A DNA stretch of 64,000 nt from a candidate division CSSED10-310 bacterium (GTDB lineage Bacteria > CSSED10-310). The stretch lies in NCBI GenBank assembly GCA_016931515.1, contig JAFGEQ010000024.1, forward strand, positions 31,711-95,710, in the 5' to 3' direction. Every line of letters begins with the position of its first letter. The first letter of the stretch is position 1. The position numbers were made by a program, and so were the translations under genes. Positions 1 through 64,000 of the stretch are shown piece by piece. Under the pieces are notes generated by a model. It saw nothing but the letters and a program-made list of their open reading frames with translations. It ran no database searches and had not been told where the DNA came from.

Positions 1-5
1 TAACC

Positions 6-2810
6 ATGAATCGATGGCTCATTGCCGCAGCTTCCGGACTGGTAGCAGGGATTGTTGCCGTCCGGTTGTCCATTGTTTCGTCTGCAATGAGTCAACCCTG
101 CATTCCGGCTGCAATTCTACTGCTGCTGCTTTCCCTCATGCTCCTGGGTGCAAAGAAGTCGTCCTGGCCATTATCATTTCTGGCGTTTTTCTGCCTGGGA
201 ATTACGATTACAAGCCGTCATTTGGACACCTCAGCACCCTCCCATCTGGACACCATCGTTCAATCAATCGGCAGTGAACGAATCGTCAATGTCGAGGGCA
301 CAGTAGTACAACCACCGGACATGCGAGAACAGTACACAATTGTCGCTCTTAAAATCATCAAATTGACGGATTTCGGTGGTTCCCAGGTCAAAATAAGCCG
401 GGGACTCCTCTATGCTCGCATTTATCCGACAGCCGGTGACGTCAGCGCATCAGTCAGCTATGGAGATCTTATCTCACTTCGATCCATCCATCTTATGGCG
501 CCTTCCGCACCTTTGAATCCGGGTCAGTTCGATATGAAAACATTCCTGAATAATCAGGGATTTTACGCAACAACCTCCGTTCGAGACTCCGATCAAATTC
601 AAATTCTGGCTTCAGGCTCCGGTAACCCCCTTATTCACGTGTCTGAAATGATTAAAAGAAGGATACTGATCACAATCAAACAGACTCTCCCTTTTCCCGA
701 AAGCTCTTTCCTCGGGGGTGTCCTGCTGGGTTTGCGTTCAGGTCTCAGTGCAGACATCAAGGATGTATTCCGAGCTGCCGGCGTATCCCATGTACTGGCC
801 GTCTCAGGACTCCATGTCACGATTATTACACTGTTTTTCATGGGTATGTTGAAGGTGTTCCGGCTCCCGCGAATGTCCTCCTTCATCATCATTATCTGCG
901 CTCTCGTATTATTCACATTAATAACTGGTGCGCGACCATCCACTGTCCGGGCTGCCATCATGAACGGAGTCACTCTTCTGTTCTTCTATTTCCGCGGCAT
1001 CAAGCTGGATCGCTCCTTGCTCATGGGAATTGCGATAGCTGCCCTGTACATCCTCATCAGAAATCCATTGCTGCTCACCGAAGCATCTTTTCTGTTCTCC
1101 TTCAGCGCCGTGCTGTCTCTGTCTTTATTGACACGTCCCATCCTGCACCTGTGCAATACCTTTCTGAGAGGTTTCTTCCGTATCTTCCTCTTCTTTGAAA
1201 TTCTAATCGCGCTCGGGACAATGGTTTCATATTCATTCCATGACATCCTTCACTCGCCCTACACGGTCGCGGCTATTCTTGCGCTGGTGGCAGGAACGCT
1301 GGCCGACCGGTTCCTGCCAACTCGTTTCGAGTTCCGGCGCTGGCCGGTTTGGCTGTCCACGTTTTTCGCAGCACAGCTCGCAATTCAGTGCGGAATGCTA
1401 CCCTTGACAGCGCTGTTTTTTAAGAAAATATCCGTCGCCGCGCCAATGGCGAATTTTATAGCCATTCCCTTGATTGGTGTGATTGTGCAGTTGGGATTGT
1501 TCGCGGGTATTCTTGGATTCATCCCTGTAGCCGGCCCTTGGCTCGCCCTCTGCCTGAATGCCTCCAATTGGCTGTTCATCAAGCTTTTCCTGGCCACAGC
1601 CACCTTCTTTGGAACACGGTTCCCCTACCCCGATGTTTCGCCACCAACACCGGTATTCCTGATCATATATTATTCAGCACTCCTGCTACTCGCGTTCCGG
1701 ACACCAATCCTTGCATCGTTTTCCCCACGCCTGCGTTACATTTTTTCCAATTGGTCCCGACCGGCTATCATTCTCCGACTGTCGGCAATGACAATTCCCG
1801 GCATCTACCTGATTGTCCATTCAATAGACTTCCTGAAACCGTCTTGCCCGCGCTGTGAGATCACATTTCTTGAACCTTCCGTTTCCTACATGGGAGGTGG
1901 CAATGCCGTTGTTGTGCAGACTCCCGATAATCGCGTTTTTTTAGTGGATGCCGGACCGCGCTATGTATTGAGGCAGAACGAGCCGATTGTTGCGGACATC
2001 GGTCGTCGCGTCGTTATACCTGCACTTCTGGCGCTCCATGCTCGTCACCTGGATGGGATTGTCATGACATCATGCGACGGCCAGAATATTGGTGGAATAT
2101 CATCTGTCATTGAAAACCCATGGATCCGCACCGAAGTTCTGTACCATGCACTCCCGTTCAACGCGCTCGACGAAGCAGATAACACTGATGATATCCTTAA
2201 ACTGCTCGGTGATCCCGAGCTTTTTCAAGGGAATTATCGGCGGCGCGCGGAGTTGACAGCGTGGGCATTACGGGATTCTTTCTCTGCAGCCAAAATCCAT
2301 GGAATACCAATTAAATCAATCATGGCGGGTGATATCTTATATGAAGTAGACATTCCCTACGAGGATCAGGTTCAGCCCTTCAAAATCCGCGTTCTCAATC
2401 CTCCAAAATCACGCTATACCGGTTCCTTCAGCAGCCGCTCCAACAGCGTGGTTTTAGCGATTGAATATGGACGCATTCGAATACACCTCACTTCGAACGC
2501 AGGCCGGAACGTTCTGGGCGATATCATCAGCCATGAGACATTGCCAGTGCATGTCGTGCAACTTCCTTCAAACGGAGCAGAATACGCTTTAAATGCGGAT
2601 TACCTGAAGGGAACGCTGGCAGCCGTCGCGGAACCGTTGCCCTCCCGCTGGGCTCAAAAGGATATCGCTCGAACGAGTGAATTGATCAGGAGCATGGGGA
2701 TCGACTTCTATTCAACCTCTTCCGGCGGAGCTGTCAGGGTATCCACCGATGGTAATGATCTGATGATCGGTCACATAAACGAACCGGGACGGAGACTTCT
2801 GGTACCATGA
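6..2810 (+). CDS. comEC: ComEC/Rec2-family DNA internalization channel protein (N-terminal OB-like region, polytopic competence domain, C-terminal MBL-like domain with degenerate metal motifs)
   Basis: 934-aa ORF with many TM helices. Competence-domain signature 'LLGLRSGLSADIKDVFRAAGVSHVLAVSGLHV'. C-terminal MBL-like region 'NRVFLVDAGP...GIVMTSCDGQNIGG' where HxHxDH is lost. ATG at 6 follows a TAA at 1-3. Confidence 0.85.
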   Translation: MNRWLIAAASGLVAGIVAVRLSIVSSAMSQPCIPAAILLLLLSLMLLGAKKSSWPLSFLAFFCLGITITSRHLDTSAPSHLDTIVQSIGSERIVNVEGTVVQPPDMREQYTIVALKIIKLTDFGGSQVKISRGLLYARIYPTAGDVSASVSYGDLISLRSIHLMAPSAPLNPGQFDMKTFLNNQGFYATTSVRDSDQIQILASGSGNPLIHVSEMIKRRILITIKQTLPFPESSFLGGVLLGLRSGLSADIKDVFRAAGVSHVLAVSGLHVTIITLFFMGMLKVFRLPRMSSFIIIICALVLFTLITGARPSTVRAAIMNGVTLLFFYFRGIKLDRSLLMGIAIAALYILIRNPLLLTEASFLFSFSAVLSLSLLTRPILHLCNTFLRGFFRIFLFFEILIALGTMVSYSFHDILHSPYTVAAILALVAGTLADRFLPTRFEFRRWPVWLSTFFAAQLAIQCGMLPLTALFFKKISVAAPMANFIAIPLIGVIVQLGLFAGILGFIPVAGPWLALCLNASNWLFIKLFLATATFFGTRFPYPDVSPPTPVFLIIYYSALLLLAFRTPILASFSPRLRYIFSNWSRPAIILRLSAMTIPGIYLIVHSIDFLKPSCPRCEITFLEPSVSYMGGGNAVVVQTPDNRVFLVDAGPRYVLRQNEPIVADIGRRVVIPALLALHARHLDGIVMTSCDGQNIGGISSVIENPWIRTEVLYHALPFNALDEADNTDDILKLLGDPELFQGNYRRRAELTAWALRDSFSAAKIHGIPIKSIMAGDILYEVDIPYEDQVQPFKIRVLNPPKSRYTGSFSSRSNSVVLAIEYGRIRIHLTSNAGRNVLGDIISHETLPVHVVQLPSNGAEYALNADYLKGTLAAVAEPLPSRWAQKDIARTSELIRSMGIDFYSTSSGGAVRVSTDGNDLMIGHINEPGRRLLVP

Positions 2811-3532
2811 GGTTTACGCGTCTTCAACTGCTTCTGCTCGGGCTGACTGTTTTGGTCCTGGCGTCGGGAATTCTGTACCGGTTAAAACACCAGCAACCCG
2901 CGAGCCCTTTAGTGGAGACTTCTGAAAAGATGATCGAGGAGGTGTCCGCGGGATACACATATGCTCCCATCGCGAAAAAAGAAACGATCCTGGATCTCGA
3001 GAAAGGTAATACAACGCTTTTCAACAGCAGCGGTCACATCAAAGTCAATCTGAACAGCAGCAGTATCGATGAATTGTGCCGGTTACCCGGAATCGGTCGA
3101 TCAACGGCATTGCGAATCCTTGAATACAGGCTGGAGAATGGACCATTGCTTCGTGTTGATGAGATCGATAACGTGAAGGGTATAGGAGCAAAAACGATCG
3201 AGAAGTTTGGTGATCAGGCATATGCGGGTGATCCGGACCCACTGGATCATGCCATGCTGGATAAGCTGGTATCGGAAGGCAAGGAGAAGAAAAAGGAAGA
3301 GAAAATCAGTACAATAGAATATGGACCCTGCGGTCCTGGCCGAATCAACATCAATACGGCAACAGCGGAAGAACTGATCTCACTGCCACGAATCGGAGCC
3401 AAGACCGCCGAAAGAATTCTTGCGGATCGTGCAGCCAATGGACCATTCAAGGATGTGAACGATTTAACCCGGGTTAAAGGGATCGGCCCGAAAACCCTGG
3501 AAAAAATGAAGGATCGGATCTGTGCGGAATAA
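2807..3532 (+). CDS. comEA: ComEA-like DNA receptor with one N-terminal TM helix and two tandem helix-hairpin-helix modules
   Basis: ATGA overlap with comEC stop. TM 'LQLLLLGLTVLVLASGILY'. Two HhH units, 'INLNSSSIDELCRLPGIGRSTALRILEYRLENGPLLRVDEIDNVKGIGAKTIEKF' and 'ININTATAEELISLPRIGAKTAERILADRAANGPFKDVNDLTRVKGIGPKTLEKM', joined by a Lys/Glu-rich linker. Confidence 0.75.
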   Translation: MRFTRLQLLLLGLTVLVLASGILYRLKHQQPASPLVETSEKMIEEVSAGYTYAPIAKKETILDLEKGNTTLFNSSGHIKVNLNSSSIDELCRLPGIGRSTALRILEYRLENGPLLRVDEIDNVKGIGAKTIEKFGDQAYAGDPDPLDHAMLDKLVSEGKEKKKEEKISTIEYGPCGPGRININTATAEELISLPRIGAKTAERILADRAANGPFKDVNDLTRVKGIGPKTLEKMKDRICAE

Positions 3533-4556
3533 TCATACCGACATCCGGAATAATGTAACGATCGTCCCGGTTCGACACGGGTTGTTCTCAAGAGAATGGC
3601 TCGTTGTTCTGCTGGTTGCATTGACTGCAATTGCGACATGGACAATTGTATGGAAAGTTCCATCACAACGGACCGAAAAACAGCAAGCCGTTTACAAGGT
3701 TGAAAAACGAGTCAAGGAACTTGAGATCGTATTTTTAGATGTCGGTCAAGGTGATTCGATCTTCATTCGAACACCAAACGGCCGAACCGTATTGGTTGAT
3801 GCCGGTTCCGCCAAGAATCAATATGCCGCGTTCGATGCAGGAGAACATGCCATATTGCCTTTCCTGAGAACTCGCGGAATCAACCGGATAGACACATTAG
3901 TCATGACTCATCCTCATGCGGACCATTTCGGCGGCATGCAGTCACTGCTTGATTCAATCGAGTTCGGAGAATATCTGGATCCGGGAATGGACCATCCCGT
4001 ACCCTCCTATTTCACACTCCTGGAAACCATCCAGAAAAAAGGTATCCTGTACCGGGAAGTCAAAGCCCCTCAAATCCTGGACTGGGATCCCGAGATGTTC
4101 ATACAGGTGTTATGGCCTGAGAAGGGTTTCAGGACGGAGAATCCAAATGATATCTCGATCGTACTCCGGATTGTATACGGAGACATTGTGTATCTGCTGG
4201 CCGGCGATGTCGAAGCGGATGTGGAGAGTGTACTGAATCTCTATGGTAATCAGATGCGAACAACCGTTTTGAAAGTACCGCATCACGGCAGTAACACATC
4301 ATCATCCTTGAACTTCCTTGAAAACATCGTTCCACGGCTCGCAGTTATCAGTGTTGGATACAACAACCGCTTCGATCACCCGAAGGCGGAGATTCTGACC
4401 CGCTATGAGAAAATGAACATTCCTGTTCTCAGAACAGATCGTGTTGGTACAATCCGCACCATGACAGATGGGAAAGTTGTTCGAGTTTTCCCGGAACTTG
4501 GCGGACCTTTTGAAATCTTTCCCTTTCCTTCAGAACCTCCAATGGAGTCATCATGA
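3522..4556 (+). CDS. Membrane-anchored metallo-beta-lactamase-fold hydrolase resembling the ComEC C-terminal nuclease domain, with intact metal motifs
   Basis: GTG start overlaps the comEA stop by 11 nt. TM 'LVVLLVALTAIATWTIVW'. Motifs 'VFLDVGQGDSIFIRTPNGRTVLVDAG', 'MTHPHADHFGG' (HxHxDH) and 'LKVPHHGS'. Confidence 0.8.
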   Translation: MRNNHTDIRNNVTIVPVRHGLFSREWLVVLLVALTAIATWTIVWKVPSQRTEKQQAVYKVEKRVKELEIVFLDVGQGDSIFIRTPNGRTVLVDAGSAKNQYAAFDAGEHAILPFLRTRGINRIDTLVMTHPHADHFGGMQSLLDSIEFGEYLDPGMDHPVPSYFTLLETIQKKGILYREVKAPQILDWDPEMFIQVLWPEKGFRTENPNDISIVLRIVYGDIVYLLAGDVEADVESVLNLYGNQMRTTVLKVPHHGSNTSSSLNFLENIVPRLAVISVGYNNRFDHPKAEILTRYEKMNIPVLRTDRVGTIRTMTDGKVVRVFPELGGPFEIFPFPSEPPMESS

Positions 4557-6208
4557 TTTTCGAGTCACTTTTCGGAACCCGAGATAAACCTCTTGAACCC
4601 TGCAAAACAAGCCCCGGCAAGCTCCGTGCCTACCAGCAATGTCCCTATAAATACAAGCTGATCCATGTCGACGGGTGCAAAATTGATTCAGCCCCTTCAC
4701 CGCATCTGGCATTCGACGCGATTCTCAACAGTATGGTTGAGTCATTCCAGCGGAAAAGCTTGTCCGGCCACCTCGAACCATCGAATGAGATCCTCATGAG
4801 TGAGTTGGAGAAGGCATGGAAACCGGATCATTTTACCGAGCCGGATGAATTGAGAGAGTTTTATGATGCTGCTCGAAGCGCTGCCTTGAACATGGCCCGC
4901 TGGTTTGCAGAATCAACCGGCCGGATCCTCCCCTGTCAAAATAAGCCGGCTATAGGTATCTTCGCAGCCTGGTATCCCAAACCCCTGACTATTTGGACCC
5001 GGCTTGATCGCGTGGAGCGGTTACCGGACGGTTCGATTCGCTTGATCGACTTTAAAAGCGGTGGCCGGGAGATAACGGCAGCTGAGATGCGTATGGACCT
5101 GGGAATTCGAATTCAGGCGATGGCTGGAAAAGAGATGTTCGGAAATGACCTGTCACGATTCGCCCTGGTCTATATGAGAACGGGCAACACTATCGAAGTA
5201 TCATGTGATGATCTGGACCTTGACCTGATTCAGGCCGATGTGAAGACCATTGTCAGCAATATTCAGGCGAACCGATTTGATCCAAATCTCGGTCCATTAT
5301 GCAGCGTCTGTGATTTTCAACCCGACTGCCGAGGATGGCGCAAAAAGCTACCCTGGGAAACAGCGGGAGAAACACGGGATATTTACTGCCAGAGATTAAG
5401 GCTTTCTTATTCCAAAATGAGCCTGTTTGAACGTTGTCCGCGTGCCTATCATGCATTGTATCATCAACGAATTGCCCCGAAACCGCAACCTTTCTTCAGC
5501 TTCGGTTCCTGTATACATGCAGTCATGGAGATATTTTACGACCCGGCATCCCGGGAGCGACCGAATCTCGACCGGATGCTGAATTTACTGGATGAGAAAT
5601 GGCGTTTTTTCCGTGCCGGGTATCGTTCCGATGACGAAGAAGCACGGTATTTTGACCAGGCGAGGAATATGCTAACAACATATTTCAATCATTTTATCCT
5701 TAAACAACCATTCCGGCCGGCATCGTTTATAGAGAAATATTTTGAAATCCCTGTTGGAGATGCAGCTGTCATGACCGGATTCATTGACCGGATCGACATG
5801 GTTCCGAAACAAGGAGCCATCGTACTGGACTATAAAACCGAGCCAACGGACCGAACACAGGAAGCGGTGGACAAAGATCTCCAGCTTACGCTTTACTATT
5901 GGGCGACCCGGGAATTTCTCGACCTGGATGTCCGACAACTCGGTCTCTATATGATGAGTCACGACAAACTCGTCATGACGACCAGAACACCGGAAGATAT
6001 CCCCGGACTCCTCGATCGTATCAACGATGTAACAACCAGAATCCTGAATGAAACAGAATTTCCACCAAAAATAAATAAGTATTGCTTAAGCTGTGATCAC
6101 CTTTCAGAATGTCCTCTAAAAATATCTATCCAGGCTGACCAATCACTCCGTTCCATGGAATTCAACGACGAGGATTCCATAGTGGAATACCCGGGGGATG
6201 ATGGATAG
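4553..6208 (+). CDS. Tandem PD-(D/E)XK (Cas4/AddB-like) nuclease with two four-cysteine clusters
   Basis: ATGA overlap with the upstream stop. Half 1: 'YQQCPYKY', 'IRLIDFKSG', 'CSVCDFQPDC'. Half 2: 'FERCPRAY', 'IVLDYKTE', 'CLSCDHLSEC'. No TM helix. Confidence 0.7.
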   Translation: MIFESLFGTRDKPLEPCKTSPGKLRAYQQCPYKYKLIHVDGCKIDSAPSPHLAFDAILNSMVESFQRKSLSGHLEPSNEILMSELEKAWKPDHFTEPDELREFYDAARSAALNMARWFAESTGRILPCQNKPAIGIFAAWYPKPLTIWTRLDRVERLPDGSIRLIDFKSGGREITAAEMRMDLGIRIQAMAGKEMFGNDLSRFALVYMRTGNTIEVSCDDLDLDLIQADVKTIVSNIQANRFDPNLGPLCSVCDFQPDCRGWRKKLPWETAGETRDIYCQRLRLSYSKMSLFERCPRAYHALYHQRIAPKPQPFFSFGSCIHAVMEIFYDPASRERPNLDRMLNLLDEKWRFFRAGYRSDDEEARYFDQARNMLTTYFNHFILKQPFRPASFIEKYFEIPVGDAAVMTGFIDRIDMVPKQGAIVLDYKTEPTDRTQEAVDKDLQLTLYYWATREFLDLDVRQLGLYMMSHDKLVMTTRTPEDIPGLLDRINDVTTRILNETEFPPKINKYCLSCDHLSECPLKISIQADQSLRSMEFNDEDSIVEYPGDDG

Positions 6209-7474
6209 ATGGGAGTAGGAATTTCACTAACTTCAGGAGCATTCATCCTTTTTTTGTTACTGATGTTTGAACTCTATCTTCATGCCGGCCGGCAGATAGT
6301 TCGGTCATCACGAAAAACCGTCGATCATGAACCACATCGATCCATGCATGAGAACACCGAAGCAGAGATAGAGGATTTGACTGCGATCCCGGAGGATTCC
6401 AGCCCGCAATTATCGCCGATGATGACGGATCGGTCAGGACGGCTGGTCAGAAAATGGATTATCACGCATACGGATTTCGATGGCTTTACGTCCGGCGCTC
6501 TCCTGCTGCGCCTTCTTGAACCCAGAGCCGCCATTCATTTCAGCAGCCCCGCACAACTGTTGAAAACGATTAATGATGTGACGTCCGGATCAATCGAAGG
6601 TGATTCCGTTCATATTGCCGACCTGGCTTTGCAGCCCCACAAAGAGCATGAATTTGCGGATGTTCTTCACGATCTGAAAACGCGGGGTATCCTGGTCACC
6701 TGGATTGATCATCATGAATGGCCCCGGGGATTGATCGATCGCATCGACACTCTTTGCCATCGATTGATTGTGGATCCGGCTGAGCGAACTGCTGCCGCAA
6801 TAATTCGCCGATTCCTGCCGGACAACGACACATACGCCGACCGATTGATTCGTTTTGTCCAGAATCGCAGCAGCGCCTCGGAGCGGGACTGGGATAGAAG
6901 ATGGCGAATGGTCATGGCCGAGCTGTCGTATCGTCGTGATTCGGAACTCAGTGAAACCGTTTTAAGAATATGGGCGACAGATGAGCCGGGGGGAATTCTT
7001 CTCAGCCATCTGGCCCGGCAGGGTGAAAAACGGGAGAAAGCCACCCATATCATTGCCACACACCGGCATCGGTGTGAGATGACAGCCGGGCAACGCAATC
7101 TTCTGGTTATCGATGTTCGCAGTCGACGTCTGGAGCGGGATACCAGAGGACGGACTCTATATGTTATTGGAGGTGCCCAGCCATCTCTCATGGTTGGTAT
7201 GGAAGCCTGCAGGAATCAAAAGGGAGACCTCTGTTTGATCGTCTGGGATGATTTCAGATATTCCGTATATCGGGGACTGGATCCCGGGATTGAATTCACC
7301 GCCCTGTTTGGGCAGAGAGAACTCAACGGGGCGGTTTTCAGAGTTGGCGGGCATAAATATGCCGTATCCGTCCGAGTTATTCCCGGGCTGTTTTCGCGGA
7401 TCCAGGCCCTGTTCCGCTGGCGTCTGGGTCCGGAAACCGAATCTTTCATCCGGCTGCTAAAAGATTATTTTTAG
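6209..7474 (+). CDS. Membrane-anchored DHH/DHHA1-family phosphoesterase (NrnA/RecJ-like fold)
   Basis: ATG directly abuts the upstream TAG. N-terminal TM 'AFILFLLLMFELYL'. DHH-type motifs 'THTDFDGFTSGA' (DxD), 'WIDHHEW' (DHH) and 'VGGHKYA' (DHHA1 GGGH-like). Confidence 0.55.
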   Translation: MGVGISLTSGAFILFLLLMFELYLHAGRQIVRSSRKTVDHEPHRSMHENTEAEIEDLTAIPEDSSPQLSPMMTDRSGRLVRKWIITHTDFDGFTSGALLLRLLEPRAAIHFSSPAQLLKTINDVTSGSIEGDSVHIADLALQPHKEHEFADVLHDLKTRGILVTWIDHHEWPRGLIDRIDTLCHRLIVDPAERTAAAIIRRFLPDNDTYADRLIRFVQNRSSASERDWDRRWRMVMAELSYRRDSELSETVLRIWATDEPGGILLSHLARQGEKREKATHIIATHRHRCEMTAGQRNLLVIDVRSRRLERDTRGRTLYVIGGAQPSLMVGMEACRNQKGDLCLIVWDDFRYSVYRGLDPGIEFTALFGQRELNGAVFRVGGHKYAVSVRVIPGLFSRIQALFRWRLGPETESFIRLLKDYF

Positions 7475-7531
7475 AGTCAAAACTTTTGCGACTGCGGTTT
7501 TTTTAACTCAACAACACATCATCCAAGTCAT

Positions 7532-8077
7532 CTACTTGATGATTCGTAAAATTTTCCGGAAGTTCTCCCCTTCAGCATCACCAAGCAGTTCAAACAGGGC
7601 CATCTCTGTTCCGGTGCGGGATACTCCGAGATCAATCATTCTCTGGATACCCAGGTCCCGGTTGGCGCACGTTCGGGATGAGACGGCATCAGTCACGACA
7701 TAAACCAGGTAACCACCCGCTATAAGATCACGCGCAGTCTGATAAACACAGATATGGGTTTCGATACCTGTGAGCAGAATTTGTTTCCTGCCCAGTTCGT
7801 TTAATGAATGGTTAAACGATGGCTCACCGCAACAACTGAAACTGTTTTTTACGATGCGATCGGTTCCTGTGAGCAATTCGGCGACAGGCGGTGCAGTGGG
7901 ACCCAGACCCAGAGGGTTTTGCTCCATCCAGATAATCGGAATGTTCAGGACCTTCATACCCTGGACGAGCCTGCGTAAATTGTCGAAAAGAAGGTGTTTA
8001 TCATACATGATTTCAGCCAGTTTGCCTTGTACATCGATCACAATGAGCACTGCTTCGCTTGATTTCAATATTGTCAT
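7532..8077 (-). CDS. Isochorismatase-family cysteine hydrolase
   Basis: 'AVLIVIDVQ' N-terminal Asp motif and 'GIETHICVYQTARDL' catalytic Cys motif. GGAGGAG SD upstream of the ATG. Confidence 0.8.
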   Translation of the reverse strand: MTILKSSEAVLIVIDVQGKLAEIMYDKHLLFDNLRRLVQGMKVLNIPIIWMEQNPLGLGPTAPPVAELLTGTDRIVKNSFSCCGEPSFNHSLNELGRKQILLTGIETHICVYQTARDLIAGGYLVYVVTDAVSSRTCANRDLGIQRMIDLGVSRTGTEMALFELLGDAEGENFRKILRIIK

Positions 8078-8206
8078 GATACGTCTCCTCCGACACTATT
8101 CGATAGTTACTGCCACTCAACCGGCACCGACTTATATTATCATGTTGGGATTTCCTGGAAAATCTTCGATTTACCTGTCCAGTGCAGCAATCGTCCAGGT
8201 AAAAAT

Positions 8207-8244
8207 CGGGTCCGGATGGGCTTCTCAGCCGGAATCCGGACCCG
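8207..8244 (-). terminator. Rho-independent terminator candidate downstream of the beta-helix gene
   Basis: Perfect 10-bp stem CGGGTCCGGA (8207-8216) / TCCGGACCCG (8235-8244). On the minus strand it is followed by ATTTTT (complement of 8201-8206). Confidence 0.5.
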
Positions 8245-8261
8245 AAGTACAGGAGGGGGTC

Positions 8262-9437
8262 TCAGTACAGAGGTGAAACAATTGTTATTGGATAGTGGAA
8301 TCCGAGATCGGTATTGAGCCGATCCTGTGATCCGTTGGATCGTGTCGTACCCCTGTTGTCAGGGATGCTTCCACGATCAATACAGGGTGAATTATTACCG
8401 AGCAGGTAGCCTTCTTCAAAAAGCGGATCCTGGGAAATACAGTCGATCAAACGATTGATATTTGCGACTTCGCCACCATCATTACCCCAGACATTGCATT
8501 TGTATACACGCGGTTTGGGATCACAGATCCCTTCCTCAGAAGGTACCACACGAATACCGATACCGGAGTTGGATGCGATGATTGAATTCTCGATAACCGG
8601 CATGTTCGGAGCACCTCTTTCCCAAATGCACACAATACCGTCTCCAATATTGCCCGAAACCGTGTTGACGGAAATACGGGGATTCAGTTCATAAGGGCGC
8701 CAGTCGTATGACTGCCAGCAGAGGATACCGCAACTGTAGTCCCGACCGGCCGTGCCGTTACCGACAACAAGGTTATTGATAATATCGTCGCATGACGAGT
8801 GTGCGCTGATAATACCCACCCAGAAATTGTCCATAACGATGTTATCCCGGACTTCTGAATATGTTTCACAGCAGCAGATACCGATATCATTATTAACACT
8901 GATATTGTACCGCATCGAGGGAGCCTGTCCCAGAGCACCGGACGGACACTCCTGCAGAAAGCCAAAACGGTGACCTGAGACTTTGCAGTTCTGGATTTTC
9001 GCCGGACCGGTAACTGTTATACCCGCAGTGTTCTCCATCTCATCGCCTCGAACGGAGATCTTTTCGAGCGTTGTCAATGGCTTTGGTAACCCGAACGGAT
9101 TGTCAACAGTAAACCCTTCGAAAGTGCTTCCGCTCTGGATTAATACCGTCATCTGGGGACCGTTTACAGGTTCACCGGGTCTACGAATGATCGTCTCATC
9201 AAAACCATCCGTGCTTCGTATCGTCAATATCTTATCGGACGGTACCCGGATTAACTCATTATAAACCCCCGGACCAACAAGAATAGTATCACCTGATTGG
9301 ACACTTTCATCCATGATCGCCTGCTGAATGCTGGAGAAGTCCGATCCATCAGCAGATCCAACCGTCCAAGTTGCGGAAAATGCCGTTGACAAACTGATAA
9401 TCAAAATAACCATTGTTGTAAAAACCATCTTTTTCAT
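8262..9437 (-). CDS. Secreted right-handed parallel beta-helix repeat protein (pectate-lyase/NosD-like fold)
   Basis: Signal peptide 'MKKMVFTTMVILIISLSTAFS'. Repeated short 'N..V.GN / I..N.I..N' beta-helix-type turns. AGGAGG SD. Confidence 0.6.
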   Translation of the reverse strand: MKKMVFTTMVILIISLSTAFSATWTVGSADGSDFSSIQQAIMDESVQSGDTILVGPGVYNELIRVPSDKILTIRSTDGFDETIIRRPGEPVNGPQMTVLIQSGSTFEGFTVDNPFGLPKPLTTLEKISVRGDEMENTAGITVTGPAKIQNCKVSGHRFGFLQECPSGALGQAPSMRYNISVNNDIGICCCETYSEVRDNIVMDNFWVGIISAHSSCDDIINNLVVGNGTAGRDYSCGILCWQSYDWRPYELNPRISVNTVSGNIGDGIVCIWERGAPNMPVIENSIIASNSGIGIRVVPSEEGICDPKPRVYKCNVWGNDGGEVANINRLIDCISQDPLFEEGYLLGNNSPCIDRGSIPDNRGTTRSNGSQDRLNTDLGFHYPITIVSPLY

Positions 9438-9557
9438 CGTCTTTCCTCCTTGTGAAAAGTGTTTTCAGAAAGAAGGAATCAGTTGATGAAGAATTTCGTG
9501 CAGACCCTGATTTTTTTTTGAAGCACACCCAATGACAGGATGAATCAGAAAACAGGA

Positions 9558-9585
9558 AAGCCGGATCCAGGAGTGAATCCGGCTT
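9558..9585 (-). terminator. Terminator-like hairpin downstream of the subtilase-fold gene
   Basis: 9-bp stem AAGCCGGAT (9558-9566) / ATCCGGCTT (9577-9585) with a 10-nt loop. A moderately T-rich tract (TCCTGTTTTCTG) follows on the minus strand. Confidence 0.45.
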
Positions 9586-9627
9586 AAACTCATCGATCGC
9601 AGATTGTAAGACCCTCGGTTCTTAGCG

Positions 9628-12600
9628 CTAATGCCAGCCGAAAGAGAAGGTCCCCAAGTCCCCGAACAGATCCGTGATCTCCGGATTGGTCATGGCTGCA
9701 TACCAGATGATTCCCGAAGCGGTGCCTGTATTCTCGGGCCATGGGAACGACGGCAACACATGGATCGTCAGCAACCCGGGAGGAATGGCTTCGTCATAAA
9801 AATCGAACGCTCCAAATGAAGGAGCAAAGAAATACATGCCGTACACATCCAATATGACGAAAATCGGTATATCGGTATATGTATCCGAACCAGGATTGCA
9901 GACCAATACATCACAATAACATTCCACTCCGGCTGTATACTCATTGGTTGGCATGAACACCGTGCAGCCCAGAACACTGCACTCCGGCGTCGCCGTCGGT
10001 GTGACCGGAGTGTTGGTTGGAGTGACCGGTGTATTTGTCGGAGTTATCGGTGTGTCCGTCGGAGTGACTGGCGTATTCGTCGGTGTAACCGGCGTCGGTG
10101 TCCAAGTCGGTGTCGGAGTTGGCGTGATCGTGGGTGTTCGAGTCGGTGTTGATGTAGGCGGCACTCCTGTTGGAGTATTCGTAACTGTCGGAGTGCGGGT
10201 TGGGGTCCGGGTTGGGGTGGGAGTCGGCGTCGGAGTAACATTAAACCACGACAGAATAGCAGTCAGAATATCGACACGGTCGTTCAGGTCGCCGATCCAC
10301 TCAAACGGCCAGCCGAAAAAGACGGTCCTAAAACCAGCGCCGGTAAAACGGGTTGAATTTGGCTGTCCGGAGACATTATAGCTGAAAGGAGATCCGGTCC
10401 CGCCGGCAGGAAATACATAATCATCAAAAGGTCCTTCATAGGTATCAACGGGCCAGTATGTATACCAGGCATCCGGCCGGGTCATGGTATAGGGACCCAG
10501 GCCATCGCCAATCGGATCGCCGGAATGCCCGACAGGATCCAATTCCGTGATATCATCGGTGACCGATGAGATTCCGAGATAATTCTGCATAAAGGGAGTC
10601 AGACCCATGGAATAATGATAATCCAGAGACGAAATGAACAAATTGAGTTCCGTTTCAAGGCAGTACTGGAGAAAAGACTCATCCTGAGCCTCCACGGGAG
10701 TCGTCCAGTTGTAGCCGGTGAACCAGATGATCGTATCATATCCACCCATCAGATATGTCTGAGGCAGACCGAGCAGCGCCCGATCCCAGACTCCATAAGG
10801 CTCTCCCATGGCGTCCAGCGCGGATGTATAGTAAGGCAAACCCCCACCATTCATCGACGTATAGTCCCAATCGTTATCGATCAGGAGGATGCCATCCCTC
10901 TCACAATCCATCGGGAAATATTCAGGATCACCAAACGGTGGATCATCGCTGACCGTTCGCCCTCCGAATACCCACAATCCCGGCATACCATCATCGGGAT
11001 CAGGCGAACACAACGGGATGAAAACTCCGGCATGATTCCTGCGTGCCGTCAAAAGATCCGGAAATGACTGACTCCAGGTGTCGTTCATGATGTCGTAACT
11101 CATCGCTTCCGTCGACGAGTCCGGCCAGTCACCTCCTCCGACAACATAGACGTGCTGCTGCAGAGGCTTCGCAATACCGGGTACCGCTGCGGAAGAACCC
11201 TGCCCTTCACCCATCGCAACAGGCATTGATGCAAGAACCTGCCAGACCGGAGGACTCACTGAAACATCCAGTACTTCCACGAGGTCGGTCGGAATGATAT
11301 CAGATAGCGTATATTCAACATCTCCGCCCATTGCATAAATTCTGGAACCGACAACTGCTGTCATGATGTATGAGCGTCCTTCACTCATGACCGTCGTCAA
11401 CTCCGTCCACCGGCTTCCGGCAGCAGCCGTCGGGTCGAACGTCCAGGTTCGATTATCGAAGAACGGTCCTGAACTGAGCCATCCACCGAACACATAAATG
11501 ATATCATCCACCACAGCGCAACCGAAGGCTGTTGTAGTCAATCCACCATATTGACCCGGGAATGGATCGGCCGATACGATTTCCACGTCATTCGTTTGAG
11601 GATAGAGCCGCTGAACTGTATCGACATTGGTTGCGGTTGAGACATTGTAACCACCTATTATGTAGATGGCAGGCCCTCGACCGGTTCCGTCATCCATGAC
11701 CAGGTTCGCAGTGTAATTCGATACCGCCTGAGGCATGTCGATTCCTGTATCCGAGAAGGTATCCGTCAGCGGATCGAATCGCCAGATGTCAGCAGAATTA
11801 ACCGAACTTCCGGACCTTCCCCCCGGGAAATAGACCTTGTTGGCCCATACCTCTCCGTCGGGACCGGGAACGAATTCCCCGTCAAACCGGCAGTATTCAA
11901 ACGGTGCATCAGGACCGGATTCCCACGTTTCCCTTGATTGACCGGCTGCAGCAACATTGAGATAGCCGTATCCATACGTATAATCACCTTCCCCGTCAGG
12001 AGGCGCACCGCATGTACCCGGTGTTGATGGATCCGCGCTGTTTTGAAGAATCTGGAAAGTTTCATCGATAAAACCGGTCAGCGAGGGATCATAGGACCAC
12101 AATAATGCGACAGATCCCGCCGTATATGCTGCCGGGAAGCTGGTACCGCTCGATGTACTCCAGGTATCACCGGTCCAAGTTGTCAGGACGGAAACGCCTG
12201 GAGCCGATATATTGGGTTTGGTATACGGATCATGCCCATAGGTTGACGGACCCTGACTGGCGAAGGAGGCTACTGTACGAGTATTATCATGCGCCGTTGA
12301 CTGGAAAGACTCCTGATAGTCACCGGGCGAACTGAGGGTAGCGCAGCCGGCCACAGTACCGGATCTGAAACTCGGAAACATCCCCGCTGCTCTCCAGGCC
12401 TGTACCTGTGCAATAAAAAAATCGTTTCCACTGCCGCTGCTCCAGGGACAGGCAATGATGTGAGGTCGATTGAAAGAACTGCCTCCAGGCGCGATCACCC
12501 AATCCGCACAGGAATTCAGCGCTGCTTCACTGCATGATGGGGATTCGCACCCCTTGCAGGCGATCCATTGGGCACCCGGAGCGATTCCGACCTGGTTCTC

Positions 12601-13317
12601 GATACCAAGGTCATCCGAACCGACCATGACGCCCATCATTCCTGTACTGATTCCATTGTTATCACACATACTTCCGCCGCACACATTGGATGGATCATGC
12701 CAGCAGTCCGGATCCGAAGGGTTGCTGCCGCAATGATACGAAGCGACCAAAGCCGGGTGGTCCCACTCCACACCGGTGCCCACCTCCGCAACCACAATGC
12801 CTTCACCCCTGACTCCGAAGGAGTCCCAGAACAGGTCTGCTCTAATGTCCGGAATGGCCCAGGAAATACTCCGGTCAACCTTGTCACCCACTTCCTGCCC
12901 CTCGATCATGGGCAGATCAATCTGACGCGGTAACCGGAAATGCTCGATCTCCGGATATTGTGCAAGAATCTGAAGTGATTCCAATGTTCCGTCTGTGACA
13001 ATGATGATATTTCCAGCAATAAAAGATTCATACTTGATACCGGATTTATCCAGGCAATCCCGTACTGCGGACTGCTCCCCGCAGGCGATCCGCGTCAGTT
13101 CATCGTAAACGAACTGACCCCGATCATTCCAAGTCATGGAGTAAGCTGCGGATAAATCCGCTTTTTCCGCGAACTGAATGACAAAATCGGATAATCCGTT
13201 CCGACTCATTGAATCCAGAAGATCCGGTTCCACAAGATCAGAATAATCAGCAGCAATTATGGTGCAGAAACTGCAGAAAATCGAACATAAGGAAATAATG
13301 ATTATCGCAATACGCAT
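9628..13317 (-). CDS. Giant secreted subtilase (S8)-fold protein with degenerate catalytic triad, Kelch-type beta-propeller repeats, Pro/Thr-rich linker and Cys-rich C-terminal domain
   Basis: Start chosen at 'MRIAIIIISLCSIFCSFCTIIA' (ATG 13317, AGGAGG SD). S8 motifs 'GIVVAEVGTGVEWDHPAL', 'CDNNGISTGMMG' and 'SGTSFPAAYTAGSVALL'. Kelch-like 'IYIIGGYN', 'IYVFGGW', 'IYAMGG', 'VYVVGGGD' and 'LWVFGG'. PT linker near the C-terminus. Confidence 0.8.
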   Translation of the reverse strand: MRIAIIIISLCSIFCSFCTIIAADYSDLVEPDLLDSMSRNGLSDFVIQFAEKADLSAAYSMTWNDRGQFVYDELTRIACGEQSAVRDCLDKSGIKYESFIAGNIIIVTDGTLESLQILAQYPEIEHFRLPRQIDLPMIEGQEVGDKVDRSISWAIPDIRADLFWDSFGVRGEGIVVAEVGTGVEWDHPALVASYHCGSNPSDPDCWHDPSNVCGGSMCDNNGISTGMMGVMVGSDDLGIENQVGIAPGAQWIACKGCESPSCSEAALNSCADWVIAPGGSSFNRPHIIACPWSSGSGNDFFIAQVQAWRAAGMFPSFRSGTVAGCATLSSPGDYQESFQSTAHDNTRTVASFASQGPSTYGHDPYTKPNISAPGVSVLTTWTGDTWSTSSGTSFPAAYTAGSVALLWSYDPSLTGFIDETFQILQNSADPSTPGTCGAPPDGEGDYTYGYGYLNVAAAGQSRETWESGPDAPFEYCRFDGEFVPGPDGEVWANKVYFPGGRSGSSVNSADIWRFDPLTDTFSDTGIDMPQAVSNYTANLVMDDGTGRGPAIYIIGGYNVSTATNVDTVQRLYPQTNDVEIVSADPFPGQYGGLTTTAFGCAVVDDIIYVFGGWLSSGPFFDNRTWTFDPTAAAGSRWTELTTVMSEGRSYIMTAVVGSRIYAMGGDVEYTLSDIIPTDLVEVLDVSVSPPVWQVLASMPVAMGEGQGSSAAVPGIAKPLQQHVYVVGGGDWPDSSTEAMSYDIMNDTWSQSFPDLLTARRNHAGVFIPLCSPDPDDGMPGLWVFGGRTVSDDPPFGDPEYFPMDCERDGILLIDNDWDYTSMNGGGLPYYTSALDAMGEPYGVWDRALLGLPQTYLMGGYDTIIWFTGYNWTTPVEAQDESFLQYCLETELNLFISSLDYHYSMGLTPFMQNYLGISSVTDDITELDPVGHSGDPIGDGLGPYTMTRPDAWYTYWPVDTYEGPFDDYVFPAGGTGSPFSYNVSGQPNSTRFTGAGFRTVFFGWPFEWIGDLNDRVDILTAILSWFNVTPTPTPTPTRTPTRTPTVTNTPTGVPPTSTPTRTPTITPTPTPTWTPTPVTPTNTPVTPTDTPITPTNTPVTPTNTPVTPTATPECSVLGCTVFMPTNEYTAGVECYCDVLVCNPGSDTYTDIPIFVILDVYGMYFFAPSFGAFDFYDEAIPPGLLTIHVLPSFPWPENTGTASGIIWYAAMTNPEITDLFGDLGTFSFGWH
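9985..10243 (-). repeat. Imperfect ~24-bp tandem repeats encoding the (T-P-V-T-P-T-N/D-T)n Pro/Thr linker
   Basis: Coding repeats 'TPVTPTNTPVTPTDTPITPTNTPVTPTNTPVTPTATP' preceded by 'TPTPTPTPTRTPTRTPT'. The GTGACCGG/GTCGGAGT periodicity is visible in the DNA. Confidence 0.7.
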
Positions 13318-13407
13318 AACTTTCCTCCTGCTGGAAAATTGTTGAAAATGATACGTTATTATCACAATTTTCGCAGAAGGCGTCAAATGCTTCTAATTGC
13401 TGAAAGT

Positions 13408-13941
13408 TCAGGAGAGGATCCGCTGATTTCGCAGCCGGTGATTCGCATGGAGAAAGCGGATCAGAGCGAAGGCCAGTACAATGCTTAGGAGTCCTTGCAT
13501 ACCCAGCATTGCGGAGATGAAAAATCCGGATTCATCCAGCAGCCGTGTCACTTCCGAGTGAATTCCCGGCCATTGAATCAACCCGATCAGTGCGATCAGC
13601 CAGATCTGCCGTCGATTCCGATCAATCAATGATTCAACATCCGTGAAAATTTCGGGTTTGTCCACTGTGTATTCCTGTTTCCAGAAATACCAACCGCATG
13701 ATTTTCCGATCAGCGACCATCCGGCATCTTGGAACAATTGCAAATAGTCCTCTTTAACCTGGTTCTGATAGTCAACTCTATAAGCAACACGTCTCGGAAT
13801 TCCCTGATGGAACACGAATGATACGCCGAGTGAACCGATGTCCACGAGATTCCAGCCGTCCCGTTCCCGCTGCTCAAGCCATCGTTCAATTTTCTCGACG
13901 TTCCAGCCCCACCACCACTTTATTTTTCTGATCCTGTTCAT
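13408..13941 (-). CDS. DUF2812-like membrane protein (typical PadR partner)
   Basis: 'IRKIKWWWGWNVEKIERWLEQRERDGWNLV' N-terminus plus two C-terminal TM helices. Its ATG overlaps the PadR TGA by 1 nt. Confidence 0.6.
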   Translation of the reverse strand: MNRIRKIKWWWGWNVEKIERWLEQRERDGWNLVDIGSLGVSFVFHQGIPRRVAYRVDYQNQVKEDYLQLFQDAGWSLIGKSCGWYFWKQEYTVDKPEIFTDVESLIDRNRRQIWLIALIGLIQWPGIHSEVTRLLDESGFFISAMLGMQGLLSIVLAFALIRFLHANHRLRNQRILS

Positions 13942-14270
13942 CACACGATACCCTCCATCGCCAAATGACCATTCTTCAACAACTCCTCAAGACGACACAC
14001 CTCCAATCTCAGTACTTCACGACCCAGTGCCGTCAACTCATAAAGCTTTCTCCTGTCAACCTCACCGGAAGCCCTGATAAGTTTCTCCTTCTCCATTTTC
14101 TGCAGACTGCCGTATAACGTCCCCGCTCCCAACTTAATCCTACCCGTCGTAACCCGCTCCACTTCCTGCATGATTCCGTAACCATGCCTTTCTGTGATCA
14201 GAGACAACAAAATGTAGAAAGCCGTCTCAGACATCGGCAGAAATCGCTTGATTTTAGTCCGCTCATCCAT
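13941..14270 (-). CDS. PadR-family transcriptional regulator
   Basis: 'FYILLSLITERHGYGIMQEVERVTTGRIKLGAGTLYGSLQKMEKEKLI' winged-helix signature. Start set at 'MDERTK', which has a GGGAGG SD 8 nt upstream. Confidence 0.85.
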   Translation of the reverse strand: MDERTKIKRFLPMSETAFYILLSLITERHGYGIMQEVERVTTGRIKLGAGTLYGSLQKMEKEKLIRASGEVDRRKLYELTALGREVLRLEVCRLEELLKNGHLAMEGIV

Positions 14271-14326
14271 GATCGATACCTCCCGGTGCATCGCACCTAT
14301 ATCACAACGCGGTGCATCACATCGTG

Positions 14327-14347
14327 ATATATCGCGACGCGATATAT
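14327..14347. promoter_or_regulatory. Perfect 21-bp palindrome (candidate PadR operator) in the PadR / RND divergent region
   Basis: ATATATCGCG-A-CGCGATATAT. It partly overlaps a second inverted repeat, TATATCAC (14298-14305) / GTGATATA (14324-14331). Confidence 0.4.
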
Positions 14348-14507
14348 TTTGTCAAGATATTTTTCAACCATTTGCTGATTCGAAACGGATCATCCGATTT
14401 TTTTTGTTACCTTCCGGCTTCTCTTTCGTCGGATATGTCGCGCCGGTCGATTCCCGATCAGCCCCTCGGAGTCCGGCATTGTTTTTTTATGTGGAGGATA
14501 ATTTAGC

Positions 14508-17500
14508 ATGAATCGATTAACTCTAACTGATTTCAGTCTGCGCCATCCATTGTTTGTTATTCTGGCCGTTTTGCTGGTTACAGTTCTGGCTGCTTTACAG
14601 TTTCCGAACGTTCACTTCGATAATGATCCGGAAAATATGCTGTCGGAGGATGAATTTGTTCGCTTGTTCCATCATGAAACAAAGCAGAAATTCGGACTGT
14701 ACGATTTTGTGATCGTCGGTATTGTGAACGAAGACAATCCCGATGGTATTTTTAATGTGGAAACGCTTCAGCGAGTCGATCTTCTTACGCATCAGCTTCT
14801 CAGTCTGAGGAAGGGATCAAACGGGTTAGGCGAAGTTATAACCGATCGCAGCGGGACTGCCTGGAAAACTGTTGATCTCAATCCGACAAGTCAGTTCAAA
14901 CGTTTGATGAATATTGCATTCAGGCATAATCCTAACCGGATGTTCGATGCAGACGGCAACAGCGCCGTTATCGGCCAGGAGCTGATGAGTCCCAGTGTGG
15001 TGGACAACATCAAGCAGGCCGGCATGGGATCACTGAAGCTGGAATACTTGATGGAGCACGTTCCGACAACGCGTGAGGAAGCTCTAGTTATTCGGGATGA
15101 TGCGATGAACAATCCTCTTTTCAAAGGAATTCTCGTTTCTGAAGACAGCAAGGCCGTCTGCATTTATGTACCTATCTCAGAAAAATCGTTCAGCTACAAT
15201 GTGGCCGCTCTCGTCACTGAACTGACGAAGAGCTGGACCGGATCCGATAAGGTCCATATTGCCGGACTGCCGGTCGCCGAGGACACGTTCGGCGTGGAGA
15301 TGCTTGTTCAGATGGCAACGTCCGCGCCGTTGGCAATGCTCATTCTTTTCATTATCATGCTCGTCTTTTTCAGGCGTATCGCCTTGATTATACCGCCGCT
15401 GCTGCTGGCGGTGATCACTGTTGTCTGGAGTATGGGTTTGTTGATCGGTCTGGGATTCGATGTGCATATTATGAGTTCGATGATACCAATTTTCATCATG
15501 CCCATTACTGTTTGTAACTCGATTCATGTTTTGAGCGAATTCTTTGACTCGTATCGCCGGTTCCAGAACAAGACCACGGCTCTTAAGCACGTCATGCATG
15601 AACTCTTCATGCCGATGCTCTACGCGACGATAACCACAATCGCCGGATTTGCATCTCTTGCCACCACGCCAATACCGCCGGTTCGTATATTCGGTTTACA
15701 TGTGGCGTTCGGCGTCACCGCAGGCTGGTTGCTGACGATGACATTCGTTCCGGCATTCATTAAAATGTTCATCTCGGAAAAATCCCTTCAAAAGCTTTGT
15801 GCCGTCTCATCCGGTGCGGATGGATGCGAAGTCAACATCGGACTAATGGGCCGGGCAATGAGATGGATGGGGATCATGACATATAAACGTTCGACGGCGA
15901 TCTTGTTCATCACGGTTCTGGTCATGGGTTTCTCGATTTTCGGTATCTCCCTGATCAAGGTGAACGACAACCCCGTCAAGTGGTTTACCGAAGATCACCC
16001 GCTTAGGATCGCCGACACGGTGTTGAATGATCACTTCGATGGAACATACACCGCCTATCTGACCCTGTCGGGCACTCCGAACCAGACCAAAACGTGCCGG
16101 GAAGAAGCTGCCGCTATTCGCAACGAGGCTAAAGCTCGGTTCGAAACACTTTTACCTGATGCCACTCGAATGTTTCTGTCCGATATGGATCAGGTTGAAT
16201 CCAATTTCAATCGAGCGAATCAGAGCGATCCCAACCGCTGTTTTGTCGAACTCACAAAACGGGCAGCGGATATTGACCGGCAGTTTGGCTCGTCATGGAC
16301 CAACCTTGCCGATGGTGTGAATTATCTTGATTCTGAGAATTTAACATTTGATATTTTGAAGCAGAAGGTTCTCGCAATAGATGGCGTAAAAAAAGAAGAC
16401 TCAGATGTTTTGATGCAAAAGCTTGAACCGCACTCTTCCTTGACTGGAACGGAGTTGTTGAACGCCGCACTTGCTGTCTGCGATAATTTTACTGCGTTAT
16501 CATTCGAAGAATTCGTGTATGAGATGAAAGCTGAAGTAACAGCGCCGGTATTCAAACGTCCTGAAGTGTTGAATTACATTGAGCGCTTGCAGGAAAACCT
16601 GATGCAGCAAGGCAAGGTAGGCAAGACCACGTCTGCTGTCGATGCGTTGAAAAAAGCATCATACGAACTCAACTACTCAGCGATTGAACCAGGTATGAGT
16701 CAACAGCAGATCGAGCAACGTGATCAGATGAACAAGGAATTTTACAGTATTCCCGATTCGTCGGCGGCGATCGGACAGGTGTACATTCAATTGGAAGGAA
16801 TGAAGAAAAAGGATACGTTGTTTCATTTAGTCAGCAGGGATTACGAGGAAGCCAACATCTGGGTTCAGCTGACGAGCGGTGACAACCAGGACATGAATGA
16901 TGTAGTTCTGGATGTTCAGCGTTTTATCAGCGAGAATCCTCCACCGGTTCCGCTGAATGCTCAGTGGGCCGGACTGACATACCTCAATGTCGTCTGGCAG
17001 GAAAAAATGGTTCTCGGAATGTTGTCTTCACTCGCCAGCAGTTACATTGTCGTTCTTGTCATGATGCTGATCCTCTTCCGGTCAGGCTGGTTTGGATTAC
17101 TTTCGATGGTACCGCTGACTGTGACAATCACTTTCATCTACGGACTGATCGGGTGGGTCGGCAAGGATTATGATATGCCGGTGGCAATTCTATCCGCTAT
17201 GACCCTGGGGTTGAGTGTCGATTTCGCGATTCACTTTCTGGAGCGAGGCCGTGAAATGTATAAGCGAATGGGCAACTGGATGGAAACCAATGCGGGGATG
17301 TTCAATGAGCCGGCAAAAGCCATCAGTCGAAATGCGATTGTCATTGCCCTTGGTTTTACACCGCTGCTTTTGGCACCTTTGGTGCCTTACCGTACCGTCG
17401 GATTTTTCCTGGCAATGATCATGCTGTTGTCCTGGCTGGCAACATTGCTCATCCTGCCCGCTCTCATCAGAAAATTGGAAAACCGGTTGTTTAATAATAA

Positions 17501-17549
17501 AATGAATGCCTCAATCAATGGGACTCACGAAAAGGAAGGTGTGAAATGA
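14508..17549 (+). CDS. RND-superfamily (MMPL/HpnN-like) transporter
   Basis: 1013 aa with two blocks of ~6 TM helices, each preceded by a large soluble loop. Typical RND TM motifs such as 'GLSVDFAIHFLER'. GGAGGA SD. Confidence 0.8.
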   Translation: MNRLTLTDFSLRHPLFVILAVLLVTVLAALQFPNVHFDNDPENMLSEDEFVRLFHHETKQKFGLYDFVIVGIVNEDNPDGIFNVETLQRVDLLTHQLLSLRKGSNGLGEVITDRSGTAWKTVDLNPTSQFKRLMNIAFRHNPNRMFDADGNSAVIGQELMSPSVVDNIKQAGMGSLKLEYLMEHVPTTREEALVIRDDAMNNPLFKGILVSEDSKAVCIYVPISEKSFSYNVAALVTELTKSWTGSDKVHIAGLPVAEDTFGVEMLVQMATSAPLAMLILFIIMLVFFRRIALIIPPLLLAVITVVWSMGLLIGLGFDVHIMSSMIPIFIMPITVCNSIHVLSEFFDSYRRFQNKTTALKHVMHELFMPMLYATITTIAGFASLATTPIPPVRIFGLHVAFGVTAGWLLTMTFVPAFIKMFISEKSLQKLCAVSSGADGCEVNIGLMGRAMRWMGIMTYKRSTAILFITVLVMGFSIFGISLIKVNDNPVKWFTEDHPLRIADTVLNDHFDGTYTAYLTLSGTPNQTKTCREEAAAIRNEAKARFETLLPDATRMFLSDMDQVESNFNRANQSDPNRCFVELTKRAADIDRQFGSSWTNLADGVNYLDSENLTFDILKQKVLAIDGVKKEDSDVLMQKLEPHSSLTGTELLNAALAVCDNFTALSFEEFVYEMKAEVTAPVFKRPEVLNYIERLQENLMQQGKVGKTTSAVDALKKASYELNYSAIEPGMSQQQIEQRDQMNKEFYSIPDSSAAIGQVYIQLEGMKKKDTLFHLVSRDYEEANIWVQLTSGDNQDMNDVVLDVQRFISENPPPVPLNAQWAGLTYLNVVWQEKMVLGMLSSLASSYIVVLVMMLILFRSGWFGLLSMVPLTVTITFIYGLIGWVGKDYDMPVAILSAMTLGLSVDFAIHFLERGREMYKRMGNWMETNAGMFNEPAKAISRNAIVIALGFTPLLLAPLVPYRTVGFFLAMIMLLSWLATLLILPALIRKLENRLFNNKMNASINGTHEKEGVK

Positions 17550-18325
17550 AGAATATTAAATTGTTGATAATGGTGGGTATTCTGGCGATCACTGTATTTT
17601 CGGCCAGTGCTGCCGACCTGACGGCTGACGAAATTGTATCTAAAGCGAATCAGGCATCATACTATGCCGGTAAAGATGGATCCGCTAAAGCTCATATGGA
17701 ACTGTCCGATGGACGGACTCGGGACTTTGTCATCCTCAGAAAAAATACAGAGAATTCCGCTGATCAGAAGTTTTATGTTTATTTTAACGGACCGGCTGAT
17801 GTTCGGAAGATGGCATACCTTGTCTGGAAAAAGCCCTCCGGCGATGACGACAGATGGCTGTTCCTTCCTGCCTTGAATCTGGTCAAACGAATTGCTCCGG
17901 GGGATAAGCGAACCAGTTTTGTTGGCTCCGACTTCTATTATGAAGATGTTTCCGGTCGAGGATTGGATGCAGACATGCACGAACTGATAGAAACAACCGA
18001 CACTCAGTATGTCGTGAAAAATGTGCCCCGGGATCCGTCAACTGTCGAATTCAGCTCTTATACCGTTTGGATCGATAAAGACACATTTCTACCAAGACAA
18101 GCGGAATACACGGACGCAGGGGGCGTTGTCTACAGGCGACTGACGGCAGACGATATCCAGATCATACAGGGATACGCAACATCAATGAAACAAAAAGCAG
18201 AAGACATCAAGACCGGCAGTTCCACAGTGATTACTTTTTCGGAGATCTCCTACGATCAGGGATTTCAGGACCAGATATTCACGGAGCGGTTCCTTCGCAG
18301 ACCTCCGCGTGAAGCGACGCGCTAA
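17546..18325 (+). CDS. Outer-membrane lipoprotein-sorting (LolA-like) protein
   Basis: ATGA overlap with the RND stop. Signal peptide. 'DFVILRKNT...KFYVYFNGPADVRKMAYLVW...DDRWLFLPALNLVKRIAPGDKRTSFVGSDFYYEDV' is typical of the LolA_like family found next to RND genes. Confidence 0.7.
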   Translation: MKNIKLLIMVGILAITVFSASAADLTADEIVSKANQASYYAGKDGSAKAHMELSDGRTRDFVILRKNTENSADQKFYVYFNGPADVRKMAYLVWKKPSGDDDRWLFLPALNLVKRIAPGDKRTSFVGSDFYYEDVSGRGLDADMHELIETTDTQYVVKNVPRDPSTVEFSSYTVWIDKDTFLPRQAEYTDAGGVVYRRLTADDIQIIQGYATSMKQKAEDIKTGSSTVITFSEISYDQGFQDQIFTERFLRRPPREATR

Positions 18326-18340
18326 CAGGAGGTAATAACG

Positions 18341-19639
18341 ATGAAACACTTTAATTTTCGGGTGTTTGCCGCCTGGATTGTGCTGGGCAATCTGTTTGGA
18401 GCAATGCATTCTGCGATCGCAGGCGGCGATATAGAGTTACACGGCTTCAGCGAATATCGATTCGGGATGCGGATTGAATCCGATCCATTCGAAGACGACA
18501 TCTCGTTGAATGAGATCCGCACGCAAGCGGATGTCATGTGGTATGGGGAGGTCTTCACAGCTCAGCTCAAAGGCGATCTCATCTACGATGATCAGGCAGA
18601 CGATCAGGATGATATCGATCTGGAAACAGGACATGGCTTTATTGATCTCAGACAGGCAAACATCATTTTTTCACCCGTATCCTGGATGGACATCAAACTG
18701 GGCCGACAAGTTTTAACTTGGGGGACCGGTGATCTGGTTTTCATCAACGACCTGTTCCCCAAAGACTGGCAATCGTTCTTTCTGGGACGAGATACAGAGT
18801 ATCTTAAAGCACCCTCTGATGCCTTGTTTTTCAGCTTCTTTCCAGGAGTTTTCAACGTGGATATAGCCTATACGCCACGTTTTGATGCCGATCGCCACAT
18901 CACGGGTGAGCGAATTTCCTATTGGAATGGGATGGAGTTGGCTGGACAAAATGACATTCTGATAACGGATCGTCCGAACGAATGGTTCAAGGAGGATGAG
19001 ATCGCAACACGTTTTTATCGGAACCTGGGCGCTTTTGAAGTTGCCGGCTACACTTACTTTGGATATTGGAAAAGCCCCGGAGGCGTGGACCCGTCGACAG
19101 GTCACATGCTCTTCCCCGAACTCAGCGTATACGGCATGAGCATCCGTGGACCCGTGGCTGGCGGGATCGCTCATCTGGAAGCCGGCTATTATGACTCCAG
19201 AGAAGATCCGGACGGAAACGATCCGTTCATTAACAACAGTGAAATACGAGCATTGATCGGATATGAGTGGGAACCGGTCAAGGATGTCACCATCGGTGTG
19301 CAGTATTATCTCGAACGTATGATCGATTATGATGCATACACGGCTGCCTTGAGAGCGATGAACATGCCCCTTGACTCCAGCCGGGATGAAGACAGACATA
19401 CAGTCACTGCCCGTCTGACATGGATGACTCTGAATCAGAATCTTATTTTCAATTGCTTCACCCGCTATTCGCCATCCGATGAAGATGTCTATGTCAAACC
19501 GGAGATCACATACAAAGTCACCGATCGCTGGCAGGCGACAATCGGAGGCGATGTGTTTTCAGGATCGACCGATTATACGTTCCTCGGGCAGTTTCAAAAT
19601 AACTCGAACATCCATGCCGGAGTACGGTACAGCTTTTAA
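18341..19639 (+). CDS. Outer-membrane beta-barrel protein
   Basis: Signal peptide, alternating hydrophobic beta-strand pattern, and a C-terminal 'GVRYSF' aromatic terminus. AGGAGG SD. Confidence 0.55.
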   Translation: MKHFNFRVFAAWIVLGNLFGAMHSAIAGGDIELHGFSEYRFGMRIESDPFEDDISLNEIRTQADVMWYGEVFTAQLKGDLIYDDQADDQDDIDLETGHGFIDLRQANIIFSPVSWMDIKLGRQVLTWGTGDLVFINDLFPKDWQSFFLGRDTEYLKAPSDALFFSFFPGVFNVDIAYTPRFDADRHITGERISYWNGMELAGQNDILITDRPNEWFKEDEIATRFYRNLGAFEVAGYTYFGYWKSPGGVDPSTGHMLFPELSVYGMSIRGPVAGGIAHLEAGYYDSREDPDGNDPFINNSEIRALIGYEWEPVKDVTIGVQYYLERMIDYDAYTAALRAMNMPLDSSRDEDRHTVTARLTWMTLNQNLIFNCFTRYSPSDEDVYVKPEITYKVTDRWQATIGGDVFSGSTDYTFLGQFQNNSNIHAGVRYSF

Positions 19640-19652
19640 CAGGGAGGTAACA

Positions 19653-20105
19653 ATGAATCAGGATATCCAACGAATATTGTGTGCAACGGATTTTTCTGAA
19701 TCCGCCCGATATGCGTATCAATTCGCGTTATCGATTGCTGCTCGGCACCATGCATCAATTGAGTTGTTTCATGTCATGGAGCCTTCAGCCTATTCCTCAG
19801 ATCGGATCGAGTCGGATGAGGAAACCTATGCCCAGAAAATGAGTCATCGATTGGTTGATTTCAGTCAATCGATACCGAGTGACATTTCGATCTCCACCCT
19901 TATCGCTGTCGGGGTTCCCTACATCGAGATTGTGAAGCGCGCCGAATTGATCCACGCCGATCTGATCGTCATCGGAACACACGGCAGAACCGGTATTCGG
20001 CACATGCTCATCGGTAGTGTCGCGGAAAAAGTTGTGCGGACAGCCTCTTGTCCGGTGATGACGGTCCGACATCCGGACCATGCTGTCTCCGAATCAACTT
20101 CTTAG
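19653..20105 (+). CDS. Universal stress protein (UspA family)
   Basis: 'RILCATDFSESARYAYQFAL' and 'DLIVIGTHGRTGIRHMLIGSVAEKVVRTASCPVMTV'. ATG 19653 has a GGGAGG SD. The longer ORF from 19479 would overlap the barrel gene. Confidence 0.85.
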   Translation: MNQDIQRILCATDFSESARYAYQFALSIAARHHASIELFHVMEPSAYSSDRIESDEETYAQKMSHRLVDFSQSIPSDISISTLIAVGVPYIEIVKRAELIHADLIVIGTHGRTGIRHMLIGSVAEKVVRTASCPVMTVRHPDHAVSESTS

Positions 20106-20177
20106 TAACAATAAAGCGACACAGGGGTAAGCAGCACTCTCTCACCTTATCTGAATTACTGAGCGAATACTGAAAGA

Positions 20178-20220
20178 CTGAGTTGCAGGCAACCGGATAA
20201 CTTCAGTTCACTGCACTCAG
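20178..20220. terminator. Possible bidirectional terminator hairpin between convergent genes
   Basis: CTGAGTTGCAG (20178-20188) pairs with CTGCACTCAG (20211-20220) with one bulge. CCGGGTTTGTTTAT follows on the + strand. Confidence 0.3.
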
Positions 20221-20274
20221 CCGGGTTTGTTTATCGTCTTACTGAATCATGACGGCCCGACATCGACGGATGGC

Positions 20275-21618
20275 CTACTCCGGTATATTCTCGCAGGCCA
20301 TGACGATCGCATTACGAGCGGGCATAAAACTCTGCCAGGGTTGGGCACTGTATGCGAGTCGTGAAAGATCTTCGACGGTCATTTCCTGCTGAATCGCGAG
20401 AGTGATGAGATCGGTTTTATCTGTCGCCGGCAGTTTACTCAATATCTGTCCGCCAACGATTCTCCGGCTGCTCTTCTCCGCAATTATCCGGACTTTCAGC
20501 GGACCTGTCCCGGGCATCATTGGAAACAGCGTCGTCATTTCGCCGGAACCTGCAATAACGTCGATTCCCCTTTTAAGTGCTATTTCGGACGTAAACCCAG
20601 TCGATCCAATCTTCCAATCGCCGACACATGTCGCAGCACCATTATAGAATCCGGTGTAATCATCGGGTTTCCCCGCTGCTACCCTGGCGGCAACTTTTGC
20701 CATGGGTACTGCCGCAGTGGCCAGTTTGCCTCCTATCGGTTTCCTATCGATAGCAGATATATAAGAACAGCAATCCCCGGCTGCAAAAACACCGGGATAA
20801 CTTGTTCGCATGCAGCTGTCAACGACAAGACCGTCCGCCGTCCTGTCCAGAGCCAGTGTCTCGAATAAATCCAAATCGGGTTTCATACCGACTGCAAAAC
20901 ACACAAAATCGGTTACCGGATCCAGCTCGATAAACTCTCCGCGTGACAGGTTGACTGCACAGACGCCTTCTTTAACAGTGTTCATGCTTTCAACCCGTGT
21001 TTCCAGCAAAGTTCGAATGCCCAGATCATTCAAAGTCACCTGCAGGGTATCCGCAATATTCCTGTCTATCATGTTGGGCAGAACATGGGAGGCAATATCG
21101 ATCAGCCAGGTTTCGATTCCCCGTGCCCGATAAGCCTGGGCTTGTTCAATACCGATCGCGCCGGCTCCGACTACAACTGCTTTCCGGGTACCGGTCTTGA
21201 TCCGTTCGATGATTCCATACATGTCTTCCTCAGTTTTTACTGTAAAGACATTTTTTGCATCGATACCCGGTATTCTCGGGCGAAACGGGGACGCTCCGGT
21301 TGCAATAAACAGTTGTCGATATTCAAGTGTGCCGCCATCTTCATCAGTAATCTGCTTTTGCTCCAAATCAACATGCTTCACTGATTTCCGCATCAATTCA
21401 ATACCGGAATCCGTGACGATCTCGTCCCGCTTGAATACCTTCGACGGATCAAATAACCCTTCGATCGCATAGGGTATGGCGCAGTACACCATTGAATGCG
21501 CTTCCGGTCGATACATGACGATCTCAGCTTCAGGCTTCAGTTTTTTGTATTGATTCGCAAAAGTAATTCCTGCCGGTCCACCGCCGATAATAACAACATC
21601 CTTAATTTTACTACTCAT
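20275..21618 (-). CDS. FAD-dependent pyridine nucleotide-disulfide oxidoreductase (CoA-disulfide reductase / NADH oxidase class)
   Basis: 'VVIIGGGPAGITFA' FAD fold, single redox Cys context 'SMVYCAIPY', 'VVVGAGAIGIEQAQ' NAD fold, 'GVFAAGDC'. Confidence 0.8.
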   Translation of the reverse strand: MSSKIKDVVIIGGGPAGITFANQYKKLKPEAEIVMYRPEAHSMVYCAIPYAIEGLFDPSKVFKRDEIVTDSGIELMRKSVKHVDLEQKQITDEDGGTLEYRQLFIATGASPFRPRIPGIDAKNVFTVKTEEDMYGIIERIKTGTRKAVVVGAGAIGIEQAQAYRARGIETWLIDIASHVLPNMIDRNIADTLQVTLNDLGIRTLLETRVESMNTVKEGVCAVNLSRGEFIELDPVTDFVCFAVGMKPDLDLFETLALDRTADGLVVDSCMRTSYPGVFAAGDCCSYISAIDRKPIGGKLATAAVPMAKVAARVAAGKPDDYTGFYNGAATCVGDWKIGSTGFTSEIALKRGIDVIAGSGEMTTLFPMMPGTGPLKVRIIAEKSSRRIVGGQILSKLPATDKTDLITLAIQQEMTVEDLSRLAYSAQPWQSFMPARNAIVMACENIPE

Positions 21619-21864
21619 ATCATTGCTCCTTCCTAATTAATAATAACACGTCCTTTTGTCTCCGTCGGTGATCGAAAGTTACAATTCTTCGGTCAGGATA
21701 GTGTCTGATTATTGCATAAATCTTAACACACCATTTAACGACACTCTTGAATCGCTGGACTATCCGATATCAGCGGCTGATACGAATAAAGCAAGATCTT
21801 TGGTTGGCGGTCGTTCAACAAGGATGGTATTGGTCCGATCACTCCCGGGAACTCAAAGGGATCA

Positions 21865-23667
21865 CTAGTACACCGGTGGCGCAAATGGCCACAAAAATGG
21901 AGCGAGACCAACTGCGACAAGACCGATCACTATACTCAGCGGCAGACCAATTCGCATATAGTCGCTGAACCGATACCCACCGGGCCCGTATACCATCAGG
22001 TTGGTTTGATAGCCGATCGGAGTCGCAAAACTGGCGGAGGCTGCCAGCATCACGCAGATTATAAACGGCATCACATTCACTCCCAATTGCTCCGCAGTAT
22101 TCATCGCGACAGGAAAAATCAGGACGGCGGCCGCATTGTTTGTGATAATACCGGTGAATATGCTTGTAACAGTATAAACCATGGCCAGTGCAAACCACGG
22201 ATTACCACCGGACATTCCCAGCATATGACCCGCCAGAACGCTGGCTGCTCCGGTTTTTTCCAGAGCGGTCCCCAATCCCAGAGCCGCAGCAATCGTCAGC
22301 AGTACTTCCCATTCGATACTGCGTCTGGCTCTGGCCGGCGAACATGCCCCGAACAGCAGCATCAATCCTGCTGCCATCAACGACGCCTTCAACATGCTCA
22401 ACCAGCCGACTGAAGCGGCAATAATCATGCCGGTCAGGATTGCAAAAGCGACCGGGGCCCGTTCAAATCGATGGGGAGAAGAGTCTTCGACCTCATTGAC
22501 CAGATAAAAATCCCTTGTATCTTTCTGCCGTGAAATAAAACCGGCATGAGCCTCAACCAGCAGCGTATCACCGGGTCGAAGAACAATATCGCCAATTCGT
22601 CCTTCTATCCGTTCTCCATTTCGAGCCACAGCGACAACAACTGCATTGTACCGATCCCGAAATCGCCCTTCCCGGATTGATCTCCCGAGCAACGGACAGG
22701 TGTTTGATACGACAGCTTCAACGAGAATACGCTGGTATCGGGGACAATCGAGTTTAAAAATCTGATCGGCAGCCGGATGTAGATCCTGATACTCGTACAA
22801 TGTTTTAACGGATTCGACATTACCAACAAAAACGAGCCGGTCGTTCGCCTGTAACACTACATCCGGAGGTACAGCTGCCATGACTCGCCCATCTCTGATC
22901 AGTTCCGCAAGGAAAGCGCCTGGTAACCGACGTAAACCTGCTGATTCGATGGATTTATTCTCCATGGAACCACCGGGAGTCACTTTCAGCTCCAGAGTAT
23001 ATTCTTTGGGATCGGCAACGATTTCTTCAAAGGGTTTTCGAGCCGGCAACAGCTTGGGGAAAAGAATTATAAACAAAATCCCAACGGCCGCCATCGGCAC
23101 GCCAATCCGGGTAATTTCGAACATGTGCAGACCTGCGGTCTGGTATCTTGACTGAACCATGCCATTGACAACCAGATTCGTACTGGTGCCGATTAATGTG
23201 CATGCTCCGCCGAAAATCGAAGCATAACTTAACGGTATCAGCAGGCGGGATGGTTGCACCCGAATTCGCCGGCACCAGTCGATCACCAAGGGAATAAAAA
23301 GAGCAACGACCGGTGTGTTATTCAGAAATGCGCTCAGCAGGCTGACCGGAACCATTAATCGAAGCTGAGCGGAGCGATATGATTGAGGAAGGCCGAGTAC
23401 TCGCTGGGATATCCAAAGCAGCCCGCCTGTTTCTCTGAGACCGGTAACGACGATATAGAGCGCGCCGACAGCGATGAGACCCTGGGAGCTGAAGCCCGCC
23501 AGCGCTTCCCCGGCATCCAGAACACCGGTAATCAGAAGAATGACCAGGCCGCCTAAAAATACATAGTCGGAGGATATTCGGGTTGTCATAAGAATCATGA
23601 ACACCGCGAGGATGATTCCAAGCGTCAACCATGCATCCCAGCCAAGCACGGTGATTGCGGTATCCAT
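21865..23667 (-). CDS. SLC13/DASS-family anion permease with two central TrkA-C (RCK_C) domains
   Basis: 600 aa. N- and C-terminal polytopic halves flank two soluble repeats, 'GGSMENKSIESAGLRRLPGAFLAELIRDGRV...NDRLVFVG' and 'LLGRSIREGRFRDRYNAVVVAVARNGERI...GDTLLVEA'. Confidence 0.8.
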   Translation of the reverse strand: MDTAITVLGWDAWLTLGIILAVFMILMTTRISSDYVFLGGLVILLITGVLDAGEALAGFSSQGLIAVGALYIVVTGLRETGGLLWISQRVLGLPQSYRSAQLRLMVPVSLLSAFLNNTPVVALFIPLVIDWCRRIRVQPSRLLIPLSYASIFGGACTLIGTSTNLVVNGMVQSRYQTAGLHMFEITRIGVPMAAVGILFIILFPKLLPARKPFEEIVADPKEYTLELKVTPGGSMENKSIESAGLRRLPGAFLAELIRDGRVMAAVPPDVVLQANDRLVFVGNVESVKTLYEYQDLHPAADQIFKLDCPRYQRILVEAVVSNTCPLLGRSIREGRFRDRYNAVVVAVARNGERIEGRIGDIVLRPGDTLLVEAHAGFISRQKDTRDFYLVNEVEDSSPHRFERAPVAFAILTGMIIAASVGWLSMLKASLMAAGLMLLFGACSPARARRSIEWEVLLTIAAALGLGTALEKTGAASVLAGHMLGMSGGNPWFALAMVYTVTSIFTGIITNNAAAVLIFPVAMNTAEQLGVNVMPFIICVMLAASASFATPIGYQTNLMVYGPGGYRFSDYMRIGLPLSIVIGLVAVGLAPFLWPFAPPVY

Positions 23668-23669
23668 AA

Positions 23670-24446
23670 TTATGGATCCCGTCGGGTCAATCCGCGGGAT
23701 TTGATGCCCAGGGACAGGACTTTCACTGACATCAGGAATTCAGCCATTCCACTCATTACTGCGATTAAAAATCCTGAAAACCCATCCAGAAAACCCAGCT
23801 TGACAAAGTAATCCCTGATAAAACGGAGTTCGGGTCTGATAAGGCCCTGAAGTAGTGGTGCTCTGAAACCGGATTCAAATTTGTCCTGACTTTTCCAGGT
23901 TGTATATCGATTGATTTTCTCCAGCCACTGACTAACGGAGTTGATGCTATAATGAAGCAAGTAGGCATTCAATTCACCCACATTCTGAAGGTCCACTTGC
24001 GCATGAACGCGCTTTCTCTGATACCGCCCCAGATCCTTTCGAAACAGCCGGAGCACCCGATCATTTCCCCAACCGCTATGCCGGACCTGCCTGCCTAGAA
24101 GGTAGTTTTTCCGTCTTATCCAATAGCCATCTTTTGATGGAACACCGTCGAAAAGCGCATGGATCTCCTCCCTCAGCTCAGGGCTTACTCGTTCATCGCT
24201 ATCGACAATCAGCACCCAGTCATGTTTTGCCTGAGGTATCGCCCAGTTTTTTTGAGCGGCGGAATTGATATATTCGTGCTGCAGGATGCTGACGGGGTAT
24301 TCCCGTGCAATGTCCAGTGTCCGATCAGTACTGAATGAATCAACCAGCAGAATTTCATCCGCCCACAAAACACGATCAAGACAGTCCCGGATGTTCAATT
24401 CTTCATTGAAACAAGGTATTAATACTGTAATCGGTATTTTCCCCAT
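23670..24446 (-). CDS. Family 2 glycosyltransferase
   Basis: 'ITVLIPCFNEELNIRDCLDRVLWADEILLVDSFSTDRTLDIA' and 'VLIVDSDERV'. Confidence 0.85.
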   Translation of the reverse strand: MGKIPITVLIPCFNEELNIRDCLDRVLWADEILLVDSFSTDRTLDIAREYPVSILQHEYINSAAQKNWAIPQAKHDWVLIVDSDERVSPELREEIHALFDGVPSKDGYWIRRKNYLLGRQVRHSGWGNDRVLRLFRKDLGRYQRKRVHAQVDLQNVGELNAYLLHYSINSVSQWLEKINRYTTWKSQDKFESGFRAPLLQGLIRPELRFIRDYFVKLGFLDGFSGFLIAVMSGMAEFLMSVKVLSLGIKSRGLTRRDP

Positions 24447-24462
24447 TATGATTCCGCAACAA

Positions 24463-25566
24463 TTACCTGTTCTGCTCCCTGCATACGATATTACTCATTG
24501 TCTCCATTACCAACTCGGGGGTTATCCCAAGCATGCTGTGCGTAGCCAGCCATTCTTTTTCAGTCGTTGAAAGCGGTGCATCAGCAGGACCGGATACTAT
24601 TTCAACCGGTGACCCGCAACTGACCGGCGAAGTCCGCCCAGGATACGTTCCTCCGAAAAGGACGACCAGCGGGCAGCCTACAGCAGCTGCAACATGAGCC
24701 GGCCCGGTATCGACACTGATACAGCAGACAGCTTTTTCAAGCAATGCCTTCAATCGCGGGATCGTCATTATCGGAGTCAGATTATGCACTCTGGAACTCC
24801 CGCATTTCATAGCCAGTTCCTTGACATATTCATATTCAACGCTGGCGCCTGACAGAAATACATTCATCTGTGGATACTCCGCCAGAATACGTTGAATCAA
24901 TACTACCCATCGATTTTCCGGCCAGTGTTTTTTCAGTTTCAGTTTTTTCCGTTTCAAGGAGCGACTCGTGCCGGCCTGAACAACAATGTAAGCATCGTTG
25001 GCAATCTGTTTTTCCGATAGAATCTCAGAGATCTCCCGGCGAGCCTTCTCAGGAACATACAATCTCGAGCCTCTTATCTTGTGATCATCCAGAGTGCCCG
25101 GGAACCCCTCATTCTTTCCAGCCAGATTCAAGTTGTCGATTACAACATGAATGCCGGCGATCCGTCCTTCCTTACCCCGCCTGACAATCCGGTCGGGTTT
25201 GATTCCTGCCAGTCGTAATAATCGATAAACCCGGGGATGTGTATCGAGCAAGAAAACGGGACCTGGCGGCCGGTTCCGAAGAGATCGAACAAGATCCCTT
25301 TGATCAGGAGCCAGAAGATATGGGCGATTGTAGCTTTTTAATGTGTAGATTTGCCTGATGCGCGGATCATCACTGAATAAATCCGGGCTGAAGCGACTGC
25401 CGATCAGGTCACAAGCACTACCGTACCGTTCTACCAGAACATCCAGTAAGGGTGTCAGCAGAACCATGTCGCCCATGGCACCTATCCTGACTATCAAAGG
25501 TGGTGATGACGGTATTTCATGATTGGTTGTCATCTTTGGATTCGACTCCAACTGGTCCGACGGCAC
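24463..25566 (-). CDS. Family 9 glycosyltransferase (LPS heptosyltransferase-like)
   Basis: 'IGAMGDMVLLTPLL' and 'ISVDTGPAHVAAAVGCPLVVLFG'. Confidence 0.8.
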   Translation of the reverse strand: MPSDQLESNPKMTTNHEIPSSPPLIVRIGAMGDMVLLTPLLDVLVERYGSACDLIGSRFSPDLFSDDPRIRQIYTLKSYNRPYLLAPDQRDLVRSLRNRPPGPVFLLDTHPRVYRLLRLAGIKPDRIVRRGKEGRIAGIHVVIDNLNLAGKNEGFPGTLDDHKIRGSRLYVPEKARREISEILSEKQIANDAYIVVQAGTSRSLKRKKLKLKKHWPENRWVVLIQRILAEYPQMNVFLSGASVEYEYVKELAMKCGSSRVHNLTPIMTIPRLKALLEKAVCCISVDTGPAHVAAAVGCPLVVLFGGTYPGRTSPVSCGSPVEIVSGPADAPLSTTEKEWLATHSMLGITPELVMETMSNIVCREQNR

Positions 25567-25735
25567 ATTATCATCAAAGATCTCTCATCAATCGTTCTTT
25601 ACAGATGTCAGTCTCTCCTCCGCTGCTCGACTGGCTGAATTATAGCCATGGTCGCCTGCTTATAACAACATTTTCCGGAATTCAGAATCCGGATTACGCT
25701 CCAATGGGTTGATCCTCCATGAGCTCAATTGGAAA

Positions 25736-27781
25736 TCACTCGATATATCCGAGTGTTCGTAACGCATCCAACTCACCGGCAGAAATATCCTTTAAACCTG
25801 TCTGACCCGGTTGATCTGTAAAAGATGATAAGTAAGTATCCAACTCCTTTGCCATTTCTGACGCAATTTCCGGGTGTACATCCGCAACATCCAGCAATTC
25901 GCCGGCATCCTTCATATTGAAAAGCTGATGCCGACCTCCGGATTGCCAGATAAGTTTCCATGGATCCCGACTCAGACTTTTCAGATCACCTGTGAAAATC
26001 AGCCTGGAGCTATTCAGTTCAACAGGGTGTTTTGCACTAAAAACTTCCGAGACAGCTCCGGGTGCTTCGGGACGAACCGGTATCGTCAAGCCGGTATATT
26101 TCAACACCAGATCATGTAATTCAGCAAAACCCGTTATCCCTGATACCAACTCCGGATCAATACCGGGGCCGGGGAAAGACACGATACATGGAACCTCGAC
26201 CTCTTCCCGGAATAACGTGTTCGAGTGCTTCAACAAACCATGCTCTCCAAGTGATTCCCCATGATCCGCCACGATGATAATCAGAGTATTATCCGAATCC
26301 AATGTCTCCAGAATTCGCTGAATATGCTGATCAACAAAACGCATCTCGGATGAAAACAGTTCCCGTAAAAAACCTGCTTCACTATCAGTCAGGTCTTTCT
26401 CGCCGTTCAATAGCTGGACTTGACGAGCCGGTATCGGTTCACCGTCATTTATCCATGCGCTCCCGGGGTTTCCACATCGTATCCGCCAATAATCAGGCGG
26501 CAGATAGGGTGAATGAACATCGAAAAGGTTAATGAAAAGAAAAAATGGTTCTCTTGCTTTCAGCCTTTTCAGAATCGACAATGCTTTATCGGTAATCTGG
26601 CCGGCATGCCGATATGGGGTGGAACTATCGTATCCCAACACTGGAAATGGAAGCGTTTCGCACAATCTGCGAATTGGGAGGCATCTGTGCAGTAACGTCT
26701 TTTCAGCCGCACGATATGCCCAGTTACGCTCCGCATCATAGTAATCAAAACCCTGATTCAAGCCGAACCGCGGATGCAGGGGTCCGTAATTGCCGCTTAT
26801 GGCAATCGTCAAATATCCTGCTGCGGACAATCTTTCCGCCAGAGTCAGGGCATCTTTATCGAGCGAATAGGCATAGACCGGAGGATCCGGGTCATCCGGT
26901 GATGGTTTATGCGCACCATGTATGCTGGAGGGTAATCCTGTGAACAGGGTTGCATGGCTTGGGAGTGACGACGGCGATGGTGCAATCATGCGGTTTATGG
27001 AGAAATGATCTGCTGCGAAATTCGCCAGATTGAGCATTGGCGGATTTTGACCCTCAAATCCCGACAAACCCTCCGGCCTGACCGTGTCAATCATGATGAT
27101 TGCAACATTCGGTCCGGTTCCCGGAACACGATCGGGCAGATCGACGCGCGCATCGGGAAAGAGTATCCCCCATGTAAGGATTGCCAGAAAAAAAATCCCA
27201 CTGATTACTGCAATCCCACGATCGAGCAGCAGTTTTTTTGATGTCTCCCAGTGTCGTGATTCAACTCCCAGGAAATACAAGACACAAATGAGCCATATTG
27301 CTGCAATGGCAACATTCAGCCATCCACCCTTCTCCAATAGCGATCCCTTTGCCGGCAATGCCGCCAGAACAGCGATACCGATACTTGTTCTGAACCGCAT
27401 TTCTGATGGCGATCCGAAGAACTTCAACGAATTGACGGGTACCAGCAGCAAAATAACAGTACCAACCATTGCAGGAACCGTATAGAAAGTCCGATCACCC
27501 GACAACAGGATCATGAAAGCCGGTATGGTAGCGATACACACCGGTACCGGTAATCTCATCAGATAGTGCAGACCTATACCCAATACGAAGAAAACAATCG
27601 TTATGGCCAGGTGACACGCCAGCAACCTAAATGGCAACTCCACCGGGATCGCTTTAAACCTGGTAACCATCGCCAATCCCTCTATCAGGAAGAGTGCCAC
27701 AGCCAGGTTCAAAGATGCCTTTGCCAGTTTAAATACCTTTCGATTTTTATATTCAAGATAATCCGTATCGATTTCCATCAA
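25736..27781 (-). CDS. Membrane-anchored alkaline-phosphatase-superfamily (sulfatase-like) enzyme
   Basis: About 6 N-terminal TM helices, then 'NVAIIMIDTVRPEGLS', nucleophile region 'SLPSHATLFTG' (Ser, and His in place of the sulfatase Arg), and 'ADHGESLGEHG'. Confidence 0.7.
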   Translation of the reverse strand: MMEIDTDYLEYKNRKVFKLAKASLNLAVALFLIEGLAMVTRFKAIPVELPFRLLACHLAITIVFFVLGIGLHYLMRLPVPVCIATIPAFMILLSGDRTFYTVPAMVGTVILLLVPVNSLKFFGSPSEMRFRTSIGIAVLAALPAKGSLLEKGGWLNVAIAAIWLICVLYFLGVESRHWETSKKLLLDRGIAVISGIFFLAILTWGILFPDARVDLPDRVPGTGPNVAIIMIDTVRPEGLSGFEGQNPPMLNLANFAADHFSINRMIAPSPSSLPSHATLFTGLPSSIHGAHKPSPDDPDPPVYAYSLDKDALTLAERLSAAGYLTIAISGNYGPLHPRFGLNQGFDYYDAERNWAYRAAEKTLLHRCLPIRRLCETLPFPVLGYDSSTPYRHAGQITDKALSILKRLKAREPFFLFINLFDVHSPYLPPDYWRIRCGNPGSAWINDGEPIPARQVQLLNGEKDLTDSEAGFLRELFSSEMRFVDQHIQRILETLDSDNTLIIIVADHGESLGEHGLLKHSNTLFREEVEVPCIVSFPGPGIDPELVSGITGFAELHDLVLKYTGLTIPVRPEAPGAVSEVFSAKHPVELNSSRLIFTGDLKSLSRDPWKLIWQSGGRHQLFNMKDAGELLDVADVHPEIASEMAKELDTYLSSFTDQPGQTGLKDISAGELDALRTLGYIE

Positions 27782-27920
27782 CCTCTTGCGTGATAATTAT
27801 CCCAATCCTTTACATGTTAAAACTCACGGCATTGTTTGCACCATAAACAGCATGGCTGACGTCAGCCTCTACATTTTACACAATTTTCCATTTCAGAGAA
27901 TTGTAATGTCACAGAATTAT

Positions 27921-28517
27921 TCAGTTTTGCTTGGATCGTCTCTCCCGGCAGTAAACAAACCCAAATCCGGCACCGGCGAGTCCCCCCAGGATGTGAGCGA
28001 ACTGTGAAATCTGATCCCTGGCAAAAATACCTACAAACTCCCGTGTCAAATAGAGCACGGCTACCAGGATAAATGTGAGAGGCACATCCCCGGAACGGAT
28101 ATTGGTGAATGAACTCAGCAGAATCAGCATGAACACAATACCACTCGCTCCCATCAAACCGGTATTGAAAAGCAGCACGTTCAACAATCCCGTAATAAAA
28201 GCGGTAAACAGGATCATCTCCAGAATAGCGATACTTCCATATTTCTCCTCCAGAATCGGACCGATTAGAAGGATCAGTGAGACATTGCCTATTAGATGAG
28301 ACCAATCGGCATGACCGGCAATGTGCGAGAACATTCTGAAATAATCGATAATGTTGTTGAAACTGAATGATGGTCGAACAATGAAAAACGTTTCCGTCAT
28401 CCTTAGACCGGTTATTCGATCCAGAATCAGAACACCAGTGGAGACAAGAGTAAACGTCAGAATCACAGGTGAGTTGTATTTTATTCGCATGATGAGATCC
28501 TCGCTATTCTCAAGCAT
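27921..28517 (-). CDS. Rhomboid-family intramembrane serine protease
   Basis: 'HIAGHADWSHLIGN', catalytic 'GASGIVF' and 'AHILGGLAGAGFG'. Confidence 0.8.
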   Translation of the reverse strand: MLENSEDLIMRIKYNSPVILTFTLVSTGVLILDRITGLRMTETFFIVRPSFSFNNIIDYFRMFSHIAGHADWSHLIGNVSLILLIGPILEEKYGSIAILEMILFTAFITGLLNVLLFNTGLMGASGIVFMLILLSSFTNIRSGDVPLTFILVAVLYLTREFVGIFARDQISQFAHILGGLAGAGFGFVYCRERRSKQN

Positions 28518-28750
28518 TATCCGTTTTCAATTTATCAGAACATGAATCGACCCGCCATATGAACGAACAGCGACGGAACATCTGATACCGGTATCCACGT
28601 TTTCCAATAGATTTCCGTGGGTTTTCTCCTTTATCAATTGCAAGATATGTCCCTTACGTTTGACTATACAGGCCGAAAATATGCATTAGCTTGAGTTTCT
28701 CATAGTTTGTGAGTAAATTTTTTTCACCTCCATTCAAGAAGGAGAAACAG

Positions 28751-31018
28751 ATGCAGTTACACGAGCTATCAAAATGTGTCATCGGATTCCTGTTGCTTAT
28801 ATGGATTATAGGTTGTGCGGGGAACCCGCCGCATCCAATCGATCTCAGCCTGGGTCAGACAATACCGGTACAGCCGGAATCGTCTCCCGGTTTATCGATT
28901 CCGGACTGCGCAACCCGTCAGCCGCCCATCCAGCCTTGGCGCGACGGCGGGATTGATCTGCCGGATCCTTGCGGAGCTGTTTATCCCATGACGAATCGAT
29001 TACCGGTCACAGATAGTCTGCATGGTGTATCAGTCACCGATGATTACCGTTGGCTGGAGAATGGAAACGATCCTGATGTGAAGGAATGGACAAACATCCA
29101 GGTGGAATATACCCGAAGATGTCTGGATGCGCTTCCGCAACGGGACTGGTTGTCAGCCCGTTTCAGGGATCAGTTCTTCTACGATGATTCAACCCCTCCT
29201 TCGGAAGTCTACAGGGGAACCCGAACGTTCTGGTGGGAAAAAAAGAAAAACCAGGAGCACTGGACTTATCACACACGGGCTAATGATACCGCTGATGCTG
29301 TTTTGCTTATTGATCCAAATTCATGGACAAACAAGGAGACACTGGATGTTGTTGAACCTTCCTGGGACGGACGGTATCTGGTATTCGGGAAAGCCCGGGG
29401 TGGTGATGAAAATCCTGTTTTGCAGATAATGGACGTGGAAACCGGGGATATCCTGTCGGATACGTGTGCCGGATGGCGCCAGGGAGGCATTTCGTGGCTG
29501 CCTGACAACTCGGGATTTTACTATACGGCCCATCCCTTGAAAGGCGCTGTCCCTGAGGGCGAAGAGCATTACTGGCATTCCGCCTGGTTGCACCATCTGG
29601 GCACAACTGCGGAGCAGGATATCAAGGTCTACAGCGATGATATGATCAAGGAAGCGTACCATCAGGTTCTTGTCAGCGATGAGGGAACGTCCCTGTTTTA
29701 TTATCGTTTATACCAGGGGAAATCAGATATTTCTTATAAGCGAATCGATGATGAAGGAAGACCGGTTCCGCTCATCAGCGGAGCGGATGGTTTCACTACC
29801 ATACAGGAAATCGAAGGCCGATTGTTTTTCTGGACCAACATTGACGCTCCGATGGGCAGGGTCTGGGTAACCGATGTCAATCATCCCCAGCGGGAAAACT
29901 GGCAGGTTTTTCTCCCGGAAACCGATGACTATCTGAAGGGTATCGCGCTGACAGCCGGTAAGGTATATGCCGTTTATCTTCATGATGTGCACACCGTGAT
30001 CAGGGTTTACAATCTGGATGGGGAGTGGTTGAAGGATCTTCCGTTACCCGAATTGTGCAGTGCAAGTGTATTCGGGTACTGGCACAAGCCCAAGGCAAAG
30101 GTAGGAGTGACATCTTTCAATAGGCCGGGTACAACATATGAATATGATTTTGATACCGACGAGCTGTCGATCTATCATAAACCACCTATTGCCGTGGATT
30201 CGGAAGCCTACATCGTTGAGCAAGTTTTTTATCCATCAAAGGATGGCACACGAATCCCCATGTTTTTGATCAGTAAAGGCAATCTCCCCCAAACATTCAA
30301 TACTCCAACACTTTTATACGGCTATGGCGGATTTGGCGCAGCGATGACGCCAATATTCTCCACAGGACTTCTGAATTGGATGGATGCAGGCGGAGCGGTG
30401 GCATGCGCTGGTATCCGGGGTGGTGGTGAATACGGCAAAGAATGGCACGAGGCGGGAAAAAAGGAGAAAAAGCAGACCGTGTTCGATGATTTCATTGCCG
30501 CAGCCGAGTGGCTGACCGGAAGCGGTATTACATGTCCAAATTGTTTGGTAATTAAGGGTGAAAGCAATGGTGGGCTTTTAGTTGGAGCAGTCGCCATGCA
30601 GAGGCCTGATCTATTCAAAGCCGTCTACTGCGGAGTACCGTTGCTGGACATGATCCGGTATCACAAATTCGGAATAGCAAATTTATGGGAATCCGAATAC
30701 GGTTCGTCGGAAGATCCGGAAGCGTTCAATTATCTGATGGCCTATTCGCCCTACCATCAAATCAGACATGATGTAAAATATCCCTCGATGCTGATCCAGG
30801 CAGGAGTCAACGATGCCCGGGTCGACCCGATGCATGCAAGAAAAATGATTGCCGGACTCCAAAATTCCAGCCCGAATACTCCAGGCAGAGCCCTGCTGTT
30901 GATTTGGGAGGAATCCGGCCATGGAGGAGGAACAGATCTGACAACCCAGGTGAGTCAGCAGGTCGATGTGTGGGCATTTCTGATGGATCAGGTCGGAATG
31001 ATCCCGGCGGATCATTAA
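28751..31018 (+). CDS. Prolyl oligopeptidase (S9A family), probable lipoprotein/secreted
   Basis: 'DDYRWLEN', beta-propeller region, 'GESNGGLLVGA' nucleophile elbow, 'VNDARVDP', 'SGHGGG'. ATG 28751 has an AAGGAGA SD. Confidence 0.9.
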   Translation: MQLHELSKCVIGFLLLIWIIGCAGNPPHPIDLSLGQTIPVQPESSPGLSIPDCATRQPPIQPWRDGGIDLPDPCGAVYPMTNRLPVTDSLHGVSVTDDYRWLENGNDPDVKEWTNIQVEYTRRCLDALPQRDWLSARFRDQFFYDDSTPPSEVYRGTRTFWWEKKKNQEHWTYHTRANDTADAVLLIDPNSWTNKETLDVVEPSWDGRYLVFGKARGGDENPVLQIMDVETGDILSDTCAGWRQGGISWLPDNSGFYYTAHPLKGAVPEGEEHYWHSAWLHHLGTTAEQDIKVYSDDMIKEAYHQVLVSDEGTSLFYYRLYQGKSDISYKRIDDEGRPVPLISGADGFTTIQEIEGRLFFWTNIDAPMGRVWVTDVNHPQRENWQVFLPETDDYLKGIALTAGKVYAVYLHDVHTVIRVYNLDGEWLKDLPLPELCSASVFGYWHKPKAKVGVTSFNRPGTTYEYDFDTDELSIYHKPPIAVDSEAYIVEQVFYPSKDGTRIPMFLISKGNLPQTFNTPTLLYGYGGFGAAMTPIFSTGLLNWMDAGGAVACAGIRGGGEYGKEWHEAGKKEKKQTVFDDFIAAAEWLTGSGITCPNCLVIKGESNGGLLVGAVAMQRPDLFKAVYCGVPLLDMIRYHKFGIANLWESEYGSSEDPEAFNYLMAYSPYHQIRHDVKYPSMLIQAGVNDARVDPMHARKMIAGLQNSSPNTPGRALLLIWEESGHGGGTDLTTQVSQQVDVWAFLMDQVGMIPADH

Positions 31019-31097
31019 GAACAAATCAACTGACGGGACACACGGGCAGTGCATTACATAATTTGCAGGGATACTCTGTCATCCGGCAACGTGTGGG

Positions 31098-31997
31098 CTA
31101 TTTCTGCCATTTTGACTGAGAGAAACTGTCTCCCGCTTTTCGATATCCCAGGTCGACCATCTCGGATGCCCGATCGAACTCCAATGTCCGGCATGCGTTC
31201 CTGTCGATATTGATAACAATATCCGGGGGATAGGCGGCCAGTTTTTGACGCGCGATTGTACCTTGCATCGCTTCAAACGATTGAATGGCAATATCATACG
31301 CCCCCCAATCACGATCATGATTCCGCGTCATGGATCGCTGCAACCGGTTGATATAATGATTGACCTTCTCATAAAGAGGCGAAGCGTGGCTGTCGTGAGC
31401 CGGAACACCGGTGTCCGATGGCACCTGCTGACTCTCCGGCGGCCCGTTAAGATTGACCGCAACAATCATGTTAAAGCTGTCACCGATCGTCGGAGCAACC
31501 GGCACAGGATTCAAGACGCCTCCGTCAATGAGATCGACACCTTTATGCTTGAACGGGGTGAATAGCAGCGGTATTGAAATGGATGCACGTATCGCATCAA
31601 ACAGTTTTCCTGATTTAATCCAGATTTCCCTGTGGTTCAGAACATCAGTTGCCACTGCTGTAAATTGGATCGGGAGATCCTCAATCATCTGATCTCCAAC
31701 AAGATCGATCAGGTTGTTGATTATTTTGTCACCTTTGACAAGGCCGCTTTTTCCCCATGAGATATCGAGAAGCGTCACAATATGGACCTTGGTAACAGCC
31801 CGTACCCATTGTTCGAATTCATCCAGTTTACCGGCTGCATAGATACCCCCGACAAGCGCCCCGATTGAAGCGCCAGAGATCGAACGGATTTTGTATCCAT
31901 TTTCCTCAAGATAATGAATGACTCCGATATGTGCCAACCCACGAGCACCTCCGCTCCCGAGAACCAGGGACACATCTTTGGTGATTGTCTTTCTCAT
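31098..31997 (-). CDS. Patatin-like phospholipase
   Basis: 'LGSGGARGLAHIGV' (GGxRG), 'GASIGALVG' (GxSxG) and 'DLIDGGVLNPVP' (DGG). Start is either ATG 31997 or GTG 32009. Confidence 0.85.
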   Translation of the reverse strand: MRKTITKDVSLVLGSGGARGLAHIGVIHYLEENGYKIRSISGASIGALVGGIYAAGKLDEFEQWVRAVTKVHIVTLLDISWGKSGLVKGDKIINNLIDLVGDQMIEDLPIQFTAVATDVLNHREIWIKSGKLFDAIRASISIPLLFTPFKHKGVDLIDGGVLNPVPVAPTIGDSFNMIVAVNLNGPPESQQVPSDTGVPAHDSHASPLYEKVNHYINRLQRSMTRNHDRDWGAYDIAIQSFEAMQGTIARQKLAAYPPDIVINIDRNACRTLEFDRASEMVDLGYRKAGDSFSQSKWQK

Positions 31998-32049
31998 GAT
32001 ATTGCACACTCTCTTTCATATTTGGCTGACATTGCCGATAAACCCTCTA

Positions 32050-32736
32050 TCACCCGGTTATCCAGGTAAAAATCCAGCCGGGTAGCATACCCCCGACATT
32101 GAACAGAGCGTGAACGATGATGGCCGGTATCAGGCTGCCGGTTTTCCGGCGGTAGTGCGCAGCGAGAAACCCAAGCAATGTCGTCAGCACAATGGGAACG
32201 GCTGCCCGAGGACCCATCGATGGTATCAGAACGGTGTGCATCGCTCCGAAAAACAATCCGCTGATGACGACCGGCGTTGTAAAAATGCGTTTCCGTGAAT
32301 CGTCATTCCGATGGCCGGAAATGAGTGTCTGAAGAAGACCGCGGGTCAATACTTCTTCGCAAACGCTTGCATAGATCCAAACAAAGACAAACAATTGTAA
32401 TCGGGAAAAGTCTTGTAACATACTGGAGGCTTCTGCCCCGCCTGTCGCAACAAGGGCTATCGACGCCAGCACGGCAGTAGGGAGCGCCCAGAGAAGAATT
32501 TTTGGTCGAAAACGATAGGTTCCCTTCGTAAATCCATAAGATGAAAGACCCCCATTGGGAATCAACAGCATGACCATCAGGGACAACCCAAGCATCAGCG
32601 AGTGGGTGATGAAGGAACCGGGTATAAAACCATCCTTCGGAAGAGGAACGAGGGTCGTTACGTATAGCGCAATGAGGGCAATGGCAGCCGATATGCCGAT
32701 GCCGATTGGTATTTTCAGACGGTCATTCTTGATCAT
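32050..32736 (-). CDS. CPBP-family (CAAX-type) intramembrane protease
   Basis: 'CEEVLTRGLL' (EExxxR), 'FGAMH', 'HALFN'. Polytopic. Confidence 0.8.
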   Translation of the reverse strand: MIKNDRLKIPIGIGISAAIALIALYVTTLVPLPKDGFIPGSFITHSLMLGLSLMVMLLIPNGGLSSYGFTKGTYRFRPKILLWALPTAVLASIALVATGGAEASSMLQDFSRLQLFVFVWIYASVCEEVLTRGLLQTLISGHRNDDSRKRIFTTPVVISGLFFGAMHTVLIPSMGPRAAVPIVLTTLLGFLAAHYRRKTGSLIPAIIVHALFNVGGMLPGWIFTWITG

Positions 32737-32817
32737 GTTCTGTTTACTCCTAAGGATTTTAACCCTGCCTGCACATGAATCAATGATTTAGCAGGAGGTG
32801 TGAGCAATCCAGGCGCT

Positions 32818-35800
32818 TTAATTAAAATCACCATGCCCTGAACTTATTTTTTTGCCGGTCGGGTCTACATATCCGAACCGTACCTGTGTGTTACTGCTGG
32901 ATCCGTCATCGATAAGGTAGAAATATTGTTCCACTGACTCTGCGTCAGCTGGATCACGGAATGGAAAGTCGGTCTCCGGTTTCGTTTGCGTATAGGTTGC
33001 GAGGTTGAATATGTTCGCATCGATTTTCTCATTGACATGCAGATATTCCACCATCTTCTCCGAGTTCATACCGATATTGGAATGGAGGCTCATGCTTTCC
33101 AGTAATCCGGTATCCGCATTGATGCCGAACTCCGATATGATAACGAGATTTCTATCGGGATATCGTATGATCGTCCATCGACGGAACCTATGCAGGCTGG
33201 TCCCGTTTTCAGCACTCAATCCGAGATATTCAAGATGAGGTTTATTTTCGCCATGCTTATACGAATCGGTCAATATGTAGAGTGGATCGCTGAATACCGT
33301 CCAAATGACATCGTTATCTCTGGAAACCCATTGGAAGGTGGATTTACCGTTGTTAGGTTGTTTAAATTCCACCCACCAATCCTTACTGTCAAATCCCATG
33401 CGAAGTGATCCTGCCTCGGCAAAACACTTACCGGGTTCAACAGCAAAAGTAACGATGCCTTTATTGATAAACCGATATCCCTGGATCTCCGCACCAAAAG
33501 CAGTTGTATCGGTCACGTTCTCTATAAACGATGTGATGGCCCTGCGTTTCGACAAAATCTGCTGCTCCAGCAAGCGGAGTTTTTCCGGATCGGATGTCAT
33601 AAGAAAACGCTGCATATCCGCTTCCTGAAACAGGGTATCGCCTGTTCGGGCGGGAATTTCCACTTTATCCGTCAATCGACCGGTCGTGTCGCGGAAACCT
33701 TGGAGCGTCACCGTCCCAGACCAATCCTTCTTCATCACAATCGGCACCCGGAAACTGAACGTTTCAGAATCATATTCGATAGATGGAATGATAGAGTAAT
33801 CGCCTCTGCCAGGAGGTCCCATGGAATCGGACACAATCATGCTGTCCGGATCCATCGGTCCATCGAATGTCACATTAAAGATGGTGATCCAACCCAGTTC
33901 TTCTTCCGCGCCGGGAATGACAGTTGTCAATTTCGGAATCGGTCTATCCGTCACGACTGAATTGTTAACGGTGAACGTCCAATTATATGACTCCGTTCCG
34001 GTCCCGTTCTGGTCCATAAAACTTTGACGTTTGGATGAAGCAATCGATACTTCCTGCATGACACCGGGGAAAAACTTCAACGGAACAGAAAATTCATTCC
34101 CAGCCGGATCATATGTCATCTGACCTAATGGTATGCATCCCCCACTCTGAAAGAAAATGGTTCCCATATCCGGATTCATAGGGCGGTCAAAGCGGATTCG
34201 GAGAGTGGTTTTCCCGGGATCGATCAGCGCGCCATTCGCGGGAAACACGTCTATTACGCGAGGGCGATCAGCGACACCGACTGCCGGTCCGGCGATGGGG
34301 ATCGCCGGTAATGGTTGCTGCCCGAGTCGTTTCAGTGCCGACTTGAGAACCGGATCGTCCGTAATAAACGCATCCACCGGAAAATCGCAAAGAACATCCG
34401 GTATTATTCCATGCAGTTCGAGAAGTGTGCCATCCGGCAGATAATCGATCCACTGCGGGATGGTGAACGAGATGCCGCAGGGGAGTTGTTCGAAACGCGG
34501 ATTACCGCTGGATCCCCCCGTGCGGTACCCCATGCTGGTCACCGCATCCGATCCTTTCAGCATACAGATAAAGGACTCGTTGCTGCTGAGGCACGGTTGA
34601 TCGATCAACAGGATCACGGGTCGCGAGTACTGCCAGGGTCCGCGCGGCGAGACAGTTCGGGGTTGTTTTTCTGTGAGATCGTCATGCGCTTCACCTTTTT
34701 TGTAAACACTGTATGCGTACACGTGAGAATTCGCCAGAAACCGGCCTGCGAAATCCCTGGCGATGGGCTCGCTTCCGCCGCCATTCAGCCGCACATCCAC
34801 GATCAATCCCCGCGTGTTGCGCATCTGTTCCAGAATGACATCCAGGTCATCGGCAAGAGCACTCCCCCGCCATTCCGGGATCATGATGTACCCGATGTGG
34901 TCAGATGACACGCCCCAGGTAACGCCGCTGGCCGTGTTTTGGAGATCAGAAAATTCAGATGCGAGCGTGTCACGATTGACATGCATTTCGATGTCCGGTG
35001 TATAGACTGGAATCGGCATGTTTCCTTCGTAGAGCCAAATGTGGCGATCCTTGAGATTGCTCAGCAAATCCGCAGCCATCAACGCGAATTCGGAGGAATT
35101 TCGGCACATCGAAAATTTAGGATAATATCGGTTTTTCAGTCCATTCCAATCAATATCAGGTCGAATGTAAAATCCAGGATACTGTGTGTCATAGGTGCTC
35201 CAGAATGTATGGAAATGATCCAGCGCTTCCTGCTGAGTCAGAGTCACGGGAGCCTTCAGAATCCGTTCGTTGAAACCGGGAATCAGCTCAACTGTTTCAT
35301 CGACGGTATTGATGGCAAAAAACCGCCGGCCATCCTCGTCATTCCTTATATCCAGAGTTATATTGCCGGGAGGGGGTAAAAAAGCACGACCCCCGGAGTG
35401 CCAGCTTGATGTTATCTTGAATTTCGCAATCCGATCCATCTCGGATTGTAATCCGGTTTTCCGGGCTTTTGCGACCGTCTTCGGTAGGAATAACCGGTTA
35501 ATCTCGCCCGGATTGAATCGCAGCCATATATGCGCCACATTCATGGATTTATCGATGGCCGAACCTCCGATCATTCCGGGTGAATCCGGGATGACAACCG
35601 CCCAGACTGCGCCTTGTTCGCAATGACCCACTCCTACGAAGGCATCTTCAGTGGACACATCCAGTTTGTCAGCAACTTTAAAGTGAAAGTTCTTAAGCCG
35701 GTAGATGTCGTTTTCGGTAAACTCCCAGGCATAAGCCTGTTTGACGTTAGAGTCGTATTCTGAGGAAGGGGGATAGATGGTCGCCAGATCTATACCCCAA

Positions 35801-35859
35801 CAGACCGGAGATACGCTGATGATCAAGATGGCTAAAAAACATATTGAGTTAAACAACAT
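32818..35859 (-). CDS. Secreted S41-family peptidase with Ig-like (SbsA/Big-type) domains and a long C-terminal extension
   Basis: Signal peptide from 'MLFNSICFLAILIISVSPVCWG' (ATG 35859). S41 core 'LIVDVRLNGGGSEPIARDFAGRF...IDQPCLSSNESF'. Ig-like 'VIDVFPANGALIDPGKTTLRIRFDRPMNP' and 'VIPGAEEELGWITIFNVTFDGPMDPDS'. Confidence 0.7.
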   Translation of the reverse strand: MLFNSICFLAILIISVSPVCWGIDLATIYPPSSEYDSNVKQAYAWEFTENDIYRLKNFHFKVADKLDVSTEDAFVGVGHCEQGAVWAVVIPDSPGMIGGSAIDKSMNVAHIWLRFNPGEINRLFLPKTVAKARKTGLQSEMDRIAKFKITSSWHSGGRAFLPPPGNITLDIRNDEDGRRFFAINTVDETVELIPGFNERILKAPVTLTQQEALDHFHTFWSTYDTQYPGFYIRPDIDWNGLKNRYYPKFSMCRNSSEFALMAADLLSNLKDRHIWLYEGNMPIPVYTPDIEMHVNRDTLASEFSDLQNTASGVTWGVSSDHIGYIMIPEWRGSALADDLDVILEQMRNTRGLIVDVRLNGGGSEPIARDFAGRFLANSHVYAYSVYKKGEAHDDLTEKQPRTVSPRGPWQYSRPVILLIDQPCLSSNESFICMLKGSDAVTSMGYRTGGSSGNPRFEQLPCGISFTIPQWIDYLPDGTLLELHGIIPDVLCDFPVDAFITDDPVLKSALKRLGQQPLPAIPIAGPAVGVADRPRVIDVFPANGALIDPGKTTLRIRFDRPMNPDMGTIFFQSGGCIPLGQMTYDPAGNEFSVPLKFFPGVMQEVSIASSKRQSFMDQNGTGTESYNWTFTVNNSVVTDRPIPKLTTVIPGAEEELGWITIFNVTFDGPMDPDSMIVSDSMGPPGRGDYSIIPSIEYDSETFSFRVPIVMKKDWSGTVTLQGFRDTTGRLTDKVEIPARTGDTLFQEADMQRFLMTSDPEKLRLLEQQILSKRRAITSFIENVTDTTAFGAEIQGYRFINKGIVTFAVEPGKCFAEAGSLRMGFDSKDWWVEFKQPNNGKSTFQWVSRDNDVIWTVFSDPLYILTDSYKHGENKPHLEYLGLSAENGTSLHRFRRWTIIRYPDRNLVIISEFGINADTGLLESMSLHSNIGMNSEKMVEYLHVNEKIDANIFNLATYTQTKPETDFPFRDPADAESVEQYFYLIDDGSSSNTQVRFGYVDPTGKKISSGHGDFN

Positions 35860-36045
35860 TCTCACTTCAGTTCTTCCTCTCCTCATTCGGTATCGCCGGT
35901 AGTTTTCTCTGATCGGAATCTCAGTCATTACCAACAGCGCACAGACGTGCATCGATCAGCATTCCAATCTCAGTTAATTCCGGCTTTTTCGATATCTTCC
36001 ATCACTAAATTACAAATAAATCTGGTCAAATATTTCTTCATTATT

Positions 36046-36537
36046 TTAACCCAGCAGTAATTCCAGTTCAATCTCGTCCCGTATGGGGATTCCATTCGAA
36101 GCAATCAGCGGGATGGAACTCTTTAATTTTCTTGATTTTTCTAATGCATGCCGATTGATTTTCACCAATTCATATCCACGCTTCTGGTAAAACCCCAACG
36201 CTGAGAGATTGTCGTTTGTCGTAATCAGCCAGATCCTTTGACATCCGCAACCCGAAGCTACCGCCTGAACAGCATGAAGGAGTGCTGTTCCAACGCCAAT
36301 ACCTTCTCGCACACTGTTTAGAGTCATCACTTCGCACTGGTTCTGAAGGATCACATACGTGATCAGACCGATAACCTGACCGGATAAATCAAATGCTACA
36401 AACCCATCCAATTCACCAGGTCGGAATCTTTCAGCATGGACGACAATAAATTCCTCTCCCCAGTGATCAGAGATGAATGCATCAATCCAAGCTTGATCTC
36501 CATCTGTTTTTTTTCGAATCGAAAAACCTGACATCAC
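36046..36537 (-). CDS. GNAT-family N-acetyltransferase
   Basis: 'REGIGVGTALLHAVQAVASGCGCQRIWLITTNDNLSALGFYQKRGY' acetyl-CoA-binding motif A/B. Confidence 0.8.
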   Translation of the reverse strand: MMSGFSIRKKTDGDQAWIDAFISDHWGEEFIVVHAERFRPGELDGFVAFDLSGQVIGLITYVILQNQCEVMTLNSVREGIGVGTALLHAVQAVASGCGCQRIWLITTNDNLSALGFYQKRGYELVKINRHALEKSRKLKSSIPLIASNGIPIRDEIELELLLG

Positions 36538-36579
36538 GTGTACCTGCTCTTTCCATCCGCCGGTTTCCGGTAAAACATG

Positions 36580-37158
36580 CTACAGACTCACCGGCGTTTT
36601 TATCTTTGAACACCGAAAACGGATGAGTCTGCGAATGATCCCGATAATGATCAGTGCTGTCAGAATGACAGCGAGAACGGGCAACACAATCGAGATCAAA
36701 GTTCCCAAGATTGCAGCCAGCATTTCACCTGTCGATATCAGAGGATTGCCGACTCCGCCCGTCGCCGCCGTCGATGTTCCCCGAAGAAAAACGCCTGCAC
36801 TCTGAATAACTCCCGCCGCACCGCCACCCGCAATCAACGCCAGCGACCATCTCAGCAACGGTGATGTCTCCGCTGCCAGCGAAGCGGTGATCAATGTTCC
36901 GGCAATCACGGCACCGGGGGTGGCAATGGTATCCAGTAGATTATCCACCCATGGGATGTAATAGGCTGCAATCTCCAGGACGGTCGCAATTGTCAGAGCG
37001 ATCATCGCGGGATATGTGCCGACCCATGAAAAACCGGGACTCAGGGTCAGGTATCCAAAATGATTCGCTACACTGAGGCCTAGCAGAGGAACGAAGATTC
37101 GGAAGCCGCAGGTGGCACTCAGCCCGATACCGATAAAAATGGCGATGGTTTCCTGCAT
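36580..37158 (-). CDS. DUF4126-like integral membrane protein
   Basis: Gly/Ala-rich polytopic protein with N-terminus 'IAIFIGIGLSATCGFRIFVPLLGLSV'. Confidence 0.6.
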   Translation of the reverse strand: MQETIAIFIGIGLSATCGFRIFVPLLGLSVANHFGYLTLSPGFSWVGTYPAMIALTIATVLEIAAYYIPWVDNLLDTIATPGAVIAGTLITASLAAETSPLLRWSLALIAGGGAAGVIQSAGVFLRGTSTAATGGVGNPLISTGEMLAAILGTLISIVLPVLAVILTALIIIGIIRRLIRFRCSKIKTPVSL

Positions 37159-37458
37159 TTTGTTATTCCTTCAATCCTCCGGTTTTATTTATGACCTGGA
37201 CCGAGAGGTTTCATCCCGGAACCGGATTCAAATTTGTAATGAGCATACAAACACACAACCGGAAAAGCCATATTTCGCGCCTCAATAACGAATCCGTGAG
37301 TAAACTGATCATCAAATCGCAGCGACTCATTGAAATTTCACTTGATGGACATCTGTTTTTCTGGTTTAGTCTGGCTAAATTTGAAGCACGAGCCTCTATC
37401 AAAGAAAAAGATGAGGCGGACTATACAGAAAAAGTGCGCAATAAATGGAGGTAATGTC

Positions 37459-37752
37459 ATGACCAAAAAAGTAGAAAATAACAGCCTGAAACCCAAAAGG
37501 GTTACATTCCGAATCAATGCAAAGCCCGGCAGCCGGGTATTTGTGGCCGGCGATTTCAATCAGTGGGATGCCGAAAACAAGCAACTGAAAGATTCGAAAG
37601 GCAACGGAACATTCTCAGGATGTCTGACGCTGGAACCCGGGACTTACGAATACAAATTCGTGATCGATGGAACCTGGACAATCGATCCTGCGTGTACGGA
37701 GCATGCGAAGAATGCCTGCGGGAGCCTAAACAGCGTATTACGGGTAAAATAA
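37459..37752 (+). CDS. Small stand-alone CBM48 / AMPK-beta-like glycogen-binding domain protein
   Basis: 'VTFRINAKPGSRVFVAGDFNQWD...GTFSGCLTLEPGTYEYKFVIDGTWTIDP'. ATG 37459 has a GGAGG SD. Confidence 0.65.
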   Translation: MTKKVENNSLKPKRVTFRINAKPGSRVFVAGDFNQWDAENKQLKDSKGNGTFSGCLTLEPGTYEYKFVIDGTWTIDPACTEHAKNACGSLNSVLRVK

Positions 37753-37765
37753 ACTGTCGAGGCGA

Positions 37766-39337
37766 TCAGTTAATCGACTTTTGAATATGCCATATCTGGT
37801 AAGAGCCGGCATCGAGCATATTCTTGTAGAAAGCAGAATTGGGCAGAATCGGAGATATTGTATCTCCTGGGCTTATAATTAGTTGATTTTGCAAAAATTT
37901 TTCATCTGCTGCCACCACGACATGGTATGCGTCGTCCCGACCGCCCAATACCTGCATTCCCTTTAGCTGTAATCTCGGGTTTTCTCTCACAACCCATGTC
38001 GGGATGTGCTGTGTATAGTGTTGAAGAAGAGCGTCTCTCTCCGCATCCGAAATCAAGCTGTAGTTAAACGCGAAAACAGGATACGGACGAGGCGCTTCGA
38101 GAAGCAGAATAATTGAAAAGTCTACCCCTGCGATCAATACCGAATCACCCTGTCGATAACCATACTCCCTCATTTTATCGGCAAGATACTCGTAGGGCGA
38201 TGCCATATGCTGGACAACCCGATAGTTAAACGCTTGAGCTTCTGAAAAAAAAGTAATGAGAATGATAGGAACCAGGCAGAGAAGTGGTGGAATGACCCTT
38301 AAAAATCGGGGTAAAGCCGGCATTTGTCTGTCGGTAAACAGCAAACTCGATCCGATCATCATAGGAGTTAAACAGATAATCAGAGAATATGGCCATTGGG
38401 ATCCTTCGAAGGCAATCCGATAATACTCTGAGACAATCAGCACACAACAGAGGGTAATCAACCGCCGATAATTGTTCATGTATCCTCTGACGAGTCCAAG
38501 AACAGCCACAATTAGAAGAATATCCAGATGGACGCGATTGAAAAGAGTCGCCGACTTGCATAAGTCGAAAATCCCTGGAAAAGACGGATCCCGGTATTCG
38601 GCCGGCCACTCAATACACTGCCGATAAAATCCTGCCGGACTGTCGAAAAGCGTTATCCATGTTAAAACGATTAAAGTAGCCAATCCGAATCCCAACAAAC
38701 AGGCCAGGAGTTTTCCTCCGATATGTCGCATCCTGCTTTTGGTTCCAGACCATTCCGAGTTATTCAAAACGTCCGGAAGAATGCATCCCGCTAACAAGAG
38801 GGCAACGGGGCTCATCACCAGCGTGGTTTTCAGAAACAGGCAGCATGCCGCGCATATTCCTGCCGTAAACAACCATCGGGACGAACCCCTAGCAGCACCC
38901 AACAGAACAATTGAAATGAGTCCAAACGCGAAATCCTCCGGACGGGCATTTCCACCCCAGAGAACACTGGAGTAGGCGGTGCATATAGTGAGCAGAACCA
39001 ACGTGAAAGCACCCAGCCTGCCCACATGTGAATAGACAAGAGCAAACATGCACCCGCAGCCGATGAGGATGACCATCATGTGAGTGAGTGCGGCGGCGGG
39101 CATGGATGCACCAAAAAGCAGGACGGCAGGCGCTAGGAAAAAGCAGATCAGGATTCCCTTCAAGTCATGAGAAAGAGTGAATCGATCCAATGTTTCAGTG
39201 AAGGTTCGAGTGTGAAGCAGATAAACGGACGTATCCGGAGTGAAGTGACCGGCAAAACTGTTGATGATACAGAGGACGGCGAGAATACTTAGCAGTATGA
39301 GGACGATCATTTTGACAAACTGGGACATGACTTTCAT
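37766..39337 (-). CDS. Polytopic membrane protein with a C-terminal soluble domain (possibly a GT-C-type glycosyltransferase; function not established)
   Basis: 523-aa ORF with about 11 hydrophobic helices followed by a ~150-aa soluble tail. No catalytic motif recognised with confidence. Confidence 0.35.
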   Translation of the reverse strand: MKVMSQFVKMIVLILLSILAVLCIINSFAGHFTPDTSVYLLHTRTFTETLDRFTLSHDLKGILICFFLAPAVLLFGASMPAAALTHMMVILIGCGCMFALVYSHVGRLGAFTLVLLTICTAYSSVLWGGNARPEDFAFGLISIVLLGAARGSSRWLFTAGICAACCLFLKTTLVMSPVALLLAGCILPDVLNNSEWSGTKSRMRHIGGKLLACLLGFGLATLIVLTWITLFDSPAGFYRQCIEWPAEYRDPSFPGIFDLCKSATLFNRVHLDILLIVAVLGLVRGYMNNYRRLITLCCVLIVSEYYRIAFEGSQWPYSLIICLTPMMIGSSLLFTDRQMPALPRFLRVIPPLLCLVPIILITFFSEAQAFNYRVVQHMASPYEYLADKMREYGYRQGDSVLIAGVDFSIILLLEAPRPYPVFAFNYSLISDAERDALLQHYTQHIPTWVVRENPRLQLKGMQVLGGRDDAYHVVVAADEKFLQNQLIISPGDTISPILPNSAFYKNMLDAGSYQIWHIQKSIN

Positions 39338-39501
39338 GATTGAATTTTAGCTCATTTCCCCAATCAGTTACAATTCATCCAGCTCAGAAAATTATAATGA
39401 CAGACCTTTTAAAGATGTGTTGAACGATTGTGAAATGATAATTACCGTATATTGGATACCAATATCATCAGGATATGCAATACGTGTAGTCCGGTCCGAA
39501 T

Positions 39502-40941
<1,440 letters not shown>

Positions 40942-41233
40942 TGTATGGATAGCACCTGGGCCGACCCGATTTCAATTTCATTCATCGTAACCTGAACTGC
41001 AGCTATCCGTCTGTCATTTCTCAATTGGCCTGATACGGAAGATTTTCTTCTCCCAGACTCTATATCGCATTAATGGTGATACCGTCTACCGCTACCTCTC
41101 CTGATTCCGGACATAAATTCCGGCAATCACTTTCGCAAAGGGGGTCGCCATGGGTACTGCGATGGAGTTCCGATTCTTCGAGGCGCGATAAAATAATTCC
41201 GGATGCAGGACAGTAACCCAATCAGGTCAAAAC

Positions 41234-42853
41234 CTACATCAGGACCCTCCCGATTTCTTCAAAACTCGTCACGCCTTCCATCACTCGTGCGTACCCGTCG
41301 TCGAGAAGAGACCGGAATCCCGGAATCCGGTCATTCGTTTGAAATTCCTCATTCAGCACATCCTTGCTTCCGGCAGCTGAGACGGCATTGCACGGCTCTG
41401 CAGACGATTTTTTCCCGGCATCCCGGAGTGGTGGCAACTGTGTCGGTTCCGGTAAACGCCAGTATCCTGAACCGGGTTCCAGCAGTTCCATGACGACATC
41501 ACGGCCGCGATATCCTGTCCCGTGACATGTGTCGCATCCAATGGCCCGATAAATCGGTCCCTTAAATGTTCTGAGAATATCGGGCATCATCCGGCGGTCA
41601 GTGTCCGGAACCGGTGCCTTACAGTCCGGGCACAACCGTCGAACCAGCCGTTGTGAGATGACACCGATGACGGTTTCGCGCAACACATGAGCCGGGACTC
41701 CAAGGTCCTGCATCAACCGAAGCGTCGCGTCAGCGTTTCGAGCGTGCAACTGGCTCAGTACAACATGCCCGGTCTGAGCCAACTGAGCCAGCAGTGTCGC
41801 CGTTTCAGGATTTCGGATTTCACCGGCACTGACAGCATCCGGATCCTGACGCATAACCGACCGCAAGGCCGCCGGGAACGTCAGACCGATCGCCGGATTG
41901 ACCTGCATCTGATAGACGTGCGGCAGGATGTATTCAACCGGATCCTCAATAGAAATGACATTCAGGGAACCTCGTTCAGACAGTTCCTTCAACAGCAGAT
42001 ACAGGGTCGTTGTCTTCCCCGATCCGGTCGGACCGGACACAAGAATCATCCCATACGGTGACGCCAGCCAACGCCGAATCATTGCAATCTTGTCGACTGA
42101 CACGCGGATGTGTTCGAATCCCTGCGGAAAGGCATTCCGATCCAAATATCTTATCACAACTTTTTCACCATGGATAAACGGACAGACCGATACGCGTAAA
42201 TCCAACCTTTTTTCCTCCGCTTTGGCCGAGCCGGATTCTGCGGGTTGACGCAACATGATCCGGCCGTCCTGCGGTATTTTGTGCTCCCCGGGATCCAATG
42301 CAGCCATCTCTTTGATTCGACCGACTATCGCACGGTATACAAGCGGATCCAGGCTGTCAGGCTGCTCCTTCAACACCCCATCGATGCGCAAACGCACTCG
42401 CCCGCCGTCTTCCGTGGGCTCCAGATGAAGATCACTTGCCCGGCTTTCCATCGCTTCGATGAGCAAACGGTTCACCTGCTTCAGAACATCGTGATACTGT
42501 GTCTTCACTGCCTCCAGCAGTAAGCCGACTCCCCGCGGTTCCGGAAGCTCCGGTTGATCAGCCATTAGTCTCCCGGCAAGACTTTTGAGAGTTGTATCCA
42601 GCTTTCCTGAATCCTCACCCGTCCGAATCGACTCTAAAACCTCCGCCGGCAGGAATTTCATGCGTCCCAGACTCTGAGCAAGCGTATCACCGGAACGGAT
42701 GAGACCGATCATCGCATTGATCATATCCCCGTCCATTTCGTCGGCCTCCGAAGACAGTGTTTCCAGCGTCTTGAGCAGTGGTACACCCCGTTCTAACAGG
42801 TTACCGGTCCGTTCAAAAAGAACCGCTATTCGCTTTTTCATCGTGTTGCTCAT
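41234..42853 (-). CDS. GspE/PilB-family secretion-type ATPase with an N-terminal GspF(T2SSF)-like domain
   Basis: Walker A 'VSGPTGSGKTTTLY', Asp box 'ISIEDPVEY', Walker B 'DPDAVSAGEIR', His box 'GHVVLSQLHA', tetracysteine 'CPDC...CDTCHGTGYRGR'. N-terminus 'LLERGVPLLKTLETLS...SGDTLAQSLGRMKFLPAEVLESIRTGEDSGKLDTTLKSLA'. GGAGGA SD 7 nt upstream of ATG 42853. Confidence 0.85.
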   Translation of the reverse strand: MSNTMKKRIAVLFERTGNLLERGVPLLKTLETLSSEADEMDGDMINAMIGLIRSGDTLAQSLGRMKFLPAEVLESIRTGEDSGKLDTTLKSLAGRLMADQPELPEPRGVGLLLEAVKTQYHDVLKQVNRLLIEAMESRASDLHLEPTEDGGRVRLRIDGVLKEQPDSLDPLVYRAIVGRIKEMAALDPGEHKIPQDGRIMLRQPAESGSAKAEEKRLDLRVSVCPFIHGEKVVIRYLDRNAFPQGFEHIRVSVDKIAMIRRWLASPYGMILVSGPTGSGKTTTLYLLLKELSERGSLNVISIEDPVEYILPHVYQMQVNPAIGLTFPAALRSVMRQDPDAVSAGEIRNPETATLLAQLAQTGHVVLSQLHARNADATLRLMQDLGVPAHVLRETVIGVISQRLVRRLCPDCKAPVPDTDRRMMPDILRTFKGPIYRAIGCDTCHGTGYRGRDVVMELLEPGSGYWRLPEPTQLPPLRDAGKKSSAEPCNAVSAAGSKDVLNEEFQTNDRIPGFRSLLDDGYARVMEGVTSFEEIGRVLM

Positions 42854-43328
42854 CAGATAATCCTCCAGGGAAAGTTAGAATGTTACTCTTCATCAAGGAC
42901 CTGTCATGACTGATTTCCCGGAAAAGGCCCCTTTCTTTTAACTCCATCCACCGGATCAGTCGCTCGCGGTTGAAACGGATCCTGCCGGCGACTTCAAACG
43001 CCGGCACGTTATCGAGACAATTCACGAGTTCCGGGACCGTGATCCCCAGAAATGCCGCGGTCTCCTCAATATCCATTACTTCACGATCAGCGAGGGGCGT
43101 CCGAAGCTGATGATCGAGTGCGATCCGGATCCGGAGATCTGCATCATCAGGCATTGCCAATTCCGAGAATGGTTCCAGCGCCATTCGGAGAGTCCGTGCC
43201 GATTCGGCCTGAGTCCAGCATTCCGCGCATATTGACAGATGGCTCATAAAACTTTCATGCTCAACAGAGTTAAGTTTACCGGCCAGGAAACTTTCCAGAT
43301 AACGGCATTCGTTAAGATTCCGATTCAT
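42813..43328 (-). CDS. Cytoplasmic zf-HC2-type anti-sigma factor candidate carrying an excisionase/MerR-like HTH domain
   Basis: 'CRYLESFLAGKLNSVEHESFMSHLSICAECW' (zf-HC2 pattern). 'MDIEETAAFLGITVPELVNCLDNVPAFEVAGRIRFNRERLIRWM' (HTH_17-like). No TM helix. ATGA overlap with the sigma gene. Confidence 0.6.
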   Translation of the reverse strand: MNRNLNECRYLESFLAGKLNSVEHESFMSHLSICAECWTQAESARTLRMALEPFSELAMPDDADLRIRIALDHQLRTPLADREVMDIEETAAFLGITVPELVNCLDNVPAFEVAGRIRFNRERLIRWMELKERGLFREISHDRSLMKSNILTFPGGLSDEQHDEKANSGSF

Positions 43329-43894
43329 CGCCCCTCCTCCGTGCTTTTGGAAACCTCCTGGTCATTAACAGCACCAGCCGATTTCAACACCGCCCTGATC
43401 CGATGAAGGCGTACTCGAACAGCTTCCGGCGTCAATCCCATGATGCCCGCAATTGACAATCCGTCCAGTCCTTCCAGTTCCTTCAACAGCACCAGGATTT
43501 TGTCCTCCGGTTGAAGTCCTGCAAGGAGTCGCTGCAACGTATCGCAAGCTACCAATCGCTGTTCGAAGCGTCCTCTGTCACCCGGGTCCGGTAACGGTTT
43601 CGAGGAGTGGTTTCGCATGTCCCACCGTTTCCGGTTGCGCCCGATATCGCGAATCCGGTTGGCGGATATCTGAAACAGCCAGGACCTGAAACGGTCAGCC
43701 GGCTGATACTTGTCCGCCGCTCCCGCAACGCGCAGAAATACGTCCTGAACCGCGTCTTCGGCATCGGCAGGTGATCCCAGGCAGGCGACTGCAAACCGGA
43801 ATACCCGGTGGCGATACCGCTCATACAGCATGGTGAACGCGTCCGTCGTACCTGCTGCAAACATGACCATCAACTCCTCGTCACTAAACCGCAT
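43325..43894 (-). CDS. ECF-type RNA polymerase sigma-70 factor
   Basis: Region 2 'FTMLYERYRHRVFRFAVACLGSPADAEDAVQDVFLRV' and region 4 'LSIAGIMGLTPEAVRVRLHRIRAVL'. ATG 43894 has a GGAGG SD. Confidence 0.85.
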   Translation of the reverse strand: MRFSDEELMVMFAAGTTDAFTMLYERYRHRVFRFAVACLGSPADAEDAVQDVFLRVAGAADKYQPADRFRSWLFQISANRIRDIGRNRKRWDMRNHSSKPLPDPGDRGRFEQRLVACDTLQRLLAGLQPEDKILVLLKELEGLDGLSIAGIMGLTPEAVRVRLHRIRAVLKSAGAVNDQEVSKSTEEGR

Positions 43895-44030
43895 TCTGCC
43901 TCCATTCACCTGTAAAACAATCGTGAGGACGATTATGTTACAGAGGCAGACGATTTTTTTCACGGGTGTCGCGTTTCAGAACGGGCATACCACCAAACGC
44001 GGCTTATTCTGGATCATGGGAATTGATTGG

Positions 44031-44240
44031 CTATGATTGTTTAGCCTCGTTACAAGGTTGAACACCTATCGATTTCAAAATAGTGACCATCGGACACCAA
44101 CCGGTAAACCCGGATTGAAGAAGATTCAATCCGATAAAAGCGGTAAACAGCAACCAATAGGGCGATAGGAACTTTGCCAGAACCAGGCTTAATATAATAA
44201 AAACACCTGCAATAACCCGTAACCATCTTTCAATATTCAT
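44031..44240 (-). CDS. DUF2892 (YgaP C-terminal-like) small membrane protein
   Basis: 'ERWLRVIAGVFIILSLVLA...LFTAFIGLNLLQSGFTGWCPM'. Confidence 0.7.
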   Translation of the reverse strand: MNIERWLRVIAGVFIILSLVLAKFLSPYWLLFTAFIGLNLLQSGFTGWCPMVTILKSIGVQPCNEAKQS

Positions 44241-44462
44241 AAATCACCTCCAGGTCCCTTAGATATCTGTGGGAGACTTGCGTTACATGGTCACTGTGCG
44301 CAAATCACTCTTCTCTTTGGACCTTTACTGTGCGCATCTTTCACTGGTTGCGTACCCCTGGCCGCATTCGGTTGCCGCTGCGTGGCGATCAATGTTCAAG
44401 GTTTTGCTCTCGTCGTCTCGTCCTTTCCTCTTCCCCTGTCCGTACCCGAACAGGACAATTTT

Positions 44463-45137
44463 TTAAGTGAGGTCTTTCACCTGCCATTGAGGAATCTCTT
44501 GAATTCCGCGGGAAGACATTCTGTAAATCCCCGGCGATTCCCGCTCAAACCATCCGTACACGTTCCGATACAAAATGGTCCTGGCATCAGGTTCCTTGAG
44601 AGCAAAGGCTACCTGTGAGGCCTTCGTCGGACCGTTTTCCTGAAGGAACCGGCCGATCGCAAGAGCTCTCTGCCTGTATGCCGTCATGATACCTTTTCTC
44701 ATGTCGGTTCCTCCAGTGTTGGGATCACCTTTCCGTCGTACGAACTCACCGAGTAAATACTCCCTGCGCTGTCTCGATTTGCGGGGATGATACTCTCCAG
44801 GATCGAGAACCACCTCGACACTTCCCGTCTTCAGATGCGGATCGATCGTCAGTAGACCTAGGCCCAACAGCCGGAGCAGCTTGATAACCTGTTTCCGACG
44901 CCGTTTCAGCGCGCGGCATTGTCTGCGAACGCCAATATAGACTTTTGTGGTCAGAGCTTGTCGATCGACCGCCTGCAGTATGACATCCAGATTAAGCGAG
45001 AGCTTTAGTTCAACGATCACGGGTTCATCGTCACCGCGTACAGCGAGGACATCACAAGCGTGGATTTCGGCTTTCACCTCATAGTTCTGTGATTCCAGGA
45101 ATTTCTTAACAGGGAGGTAGAGATCTGATTCTTTCAT
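44463..45137 (-). CDS. PD-(D/E)XK-like N-domain plus winged-helix C-domain protein (DUF2161-like)
   Basis: 'LYLPVKKFLESQNYEVKAEIHACDVLAVRGDDEPVIVELKLSLN' (D...ExK arrangement). The basic C-terminal half resembles a wHTH. Confidence 0.45.
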   Translation of the reverse strand: MKESDLYLPVKKFLESQNYEVKAEIHACDVLAVRGDDEPVIVELKLSLNLDVILQAVDRQALTTKVYIGVRRQCRALKRRRKQVIKLLRLLGLGLLTIDPHLKTGSVEVVLDPGEYHPRKSRQRREYLLGEFVRRKGDPNTGGTDMRKGIMTAYRQRALAIGRFLQENGPTKASQVAFALKEPDARTILYRNVYGWFERESPGIYRMSSRGIQEIPQWQVKDLT

Positions 45138-45337
45138 TGTTCCCTTTATTGACGGGGTGCGGTGTTCACACAGTCCGTTTCAATAGTAACAGGCAGAGCT
45201 TGCAGACGGCAACGCATAACGGAGTGAACAGCTCGGTGAACCCAGGTTCATCATACAACATCCTTGACGCACACCGGTTTGGCTGGCACATTGGAGGTAA
45301 TCCGGAATGAACCCGTTCGTCGTTTCGCGGCAAATCT

Positions 45338-46696
45338 ATGTGTGACTCGTCCCGGGAGCCAACAATCTTGCGATTACCATTTCTGATTGATTTTCAAACT
45401 CAATACATGAAACTATTTTATGTACGGGCGCGGCTGCTTTGGGAGAACTTTTCCTGCGATACCCATCATGATACACGTCTCATCGACAGCGCATTCTACG
45501 AACTGGCTCTTTCGTTCCATGAGCGATCGTGCGAAGATGGTGCGGCTGACATCAGGGATAGAAACGATTCGCCAGCCGACTCCGGAACCCTTTACAACCT
45601 CATCCGTCGTATTATTCTGCGTGACCTGGTGGACCGTCATCCGGATGTTGCAGCTTTGATTTTTCGCCTGAGTGACTATGATTACCATTATGGAACCGAC
45701 CTTGACCGGGGCACCGATCCAGCCCGGTATCGAGCGGTAATGAGCCGGCGAATAGCGCCGGATGTGCTGGAACTGATGCGGATCCGAAATCGGTTGGCGA
45801 TCGAACTGGGATATAACTGTTACCGATCGCTGGTTTTCGATATCGAGGACATTGACCAAGCCGGTTTAACCGCACTGCTGAACCGGCACCTGGAGGAGAA
45901 TCTCGACGCAGCCCGGTCAATCGCCAGCGATCACGCGATTACGTTGACGCCGGGTTGGCTCGACGGGCTTCATCACATCGGACGGGCACCATGCAGCATG
46001 TCACCGGAATCCGCCATCTTTGAGCTAACCCGGCAACTGGGTCTGCATCGGGCCGCAGACAGAATCCGAATTACCTGCAGGGACAATGGTTTCGGCTACA
46101 CCAGTGTCATTGCATTCCGTGACATCCATATCCTCTCGGGGCCCCTGGATTCTCTGAGCGCATGGGGAACACTATTTCATGAAGCCGGTCATGCCATTGC
46201 GTGCGCCATGAACATGGAAAGCGGCCTTTTCGGAACCTGGAGCGCCGGCTTTGATGAGGCCATGGCGGAAGTGATAGAGCCGGTTGCCGCGCGTATGCTG
46301 CTGGATCGTGAGCAGCAGACATCGCTTCGGGATATAGGCATTCTGACAAGCTGCCGCTGTGCATTGAGCGCTTTGTTCGAGTTTGCGCTCTGGGACGACC
46401 CGTCGCAGGCGGAAAAGCTGTTTTCAGACTTCTTCAGCCGTCTGGTCACGGGCACGGGCGATCCGGCGTTATGGGTGTTCGATACGTTTCGCAGTATCGA
46501 TCCGTTCTATATCTATCATTATGTGGTGGGACACCGGCTGGCTGAGCGGATTTTCGAGCATTTGACGGTTCAGGCAGGAGCGGATCACGAGAAATGGGGC
46601 GAATGGCTCATTCGACGCTTTTATGCAGACGGTCGCAAGCGATCATTGGTAAAAAAGACCGCTGAATCCGGTGTGGGTGATTTATGGTTATTGTGA
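45338..46696 (+). CDS. Zinc metallopeptidase, M3 (oligoendopeptidase F)-like
   Basis: 'LFHEAGHAIACAM' (HExxH) with a downstream 'FDEAMAEVIE' Glu, 'ALFEFALW' and 'DPFYIYHYVVGHRLAERIF'. Start uncertain (45338 or ATG 45407). Confidence 0.5.
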   Translation: MCDSSREPTILRLPFLIDFQTQYMKLFYVRARLLWENFSCDTHHDTRLIDSAFYELALSFHERSCEDGAADIRDRNDSPADSGTLYNLIRRIILRDLVDRHPDVAALIFRLSDYDYHYGTDLDRGTDPARYRAVMSRRIAPDVLELMRIRNRLAIELGYNCYRSLVFDIEDIDQAGLTALLNRHLEENLDAARSIASDHAITLTPGWLDGLHHIGRAPCSMSPESAIFELTRQLGLHRAADRIRITCRDNGFGYTSVIAFRDIHILSGPLDSLSAWGTLFHEAGHAIACAMNMESGLFGTWSAGFDEAMAEVIEPVAARMLLDREQQTSLRDIGILTSCRCALSALFEFALWDDPSQAEKLFSDFFSRLVTGTGDPALWVFDTFRSIDPFYIYHYVVGHRLAERIFEHLTVQAGADHEKWGEWLIRRFYADGRKRSLVKKTAESGVGDLWLL

Positions 46697-46729
46697 GTAA
46701 GTGACTGAAAACATGGAGAGTGAACAACA

Positions 46730-47098
46730 ATGAACGAACATCTGAAAACCCAATTCGTTTCAGACCATCTGGTCGATCAGATTATTGATGGCCGGAAAAC
46801 CGCAAGCGTGGTCGGACTGGACGAGGTTGATGTGCCGGAAGACGACTACAACGATGCGCTGGTCGTCGGTCGGTATTACGATGTGTATGACAGCCGGTTT
46901 CAACCGCGGGTTACGATTCGGATCACCGCGATGGAGCTATGCCGGTGGGATGTTATCCCGGAGAGGTTGTGGCGGGGTGAGGTGGAGAGGAGTGCCGATG
47001 AATTCCGTGAAGACCACGTGGACTATTTCGGGAATCCGGGACCTGATTTTGAGTTCATTGCTTACTATTTTAGGGTAGTGGAGAAAAACGAGAGGTGA
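46730..47098 (+). CDS. ASCH domain protein
   Basis: 122 aa. 'LVDQIIDGRKTASV' N-terminal motif and a small beta-barrel-sized protein. Confidence 0.6.
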   Translation: MNEHLKTQFVSDHLVDQIIDGRKTASVVGLDEVDVPEDDYNDALVVGRYYDVYDSRFQPRVTIRITAMELCRWDVIPERLWRGEVERSADEFREDHVDYFGNPGPDFEFIAYYFRVVEKNER

Positions 47099-47211
47099 AC
47101 GGTCTGGATGACTAGGGTTGGAAGCCAGGTTCCACTGCCCATCTCGTGCTTTGCGCGATCCAGTAGCCCTCAATGGCGGCTGCATTAAGAATCATAAAAT
47201 GTTAATTACAC

Positions 47212-47240
47212 TTGACATGAGTTCAAATGTTAATTATACT
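47212..47240 (+). promoter_or_regulatory. Sigma-70-type promoter giving a probably leaderless XRE transcript
   Basis: TTGACA (47212-47217), 17-nt spacer, TATACT (47235-47240). The ATG at 47248 lies 7 nt after the -10 and has no SD. Confidence 0.5.
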
Positions 47241-47247
47241 TAACATT

Positions 47248-47466
47248 ATGACTCACGAACACGTATCAAATAACATAAAGGAACTTCGCAAGAACAGTGG
47301 TTTCACGCAAGCGCAACTGGCTGAGTTAGTGGGTGTGGCTCGAGTGTCCATTGTCGCGATTGAAAACGGGCGCTTTCTTCCGACGATTGAAACAGCTCTG
47401 CGCATCAGTAAAGCATTAGGTGTTTCGATTGAGCGTATATTCTGGCTAAAGGATGAAACCAAATGA
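47248..47466 (+). CDS. Short XRE/Cro-C1-family HTH regulator (y4mF/YozG-like)
   Basis: 'IKELRKNSGFTQAQLAELVGVARVSIVAIENGRFLPTIETALRISKALGVSIERIF'. Confidence 0.85.
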   Translation: MTHEHVSNNIKELRKNSGFTQAQLAELVGVARVSIVAIENGRFLPTIETALRISKALGVSIERIFWLKDETK

Positions 47467-47837
47467 AAAAAGTATTTTTACATTTCTACTTTTCAAGGGC
47501 CCTCCTGAGCTCTATTTTTTCCGTATTCATAATGGGGATCACTTGGAAAGCCCTATTTCTGGCAATTTCGTTTTTTGGATTGTTTTTACTCTATCTTCAT
47601 AGCGGTTGGTTCAGTATTGATTTGAATCATCCATTTATGCCTTTGCGACGTGACCCTCGAGGGTTGGAGATTCAAAGAAAGGCTCTTCTGGCTTCTGTGA
47701 TTTCGGGCCTGTTCATCAACTTGTTTTCATCGCAGCTGACGGGTCTTACAGGCTTTTCTCTACCAGGCAATGTTGCTGTTTCTATTGGGATTATCACTTA
47801 TTTTGTCACGCAGTTTATCCTGTTTATTCGTGCTTGA
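47463..47837 (+). CDS. Small four-helix membrane protein co-translated with the XRE regulator
   Basis: ATGA overlap with the XRE stop. Four hydrophobic segments. No known motif. Confidence 0.5.
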   Translation: MKKVFLHFYFSRALLSSIFSVFIMGITWKALFLAISFFGLFLLYLHSGWFSIDLNHPFMPLRRDPRGLEIQRKALLASVISGLFINLFSSQLTGLTGFSLPGNVAVSIGIITYFVTQFILFIRA

Positions 47838-47931
47838 CTGTTGTATCCGCTGTTGAAAAGCTCGTCGCACAAAACCTTGACGAACACCGGTTCGGCGCTG
47901 ATTATAGGAACATCTACCGGAGGATAAATAT

Positions 47932-48936
47932 ATGACGATCACACAAATTATCAGTGGTAACAAGGATTCGAGTTGGAAAACGCGGTTGTTCTTGTTGATC
48001 ATCATGGTATTGGCGATCGGTCCGCAGATCACACACAGCTCAGACACCGTCATGGCAGTTGATACCGCAAAAACAATCGCTCCTGCTTTGCCGGACCATC
48101 CGAAAATCATTCCGTTCCAGCTCCAAAATGATCGGATCATCCTTCAGGCAGTGATCGGAGACTCGAAACCGATGAAATTGATTCTCGATACCGGCATGCA
48201 ATCCGACGGGATACTGGTTTACAATCCTGACATCCGGGATTCGATCACGATGATCGATCCGATCGGCGCTGATATCAGCGGTGCCGGTAAAGACGGTCCA
48301 GCCGGTGCGGTATTTTCGGATTCGATGGGTTTTCGGATTGCCGGCATCGAATTCCCGAACCACCGGATAATCATGCTCCAGAATGACAGCTTCCGCGGGT
48401 TCCCATCGGATGGAGTTGTCGGGTATTCGTTACTCGGGCATTACGCGGTGGAAGTGAACTACGACCGAAATGAGCTGCTGTTGCACGATTCAGACAAATT
48501 GACAGTAGATGCCTCGTGGACTGCCATCCCATTGTTTTTCAAGGAAAATAAAGTGCCATGGACCACCATCCGGATTGCTGTTGAAGACGAATCACCGGTT
48601 CTACTGGCCTGTTATATCGATTCCGCATCGAGGGAAACTATTGAATGCCTGACGAGACCCGGTTGCTCATTCAAGCTGCCGAAAAACCTGGAACCGGTTT
48701 ATCTGGGCAGAGGTTTGTCCGGAGATATTAACGGAAACAAAGGTAAAATAGGAAAGGTGATGATCGGTCCGCATGAGCTCCATGATATCGAGGCGGCATT
48801 TGTCCCAACCGAGCATCGATCGAAACAACCCGGTGCAGATGGTGTTATTGGTGGCGGATTATTGAAACACTTCAACGTGATCTACGATTATACACACCTG
48901 GTATTCTATCTAAAACCGCGCGAAACAGATCTCTGA
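47932..48936 (+). CDS. Membrane-anchored or secreted retropepsin-like aspartic protease (two-lobed)
   Basis: Signal/anchor 'RLFLLIIMVLAIG'. 'ILQAVIGDSKPMKLILDTGMQSDGILV' (DTG) and a second lobe 'LLACYIDSASRETI'. GGAGGA SD. Confidence 0.6.
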   Translation: MTITQIISGNKDSSWKTRLFLLIIMVLAIGPQITHSSDTVMAVDTAKTIAPALPDHPKIIPFQLQNDRIILQAVIGDSKPMKLILDTGMQSDGILVYNPDIRDSITMIDPIGADISGAGKDGPAGAVFSDSMGFRIAGIEFPNHRIIMLQNDSFRGFPSDGVVGYSLLGHYAVEVNYDRNELLLHDSDKLTVDASWTAIPLFFKENKVPWTTIRIAVEDESPVLLACYIDSASRETIECLTRPGCSFKLPKNLEPVYLGRGLSGDINGNKGKIGKVMIGPHELHDIEAAFVPTEHRSKQPGADGVIGGGLLKHFNVIYDYTHLVFYLKPRETDL

Positions 48937-48986
48937 GATAATCCGCTGTTTCTCATGACGCCCAAGCCCTAAATATTTTTACATTC

Positions 48987-49015
48987 TTGAAGACAGTCTC
49001 CAATCCATCTAGAAT
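48987..49015 (+). promoter_or_regulatory. Sigma-70-type promoter candidate giving a leaderless kinase transcript
   Basis: TTGAAG (48987-48992), 17-nt spacer, TAGAAT (49010-49015). The ATG at 49022 lies 6 nt after the -10 and has no SD. Confidence 0.4.
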
Positions 49016-49021
49016 CAAGTC

Positions 49022-52000
49022 ATGATCAATGTCGCTCACATCGACAGATTCAAAGTTATCAAAGTGATCGGCCAGGGTGGTCAGGGCGAAGTCATTCACG
49101 TGCGGGACACCGACCAGACGGATTACGCTTTGAAATGGCTGTTACCCTACGTGGTCAACCAGGGTTCGACCGACCGTTTTCTCCGGGAATTCCAGTCGAT
49201 CAGAGCGTTATCTCATCCGAATGTGATCAGGGTGTTTGAGCAGGGTCAATTCCTGAACCGGCCTTATTTTACAATGGAACTCGTCTCCGGGGAAAACCTT
49301 GAGCAATTCATCGACAAGGAAAAAAACTTCGATGTGTATTACGATATTCTGATCCAGATCAGCAGTGCTCTTGGCTTCATCCATGATCATCGCCTGGTCC
49401 ATCGGGATATAAAACCGTCCAATGTCTTGGTTGACTCAAAAGGTTTTATCAAATTGATGGATTTCGGACTGGTGAAAAACCTGGATGCATCCATTCAATT
49501 AACCCAGGTGGACAAATTCTTCGGAACAATGAGTTATGCATCTCCTGAACAACTTCTGGGAGAAAAAGTCGATTATCGCAGTGACTTGTATTCATTGGGA
49601 ATCCTGATTTACCGGATGTTTAGTTCCAGATTGCCTTTTCATGGCGAATCCATGGTAGCCATCATCACAAAGCATTTGAGTGTCGTTCCCAAACCTCTTA
49701 AAGAGATTGTGCCTAACTGCTCACCCGTATTATCGGACCTTTGTGACCGTCTTCTGATGAAATCTCCATTGGATAGAACCCTGACGGCAGCCGATGTTGC
49801 GGCAACCATCCGAACAATCAATTCCGGGAAGAAAATATCAGTCCGGCAGCCGACTCTCGTTCGGGACCGGTCGATTCATCGTCTTCAGCTTCGATTTCAC
49901 GGGCGTGACCGTGAACTTCAATCTCTCCTGAGATCGCTCGATCAAACCGGCAACTTTTCCATTCAGCTGATTTGCGGAGAACAGGGTATCGGGAAATCGC
50001 GTCTGGTTAACGAGGCGGTTCGTGAATCGCTGATAGCAGGCAACCACCGAAAAGTAATTCGATGCTCCGGGCAATCCAGACAGCAGGACAATAATCGTAG
50101 CTCATTTTTCCATTTCATTGCCAACGAGATCGAAGCGCACATTGACAAACTCGGTGATCTCAAAGGGATACTCCCGGAGATCGCACCGCTTCATCCGGCT
50201 TTCCAACGATTCGATCCGACTCATTCTGCCCCGGACCCTTCCCCCGGAAGAGGCGGTTTCCGGTATAAAATTCGGTATCTGAGCGCTCTGGTTGCCCAGT
50301 TAACCCAGGCGGTGCCCTGGCACATCATCTGGGAAGACCTGCACCAGGCGAATGCATTTGAGATCGAGTGTCTGTCCGATCTGATCGACCTGAGTTATCA
50401 TCAGCCTGTACAGTGTTGTATTTGGGCGACTATCCGAACGGATGATTTTATAACCTCTCAGGATTTCAATGCCTTCGTTGCAGATTTCCAACCCGAGAAT
50501 CACTCTGACAGCATCATCCTGAAACCACTGGAATCGGTGGATGCCCAAATTATCATAGCATCAGTTATCAACATGCCCCGCGATGCCGGTATTGTGAATC
50601 AGATCGTCGAGTATTGCCAGGGGAACCCGTCTATCCTGCTGCAGACGATCCAGCACTGGATCGACAACGGCAATCTGATTGACAAAGACGGGCACATCTC
50701 TTTTGCCCACTCAACGGACAGCCGGGAAACAGTCGGTCCGATCGGACTGCAGGATATCGCACGGCAACGCCTGTCAACGTTGTCAAAAGAATCGCTGGAG
50801 CTGTTGACATGGATTGCCACACTTGATCAGGACGCTTATCTGGAAGTCATCCGGCACGGGTTGCAGTTTGCTGAGAAGGAGCTGATGAAACGTCTGAATG
50901 ACATGCTTTTTCATAGCTTTATAACATCGCACACAGATTCAGCAGGTGAGCGTTATACTGTAAGCAACCCAGTTCTGAAATCGATGATTCTCACAAATGC
51001 CGGTTCAGACAGAATACGGGGTATTCATGCTGAAACGGTCGGGATCATGGAACTTCTCGGAGGACACTACGCAAACCCGGTGCTTCTGAGCAGGCATCAG
51101 GAAAAAGCGGGAGAGATCGAGAACTCCTGTAAGAGTTATTATAAAGCCGCATCGGATGCCTATTCAAACAATCAACTGCTTGCAGCGCACGATTTAATGA
51201 GCAATGCCCATCGCCTTCTTCAGTCCATATCCATGGATTCAAAGGCGAATCAGCTGCTCAAAATCCGTGTATTGATTTTATACAGCAAAATTTTACTCAA
51301 CACCGGAACAATGGATGAGAATCAGCGACTCATTCCGGAGTTAAAAGACCTGTTGCAATCGATCCGTGATGTGTCAATGAAAAGTGATATTTACCATTTT
51401 GCGATCACCACATTGACCTATAGTTTCAAGTTTGATGAATCGAAGCGATGGCTTCAGGAATTTGAAACAGTCTTGCAGATGGAATCAGTGGAAAAGGGTG
51501 CCCGTTATTTTCAATTGCATGCCATGCTGAGTTTTTTTGAGCGGGATTATGACGAAGCCAACAGAAACTGGAAAAAAGCGCTTATCATCCGGAAAAGTAC
51601 AGGCGCACCTCCTGAGGAACTGGCTAATAGCCTGTTCATGCTGGCAAAGACACTCACCGCGACCGGACGCTATAAAGCATCCTTGCAGCTTCTTCGACAC
51701 GCATTCAAACTGATTCCGAAAGGCTATTCCCTGAGAACTCAAGCCATGCTGCTATCGGAAATGGGTAATGTCGCGTTCTACCAGAATCAAACCAAAACCG
51801 CGCTCAGTTATCTGGAAAGATCACGATCAATCAATGATACTTTGGGACTGAAATATTCCAAAGCATGCAATCTGCATGATCTCGCCCTCTGCCATCATCA
51901 ATTCGGAAATCTCAGCGAAGCCATCAAGTTGTGTTCGGAAGGTCTTGCAATTTTTCGCATACTGAAAACACCGCGGGAAAATGCTATGGGAACCATTACC

Positions 52001-52723
52001 GCGATCAACCTGGCTTTTGCAAATGGAGATTATGGAGGTGCAAGCAAGGAATGGAGCATCATTACGGGAATGTTCGGAGAGGACCTGTATTTCGATCGCT
52101 ATCCTTATCTCGCATGGCTTCATCACCGGACAATAAGTATGATTGCTGATCGTGAAACAAGGCGAAAGCTCTTGGGCAAACTGATCGGAATTCTCCGCCA
52201 CCTGACGGACATTGATTGGAAAGAGACCATCTGGCTGATGATCATGCATGAACGGATGGCCCGGAATCAATTGATAGCAGCAGAGCGAATCTGCCGAAGG
52301 GTGTCCCGAGCCCCCTCATCCATTCTGAATTACATGCCGTTCCGATTACAGCATGTCATACTTAAAATTTACAACGAACCTGACCGTGATCACCTCAGTA
52401 TGCTTGATGAATCCTTTCTGACTGAAATGGATCAGGTTACAGCGATGAAGGTCGAACGATCCTGTCTGATTGGAATTTTAAGCATGAAAACATCGGACGA
52501 TGATTATGCAGACATTCTAAAATCAATCGAAACAATGCCCGGGCCGCCGGCACAAATATGGACACTGAGCGTCCTGGCATATGCACTTGAGCGTCTGGGT
52601 AAAACTGAAGCGGCTGCTGATGTACGCCGGATTGAGCAATCCGCCCGAATCAGAATGGCGTCGGAACTGCCGGAGGATGCGAAACGGGAGTTTTTATCAC
52701 GGAAGGTAATAATCCGGATTTAA
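49022..52723 (+). CDS. Ser/Thr protein kinase fused to an AAA_16/STAND-type ATPase and a long TPR-like helical repeat region
   Basis: 'IGQGGQGEV', 'YALKWL', 'HRDIKPSNVLV', 'DFGL', 'SYASPEQ'. P-loop 'CGEQGIGKSRLV' (49976-49999 region). TPR-like repeats over the C-terminal ~600 aa. Confidence 0.85.
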   Translation: MINVAHIDRFKVIKVIGQGGQGEVIHVRDTDQTDYALKWLLPYVVNQGSTDRFLREFQSIRALSHPNVIRVFEQGQFLNRPYFTMELVSGENLEQFIDKEKNFDVYYDILIQISSALGFIHDHRLVHRDIKPSNVLVDSKGFIKLMDFGLVKNLDASIQLTQVDKFFGTMSYASPEQLLGEKVDYRSDLYSLGILIYRMFSSRLPFHGESMVAIITKHLSVVPKPLKEIVPNCSPVLSDLCDRLLMKSPLDRTLTAADVAATIRTINSGKKISVRQPTLVRDRSIHRLQLRFHGRDRELQSLLRSLDQTGNFSIQLICGEQGIGKSRLVNEAVRESLIAGNHRKVIRCSGQSRQQDNNRSSFFHFIANEIEAHIDKLGDLKGILPEIAPLHPAFQRFDPTHSAPDPSPGRGGFRYKIRYLSALVAQLTQAVPWHIIWEDLHQANAFEIECLSDLIDLSYHQPVQCCIWATIRTDDFITSQDFNAFVADFQPENHSDSIILKPLESVDAQIIIASVINMPRDAGIVNQIVEYCQGNPSILLQTIQHWIDNGNLIDKDGHISFAHSTDSRETVGPIGLQDIARQRLSTLSKESLELLTWIATLDQDAYLEVIRHGLQFAEKELMKRLNDMLFHSFITSHTDSAGERYTVSNPVLKSMILTNAGSDRIRGIHAETVGIMELLGGHYANPVLLSRHQEKAGEIENSCKSYYKAASDAYSNNQLLAAHDLMSNAHRLLQSISMDSKANQLLKIRVLILYSKILLNTGTMDENQRLIPELKDLLQSIRDVSMKSDIYHFAITTLTYSFKFDESKRWLQEFETVLQMESVEKGARYFQLHAMLSFFERDYDEANRNWKKALIIRKSTGAPPEELANSLFMLAKTLTATGRYKASLQLLRHAFKLIPKGYSLRTQAMLLSEMGNVAFYQNQTKTALSYLERSRSINDTLGLKYSKACNLHDLALCHHQFGNLSEAIKLCSEGLAIFRILKTPRENAMGTITAINLAFANGDYGGASKEWSIITGMFGEDLYFDRYPYLAWLHHRTISMIADRETRRKLLGKLIGILRHLTDIDWKETIWLMIMHERMARNQLIAAERICRRVSRAPSSILNYMPFRLQHVILKIYNEPDRDHLSMLDESFLTEMDQVTAMKVERSCLIGILSMKTSDDDYADILKSIETMPGPPAQIWTLSVLAYALERLGKTEAAADVRRIEQSARIRMASELPEDAKREFLSRKVIIRI

Positions 52724-52895
52724 AGCAAAGGAATGGCCGGGATAAGTCCGGATCCAATCATATTTTTCTGAGCAACATGACTATATCGATACAGGATCCA
52801 GCATGAAAAATGGTAACAATGAAACCGGAACCGGGATGTCGCTCCACAGGCCGGATTCCGACACTGGAGCCGGGTTTCCAGATCCAGTCCTGTAG

Positions 52896-53270
52896 TTGAC
52901 CGGTGACTGGATATCGCGGCAGGACGATAGTTTTACAATTGAATCATGGTCCCGGATCAGCCCCTCCACTCTGGAGGGTACAGGCCGGACTGAGAAGATT
53001 GATGAACCACAGACGATATCATCCGAATCACTTCGCATTGTAATCATGTCGGGTATAGTATTCTATATTGCCAAGGTTGCGCACAACGAGCTTCCGGTGG
53101 CATTCCGGTTGACCGAAGCATCGTCGGACACGCTCATTTTCGAAAATCCGGCGCATGACTTTCCAACCAGGATATCTTATACTTTCACTAACAAGGATCG
53201 GCTCTCCGTCCGGGTCAGTGCGGGTGATCGCGGATTTGTTCTTGAATTTACGCGGATGAAAGCCGAATAG
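52896..53270 (+). CDS. Small DUF6265-like protein
   Basis: 'TGDWISRQDDSFTIESW...VFYIAKVAHNELPVAFRL...LIFENPAHDFPTRISYTF'. Only a TTG start is available, no SD, and an in-frame TAG lies immediately upstream. Confidence 0.4.
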   Translation: MTGDWISRQDDSFTIESWSRISPSTLEGTGRTEKIDEPQTISSESLRIVIMSGIVFYIAKVAHNELPVAFRLTEASSDTLIFENPAHDFPTRISYTFTNKDRLSVRVSAGDRGFVLEFTRMKAE

Positions 53271-53289
53271 AGATTATGAAAGGGACCCT

Positions 53290-53685
53290 GTGAATTCAAC
53301 AATGCGTGACAGGTTGATTGCAGCGGCGAAGAATGCCGCCGGGAATGCTTATGCACCATACTCCAAGTACCGGGTTGGAGCAGCAGTGCTGGCTGAAAAC
53401 GGAGAGATCTACAGTGGCTGCAACGTGGAGAACTCATCGTATGGATTGACGATCTGCGCCGAGAGGGTCGCGTTGTTTGGAGCACGATGCGCCGGTGCGA
53501 CGAAGTGGATTGCATTGGCTATCTATGCCCCTCAGCCGCCTGTACCTCTCCCCTGCGGTGCCTGCCGGCAGGTGATGGCGGAAGGCGGCAATGCACCGCT
53601 GGTGATCGTAGTCGGCCACGATGATACGATCCGTGAATTCGCCTTCAAGGAAATTTTGCCGCACTCATTCGATATGACGATGTGA
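53290..53685 (+). CDS. cdd: Cytidine deaminase (homotetrameric type)
   Basis: 'AYAPYSKYRVGAAVL', 'CAERVALF' (CAE) and 'PCGACRQVM' (PCxxC). Confidence 0.85.
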   Translation: MNSTMRDRLIAAAKNAAGNAYAPYSKYRVGAAVLAENGEIYSGCNVENSSYGLTICAERVALFGARCAGATKWIALAIYAPQPPVPLPCGACRQVMAEGGNAPLVIVVGHDDTIREFAFKEILPHSFDMTM

Positions 53686-54390
53686 ATCATCGAATATCCC
53701 GGCAACGCCGAGCCATTGCGGCAGCGACTCCCACAGTATTTTCATGACACGGCGTGTTCCCTCAACATAGATGCCTTTATTGTCATATGCTTCGCCACCG
53801 CTCATCCCTACGATGTCCGATACTCCCTTCAGAATCAGGCATCGCGTATTATTGCGCTGGGCAACAAAAGCGATTGCTCCGGATTCCCAATCACCGGCGA
53901 TCGCTCCGAATCGGGCAGCCAGTGACGGTATTTCCTCCACATCCAGATCCCTGTCGGCTGATACGAGAATGGTTTGCTTCACCCGGATCGGGTAGGGTTC
54001 CCGAACCCACGAGAGATCGAGTTTCGTCGTGTATTGAGCCAGGTGTTCATCGGGATCGCCCATTTTTTCGTAAATGTCGTAGACGAGAGTTTTTCCTGCC
54101 ATCAGAATATCTCCCCTGTCAACCTTCCCCTCAAATCCGCCACAGGTGCCTATATTGATCAGGACCGACGGATGCCATGTGTCGATAGCATATTGCGTAG
54201 AGGCAGCCGCCGAGATTTTCCCCCAACCTCCATGAAGGATGATGATCTCCACGATACGTTCATCCCTGACAAGCGGATAAGCAAACCATTCTCCGAATGG
54301 AGATTGACTCAACCGAATATCCCGAGGAATCATCTCCAGCAGAATTCTCCATTCGGTGTTAGCGGACACTAAAACAACAGCCATACTCAT
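53665..54390 (-). CDS. MTA/SAH nucleosidase-family (PNP_UDP_1) nucleoside hydrolase
   Basis: 'HGGWGKISAAASTQ', 'NIGTCGGF', 'GDWESGAIAFV', 'LKGVSD'. Confidence 0.7.
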   Translation of the reverse strand: MSMAVVLVSANTEWRILLEMIPRDIRLSQSPFGEWFAYPLVRDERIVEIIILHGGWGKISAAASTQYAIDTWHPSVLINIGTCGGFEGKVDRGDILMAGKTLVYDIYEKMGDPDEHLAQYTTKLDLSWVREPYPIRVKQTILVSADRDLDVEEIPSLAARFGAIAGDWESGAIAFVAQRNNTRCLILKGVSDIVGMSGGEAYDNKGIYVEGTRRVMKILWESLPQWLGVAGIFDDSHRHIE

Positions 54391-54671
54391 TGAACTATAC
54401 CCCTTGAGTTGTCAGCGCTGTGCCGGTAAGCCGGTCACGGGTGATTTCAATCTGTTTTTCCCGCACATCGAACCGGGAATGGACTTTATCGGACAGATCG
54501 ACTCGCTGCAAATCAGCGTGACGGATGCGATTCGGCTCGGATCAAGTATCTTTTTCACGGTATAGTGCGCCGGTACCTATTTCTTGGTTCAATTTTCATG
54601 TGATACAATTCAAATGTGAATCTGCCTGTAATCGATGAAACAAGGTTTTTTTAATACCGGGAGACGTCGTG

Positions 54672-55418
54672 ATGCCGGAAATGATGGAAATCTATAAAAA
54701 ACATGCGTCAGAATATGATGAACTGGTCCGTGCGGAGGATTATCGAGGGCATTTGAGGTCGTTTCTCAGGCAAACGATCGATTGGAACGGCAAAATCATT
54801 TGCGAAGCGGGAATCGGAACAGGGCGTGTCACACGATTCTACATAGATCTCGCCCGTCGCGTGTACGGTTTCGATCGGGAACTGCACATGCTGGATCGAT
54901 GCCGGCGAAATTTGAGTGATTACAGGGACAAACTCGTTCTGGAAACCGGTCTGAATGAAAAACAGATATCGATTCCCGAACCTGCGGATATTTTTGTTGA
55001 AGGATGGAGTTTCGGTCATACGATTTCGGAACGGCACCATGAGATCGTGAGCTTTTTGCCGGCATTATTGAATCGGGTTCAGTCACTGCTTCGGAGAACC
55101 GGTACGATCATTCTGATCGAAACACTCGGAACGAATGTATCCTATCCGGTTCCACCAACAAAAGAGCTGGTTGATTTCTACCGGTTGCTGGAGGAGCGGC
55201 ATGGTTTTCAAAGACATGTCATTGAAACGGACTACCGTTTCGGTTCCCGTGATGAAGCTGCCAGGGTCATGGGATTTTTCTTCGGCGATGAGATGCGTTA
55301 TTCTGTTAAATCGGGTGGACAATCGATCATACTGGAATATACCGGTGTCTGGATAAAACGATTAAGCAAAGGAGACAAAAATGGACATCAGCGCGTTGAT
55401 CATTCAGATGCAGTATAA
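54672..55418 (+). CDS. Class I SAM-dependent methyltransferase
   Basis: Motif I 'ICEAGIGTGRVT'. The GGGAGA SD favours ATG 54672 over GTG 54669. Confidence 0.7.
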   Translation: MPEMMEIYKKHASEYDELVRAEDYRGHLRSFLRQTIDWNGKIICEAGIGTGRVTRFYIDLARRVYGFDRELHMLDRCRRNLSDYRDKLVLETGLNEKQISIPEPADIFVEGWSFGHTISERHHEIVSFLPALLNRVQSLLRRTGTIILIETLGTNVSYPVPPTKELVDFYRLLEERHGFQRHVIETDYRFGSRDEAARVMGFFFGDEMRYSVKSGGQSIILEYTGVWIKRLSKGDKNGHQRVDHSDAV

Positions 55419-55869
55419 TGGCTGGATTCTGGAGGCCAACAGTGCCGGAGTCACAGATGAAGAAAGCGTGAAGAAGCTGGAGCCCGGCGGTAACAGTTAT
55501 AATTGGATTGTCGGGCACATTCTGGCGACACGAAACATCATTCTGAAGCTGCTCGGGAAGGATCCTGTGTGGAACCCGGCGCTGGAAAAACGATACACAC
55601 GCGGCTCTGCAAATATAACATCCCTGAACGACGCCTGTTCTCTTCAGCTCATGCTGTCTGATCTGAAGAAATCAACGGGCTCGATTGTTCAGGGAATGCG
55701 GACGGTGACTCCGGAAACCCTGGCTGCAAAGGCTCCCTTCAGCCCCGGTAATGAACCGGATGAAACGATTGCCTCCCTTCTGGCAATGCTGGTTTTCCAT
55801 GAATCCTATCATGCCGGTCAGACGGGCATCGTCCGGCGACTGCTCGGAAAGAGCGGCGCGATTCCCTGA
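55381..55869 (+). CDS. DinB-family (DinB_2) metal-dependent four-helix-bundle protein
   Basis: 'WIVGHIL', 'FHESYHAGQ'. AAGGAG SD. 38-nt overlap with the methyltransferase. Confidence 0.75.
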   Translation: MDISALIIQMQYNGWILEANSAGVTDEESVKKLEPGGNSYNWIVGHILATRNIILKLLGKDPVWNPALEKRYTRGSANITSLNDACSLQLMLSDLKKSTGSIVQGMRTVTPETLAAKAPFSPGNEPDETIASLLAMLVFHESYHAGQTGIVRRLLGKSGAIP

Positions 55870-55914
55870 TCCTGTCTGTCAGAATTGAAATGCTCTATTC
55901 TTTCAGCGGTCCCG

Positions 55915-56604
55915 TCACCGTCCATTATATATCGCTGAATACAACTCCCGAGCCGCTGATTCCGGGTCTTCGGCGGCACAGATCGCGGAGACGACGGCGA
56001 TCGCGTCCGCGCCCGCTGCGATAACGTCAGATGCATTCCGCACATTAATGCCGCCAATAGCCACCAGTGGATGACGGGATGTCCGGCGTATCCACCGAAG
56101 TCCATCCAATCCCCATGTCGCGATCGTATCCGTTTTGGTCGGAGTCGAAAATACCGGGCTGACTCCAAGATAATCGACATTCCAGTGTTCCGACTCCAGC
56201 ACCTGCTCGACGGACTCCACCGACAATCCGATGATCGCGTCCGCGCCCAACAATCGTCGTGCATCCGGATATTCCATATCACTCTGACCGATATGCACGC
56301 CGTCGGCTCCCGCTGCCAGCGCCACATCCACCCGGTCGTTGATCAGCAACCGCACTCCCGTACCCTCCAACAGATTCCTTATGCGACAAGCCAGCGCAAT
56401 AAACTCACGGGTCGCACATGTTTTCTCCCGAAGTTGCACCACGCCGACACCTCCGCGAACAGCGGCCGATACCAGGGACTCCATCGTCCGGTGTCCGAGC
56501 ATCTCGCTGTCAGTCACCAGATACAGTGCCCGGTTGCTCAGCTTTCCGTCTTCTCCACGGAATCGATTTCCCCGCTGTTTCAAATCACTGATCCCCAGAT
56601 CCAT
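55915..56604 (-). CDS. thiE: Thiamine-phosphate synthase
   Basis: 'LYLVTD', 'VVQLREK', 'LLINDRVDVALAAGADGVHIGQSD', 'YLGVSPVFSTPTK', 'LVAIGGI'. Confidence 0.9.
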   Translation of the reverse strand: MDLGISDLKQRGNRFRGEDGKLSNRALYLVTDSEMLGHRTMESLVSAAVRGGVGVVQLREKTCATREFIALACRIRNLLEGTGVRLLINDRVDVALAAGADGVHIGQSDMEYPDARRLLGADAIIGLSVESVEQVLESEHWNVDYLGVSPVFSTPTKTDTIATWGLDGLRWIRRTSRHPLVAIGGINVRNASDVIAAGADAIAVVSAICAAEDPESAARELYSAIYNGR

Positions 56605-56667
56605 TTCAATCTCTCGTTTTTATCTGTCCGGGAGCCAATTTCCTGCTTCCGGTCAACGGTTTCCGGC

Positions 56668-57483
56668 TCAGGTCTCGTCCACCCGGATCCGATACCGGAT
56701 ATCCGCTTCCGTCAAACCGTAAAGAGAATCCAGAAAATGAAGCTGCAGCGTTCCCGGTCCCGCCGCCTTTTCCGCCGCGATTTCGCCGGCAATGCCCATG
56801 ACCGCCATGCCATGGACCGCTGCATCGAACCGGTCGGGATTCACCGCTGCAAAAGCGCCGGTCAATGCTGCAGCCGTGCAACCCAATCCTGTCACACGGG
56901 GCATCATCGGATGCCCGTTCAGCACCCGGGTGAACCGGGTTTCCGATACGACAAGATCCTTTTCGCCACTGACGCTGACCACACAATGATGCAGAATTGC
57001 AAGCTGCCGGGCGGCATCGAAAGCCGAGTCGCTGCTGTCGGTGCTGTCGACCCCTTTCGTACCGGCGCCGGTTATGCGCAGCGCTCTGATTTCACTGGCG
57101 TTGCCCCGAATAATCGCCACAGGTGCCGTGTTGAGAAGTTCATGGACCGTCCGGGTTCGGAGCGCAGTCGCTCCCGCACCGACCGGATCCAGCACAACCG
57201 GGACATTCCGCCGGTGAGCCGCCGTCATCGCCTTCTTCATGGAGGCGATCCAGGGGTCACTCAGCGTACCGATGTTGATCACAAGCGCGCTCGCGATTCC
57301 GACCATGTCCTCGACTTCCCCGTCCGCATGGGCCATCACCGGAGACGCTCCCAGGGCCAGCAGTGCATTGGCAGTCGTGTTCATGACCACGTAATTGGTA
57401 ATGTTGTGAACAACCGGCGATGTCCGCCGGATAGTAACGATGTCATTCCACACATTTTGAGCCGTCATGGTACCTCCCTTCAT
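56668..57483 (-). CDS. thiM: Hydroxyethylthiazole kinase
   Basis: 'VHNITNYVVMNTTANALLALGASPVMAH', 'VVLDPVGAGAT', 'RVTGLGCTAAAL'. Confidence 0.9.
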   Translation of the reverse strand: MKGGTMTAQNVWNDIVTIRRTSPVVHNITNYVVMNTTANALLALGASPVMAHADGEVEDMVGIASALVINIGTLSDPWIASMKKAMTAAHRRNVPVVLDPVGAGATALRTRTVHELLNTAPVAIIRGNASEIRALRITGAGTKGVDSTDSSDSAFDAARQLAILHHCVVSVSGEKDLVVSETRFTRVLNGHPMMPRVTGLGCTAAALTGAFAAVNPDRFDAAVHGMAVMGIAGEIAAEKAAGPGTLQLHFLDSLYGLTEADIRYRIRVDET

Positions 57484-57585
57484 TAGTCTGTCATCGCTCG
57501 ACTATTCCGGATATTAATATCTTCCGCTGCAGTTTCCAATCCGGAATCGATCCTGGGAACCATTGTTCCGGTCGTGCCCGGGCAC

Positions 57586-60500
57586 TCAAATCACCGTTAA
57601 CCGGCTGCGGCCGCCGCCGGAAGGCTCCACGCGAATCTGCTTTAGAAACCGCTCCCGGATCGCAGGAACGTGGCTGATAATACCGATGGTTCGTCCCTCA
57701 CCGCTCAGTGACTCGAGCGCCAGCAGCGCATTATCCAGCGACACCGGATCCAGGGCTCCGAATCCTTCATCGATGAACAGGCTTCCGATCAGGGCTTGCC
57801 GGCTGGACAGTTTTGCCAGTGCCAGTGCCAGAGCGAGCGATACCAGGAAGCTTTCACCGCCGGATAGTGTCGATACCTGCCTTTCCTCATCTGCCTGATC
57901 GCGGTCGCGAACCGCCAGATCGAGGTTGTCCGGTGAGGGGCAGAACAGGCGGTAACGCGGTGCCAGTTCCCGGAGATGCCGGTTGGCAATGCCGATCAGT
58001 CTTTCCAGCGTCAAACGCTGTGCAAACCGGCTGAATCGGCTGCCGTCATGACTTCCTATCAACATTCTCATCGTCTGCCAGATTCCACCCGCTGCGATCG
58101 TCGATTCCCGATCACGCCGCAGCCGTTCCATGGTTTGTCTTGCGCTCAAACCCTGCTGAAGTTCCACAGTGTACCGCTCCATCCGTTCACTCTCTCCCTC
58201 ACGCAGGCTTTCAAGCCGCTCAAGATTCATGCAGAGTTCGTCTTCTCTCAGTACGGGACGATCCTCCCGATGGTCCCAATCTTCAAGAGATCGCTGACGC
58301 TCAGCCAAAACAGTTTCGGCACGACTGGACTGATTCGCCAGATCCAGCAACTCGCGGTGTTCCGATTTCAACCAGTTCCGACCTTTTTCTATCCAGTTCC
58401 GAGCCTCCTCCTCAGCAATACCGACACGTTCCAGACCTGCATCCAGTCGCGTCCGGGTCTCAGTTTTAACCACCTCCTGCCGGTTCTGCCGACCTTCCAG
58501 AGTTTTGACGTTTGATGAGGCTGCCGTCACTTTCGATTCCAAGGCGTTCTGATGGTCAATCGCTTCTTTCAGCGATTGCTCCAGCGTCTGTTTAAGTTTA
58601 TTGATCTCATCGAGAACGTCCTCCAGCAACCGGCCACCCAGAATACCCGTGCGCTCCTTCTCAACAGCCGACAGATTCTCCTTCACTGTTTCCTGCGACC
58701 GGCGGAACCACAGCCATTTTTCCTTAAGACCTGACAGACGGATACCTTCCTCCGACAGCGTCCTGTCCAACTGCCCGAGCTCGCCTCTGATTTGATCCGC
58801 CAGTTCAATCGAGTCACGATAGTCCTGAATCATCCGACTCCATCGCTCGATGACCGGTATCGGATCCGCTTTCAATTCGCTCTCCCATGCCGCCGACCAT
58901 GACGACAGGTCGGTATTCAATCGGATCAATACCTGCTCCTCTCCAGTTCTCAGATCCTGCCGTCGGGAGTCATTGACCGCACAGCGACCATTGATCGCAG
59001 CTAAGGCGGCGGACAGGTGTTTTTCTTCTGCGGAGTAGCGATCCAGTTTATCCCTGACAATGTCCCTTTGTTTTCCTACATTGTCATGACGCTGGCGCAA
59101 GTCATGCAACTCCGAGCGCACTGTTTCTATTTCTTTTCGTTCCTTTTCCAGTCTTGATTTGACATCACCGATCGAGGATGGGATCCTCGTTCCTGCAGTG
59201 ATTTCGCTCAGTTGCAAACCCATCTCAATCATCAGTGCGTCGATCACCTCATTCACTCGCCGATACTCCTCCACGTATCGCCGGTTCTCTTCGGTCAATT
59301 CGGCGTGCCGTCTGTTCAGCATATCGACTTTGGACACCAACCCACTGATCTCCGTCAACATCCCGGTGCGGCGATCGACGTGATGTTTCAAGTCGCCCTG
59401 TAACTTATTGACGTCATCCCTGAGATCGGCAATGAGGGGTGCAGCGGTGTCACTATTTACTTTATAAGGATGATTCAACGAACCGCAGACCGGGCAGGGA
59501 TTGCCGGTTTTCAGTTTATCTCTAATATCCCGGACTCGAAGTTGCTCCCCAGCATTATCGAGTCGATCATTCGCTGCCCCAACATCCGTCTCAATCGTCC
59601 GGATCTTCTCCGCCCATACCTCTGCTTCTTCCGTGACGGATTGCGATCGAATTAGAGTCTCCTCTTTTTCATTTTCAATCTCAGTAATGCTTTTAGCGTT
59701 TGCGTCGATCTTTTCCGTTAGTACAGCACATTCATTCAACTGAACCAAGGTATGACGGATCCTGTCCAGTCGAACCTCCAGCGCTTGCGCATCCCTTGCG
59801 GACTCCATATCCTGCTTCTGCCGTTCGATCTGATTTAAGTCCCAATCCAATGCCGCTAATTTGCTGTTTTCCTTTTTTATGAGTGTTTGGTTTTTCTCAA
59901 CTTTATCCGATATATCCTTCGATTCTGATTCCAGTGTCAAGCCTTCCTGTACCAACTGATCCATCTTTTCCTGAATATTGCAGAAATCCTGAAGATTCAG
60001 TTCAATGCGGTTCCATGAGTCGGCGACGGGACCCACCAGCTTCATGTCATCCAGACGGTGTTCAACTGATTTCAGAAGTGTCCGTTTTTTCGATATCTCC
60101 CGGCGAATAGTATCCGCATCCTCATTCGCCTGTTCAAATTCCGTCAGAGCCTCTGTTTCCCTGGCTGTCAATTCCCTGTGGTTGTTATTCAATTCTATCA
60201 ATCGGCTGTCGAGAACACGAGCTTTCATGATATCCGGATCCAGGTCCTTCATATGCTGCATCAAGTGATTCCACTCCGTTTCAGAATCGGTTTTCGCGGA
60301 GTGCGCTGATTCAAGCTCAGCGGATGCTTCGGACAAGCCCGATCGTGCTGTCTGCAATAGACAACAGATGTCGGCAAGACTCTGCTCTGCACCATCATAA
60401 GCAGCGATATCCGCCTGGAGTTCCCAGGATGATTCCGCCCGTTCCACTGCCTTACGCCGGTCGGCACTCGCCTCCAGCCTGCTCCTGGCTTGTTCCAAAA

Positions 60501-61323
60501 TGGCACCCGCCTGCTCCACCGTTATCATCAGGTCACGCCTGTGCCGATGCCATGCGATATTCTGCTTGATTTGTTCAATCTGCACTGCAAGATCAGCCAT
60601 TACACTTTTACCGGCATTGATTTTGGATTTCAGTTCCTGTAACGCTTCGTCATCCGGAACAATCAGGTCGGCGATACGGCGATCCAGGAACTCGATTTCC
60701 TTGTCGATATCACGGGCTTTACGGTGAGCAGCGATCGACAATTCTCGATATATCCACAGTCCGGTGATGCTTTCCAGAAGTGCTCCCCGGTCGGACGCAT
60801 CGGCCTTCAGAAACGCGGCAAAATCTCCCTGTGCCAGCAGAATGGATCGAGTGAATTGCTGGTAAGTCAATCCTGTTATTGATTCAATCACAGTATTGCA
60901 AGCTCTGACACTGTCGGCAATTGTCCTGTTGGCGGTTTCGTCGATGATCATCCGTTGGGCTGATTGAATTGTGCCATCAGTTTTTTTCCGTGCCCGTCGA
61001 ACGTTCCAGATAGCGCGGTACTGGTTACTCCGGCAGCGGAACACGACCTCCGCGAGCGCGTCGACGGAACCCCGGCTCATGCATGTGCGGGGATCCGAAG
61101 CAGCCAGGCCGTCAGCAAGAGCGCCACGTGGTGATCCGGTTGTCCGAGGGCAGTCGCCATAAAGTGCGAGTGTGATTGTGTCGAGCACCGTACTTTTTCC
61201 CGAACCGGTTGGGCCGGTGATGGCGAAGAGTCCTGATCCGGTCAAGCCTGCCGCAATAAAATCGACGGAAAAGTCGCCATAAAGACTCCGTATATTTCTT
61301 CCGGTTACCTTGATAATTTCCAT
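57586..61323 (-). CDS. sbcC: SbcC/Rad50-family exonuclease ATPase subunit
   Basis: Walker A 'ITGPTGSGKSTVLD', long coiled coils with the zinc hook 'CPVCGS', signature 'LSGGESFLVSLALALAL', Walker B 'LFIDEGFGALD'. Confidence 0.85.
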   Translation of the reverse strand: MEIIKVTGRNIRSLYGDFSVDFIAAGLTGSGLFAITGPTGSGKSTVLDTITLALYGDCPRTTGSPRGALADGLAASDPRTCMSRGSVDALAEVVFRCRSNQYRAIWNVRRARKKTDGTIQSAQRMIIDETANRTIADSVRACNTVIESITGLTYQQFTRSILLAQGDFAAFLKADASDRGALLESITGLWIYRELSIAAHRKARDIDKEIEFLDRRIADLIVPDDEALQELKSKINAGKSVMADLAVQIEQIKQNIAWHRHRRDLMITVEQAGAILEQARSRLEASADRRKAVERAESSWELQADIAAYDGAEQSLADICCLLQTARSGLSEASAELESAHSAKTDSETEWNHLMQHMKDLDPDIMKARVLDSRLIELNNNHRELTARETEALTEFEQANEDADTIRREISKKRTLLKSVEHRLDDMKLVGPVADSWNRIELNLQDFCNIQEKMDQLVQEGLTLESESKDISDKVEKNQTLIKKENSKLAALDWDLNQIERQKQDMESARDAQALEVRLDRIRHTLVQLNECAVLTEKIDANAKSITEIENEKEETLIRSQSVTEEAEVWAEKIRTIETDVGAANDRLDNAGEQLRVRDIRDKLKTGNPCPVCGSLNHPYKVNSDTAAPLIADLRDDVNKLQGDLKHHVDRRTGMLTEISGLVSKVDMLNRRHAELTEENRRYVEEYRRVNEVIDALMIEMGLQLSEITAGTRIPSSIGDVKSRLEKERKEIETVRSELHDLRQRHDNVGKQRDIVRDKLDRYSAEEKHLSAALAAINGRCAVNDSRRQDLRTGEEQVLIRLNTDLSSWSAAWESELKADPIPVIERWSRMIQDYRDSIELADQIRGELGQLDRTLSEEGIRLSGLKEKWLWFRRSQETVKENLSAVEKERTGILGGRLLEDVLDEINKLKQTLEQSLKEAIDHQNALESKVTAASSNVKTLEGRQNRQEVVKTETRTRLDAGLERVGIAEEEARNWIEKGRNWLKSEHRELLDLANQSSRAETVLAERQRSLEDWDHREDRPVLREDELCMNLERLESLREGESERMERYTVELQQGLSARQTMERLRRDRESTIAAGGIWQTMRMLIGSHDGSRFSRFAQRLTLERLIGIANRHLRELAPRYRLFCPSPDNLDLAVRDRDQADEERQVSTLSGGESFLVSLALALALAKLSSRQALIGSLFIDEGFGALDPVSLDNALLALESLSGEGRTIGIISHVPAIRERFLKQIRVEPSGGGRSRLTVI

Positions 61324-61325
61324 TT

Positions 61326-62579
61326 CTAATCCACACCCATTTCAGAGCTGGCTTCGAGAATTTCATTTAACAGAAGGTGAAAAGCATGATTGAGTTCATC
61401 AGGAGGATCTTCTCCATATTCCTGCCGGTGCAGCATCCGGAACATATCGTCCGGTTGCAATTCCTCCAGGTCCCGACCCATCTGGAGTGTATCCTGCATC
61501 GACATGTCGGTGGCCGGTTCCCGTCGTCGAACAGCAACTATCGTGACCCCGGTTCCATCAGCCGACTCCAGCAATCGACGCCTTAGATCCGGCGAAGGGC
61601 TTTTCAGATCAACGATTACCCGGAGCATGATTTGTTTTTCGGGACCCGGATATTGTGAAGTCAGTTTTTGAACCTGCTCGATCGTTTCGAGTTCGTTTCC
61701 GGTTATATCGAGCAAGCGGACGGATTGCGGAATGAGTTCAGGATCGGCACGGACTTCCCGACCATTGATTTCGACGCGTGTTACCTGATGCCGGTAGGAG
61801 GATTCGGTGAAACTCAATGGGATGACCGAGCCGCTGTAATTAATTGTGGAGTGGCCGGATGGTCGGTGGATGTGTTGCGCCCTGTGGAGATGTCCCAGCG
61901 CGATATAAGCCGCTGTCTCAGGAAAAATACTCGGAGGTAATGAGAGCAAATTACCCGCGTATGTCTGGATTGGGCGTTCACTGTCAGCAGTGATTGAGCC
62001 TCCTTCGATGAAAAGATGCGCTGCGTAAATTAACGGCAAAGCGCAGGTATCGCCTGATGAGTGAATTTTCTCGAATGTCTCCATTTTCTTTGAAACAGAA
62101 CAAATCAGGCGTTCCGCAGCAGAGTCCGGTGTTTCGCCGGGAGGCGGAGCAGGCAGGTCCTCACCTCTCAAATAGGGTATTGCAGCGCAGACGGCAATGG
62201 TGTCGCCGGTTCGATTCCGGATGGGTATCAATGCTGAGTCAGGGGAGTCGGACTGAGACCCTGCGATTGTGATTCCAAGTTCTTTAAAAACAGTCCCGAA
62301 TGCATCGAAACGGGGAGCGGAATCATGGTTTCCGGCGATAACGATGATAGTAGGACAGATCGAACGGGCGCTGACCAGGAAACTGAAAAACTGCTGTTGT
62401 GCACTCACGGGCGGATTGGCCGAATCGAATACATCGCCGCAAACAAGGAGGCAATCAGGGTGATCCCGGTGAAGCAGATTCAGCAGCCATTTCAGGAAAA
62501 ACCTGTGCTCGTCAGCGCGATCGAAAACGTCGAGACGGCTGCCGAGGTGCCAGTCGCCCGTGTGAATCAATTTGACCAT
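61326..62579 (-). CDS. sbcD: SbcD/Mre11-family nuclease subunit
   Basis: 'LIHTGDWHLG', 'LLVCGDVFD', 'IAGNHD', 'GHLH'. A 2-nt gap separates it from sbcC. Confidence 0.85.
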   Translation of the reverse strand: MVKLIHTGDWHLGSRLDVFDRADEHRFFLKWLLNLLHRDHPDCLLVCGDVFDSANPPVSAQQQFFSFLVSARSICPTIIVIAGNHDSAPRFDAFGTVFKELGITIAGSQSDSPDSALIPIRNRTGDTIAVCAAIPYLRGEDLPAPPPGETPDSAAERLICSVSKKMETFEKIHSSGDTCALPLIYAAHLFIEGGSITADSERPIQTYAGNLLSLPPSIFPETAAYIALGHLHRAQHIHRPSGHSTINYSGSVIPLSFTESSYRHQVTRVEINGREVRADPELIPQSVRLLDITGNELETIEQVQKLTSQYPGPEKQIMLRVIVDLKSPSPDLRRRLLESADGTGVTIVAVRRREPATDMSMQDTLQMGRDLEELQPDDMFRMLHRQEYGEDPPDELNHAFHLLLNEILEASSEMGVD

Positions 62580-62682
62580 ATAGCATCACTCCCTGTATGA
62601 TTGAAATTGTATTCAGGGGGGATCGATCCCGCATGTTATTATCCAACCGTTGGCTATCCCTTGCAACCGCAGGAGGCATCTG

Positions 62683-63246
62683 ATGAAAATCGTATGTTTG
62701 AACGGGAGTCCGCAGAAGAACGGCAATACAGCTTATCTTCTCGATACATTTGAAACGACGGCGCTGGAATTGGGTGCGACTGTCGATCATGTGCATCTGA
62801 ATTCCCTGACTTACAAGGGGTGTCAGGCATGCATGAAGTGTAAGGGTGAGACAGACGCTTGTGCTGTTCGTGATGATCTTGCCCCTGTGCTGGAAGTCGT
62901 TTTTAATGCGGATGTTCTGGTTTTGGGTTCGCCGATATATTTTGGTGAAGTCACTTCGCAGATGAAGGCGTTTATCGATCGCACCTATTCTTTTTTAAAG
63001 CCTGAGTTTGCCGGAAGCCGTTTGATTCGTGGAAAAACGCTGGTGATGGTATTGCCACAGGGCGCGCCCGATGCTGCAAATTTCGGTGATGTCTATCCTC
63101 GGTATGCCGGCTTTTTCAAGTGGTTTGGCTACGAAAAACGATATGAAATCAGGGGTTTGGGTTTGAATGAACCCGGGGATGCTGCACAACGAACGGAATT
63201 GCTCGAGACTGTCCGGGATATCGCCAGGGAAATCGTCAATTCCTGA
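62683..63246 (+). CDS. Flavodoxin-like fold NAD(P)H-dependent FMN reductase / iron-sulfur flavoprotein-like protein
   Basis: 'MKIVCLNGSPQKNGNT', 'CQACMKC', 'DVLVLGSPIYFGEVTSQMKAFIDR'. AGGAGG SD before ATG 62683. Confidence 0.75.
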   Translation: MKIVCLNGSPQKNGNTAYLLDTFETTALELGATVDHVHLNSLTYKGCQACMKCKGETDACAVRDDLAPVLEVVFNADVLVLGSPIYFGEVTSQMKAFIDRTYSFLKPEFAGSRLIRGKTLVMVLPQGAPDAANFGDVYPRYAGFFKWFGYEKRYEIRGLGLNEPGDAAQRTELLETVRDIAREIVNS

Positions 63247-63256
63247 TGCCTCACGC

Positions 63257-64000
63257 TCACAGTTGTTCATCGCTCAACCTGGCAGCCATCAGATAAGCCA
63301 GCCGCGTAATTCCTTCAAACAGGGACGGATTCAAAGTTTCCGGAGTATCGCTGATCATATGCAGATGTCTGTAAGGGTTTGAGCCGACAAAATACATGTT
63401 CGGAATACCGGCATCTTCAAAAGGCTTGGCATCGGCGCCACCTGGAGGATGGTTTTCTTTCGTGCCGGGCATGTGAACGAATTCGTCGTTCAGAGCATCG
63501 AAAATTTCAAAAAGGCGCGGATATGCCTCCCGACCTCGCATATCGACACCGTCACCCGCACCCATGCAGTCCAGATTCAGCATTGCGCGGGTAGATTCCA
63601 GAGGGAGGCTCGGGTGTTCGGCATAGTAGAGCGACCCGAGCAATCCGGCTTCTTCAGCTCCAAAGAGAACAAATTGAAGACTGCGCGCCGGTCGGTCGCC
63701 CTCCGCAAAAATCCTGGCCAGTTCAATAACAGCGGCGGCACCTGATGCATTATCCTGCGCGCCGTTAAAGATGATTTTTTCACCCTGTATCCCGACGTGA
63801 TCCATGTGCGCACCGATGATGATGCTTTCGCGGGACAGATCAGGATCGATTCCGGGTAGAAAAGCGGCAGCATTCCAACTCACGCCTGCCGGATTGTAAT
63901 CGGTAGTGATTCGAATCGACATTCTGACCGGCAATGGTCCCGACATAACGTCCCGATTCGCATCAATCCTGAACTGGCGGGCGGACAGGGTGTCATCGCC
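63257..64000 (-). CDS. M28-family zinc aminopeptidase (5' end runs off the window)
   Basis: 'IIIGAHMDHVG', 'GAQDNASGAAAVIELAR', 'FVLFGAEEAGLLGS', 'NLDCMG'. The reading frame stays open to position 64000. Confidence 0.75.
   Translation of the reverse strand, partial: GDDTLSARQFRIDANRDVMSGPLPVRMSIRITTDYNPAGVSWNAAAFLPGIDPDLSRESIIIGAHMDHVGIQGEKIIFNGAQDNASGAAAVIELARIFAEGDRPARSLQFVLFGAEEAGLLGSLYYAEHPSLPLESTRAMLNLDCMGAGDGVDMRGREAYPRLFEIFDALNDEFVHMPGTKENHPPGGADAKPFEDAGIPNMYFVGSNPYRHLHMISDTPETLNPSLFEGITRLAYLMAARLSDEQL

Follow-up and report, generated by a model that had tools for sequence, protein, structure and literature searches.

At the start of the window, i.e., the whole stretch of 64,000 nucleotides from a candidate division CSSED10-310 contig that was analyzed, five genes follow each other on the + strand: a variant comEC (ORF1, 6–2810, 934 aa), a comEA-like gene (ORF2, 2807–3532, 241 aa), a gene for a stand-alone MBL protein with a GTG start (ORF3, 3522–4556, 344 aa), a gene for a tandem Cas4-like nuclease (ORF4, 4553–6208, 551 aa), and a DHH/DHHA1 gene (ORF5, 6209–7474, 421 aa). 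ATGA overlaps connect ORF1 with ORF2 (2807–2810) and ORF3 with ORF4 (4553–4556), ORF2 and ORF3 share 11 nt (3522–3532), and the TAG of ORF4 abuts the ATG of ORF5 (6206–6211). The original prediction, made from the sequence alone, had described these five co-directional ORFs and their junctions, and all coordinates were confirmed. Its five-gene operon held only in part, as the window truncates an operon of eight genes, which on the source contig reads deoC, deoA, a gene for an 85-aa membrane protein, comEC, comEA, MBL, Cas4-like, and DHH. The three additional genes are located upstream on the same strand as comEC and are given here in the coordinates of locus L001, in which position 5454 corresponds to window position 6. 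While deoC (L001 3178–3873; 271 bits against the DeoC model, cut-off 117) and deoA, encoding thymidine phosphorylase (L001 3875–5188; 547 bits, cut-off 269), are outside the window, the gene for the 85-aa single-pass membrane protein, which carries an 'SNxxYYP' motif (L001 5194–5451), reaches into it with its stop codon TAA only (1–3, +). The spacings between deoC, deoA, the 85-aa gene, and comEC are 1, 5, and 2 nt.

The eight-gene order is common to six related operons from the candidate phylum CSSED10-310 and from MAGs, and it is fully retained in L003, L004, L005, L006, and L082 at ComEC identities of 46–54%. A seventh, more distant operon (L081/L084; ComEC identity 38%) is without the Cas4-like gene only and encodes a BMC shell protein, DeoC, which in L081 bears an N-terminal extension, DeoA, the small protein, the variant ComEC, ComEA, MBL, DHH, a phosphoribosyltransferase, and an adenine deaminase. 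Throughout these seven operons the inter-gene gaps range from −14 to +42 nt. Gene content, conserved order, and coupling are shown, as are the domain identities, the state of the catalytic residues, and the recurrence across phyla described below. As order and tight junctions are found again in six other operons, even where ComEC identity falls to 38%, the arrangement is more than chance. All carriers of the operon are metagenome-assembled genomes. No outer-membrane uptake genes and no genes for a 5'-nucleotidase, deoB, deoD, or a purine nucleoside phosphorylase are present in the source operon, and the predicted 'self-contained' pipeline failed on the missing uptake genes, nucleotidase, and deoB.

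Domains and catalytic residues of the encoded proteins

The variant ComEC comprises an OB fold/DUF4131 (aa 33–197; Pfam, 6e-19), a competence channel (aa 240–412 and beyond; Pfam, 3e-41), and an MBL-like C-terminus (aa ~612–921), with ~11 hydrophobic segments in a hydropathy scan. It scores 110 bits against TIGR00361, under the cut-off of 190, and the solved ComEC 30bt aligns with it in three stretches. The assignment of ORF1 as a ComEC channel was thus sound, but it had missed that the MBL-like domain is present and degenerate. In a residue-by-residue alignment to 30bt and 9ic4, motif 2, which is H-x-(H/D)-x-D-H in active ComECs, reads S689-C-D-G-Q-N694 (2070–2087, +), i.e., MTSCDGQNIGG versus STHPDADHIGG. 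Furthermore, GQGD is changed to GGGN, LSAD to TSN, and PHHG to PSNG, so that metal-ligand residues are gone at five of six aligned positions. All ComEC orthologues and also an unrelated clade repeat this loss, whereas HxHxDH, GD, and HHG are retained by the adjoining stand-alone MBLs. None of the 120 best homologues of the variant ComEC kept HxHxDH, compared to 45 of 51 canonical ComECs used as control. The variant ComEC thus falls into a large subfamily that spans multiple phyla and whose MBL domain is dead, catalytic loss being inferred from the missing residues.

The ComEA-like DNA receptor contains two HHH_3 domains (Pfam, 5.8e-40 in two stretches), by which its prediction as a tandem-HhH ComEA held, and no SLBB domain; it exceeds the cut-off of TIGR00426 (113 bits, cut-off 53) and stays under that of TIGR01259 (126 bits, cut-off 152). 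ORF3, predicted as a stand-alone MBL, could be refined to a ComEC-type paralogue: it matches the ComEC MBL domain 9ic4 (E=6.7e-57) and residues 531–793 of 30bt (1.3e-53), it covers positions 441–663 of TIGR00361 at 7e-50, and its catalytic motifs H130-P-H-A-D-H135 (3909–3926), GD, and PHHG are all intact. With its metal ligands retained, it is likely a membrane-anchored nuclease, although this activity is inferred by homology. The hydropathy scan supports the predicted single N-terminal transmembrane helix in each of ComEA (aa 1–19), MBL (around aa 20–44), and the DHH protein. The flanks of the ORF3 segment are ambiguous, and only homology and the positive-inside rule support the topology assigned to the MBL and DHH domains.

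ORF4 was correctly predicted as a double Cas4-like Fe-S nuclease without a transmembrane helix, as no hydrophobic segment was found by hydropathy scan. PDDEXK_1 matches in two stretches (Pfam, 5.5e-55), which correspond to domain 1 (aa ~17–262, nt 4601–5338, +), partly degenerate across the family, and the fully conserved domain 2 (aa ~282–521, nt 5396–6115, +). Both four-cysteine sets of the Fe-S type (C30/C250/C253/C259 and C295/C511/C514/C520) are invariant in 30 homologues, as are D412, D415, D426, K428, Q444, and Y448, while D166 is present in just half of them (15/30). The structural model (pLDDT 90.1) has AdnAB, ACE1, AddAB, Cas4, Dna2, and Exo5 as its top PDB matches; against the Cas4 model the protein reaches 40 bits, below the cut-off of 65. 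ORF4 shares with Cas4, AddB, AdnAB, Dna2, and Exo5 the fold, the four-cysteine clusters and, in domain 2, D...D/E-x-K and QxxxY, but it differs from them in combining two nuclease domains within 551 aa, without a helicase or cas genes.

ORF5 consists of a transmembrane helix (aa 2–~30), a disordered linker (31–71), the DHH domain (~82–200), a helical linker, and the DHHA1 domain (~288–400). The prediction of a membrane-anchored DHH/DHHA1 protein held despite a sub-threshold Pfam DHH score (22.6 versus 28.1 bits): DHH motifs I–III and the GH motif of DHHA1 are invariant across 18 homologues (H87, D89, D91, G92, D138, D167-H168-H169, D302, R304, and G381-H382), and for the AlphaFold model (pLDDT 84.9) the 17 best Foldseek PDB matches are all DHH/DHHA1 proteins, i.e., PAP phosphatase, RecJ, and RecJ-Cdc45, with a PAP phosphatase giving the best TM-score. 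Like NrnA, pAp phosphatase, and RecJ, it has the two-domain fold and the motifs DxD, D, DHH, and GH; unlike these, it starts with a membrane anchor, has a long insert of helices between its two domains, and is too divergent for Pfam/NCBIfam thresholds, and the OB domain of RecJ is missing. As positive charges follow the helix (0 on the N side, 4 K/R on the C side), the catalytic domains probably face the cytoplasm. The substrate is inferred, and pAp or cyclic dinucleotides instead of DNA oligonucleotides remain possible.

Related loci in other phyla

Every dead-MBL ComEC locus examined has the 'SNxxYYP' small membrane protein upstream; downstream, genes for an HhH protein and for a live stand-alone MBL are the rule, often together with cytoplasmic exonucleases (DHH, PD-(D/E)XK, or DEDDh) and nucleoside/base catabolism genes (deoA/B/C, adenosine or adenine deaminase). 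Ca. Tritonobacter lacicola encodes deoA, the small protein, the variant ComEC, an HhH protein, MBL, an ORF5-type DHH protein (E=5e-51), deoB (547 bits), adenosine deaminase, and a DEDDh 3'-5' exonuclease; a canonical ComEC whose Lactamase_B domain is intact is encoded nearby. In Rifleibacterium, the small protein, variant ComEC, ComEA, MBL, and DHH are followed by NrdDG, and type IV pilus-like genes are near, while an Elusimicrobiota locus contains the small protein, variant ComEC, MBL, and a PD-(D/E)XK protein. The variant cluster of HyVt-354 adjoins a canonical SLBB-ComEA and an active ComEC; that two genomes carry a canonical comEC with live MBL beside the variant cluster suggests a division of labour. 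Catabolic genes are absent from the Wallbacteria cluster, which has a pseudopilin-like gene and MutS2 downstream, and from that of Kiritimatiellia, with a NERD protein upstream. As several such loci lack catabolic genes, the module may be of more general use, with feeding confined to certain lineages.

The predicted co-localization with comEC was fully met for ORF5, whose subfamily occurs in two phyla and there exclusively in this operon type, with all orthologues with sufficient flanking sequence located in it. For ORF4 it was met in part: among 74 species-level loci, its homologues lie with com genes in 12, which come from four lineages, and lack such linkage in 62, and an Elusimicrobiota locus adds a further linked case. 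In Riflebacteria, where it has three nuclease domains, and in PVC-group genomes, the homologue stands alone, and away from com genes the relatives of ORF4 are mostly monocistronic. Independent linkages exist to ComEA and MBL in Schekmanbacteria and to the variant comEC in the UBP18/HyVt-354 clade and Elusimicrobiota. Across different phyla, a cytoplasmic nuclease of one of three different folds recurs beside the variant comEC. The source operon is no isolated case: modules of this kind occur in many phyla, and it is the most elaborate among them.

Possible functions and comparison with known systems

The import-and-process pipeline of the original prediction, in which dsDNA is bound, ssDNA translocated, and DNA degraded at the membrane, is supported as the reading favored by comparative evidence. 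Between its two options, nucleotide scavenging and end-processing, scavenging is strongly favored by the genes just beyond the window, as comEC is directly preceded by deoC, deoA, and the gene for the small membrane protein in translational coupling. On balance, we lean toward an operon that imports extracellular DNA for nucleotides, carbon, and energy rather than recombination, on comparative evidence only and without expression, biochemical, or genetic data. In the inferred order of steps, periplasmic dsDNA, delivered by machinery encoded elsewhere, would be bound by the membrane-anchored tandem-HhH ComEA, and one strand would be threaded across the inner membrane by the variant ComEC, probably with the small 'SNxxYYP' protein. 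The membrane-tethered MBL would replace the lost activity of ComEC in trans and degrade the non-transported strand, while the cytoplasmic tandem RecB/Cas4-type nuclease and the membrane-anchored DHH/DHHA1 protein would cut the incoming strand to oligonucleotides and mononucleotides. Following dephosphorylation by an enzyme outside the operon, thymidine phosphorylase would free deoxyribose-1-phosphate, and DeoC would split deoxyribose-5-phosphate into glyceraldehyde-3-phosphate and acetaldehyde.

The canonical ComEA-ComEC translocon (B. subtilis comE operon; structures 30bt, 9vc6) likewise has an OB fold, a channel, a C-terminal MBL fold, and a membrane-anchored HhH receptor encoded beside comEC. 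It differs in that here the MBL of ComEC is dead and the live nuclease is encoded separately, as a membrane-anchored paralogue, comEC is preceded by the gene for the 'SNxxYYP' protein, ComEA carries two HhH domains but lacks SLBB, and cytoplasmic nucleases and deo genes are in the operon. An inactive ComEC MBL with a separate membrane-bound nuclease is paralleled in Streptococcus pneumoniae, in which the MBL domain is probably inactive and the membrane nuclease EndA degrades the non-transported strand in trans (PMC12455585; PMC8579336); here, however, the nuclease, its activity being inferred, is a ComEC-type MBL paralogue of the same operon, an arrangement found across many phyla. Escherichia coli reportedly feeds on DNA via competence-gene homologues and ssDNA exonucleases such as RecJ (Finkel and Kolter, 2001; Palchevskiy and Finkel, 2006, 2009; cited in PMC5340864, PMC7761423), and is reported to need these exonucleases to use DNA as nutrient (Palchevskiy and Finkel, 2009; cited in PMC5340864). 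The proposed concept, in which DNA taken up by a ComEC-type channel is digested as food by single-strand exonucleases of the cytoplasm (RecJ belongs to the DHH enzymes), is the same, but in E. coli the genes are scattered and linked genetically, whereas here channel, nucleases, and deoxynucleoside catabolism form one translationally coupled operon. DeoC and DeoA, and the BMC shell gene in L081, resemble the deoCABD operon and the DERA-containing SPU microcompartment (PMC11585597), although deoB and deoD are missing from the source operon; in the deo/SPU papers, the imported compounds are presumed to be small degradation products, and ComEC is not mentioned in PMC11585597.

An ordinary natural-transformation translocon, whose nucleases process strand ends and whose deo genes recycle nucleotides of the discarded strand, is an unlikely alternative. 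In its favor, ComEA and ComEC are universal transformation proteins (PMC12455585), Cas4, AddB, and AdnAB-type domains process ends in recombination, and pseudopilin-like, MutS2, and type IV pilus-like genes accompany the Wallbacteria and Rifleibacterium clusters; as every competence system degrades one strand, nucleoside salvage genes are compatible with transformation and feeding alike. Against it, no DprA, ComF, SSB, or RecA gene lies within any operon examined (source, L081/L084, Tritonobacter, Rifleibacterium, and Elusimicrobiota), and the channel shares its operon with up to three unrelated exonuclease folds, while exonucleases that act on ssDNA in the cytoplasm reduce transformation in V. 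cholerae and A. baylyi (bioRxiv 10.1101/127308). Moreover, a live-MBL canonical comEC adjoins the variant cluster in two genomes, and adenine/adenosine deaminase, deoB, deoC, and the BMC shell exceed simple salvage.

We consider it very unlikely that the operon is a gatekeeper or defence module destroying foreign DNA on entry and so limiting transformation by mobile elements. ORF4 does resemble Cas4 and the Argonaute-associated Cas4-family nuclease ACE1, and ORF3 weakly matches MBL effectors of defence systems, but the PADLOC matches are low-scoring, reflect generic family likeness, and do not include ORF1, ORF2, or ORF5, and ORF3 is much nearer to ComEC domains (E=7e-57). The operon neighborhood contains no cas, Argonaute, or other defence genes, its DNA composition is uniform without an island signature, and a link to deoA/B/C and deaminases would make no sense for defence. 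There is equally little to recommend mere historical adjacency, with ORF4 and ORF5 as housekeeping repair or nanoRNase-type enzymes, or ORF5 as a pAp/cyclic-dinucleotide phosphodiesterase. The mostly monocistronic ORF4 relatives elsewhere, the pAp phosphatases and c-di-AMP phosphodiesterases of the DHH/DHHA1 family, and the top TM-score of ORF5 speak for it; the confinement of the ORF5 subfamily to this operon type, the junctions persisting over seven diverged operons, the nucleases of three folds recurring by the variant comEC, and the independent ORF4 linkages speak against it.

Returning to the feeding reading, its catabolic purpose remains inferred: the deo genes alone are not proof that the strand taken in serves as food, as they could possibly salvage the strand degraded outside the cytoplasm, the in-operon pathway is incomplete, and the Cas4-like gene is mostly not com-linked. 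No published description of such an operon was found in the literature searched. In this uncultured phylum, a variant import channel is joined with three predicted nucleases and deoxynucleoside breakdown enzymes in one conserved operon, which, if the feeding reading is true, would show with unusual directness, at the genomic level, that DNA import serves mainly nutrition in some bacteria.

Operon layout, conservation and the deo genes

The five genes under study lie on the forward strand of the window and comprise ORF1, a variant comEC (here comEC*; 6-2810), ORF2, a comEA-like gene (2807-3532), ORF3, encoding a stand-alone MBL protein from a GTG start (3522-4556), ORF4, encoding a tandem Cas4-like nuclease (4553-6208), and ORF5, encoding a DHH/DHHA1 protein (6209-7474). 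The original prediction had described ATGA overlaps at 2807-2810 and 4553-4556, an 11-nt overlap at 3522-3532 and a TAG directly abutting an ATG at 6206-6211; these junctions held, and all five domain labels proved correct. Its restriction to five genes did not hold, as the operon is truncated by the window edge and its upstream part lies outside. In the flanking locus on the source contig (L001), three genes precede comEC* on the same strand with gaps of 1, 5 and 2 nt, namely deoC, the thymidine/pyrimidine-nucleoside phosphorylase gene deoA, and a gene for an 85-aa single-pass membrane protein (L001 5194-5451), the stop codon TAA of which forms window bases 1-3. Internal starts are preceded by Shine-Dalgarno-like purine-rich stretches and deoC by a strong ribosome-binding site. 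A 196-nt gap 5' of deoC is followed by a divergent methyltransferase gene, and 57 nt beyond ORF5 lies a convergent isochorismatase-family gene. With a uniform GC content throughout the region, there is no sign of an island.

Searches for regulatory elements gave no positive signal. Rfam yielded no match in the deoC leader and upstream operon part (L001 2700-5600, E up to 1) or, at gathering thresholds, anywhere in the window, so that no riboswitch was detectable. Over the operon, sigma-70 promoter (16 versus 12.7 in shuffled sequence) and intrinsic terminator scans (13 versus 11.0) showed no enrichment and are uninformative either way, and the terminator scan found no terminator-like site in the 57 nt downstream of ORF5.

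Using the eight operon proteins as tblastn queries, the complete order deoC, deoA, small protein, comEC, comEA, MBL, tandem nuclease, DHH was recovered in four further loci (L003, L004, L005 and L006), and a truncated one (L002) is consistent with it. These five loci stem from candidate division CSSED10-310 and MAGs, with ComEC identities of 46-54%. The same eight-gene order occurs in metagenomes (L082), and neighbouring genes are spaced by -14 to +42 nt in seven operons. The most distant operon bearing ORF5 (L081/L084; ComEC 38%, ORF5 36% identity) is without the Cas4-like gene and has a phosphoribosyltransferase and an adenine deaminase gene added downstream. Directly 5' of its comEC operon, at L081 2496-3833, we observed a BMC shell gene together with a gene for a DeoC whose N-terminus is extended by ~90 aa. 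The extension is possibly an encapsulation peptide; if so, DNA uptake would be linked to a DERA (SPU-type) microcompartment.

Assignment of the two deo genes is well supported (DeoC: TIGR00126, 271 bits, cut-off 117; DeoA: NF004490, 547 bits, cut-off 269). The pathway encoded by the operon is nevertheless incomplete, with no nucleotidase, no deoB (phosphopentomutase) and no purine branch; deoD (purine nucleoside phosphorylase) is, like deoB, not found within the CSSED10-310 operon. Elsewhere in the window (53665-54390, reverse strand) lies a gene for a PNP_UDP_1 family protein, a nucleosidase or phosphorylase scoring below all curated NCBIfam cut-offs (MTA/SAH nucleosidase, futalosine hydrolase, DeoD). 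It could conceivably be the missing purine branch, although nothing shows this.

Further features of the window were recorded as well. A GspE/PilB-type secretion or pilus ATPase is encoded at 41234-42853 (reverse strand), immediately downstream of an ECF sigma factor gene; its residues 9-93 resemble a fragment of a GspF/PilC platform protein, and a part in DNA capture is no more than possible. The nuclease pair SbcC (1245 aa) and SbcD (417 aa) is found at 57586-62579 (reverse strand). The gene at 9628-13386 (reverse strand) encodes a 1252-aa protein that combines a subtilisin (S8) protease with Kelch-type beta-propellers; its long Pro/Thr-rich linker produces a spurious ORF on the other strand. 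Finally, GC rises locally to 0.585 at 55800-57500, where long ORFs overlap on both strands (56071-57486 forward; 56668-57483 and 55915-56604 reverse); that at 56071-57486 has no Pfam match.

A variant ComEC with a dead MBL-like domain and its partners

ORF1 contains the N-terminal OB fold (DUF4131; PF13567, E=6e-19, residues 33-197) and the competence channel domain (PF03772, E=3e-41), has ~11 hydrophobic segments and aligns with the solved ComEC 30bt over residues 34-360 and 366-613. DNA transport by ORF1 across the cytoplasmic membrane is inferred from this homology alone. The ComEC/Rec2 criterion of an MBL nuclease with HxHxDH, D and HH is not met, as the domain is present and its ligands are gone, with SCDGQN, SN and SNG in place of the metal-binding motifs. 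In residue-by-residue alignment with the solved ComEC, STHPDADHIGG is replaced by MTSCDGQNIGG, GQGD by GGGN, LSAD by TSN, and PHHGS by PSNGA. Consistently, ORF1 has no PF00753 match in Pfam, and it scores 110 bits on the equivalog TIGR00361, under the cut-off of 190. The loss extends well beyond this protein: the 120 best ORF1 homologues (645-1335 aa) derive from many phyla, just three of them give a Lactamase_B Pfam match, and none retains HxHxDH within the last 480 residues, the region searched, compared with 45 of 51 canonical ComECs serving as control.

The live counterpart of this domain is encoded by ORF3, in which a single hydrophobic segment precedes an MBL domain with intact motifs (THPHADH, corresponding to HxHxDH, GD and PHHG). 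Its closest solved relatives are the nuclease domains of ComECs (9ic4, E=6.7e-57; 30bt, residues 531-793). The split between a dead domain in cis and a live stand-alone paralogue is common to all orthologues and to an unrelated clade. A stand-alone MBL protein was considered as a novelty by itself and rejected, such ComEC-type proteins being abundant: 77 of the 150 best ORF3 representatives stand alone with at most 460 aa, and about a third are full-length ComECs. Charge bias does not settle the orientation of the ORF3 domain, and its extracytoplasmic placement is presumed by analogy with ComEC. ORF2, the putative DNA receptor, has a single hydrophobic segment at its N-terminus and contains two HHH_3 stretches (E=5.8e-40; TIGR00426, 113 bits, cut-off 53). 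It misses the full-length ComEA model TIGR01259 (125.7 bits, cut-off 152.35), and an SLBB-type oligomerisation domain was not found by Pfam.

Five ORF1 homologues from five phyla were sampled; this sampling was seeded by the CSSED10-310 operon's own proteins. Candidatus Tritonobacter lacicola (L164 7344-18968 and 20400-21291) encodes DeoA, a 57-aa protein, ComEC*, an HhH protein, an MBL protein and an ORF5-type DHH protein (E=5e-51), continuing with phosphopentomutase, adenosine deaminase and a DEDDh 3'-5' exonuclease. In contrast to the CSSED10-310 operon it thus includes deoB, and ~8 kb away on the opposite strand lies a canonical ComEC with intact Lactamase_B, so that one genome carries both ComEC types. 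In Candidatus Rifleibacterium the order is a 55-aa protein, ComEC*, ComEA, MBL, DHH, a 138-aa protein, a Clp1-like P-loop protein, NrdD and NrdG. The last three lie on the same strand at L165 15505-20163 (Candidatus Rifleibacterium amylolyticum); NrdD and NrdG correspond to anaerobic ribonucleotide reductase, and the Clp1-like protein may be a polynucleotide kinase. The Elusimicrobiota locus encodes a 69-aa protein, ComEC*, an MBL and a PD-(D/E)XK protein, and that of Wallbacteria a small protein, ComEC*, an HhH and an MBL protein, followed by a pseudopilin-like gene and MutS2. In Kiritimatiellia, a NERD protein and small proteins accompany ComEC* and an adjacent MBL is absent. A further locus (L060/L078, 5907-15417) encodes a 1132-aa ComEC*, one loop of which contains an HhH-like insertion; downstream of it come three individual HhH proteins, an MBL protein of the stand-alone type, and then a canonical SLBB-ComEA and ComEC with live MBL. 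A secretin gene lies upstream.

What accompanies every dead-MBL ComEC examined, across at least nine lineages, is a small single-pass membrane protein of 55-140 aa encoded directly 5' of it. Copies lie at L164 8827-9000, L165 8831-8998, L166 8798-9007, L167 8810-9004, L168 8582-9004 and L060 ~5430-5610. They are homologous throughout, with a TM helix followed by P-(D/E)-Y-R and then S-N-x-x-Y-(Y/F)-P, and with G18, V21, N37 and Y40 invariant. The protein is unannotated and matches neither Pfam nor NCBIfam. This 'SNxxYYP' protein is likely a universal partner of comEC* channels.

The Cas4-like and DHH-family proteins

ORF4 contains two PDDEXK_1 stretches and no hydrophobic segment. Across 30 homologues there is no variation in either four-cysteine set or in D412, D415, D426, K428, Q444 and Y448 of domain 2; domain 1 lacks QxxxY and conserves K168 in all 30, D152 in 28 and D166 in 15. 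PDB sequence searches with ORF4, and likewise with ORF5, returned chance-level matches only, and a fold search was required for both. The ORF4 model (pLDDT 90.1) matches AdnAB, ACE1 (an Argonaute-associated Cas4-family nuclease), AddAB, Cas4, Dna2 and Exo5, including the structures 4ic1 and 8d3l. While ORF4 shares the PD-(D/E)XK core and a four-cysteine cluster with Cas4, it scores below the Cas4 cut-offs (TIGR00372, 40 bits against 65; Pfam Cas_Cas4, 17.7 against 22.7), and no cas genes occur in its neighbourhood. Scanning with the ORF4 alignment, restricted to one genome per species, gave 74 loci. Linkage of ORF4 relatives to com genes was found in CSSED10-310, in Schekmanbacteria (ComEA, MBL and tandem nuclease, coupled in this order), in the UBP18/HyVt-354 clade (tandem nuclease, small protein, ComEC*, HhH, MBL and more), at L074 and at one Elusimicrobiota locus. 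Relatives in Riflebacteria and the PVC group are monocistronic and without com linkage, and a general linkage of the Cas4-like protein to comEC was therefore rejected. Three relatives from Riflebacteria/Ozemobacteraceae (P0024, P0026 and P0029; for example at L080 10001-12445) have 770-814 aa with three PDDEXK_1 stretches, not two, and stand alone between unrelated genes.

ORF5 falls below the gathering cut-off of Pfam DHH (PF01368; 22.6 against 28.1 bits), and a precomputed match is present in some of its orthologues. Its motifs are invariant in 18 homologues (H87-D89-D91-G92, D138, D167-H168-H169, D302, R304, G381-H382). A two-domain DHH-DHHA1 fold is predicted by the model (pLDDT 84.9), the 17 best Foldseek PDB matches of which are all DHH-family (E 8e-10 to 1e-4) and include PAP phosphatase, RecJ and RecJ-Cdc45. 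Since the anchor is flanked by zero charges before and four K/R after it, topology rules would place the catalytic domains on the cytoplasmic side, close to the membrane. A DNA-degrading role is inferred from homology, and the substrate is not established. ORF5 relatives are few (21 clusters), and all with enough flanking sequence sit in this operon type. When metagenomes were scanned with the ORF5 alignment, 80 loci came up, of which just three (L082, L083 and L084) hold true orthologues; the other 77 were rejected as remote DHH proteins without com or deo genes nearby.

A putative DNA-feeding importer, its alternatives and its meaning

The reading we favour, with moderate confidence, is that of a competence-type importer whose imported DNA is destroyed rather than protected. 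Double-stranded DNA would be bound outside the cytoplasm by ComEA and the OB fold, one strand would be passed by ComEC*, probably with the small subunit, and the tethered MBL would perform in trans what canonical ComEC performs in cis; these steps are inferred from homology. The Fe-S nuclease ORF4, which should be cytoplasmic given that it lacks both a signal sequence and a TM segment, and the DHH protein at the membrane would then act in the cytoplasm, and DeoA and DeoC would channel deoxyribose to glycolysis, as inferred from homology together with topology rules. The catabolic purpose is inferred from operon content, which recurs with other enzymes in a second phylum. The ComEC MBL domain has been described as extracellular, with 5'-3' exonuclease and endonuclease activity (PMC8579336; PMC12455585), and a precedent for pairing a dead MBL domain in ComEC with a nuclease acting in trans comes from S. 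pneumoniae (PMC12455585). E. coli reportedly requires cytoplasmic ssDNA exonucleases to use DNA as nutrient (Palchevskiy and Finkel, 2009).

Alternatively, the system might serve transformation, the nucleases performing accessory processing. Some comEC* loci are without catabolic genes, and the deo link may possibly reflect salvage of the discarded strand alone; transformation, on the other hand, is inhibited by cytoplasmic ssDNA exonucleases (10.1101/127308), and we consider this alternative unlikely. A role in defence, or a merely coincidental gene association, appears more remote still, and taken together we regard both as very unlikely: the defence-island reading was rejected, PADLOC giving generic MBL and Cas4 resemblances only, and the gene order recurs in other genomes. 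All carrier genomes are MAGs. Beyond the feeding importer itself, a bolder reading holds that many phyla possess a second DNA-import machine dedicated to feeding, built of a dead-nuclease ComEC paralogue, an obligatory 'SNxxYYP' subunit, a tethered ComEC-type MBL acting in trans and strand-receiving cytoplasmic exonucleases. Two genomes, Candidatus Tritonobacter and a HyVt-354 bacterium, retain a canonical transformation ComEC beside comEC*; still, we lean slightly against this reading at present. If it is true, 'DNA for food' and 'DNA for sex' run through separate channels.

ComEC, ComEA, the nuclease families, the deo genes and the idea of DNA as food are already known. The original prediction knew of no competence operon of this composition, and no comEC-deo-nuclease operon was found in the literature searched, which does not disprove its existence elsewhere. 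Within the same scope, the joining of such parts in one operon, the pairing of a dead-MBL ComEC subfamily with a live paralogue, the conserved small partner protein and the recurrent coupling to cytoplasmic exonucleases are apparently undescribed.

Whether competence serves genetic exchange or nutrition is an old and unresolved argument, and the evidence for nutrition is indirect, resting on E. coli genetics and nucleotide-salvage reasoning. Here, one transcription unit brings together an uptake channel, predicted nucleases of three folds and enzymes turning deoxynucleosides into central metabolites, and the theme returns in related operons of other phyla with different enzymes, among them deoB, a deaminase of adenosine or adenine and a DEDDh exonuclease, and with a gene for a microcompartment shell. 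With its shared operon and cross-phylum repeats, the system offers a concrete candidate, open to testing, for an importer dedicated to DNA feeding. In roughly half of ComEC proteins no MBL domain was scored, and the question has been raised of how the non-transported strand is then degraded (PMC8579336); in the comEC* subfamily, this task would fall to a separate ComEC-type MBL paralogue. Work on environmental DNA turnover, such as a study of DNA foraging in the seafloor in which the terms competence and uptake do not occur (bioRxiv 10.1101/528695), centres on nucleases outside the cell, and the system described here would add a polymer-import route.

What the first reader, a model, noticed from the sequence alone, without database searches (positions are those of the whole stretch)
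41234..43894. ECF sigma / anti-sigma / GspE-type ATPase operon with no secretion or pilus machinery nearby
The three minus-strand genes are tightly coupled. The sigma and anti-sigma genes share an ATGA (43325-43328). The ATPase start (42853, with a GGAGGA SD) lies 41 nt inside the anti-sigma gene. GspE/PilB ATPases normally sit with platform (GspF/PilC), pilin and secretin genes, and none is present within at least 20 kb on either side. Coupling a hexameric secretion-type motor to a sigma/anti-sigma pair suggests either a regulatory use of the ATPase, such as ATP-dependent control of the anti-sigma factor, or ECF control of a distal pilus or secretion system.
Basis: partly seen in the sequence, partly recalled or inferred. 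Interest (0 to 1): 0.65.

Follow-up and report, generated by a model that had tools for sequence, protein, structure and literature searches.

The report
Sigma switch wired to orphan secretion-type motor
Three tightly coupled genes (an ECF sigma factor, a membrane-less anti-sigma-like protein with an extra winged-helix domain, and a secretion/pilus-type ATPase fused to a piece of its own membrane platform) form a stand-alone cassette conserved across several bacterial phyla, which suggests a secretion motor has been recruited into a cytoplasmic gene-control circuit.

Summary
The three minus-strand genes exist as described: an ATGA overlap, a 41-nt overlap, and GGAGG-type SDs. No GspF, secretin or prepilin gene lies anywhere on the 100-kb contig. 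The genome has four other GspE/PilB genes, two of them sitting next to platform genes, so this is an extra copy.

New facts:
1. The ATPase has lost the usual N1E/T2SSE_N docking domain. It carries instead a TM-less GspF/PilC cytoplasmic domain, and two tandem copies in many Planctomycetota.
2. These fusion ATPases are one clade (100/95) that excludes the canonical paralogs.
3. The middle protein is a soluble ZAS-type anti-sigma domain plus an acidic excisionase-like winged helix.
4. The order sigma → middle protein → ATPase is kept in every informative locus examined (about 27). Searches started from each of the three genes, flanks are unrelated, and loci come from CSSED10-310 (7 of 14 genomes), Planctomycetota (~3.5%) and unclassified MAGs.
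5. A conserved ECF-type promoter (TGTAAC-N17/18-GTTnTAC) precedes every sigma gene, which indicates autoregulation.

No other target was found. The htrA and T2SS promoter look-alikes belong to a different, phylum-wide sigma.

The mechanism is inferred. Most likely the ATPase is the regulatory partner of the anti-sigma (~0.45). The main rival is that it is the cassette's regulated output (~0.3). I found no description in the searched literature.

The parts
43912..43942 (-). ECF-type autoregulatory promoter: TGTAAC (43942-43937), 18 nt, GTTTTAC (43918-43912). It ends 8 nt before the GGAGG SD of the sigma gene.
   Evidence: The same element, TG(T/A)AAC-N17/18-GTT-n-TAC, is found at the same position upstream of the sigma gene in all 15 loci compared. 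It is the top PWM hit in the whole genome, scoring 26.5, though it was part of the training set.
43325..43894 (-). ECF (group 4) sigma-70 factor, 189 aa, with a conserved N-terminus MxFSDEELMVMFAAG.
   Evidence: PF04542 at 1.5e-16 and PF08281 at 8.7e-10; TIGR02937 82.5 bits against a cut-off of 42.9. Orthologs are 42-51% identical in five CSSED10-type loci.
42813..43328 (-). Soluble two-domain anti-sigma-like protein, 171 aa. Residues 1-76 are a four-helix ZAS-type anti-sigma domain (C8, H30, C34, C37, then the 'DADLRIR' helix). Residues 85-129 are an excisionase/HTH_17-like winged helix (nt 42942-43076). Residues 121-148 form a long helix, followed by a disordered tail with FPGG.
   Evidence: Alignment. 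AF2 model with pLDDT 79.7. Foldseek: RslA probability 0.96 and ChrR 0.63 for the N-half; RdfS, Xis, BldC and RacA probability 0.94-1.0 for the C-half. Maximum 19-residue hydropathy is 1.07, so no TM segment.
42563..42850 (-). N-terminal domain of the ATPase (aa 2-97): a six-helix bundle homologous to the cytoplasmic domain of the platform protein GspF/PilC, without TM helices.
   Evidence: PF00482 39.1 bits against a cut-off of 25.2. Sequence match to the second cytoplasmic domain of M. xanthus PilC, E 1.3e-10, and to EpsF cyto1, E 4e-4. AF2 predicts six helices with pLDDT about 90.
41234..42853 (-). GspE/PilB-clade hexameric-type ATPase, 539 aa. Layout: F-domain, linker helix (aa 109-136), N2E (141-237), CTE with Walker A GPTGSGKT, EDPVE, DPD..GE, His boxes and CxxC..CxxC, then a lineage-specific disordered insert (aa 470-508, nt 41330-41446).
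   Evidence: PF00437 323.9 bits. It scores below the equivalog cut-offs for GspE (354.6 against 630) and PilB (333.5 against 676). Catalytic residues are invariant in 22 family members. AF2 pLDDT 86.5, pTM 0.74. Foldseek matches PilB, PilF and GspE at E 1e-36 to 1e-39.

Best explanation
This is a self-contained, wholly cytoplasmic, autoregulated three-protein ECF signalling cassette.

Shown:
- An ECF sigma, a soluble ZAS-type anti-sigma-like protein with a C-terminal acidic winged helix, and a catalytically intact GspE/PilB-clade ATPase are inherited as one unit across phyla.
- The ATPase's machine-docking N-domain is replaced by TM-less GspF/PilC platform domain(s).
- The unit sits behind a conserved sigma-type promoter.

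Inferred mechanism:
- The anti-sigma domain sequesters the sigma.
- The ATPase engages its own fused platform domain the way PilB engages PilC. It binds the anti-sigma's extra C-terminal module (winged helix, long helix and tail).
- It uses ATP binding or hydrolysis to remodel or hold that protein, which sets how much sigma is free.
- Released sigma transcribes the operon from TGTAAC-N17/18-GTTnTAC as positive feedback, plus targets not yet identified.
- The Zn/thiol ZAS site may add a redox input.
For: Obligate linkage in three directions:
- ATPase-centred: 8 of 8 contexts.
- Sigma-centred: the 6 loci with sigma identity of at least 36% carry the triplet, and 0 of 30 generic ECF loci do.
- Middle-protein-centred: 7 of 7 full-length hits in the phylum lie on contigs that carry the triplet, 14 of 14 in Planctomycetota, and one remote representative.

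Flanking genes differ in every locus.

Gene junctions are 4-nt overlaps or other overlaps up to 41 nt in most loci (and the gene tables).

The fusion ATPases are one clade, 100/95, that excludes the genome's canonical paralogs.

The N1E/T2SSE_N domain is absent and replaced by one or two T2SSF domains.

None of the three proteins has a TM segment.

All ATPase catalytic motifs are invariant.

The winged-helix region is net acidic, median -3 over 136 representatives, which is atypical for a DNA binder.

The autoregulatory promoter is conserved in 15 of 15 loci.
Against: There is no interaction, expression or biochemical evidence of any kind; the one metatranscriptome searched has no reads here.

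The only detectable target of the promoter motif in this genome is the operon itself. That fits the ATPase being the output just as well.

Some lineages (L016, L026, L119-L121) lack the ZAS domain in the middle protein, so classic anti-sigma action cannot be universal.

Three Planctomycetota loci show no detectable F-domain.

No precedent is known to me for a GspE-family ATPase acting on an anti-sigma factor.
Confidence: 0.45

Rival explanations
1. The ATPase is the output and not a regulator. The sigma/anti-sigma pair is a dedicated switch, perhaps redox-sensing through the ZAS site, whose main job is to express an auxiliary motor. That motor docks on a resident T2SS or T4P platform through heterodimerisation of its GspF-like domain with GspF/PilC, changing secretion or piliation under stress.
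For: The only strong match to the promoter motif in the genome is the operon's own promoter, so the ATPase is the only identified regulated product. The ATPase is fully catalytically competent. GspF/PilC cytoplasmic domains are known to dimerise (established knowledge; structures 2vma, 3c1q and 2whn are matched). Every genome of the phylum has a T2SS, and this genome has complete T2SS and T4P sets elsewhere. ECF operons often carry one target gene.
Against: The domain that docks GspE to GspL (N1E) or that characterises PilB (T2SSE_N) is missing. Basal family members carry two F-domains, the full cytoplasmic complement of a platform protein, so they need no resident platform partner. A TM-less platform cannot move pilins. 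This reading does not explain the universally kept extra winged-helix module on the anti-sigma, nor the translational coupling of that gene with the ATPase. The module is absent from half of the phylum's genomes, which have the same T2SS.
Confidence: 0.3
2. It is a DNA-directed or mobile/defence-type cassette. The excisionase-like winged helix binds DNA (an operator or a foreign DNA feature), and the ATPase works with it as a DNA- or nucleoprotein-remodelling motor. The sigma provides inducible expression. This would resemble accessory islands that sense invaders.
For: The best fold matches of the C-half are excisionases, the terminase small-subunit DNA-binding domain, BldC, RacA and TraN. Distribution is patchy and single-copy with variable flanks: 7 of 14 genomes in the phylum and 15 of 401 Planctomycetota genomes at E<=1e-12. 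The wing GRxRFRR is strongly basic.
Against: There is no meaningful match to known defence systems: PADLOC gives only a P-loop hit. The winged-helix region is net acidic in most members. No integrase, recombinase or phage genes recur next to it. GspE/PilB-family ATPases are not known to act on DNA. The N-half has an anti-sigma fold and the sigma gene is always adjacent.
Confidence: 0.1
3. The three genes are adjacent by chance, or the ATPase is a decaying paralog.
For: One Planctomycetota locus (L026/L116) has the ATPase split into two ORFs.
Against: About 27 independent loci keep the order and strand with unrelated flanks, down to about 35% ATPase identity. Catalytic residues are invariant, and the clade is monophyletic.
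Confidence: 0.02

Closest known systems
Cytoplasmic ZAS anti-sigma systems with an extra C-terminal domain (R. sphaeroides SigE-ChrR; also S. coelicolor SigR-RsrA, M. tuberculosis SigL-RslA)
   Same: An ECF sigma is co-transcribed with a soluble or ZAS-type anti-sigma domain carrying HxxxCxxC. The N-half of the model matches the anti-sigma domains of ChrR and RslA. The operon has an autoregulated ECF promoter.
   Different: The C-terminal domain is an acidic excisionase/HTH_17-like winged helix, where ChrR has a cupin. A third, obligately linked partner, a GspE-clade ATPase, has no counterpart in those systems. Some members lack the ZAS domain altogether.
Type II secretion / type IVa pilus extension ATPases (GspE/EpsE, PilB/PilF)
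   Same: The N2E + CTE core is 33-37% identical, with all nucleotide-binding motifs and the tetracysteine Zn site.
   Different: It scores below the equivalog cut-offs for GspE and PilB. It has no N1E or T2SSE_N domain, and its N-terminus is a platform-protein domain. It forms a separate clade. It is never next to platform, pilin or secretin genes and is always next to a sigma/anti-sigma pair.
Platform proteins GspF/PilC
   Same: The N-domain has the T2SSF six-helix bundle and its signature residues (GVPLL, GE.sG.LD). The best match is the second cytoplasmic domain of PilC.
   Different: There are no transmembrane helices. There are one or two domains, fused to the motor instead of forming a polytopic membrane protein.
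ATP-dependent or partner-switching control of sigma factors (SpoIIAB/RsbW kinase anti-sigmas; PhyR-NepR-EcfG; regulated proteolysis of RseA/RsiW by ClpXP)
   Same: The concept is shared: a third protein, sometimes nucleotide-dependent, decides whether the anti-sigma holds the sigma.
   Different: The protein families are entirely different (GHKL kinases, response-regulator mimics, AAA+ unfoldases). None of them uses a secretion-superfamily ATPase. The resemblance is functional analogy only and is untested here.

Membership tests
ECF (group 4) sigma-70 factors | Only sigma-2 and sigma-4 domains are present; the protein matches the ECF superfamily model above its cut-off. | tested here: met
   PF04542 + PF08281; TIGR02937 82.5 bits against a cut-off of 42.9; 189 aa.
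ECF (group 4) sigma-70 factors | Assignment to a named ECF group (Staron / Casas-Pastor classification). | not testable with these tools
   No ECF-group library is available. The main text of PMC7826278 mentions no secretion-ATPase context, and its supplements are not held.
Class I / ZAS anti-sigma factors | An N-terminal four-helix anti-sigma domain with the Zn motif HxxxCxxC plus an upstream ligand. | tested here: met
   C8, H30, C34 and C37 are invariant in the CSSED10-type clade. 126 of 136 family representatives have HxxxCxxC. Fold match to RslA at probability 0.96. The Pfam zf-HC2 hit in the window protein is below its cut-off (17.0 against 22.2), but it is listed unmarked (E<=1e-5) for L014 and L129.
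Class I / ZAS anti-sigma factors | Binds and inhibits its cognate sigma. | not testable with these tools
   This needs a binding or reporter assay, or multimer modelling. Only adjacency and the ATGA coupling are shown here.
GspE (T2SS ATPase, TIGR02533) / PilB (T4aP ATPase, TIGR02538) equivalogs | Score above the curated equivalog cut-off. | tested here: not met
   354.6 against 630.25 for GspE, and 333.5 against 675.65 for PilB.
GspE / PilB equivalogs | An N-terminal N1E / T2SSE_N (PF05157) domain that docks to GspL or binds regulators. | tested here: not met
   No PF05157 hit. Residues 1-100 are PF00482 instead.
GspE / PilB equivalogs | Encoded with, or serving, platform, pilin and secretin genes. 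| tested here: not met
   None of these lie on the 100-kb contig, and none were found in the flanks of the ATPase-centred and sigma-centred homolog loci.
T2SSE superfamily (PF00437) secretion ATPases | The N2E + CTE fold with Walker A, Asp box, Walker B and His box. | tested here: met
   323.9 bits. Motifs are invariant. Foldseek matches PilB and GspE at E about 1e-38.
GspF/PilC platform proteins | A polytopic inner-membrane protein with two T2SSF cytoplasmic domains separated by TM helices. | tested here: not met
   A single T2SSF domain and no TM segment (maximum hydropathy 0.92), fused to an ATPase. It shares the domain but is not a platform protein.
HTH_17 / excisionase-MerR winged helix | The winged-helix fold and a match to PF12728. 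| tested here: inconclusive
   The window protein scores 19.2 bits against a cut-off of 27. Homologs in L017, L020, L128 and L129 are listed unmarked, E<=1e-5. The top Foldseek hits are excisionases at probability 0.99-1.0, but with E>0.01. DNA binding is untested and is doubtful on charge grounds.

The most novel reading that the evidence does not exclude
A secretion/pilus motor ATPase, fused to a soluble copy of its own platform, has been exapted into a cytoplasmic signal-transduction device. It mechanically controls an ECF sigma factor through a new kind of anti-sigma adaptor (ZAS domain plus acidic winged helix). This would be a previously unrecognised mode of ECF regulation and the first non-envelope job for the GspE/PilB family.
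Probability: 0.35. Interest if true: 0.85.

Novelty: new variant of a known kind. Interest (0 to 1): 0.68.

Why it matters
ECF sigma factors are a major route of bacterial signal transduction, and the known ways of controlling them are few: membrane anti-sigma proteolysis, partner switching, kinases, C-terminal extensions and redox ZAS sensors. GspE/PilB ATPases are known only as motors bolted to envelope machines.

A cassette that strictly couples the two, conserved over at least two phyla and in well over 100 sequence clusters, points to one of two things. Either it is a new regulatory mechanism, or it is a new, tightly controlled accessory motor for secretion or pili. Both would be new biology.

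The motor with TM-less platform domain(s) fused to it is also a natural minimal system for asking how PilB-type hexamers engage PilC-type domains, which is an unresolved question in T2SS/T4P mechanics.

The parts are small and soluble, and the promoter is defined. The hypothesis can therefore be tested directly in E. coli with a reporter.

Tried and rejected
1. htrA (DegP-like, C12:257128-258609) as a regulon member. It has the second-best PWM hit in the genome (22.6). The same CTGGAACATTC..TGTGTTTTA site is conserved upstream of htrA in module-negative genomes G007 and G008, so it belongs to another GGAAC-type ECF sigma.

2. The T2SS gspE operon (C24:9669) as a target. A site lies immediately before its SD (15.9, within the noise range). 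A (C)AGGAACT...GT(T/A)TTA element precedes gspE in nearly all 14 genomes of the phylum regardless of the module. Rejected as module-specific.

3. Second TGTAAC..GGTTGTAC sites in four module-positive genomes. They do not precede orthologous genes, and the one in this genome is inside an FtsW/RodA-like ORF.

4. Linkage to the nearby Ser/Thr-kinase-AAA_16-TPR giant (window 49022-52723; similar genes in L015, L080 and L025). Only about 28% identity in the kinase domain, and about 10 such genes in the genome. Coincidence.

5. A second sigma/ZAS pair on C3 near the divergent GspE-like C3:80036. It is separated by opposite-strand pyrE and pyrD, and that ATPase is membrane-anchored. Unrelated.

6. 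Defence-system membership. PADLOC gives only a P-loop hit to mad8.

7. RNA evidence for one transcript. The only same-study metatranscriptome has no real coverage.

8. Literature. Six full-text searches, plus the ECF reclassification paper PMC7826278, gave no description of this architecture. The supplements of that paper are not held, so a listing of this context there cannot be excluded.

9. The search for related loci with middle-protein alignments failed because there was no sufficiently conserved stretch. The sigma alignment was used instead.
Full report
**1. Observation**

The three minus-strand ORFs are present. The sigma gene is best read from the ATG at 43894 (189 aa, GGAGG 5 nt upstream). 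The longer GTG ORF reaching 43963 adds 23 residues that no homolog has. The sigma stop and the middle-gene start share ATGA at 43325-43328. The ATPase ATG at 42853 follows GGAGGA and lies 41 nt inside the middle gene.

Pfam and NCBIfam give Sigma70_r2 + r4_2 for the sigma (TIGR02937 82.5 bits, cut-off 42.9). The middle protein gets weak zf-HC2 and HTH_17 hits. The ATPase scores 323.9 bits on T2SSE.

The window lies on a 100-kb contig (C8) of a 2.57-Mb, 24-contig, ~90% complete MAG. Whole-genome scans found the following:
- 13 T2SSE-family genes. The window's copy is the fifth best. The four better ones are on C24, C23, C13 and C3.
- Platform genes only on C23 and C24.
- Secretins on C24, C2 and C16.
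- Prepilin-type genes on C16, C13, C4, C24 and C19.

None of these are on C8. C24 carries a complete T2SS operon, and C23 carries PilB-PilT-PilC. The ATPase is therefore a supernumerary, truly orphan copy.

An independent soil metagenome contains a near-identical strain. Its contigs cross the gene overlap with SNPs only.

**2. What the proteins are**

*The ATPase.* Residues 17-98 match PF00482 (T2SSF, 39.1 bits against a cut-off of 25.2). This is the cytoplasmic domain of the platform protein GspF/PilC, not the N1E/T2SSE_N domain of GspE/PilB. As a separate query, the N-terminal 119 residues hit the second cytoplasmic domain of M. xanthus PilC (E 1.3e-10) and the solved EpsF/PilC cytoplasmic domains.

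The AF2 model (pLDDT 86.5, pTM 0.74) shows these parts:
- a six-helix bundle (aa 2-97)
- a linker helix
- N2E and CTE domains
- a disordered lineage-specific insert (aa 470-508)

Foldseek matches PilB, PilF and GspE at E 1e-36 to 1e-39. Walker A, the Asp box, Walker B, the His boxes and the tetracysteine site are invariant in 22 family members. The protein scores far below the curated equivalog cut-offs for GspE and PilB.

*The middle protein.* It has C8, H30, C34 and C37 (C-x21-HxxxCxxC) in a four-helix N-half that Foldseek pairs with the anti-sigma domains of RslA and ChrR. Then come an excisionase-type winged helix (RdfS, Xis, BldC, RacA), a long helix and a disordered tail.

None of the three proteins has a TM segment.

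These domain-level points agree with two separate first-reader notes on the same genes, e1-4930825 and e1-4930826. I verified both independently.

**3. Conservation**

Linkage was tested from each of the three genes.

*Starting from the ATPase.* About 20 clusters share the PF00482+PF00437 architecture at 35-64% identity. Below that, hits are ordinary PF05157-bearing GspE/PilB. All eight contexts fetched have sigma → ~150-170-aa ZAS/HTH protein → fusion ATPase on one strand, with completely different flanks.

*Starting from the sigma.* This scan covered one genome per species. The six loci with at least 36% sigma identity carry the middle protein and the ATPase. The thirty generic ECF loci do not.

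*Starting from the middle protein.*
- Full-length matches occur in 7 of the 14 genomes of the window's phylum. The closest named relative is candidate division CSSED10-310.
- These seven matches lie on contigs where I found the full triplet.
- Two 92-93% complete genomes of the same family lack it.
- In a 401-genome sample of Planctomycetota, 15 genomes (~3.5%) have a hit.
- The 14 genuine hits all sit in the same triplet order. The fifteenth is a ZAS-only match inside a 474-aa ORF.
- A remote representative (profile E 1e-27) is again in a triplet.

A profile search of 1.84 billion representatives gives 56 clusters at E≤1e-30 and 572 at E≤1e-10. Of the best 150, 136 are 120-200 aa long, and 126 of those carry HxxxCxxC.

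A maximum-likelihood tree puts all fusion ATPases in one clade (100/95, 100% of bootstrap trees). That clade excludes the genome's four canonical paralogs.

Many Planctomycetota members have two tandem T2SSF domains. These sit basally in the tree, so the ancestral state was probably a motor fused to a complete but TM-less platform cytoplasmic moiety.

Variation exists:
- Some middle proteins lack the ZAS domain (L016, L026, L119-L121).
- Three loci show no detectable F-domain.
- One ATPase is split into two ORFs.

**4. Promoter and regulon**

All 15 sigma-upstream regions compared contain TG(T/A)AAC-N17/18-GTT-n-TAC, ending 10-25 nt before the SD in the CSSED10-type loci. This is the classic ECF autoregulatory arrangement. 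In the window it is TGTAAC at 43942-43937 and GTTTTAC at 43918-43912.

A PWM scan of the whole genome puts this site first (26.5, though it was in the training set). Counts at lower scores equal the shuffled expectation.

Two tempting further hits failed a comparative test. One is in front of a DegP/HtrA protease on C12 (22.6). The other is directly in front of the T2SS gspE operon on C24 (15.9). Their GGAAC-type elements are equally conserved in genomes that lack the module. They therefore report a different, phylum-wide ECF sigma.

Further TGTAAC sites in module-positive genomes do not precede orthologous genes.

The only demonstrable target is thus the operon itself. Other genomes could not be scanned in full.

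**5. Mechanism**

Shown:
- obligate three-gene inheritance
- translational coupling
- an all-soluble composition
- an intact catalytic site
- replacement of the machine-docking domain by platform domain(s)
- an extra, universally retained winged-helix module on the anti-sigma-like protein, whose net charge is acidic (median -3)
- a conserved autoregulatory promoter

Inferred (confidence about 0.45): the ATPase is the regulatory partner. It engages its own fused platform domain as PilB engages PilC. Through the anti-sigma's C-terminal module it couples ATP turnover to holding or releasing the sigma, and the ZAS site gives a possible redox input.

The main rival (about 0.3) is that the ATPase is the regulated output, an auxiliary motor that docks onto resident GspF/PilC. 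Points in its favour:
- The regulon found so far is only the operon.
- GspF domains dimerise.

Points against it:
- The docking domain is lost.
- Basal members are self-sufficient with two F-domains.
- A TM-less platform cannot move pilins.
- The extra anti-sigma domain is left unexplained.
- Half of the phylum has the same T2SS but no module.

A DNA-directed or defence-type role (about 0.1) is suggested only by the excisionase fold and the patchy distribution. PADLOC gives nothing.

**6. Comparison with known systems**

The cassette works most like cytoplasmic ZAS systems with an added sensor domain (SigE-ChrR, SigR-RsrA). It differs in having a different added domain and a third obligate component that has no counterpart there.

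The ATPase belongs to the T2SSE superfamily, but it is not a GspE or PilB equivalog. Three defining features were tested and not met: the equivalog score, the N-domain, and the genomic partners.

Its N-domain is a T2SSF domain, but the protein is not a platform protein.

Six full-text searches and the ECF reclassification paper (PMC7826278) gave no description of this arrangement. That paper's supplementary context tables are not held, so an unremarked listing there cannot be excluded.

**7. Verdict**

This is a real, well-conserved cassette that I could not find described in the searched literature. It is a new variant of ECF sigma/anti-sigma signalling that incorporates a repurposed secretion-type motor. 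The mechanism remains inferred. No expression or interaction data could be obtained.

Noticed in passing
G000:C24:9630-9661 (outside the window) and orthologous positions in L095-L106: An ECF-type element (C)AGGAACT-N~17-GT(T/A)TTA lies immediately upstream of the SD of gspE, the first gene of a complete T2SS operon. It is conserved in nearly all 14 genomes of the phylum, so the T2SS of this phylum appears to be driven by an ECF-type (GGAAC) promoter.
   Followed up: partly
G000:C12:258625-258657(-) (outside the window); L083-L085: A DegP/HtrA-like protease gene, followed by an ABC transporter, has a strong CTGGAACATTC-N-TGTGTTTTA promoter-like site. It is conserved in the window's family whether or not the module is present, and it probably belongs to an RpoE-like envelope-stress sigma.
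   Followed up: partly
G000:C3:80036-81580(+) (outside the window): Another very divergent GspE-like ATPase (a long branch in the tree) has two predicted N-terminal TM helices and no adjacent platform gene. It is followed by a 706-aa protein. This is a second non-canonical use of the motor family in this genome.
   Followed up: no
window 41330-41446 (-), ATPase residues 470-508: A lineage-specific insertion of about 39 residues, predicted disordered (pLDDT below 50), sits in the C-terminal domain of the window's ATPase. It is absent from all 21 other family members aligned.
   Followed up: no
L026 5919-7418 (= L116): In one Planctomycetota MAG the fusion ATPase is split into two ORFs (222 + 270 aa), and its middle protein lacks the ZAS domain. 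This may be a decaying copy or an assembly error.
   Followed up: no
proteins P0199, P0203, P0219, P0234, P0236 and others: Proteins of 380-480 aa carry three to five tandem stretches matching the ZAS/anti-sigma part of the profile. This is an unusual repeated anti-sigma-domain architecture.
   Followed up: no
window 43921-43934 (-), promoter spacer: The spacer of the operon promoter contains a 5-bp inverted repeat, ATCGT-N4-ACGAT. The htrA promoter spacer on C12 has ACGAT-N5-ATCGT. This is not conserved in other genomes and may be chance.
   Followed up: no
window 39502-40941 (-): An alpha/beta-hydrolase fused to an FGE-sulfatase-like domain lies 292 nt downstream of the ATPase. It is not found next to the module in any other locus, so it is not part of the cassette.
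   Followed up: partly
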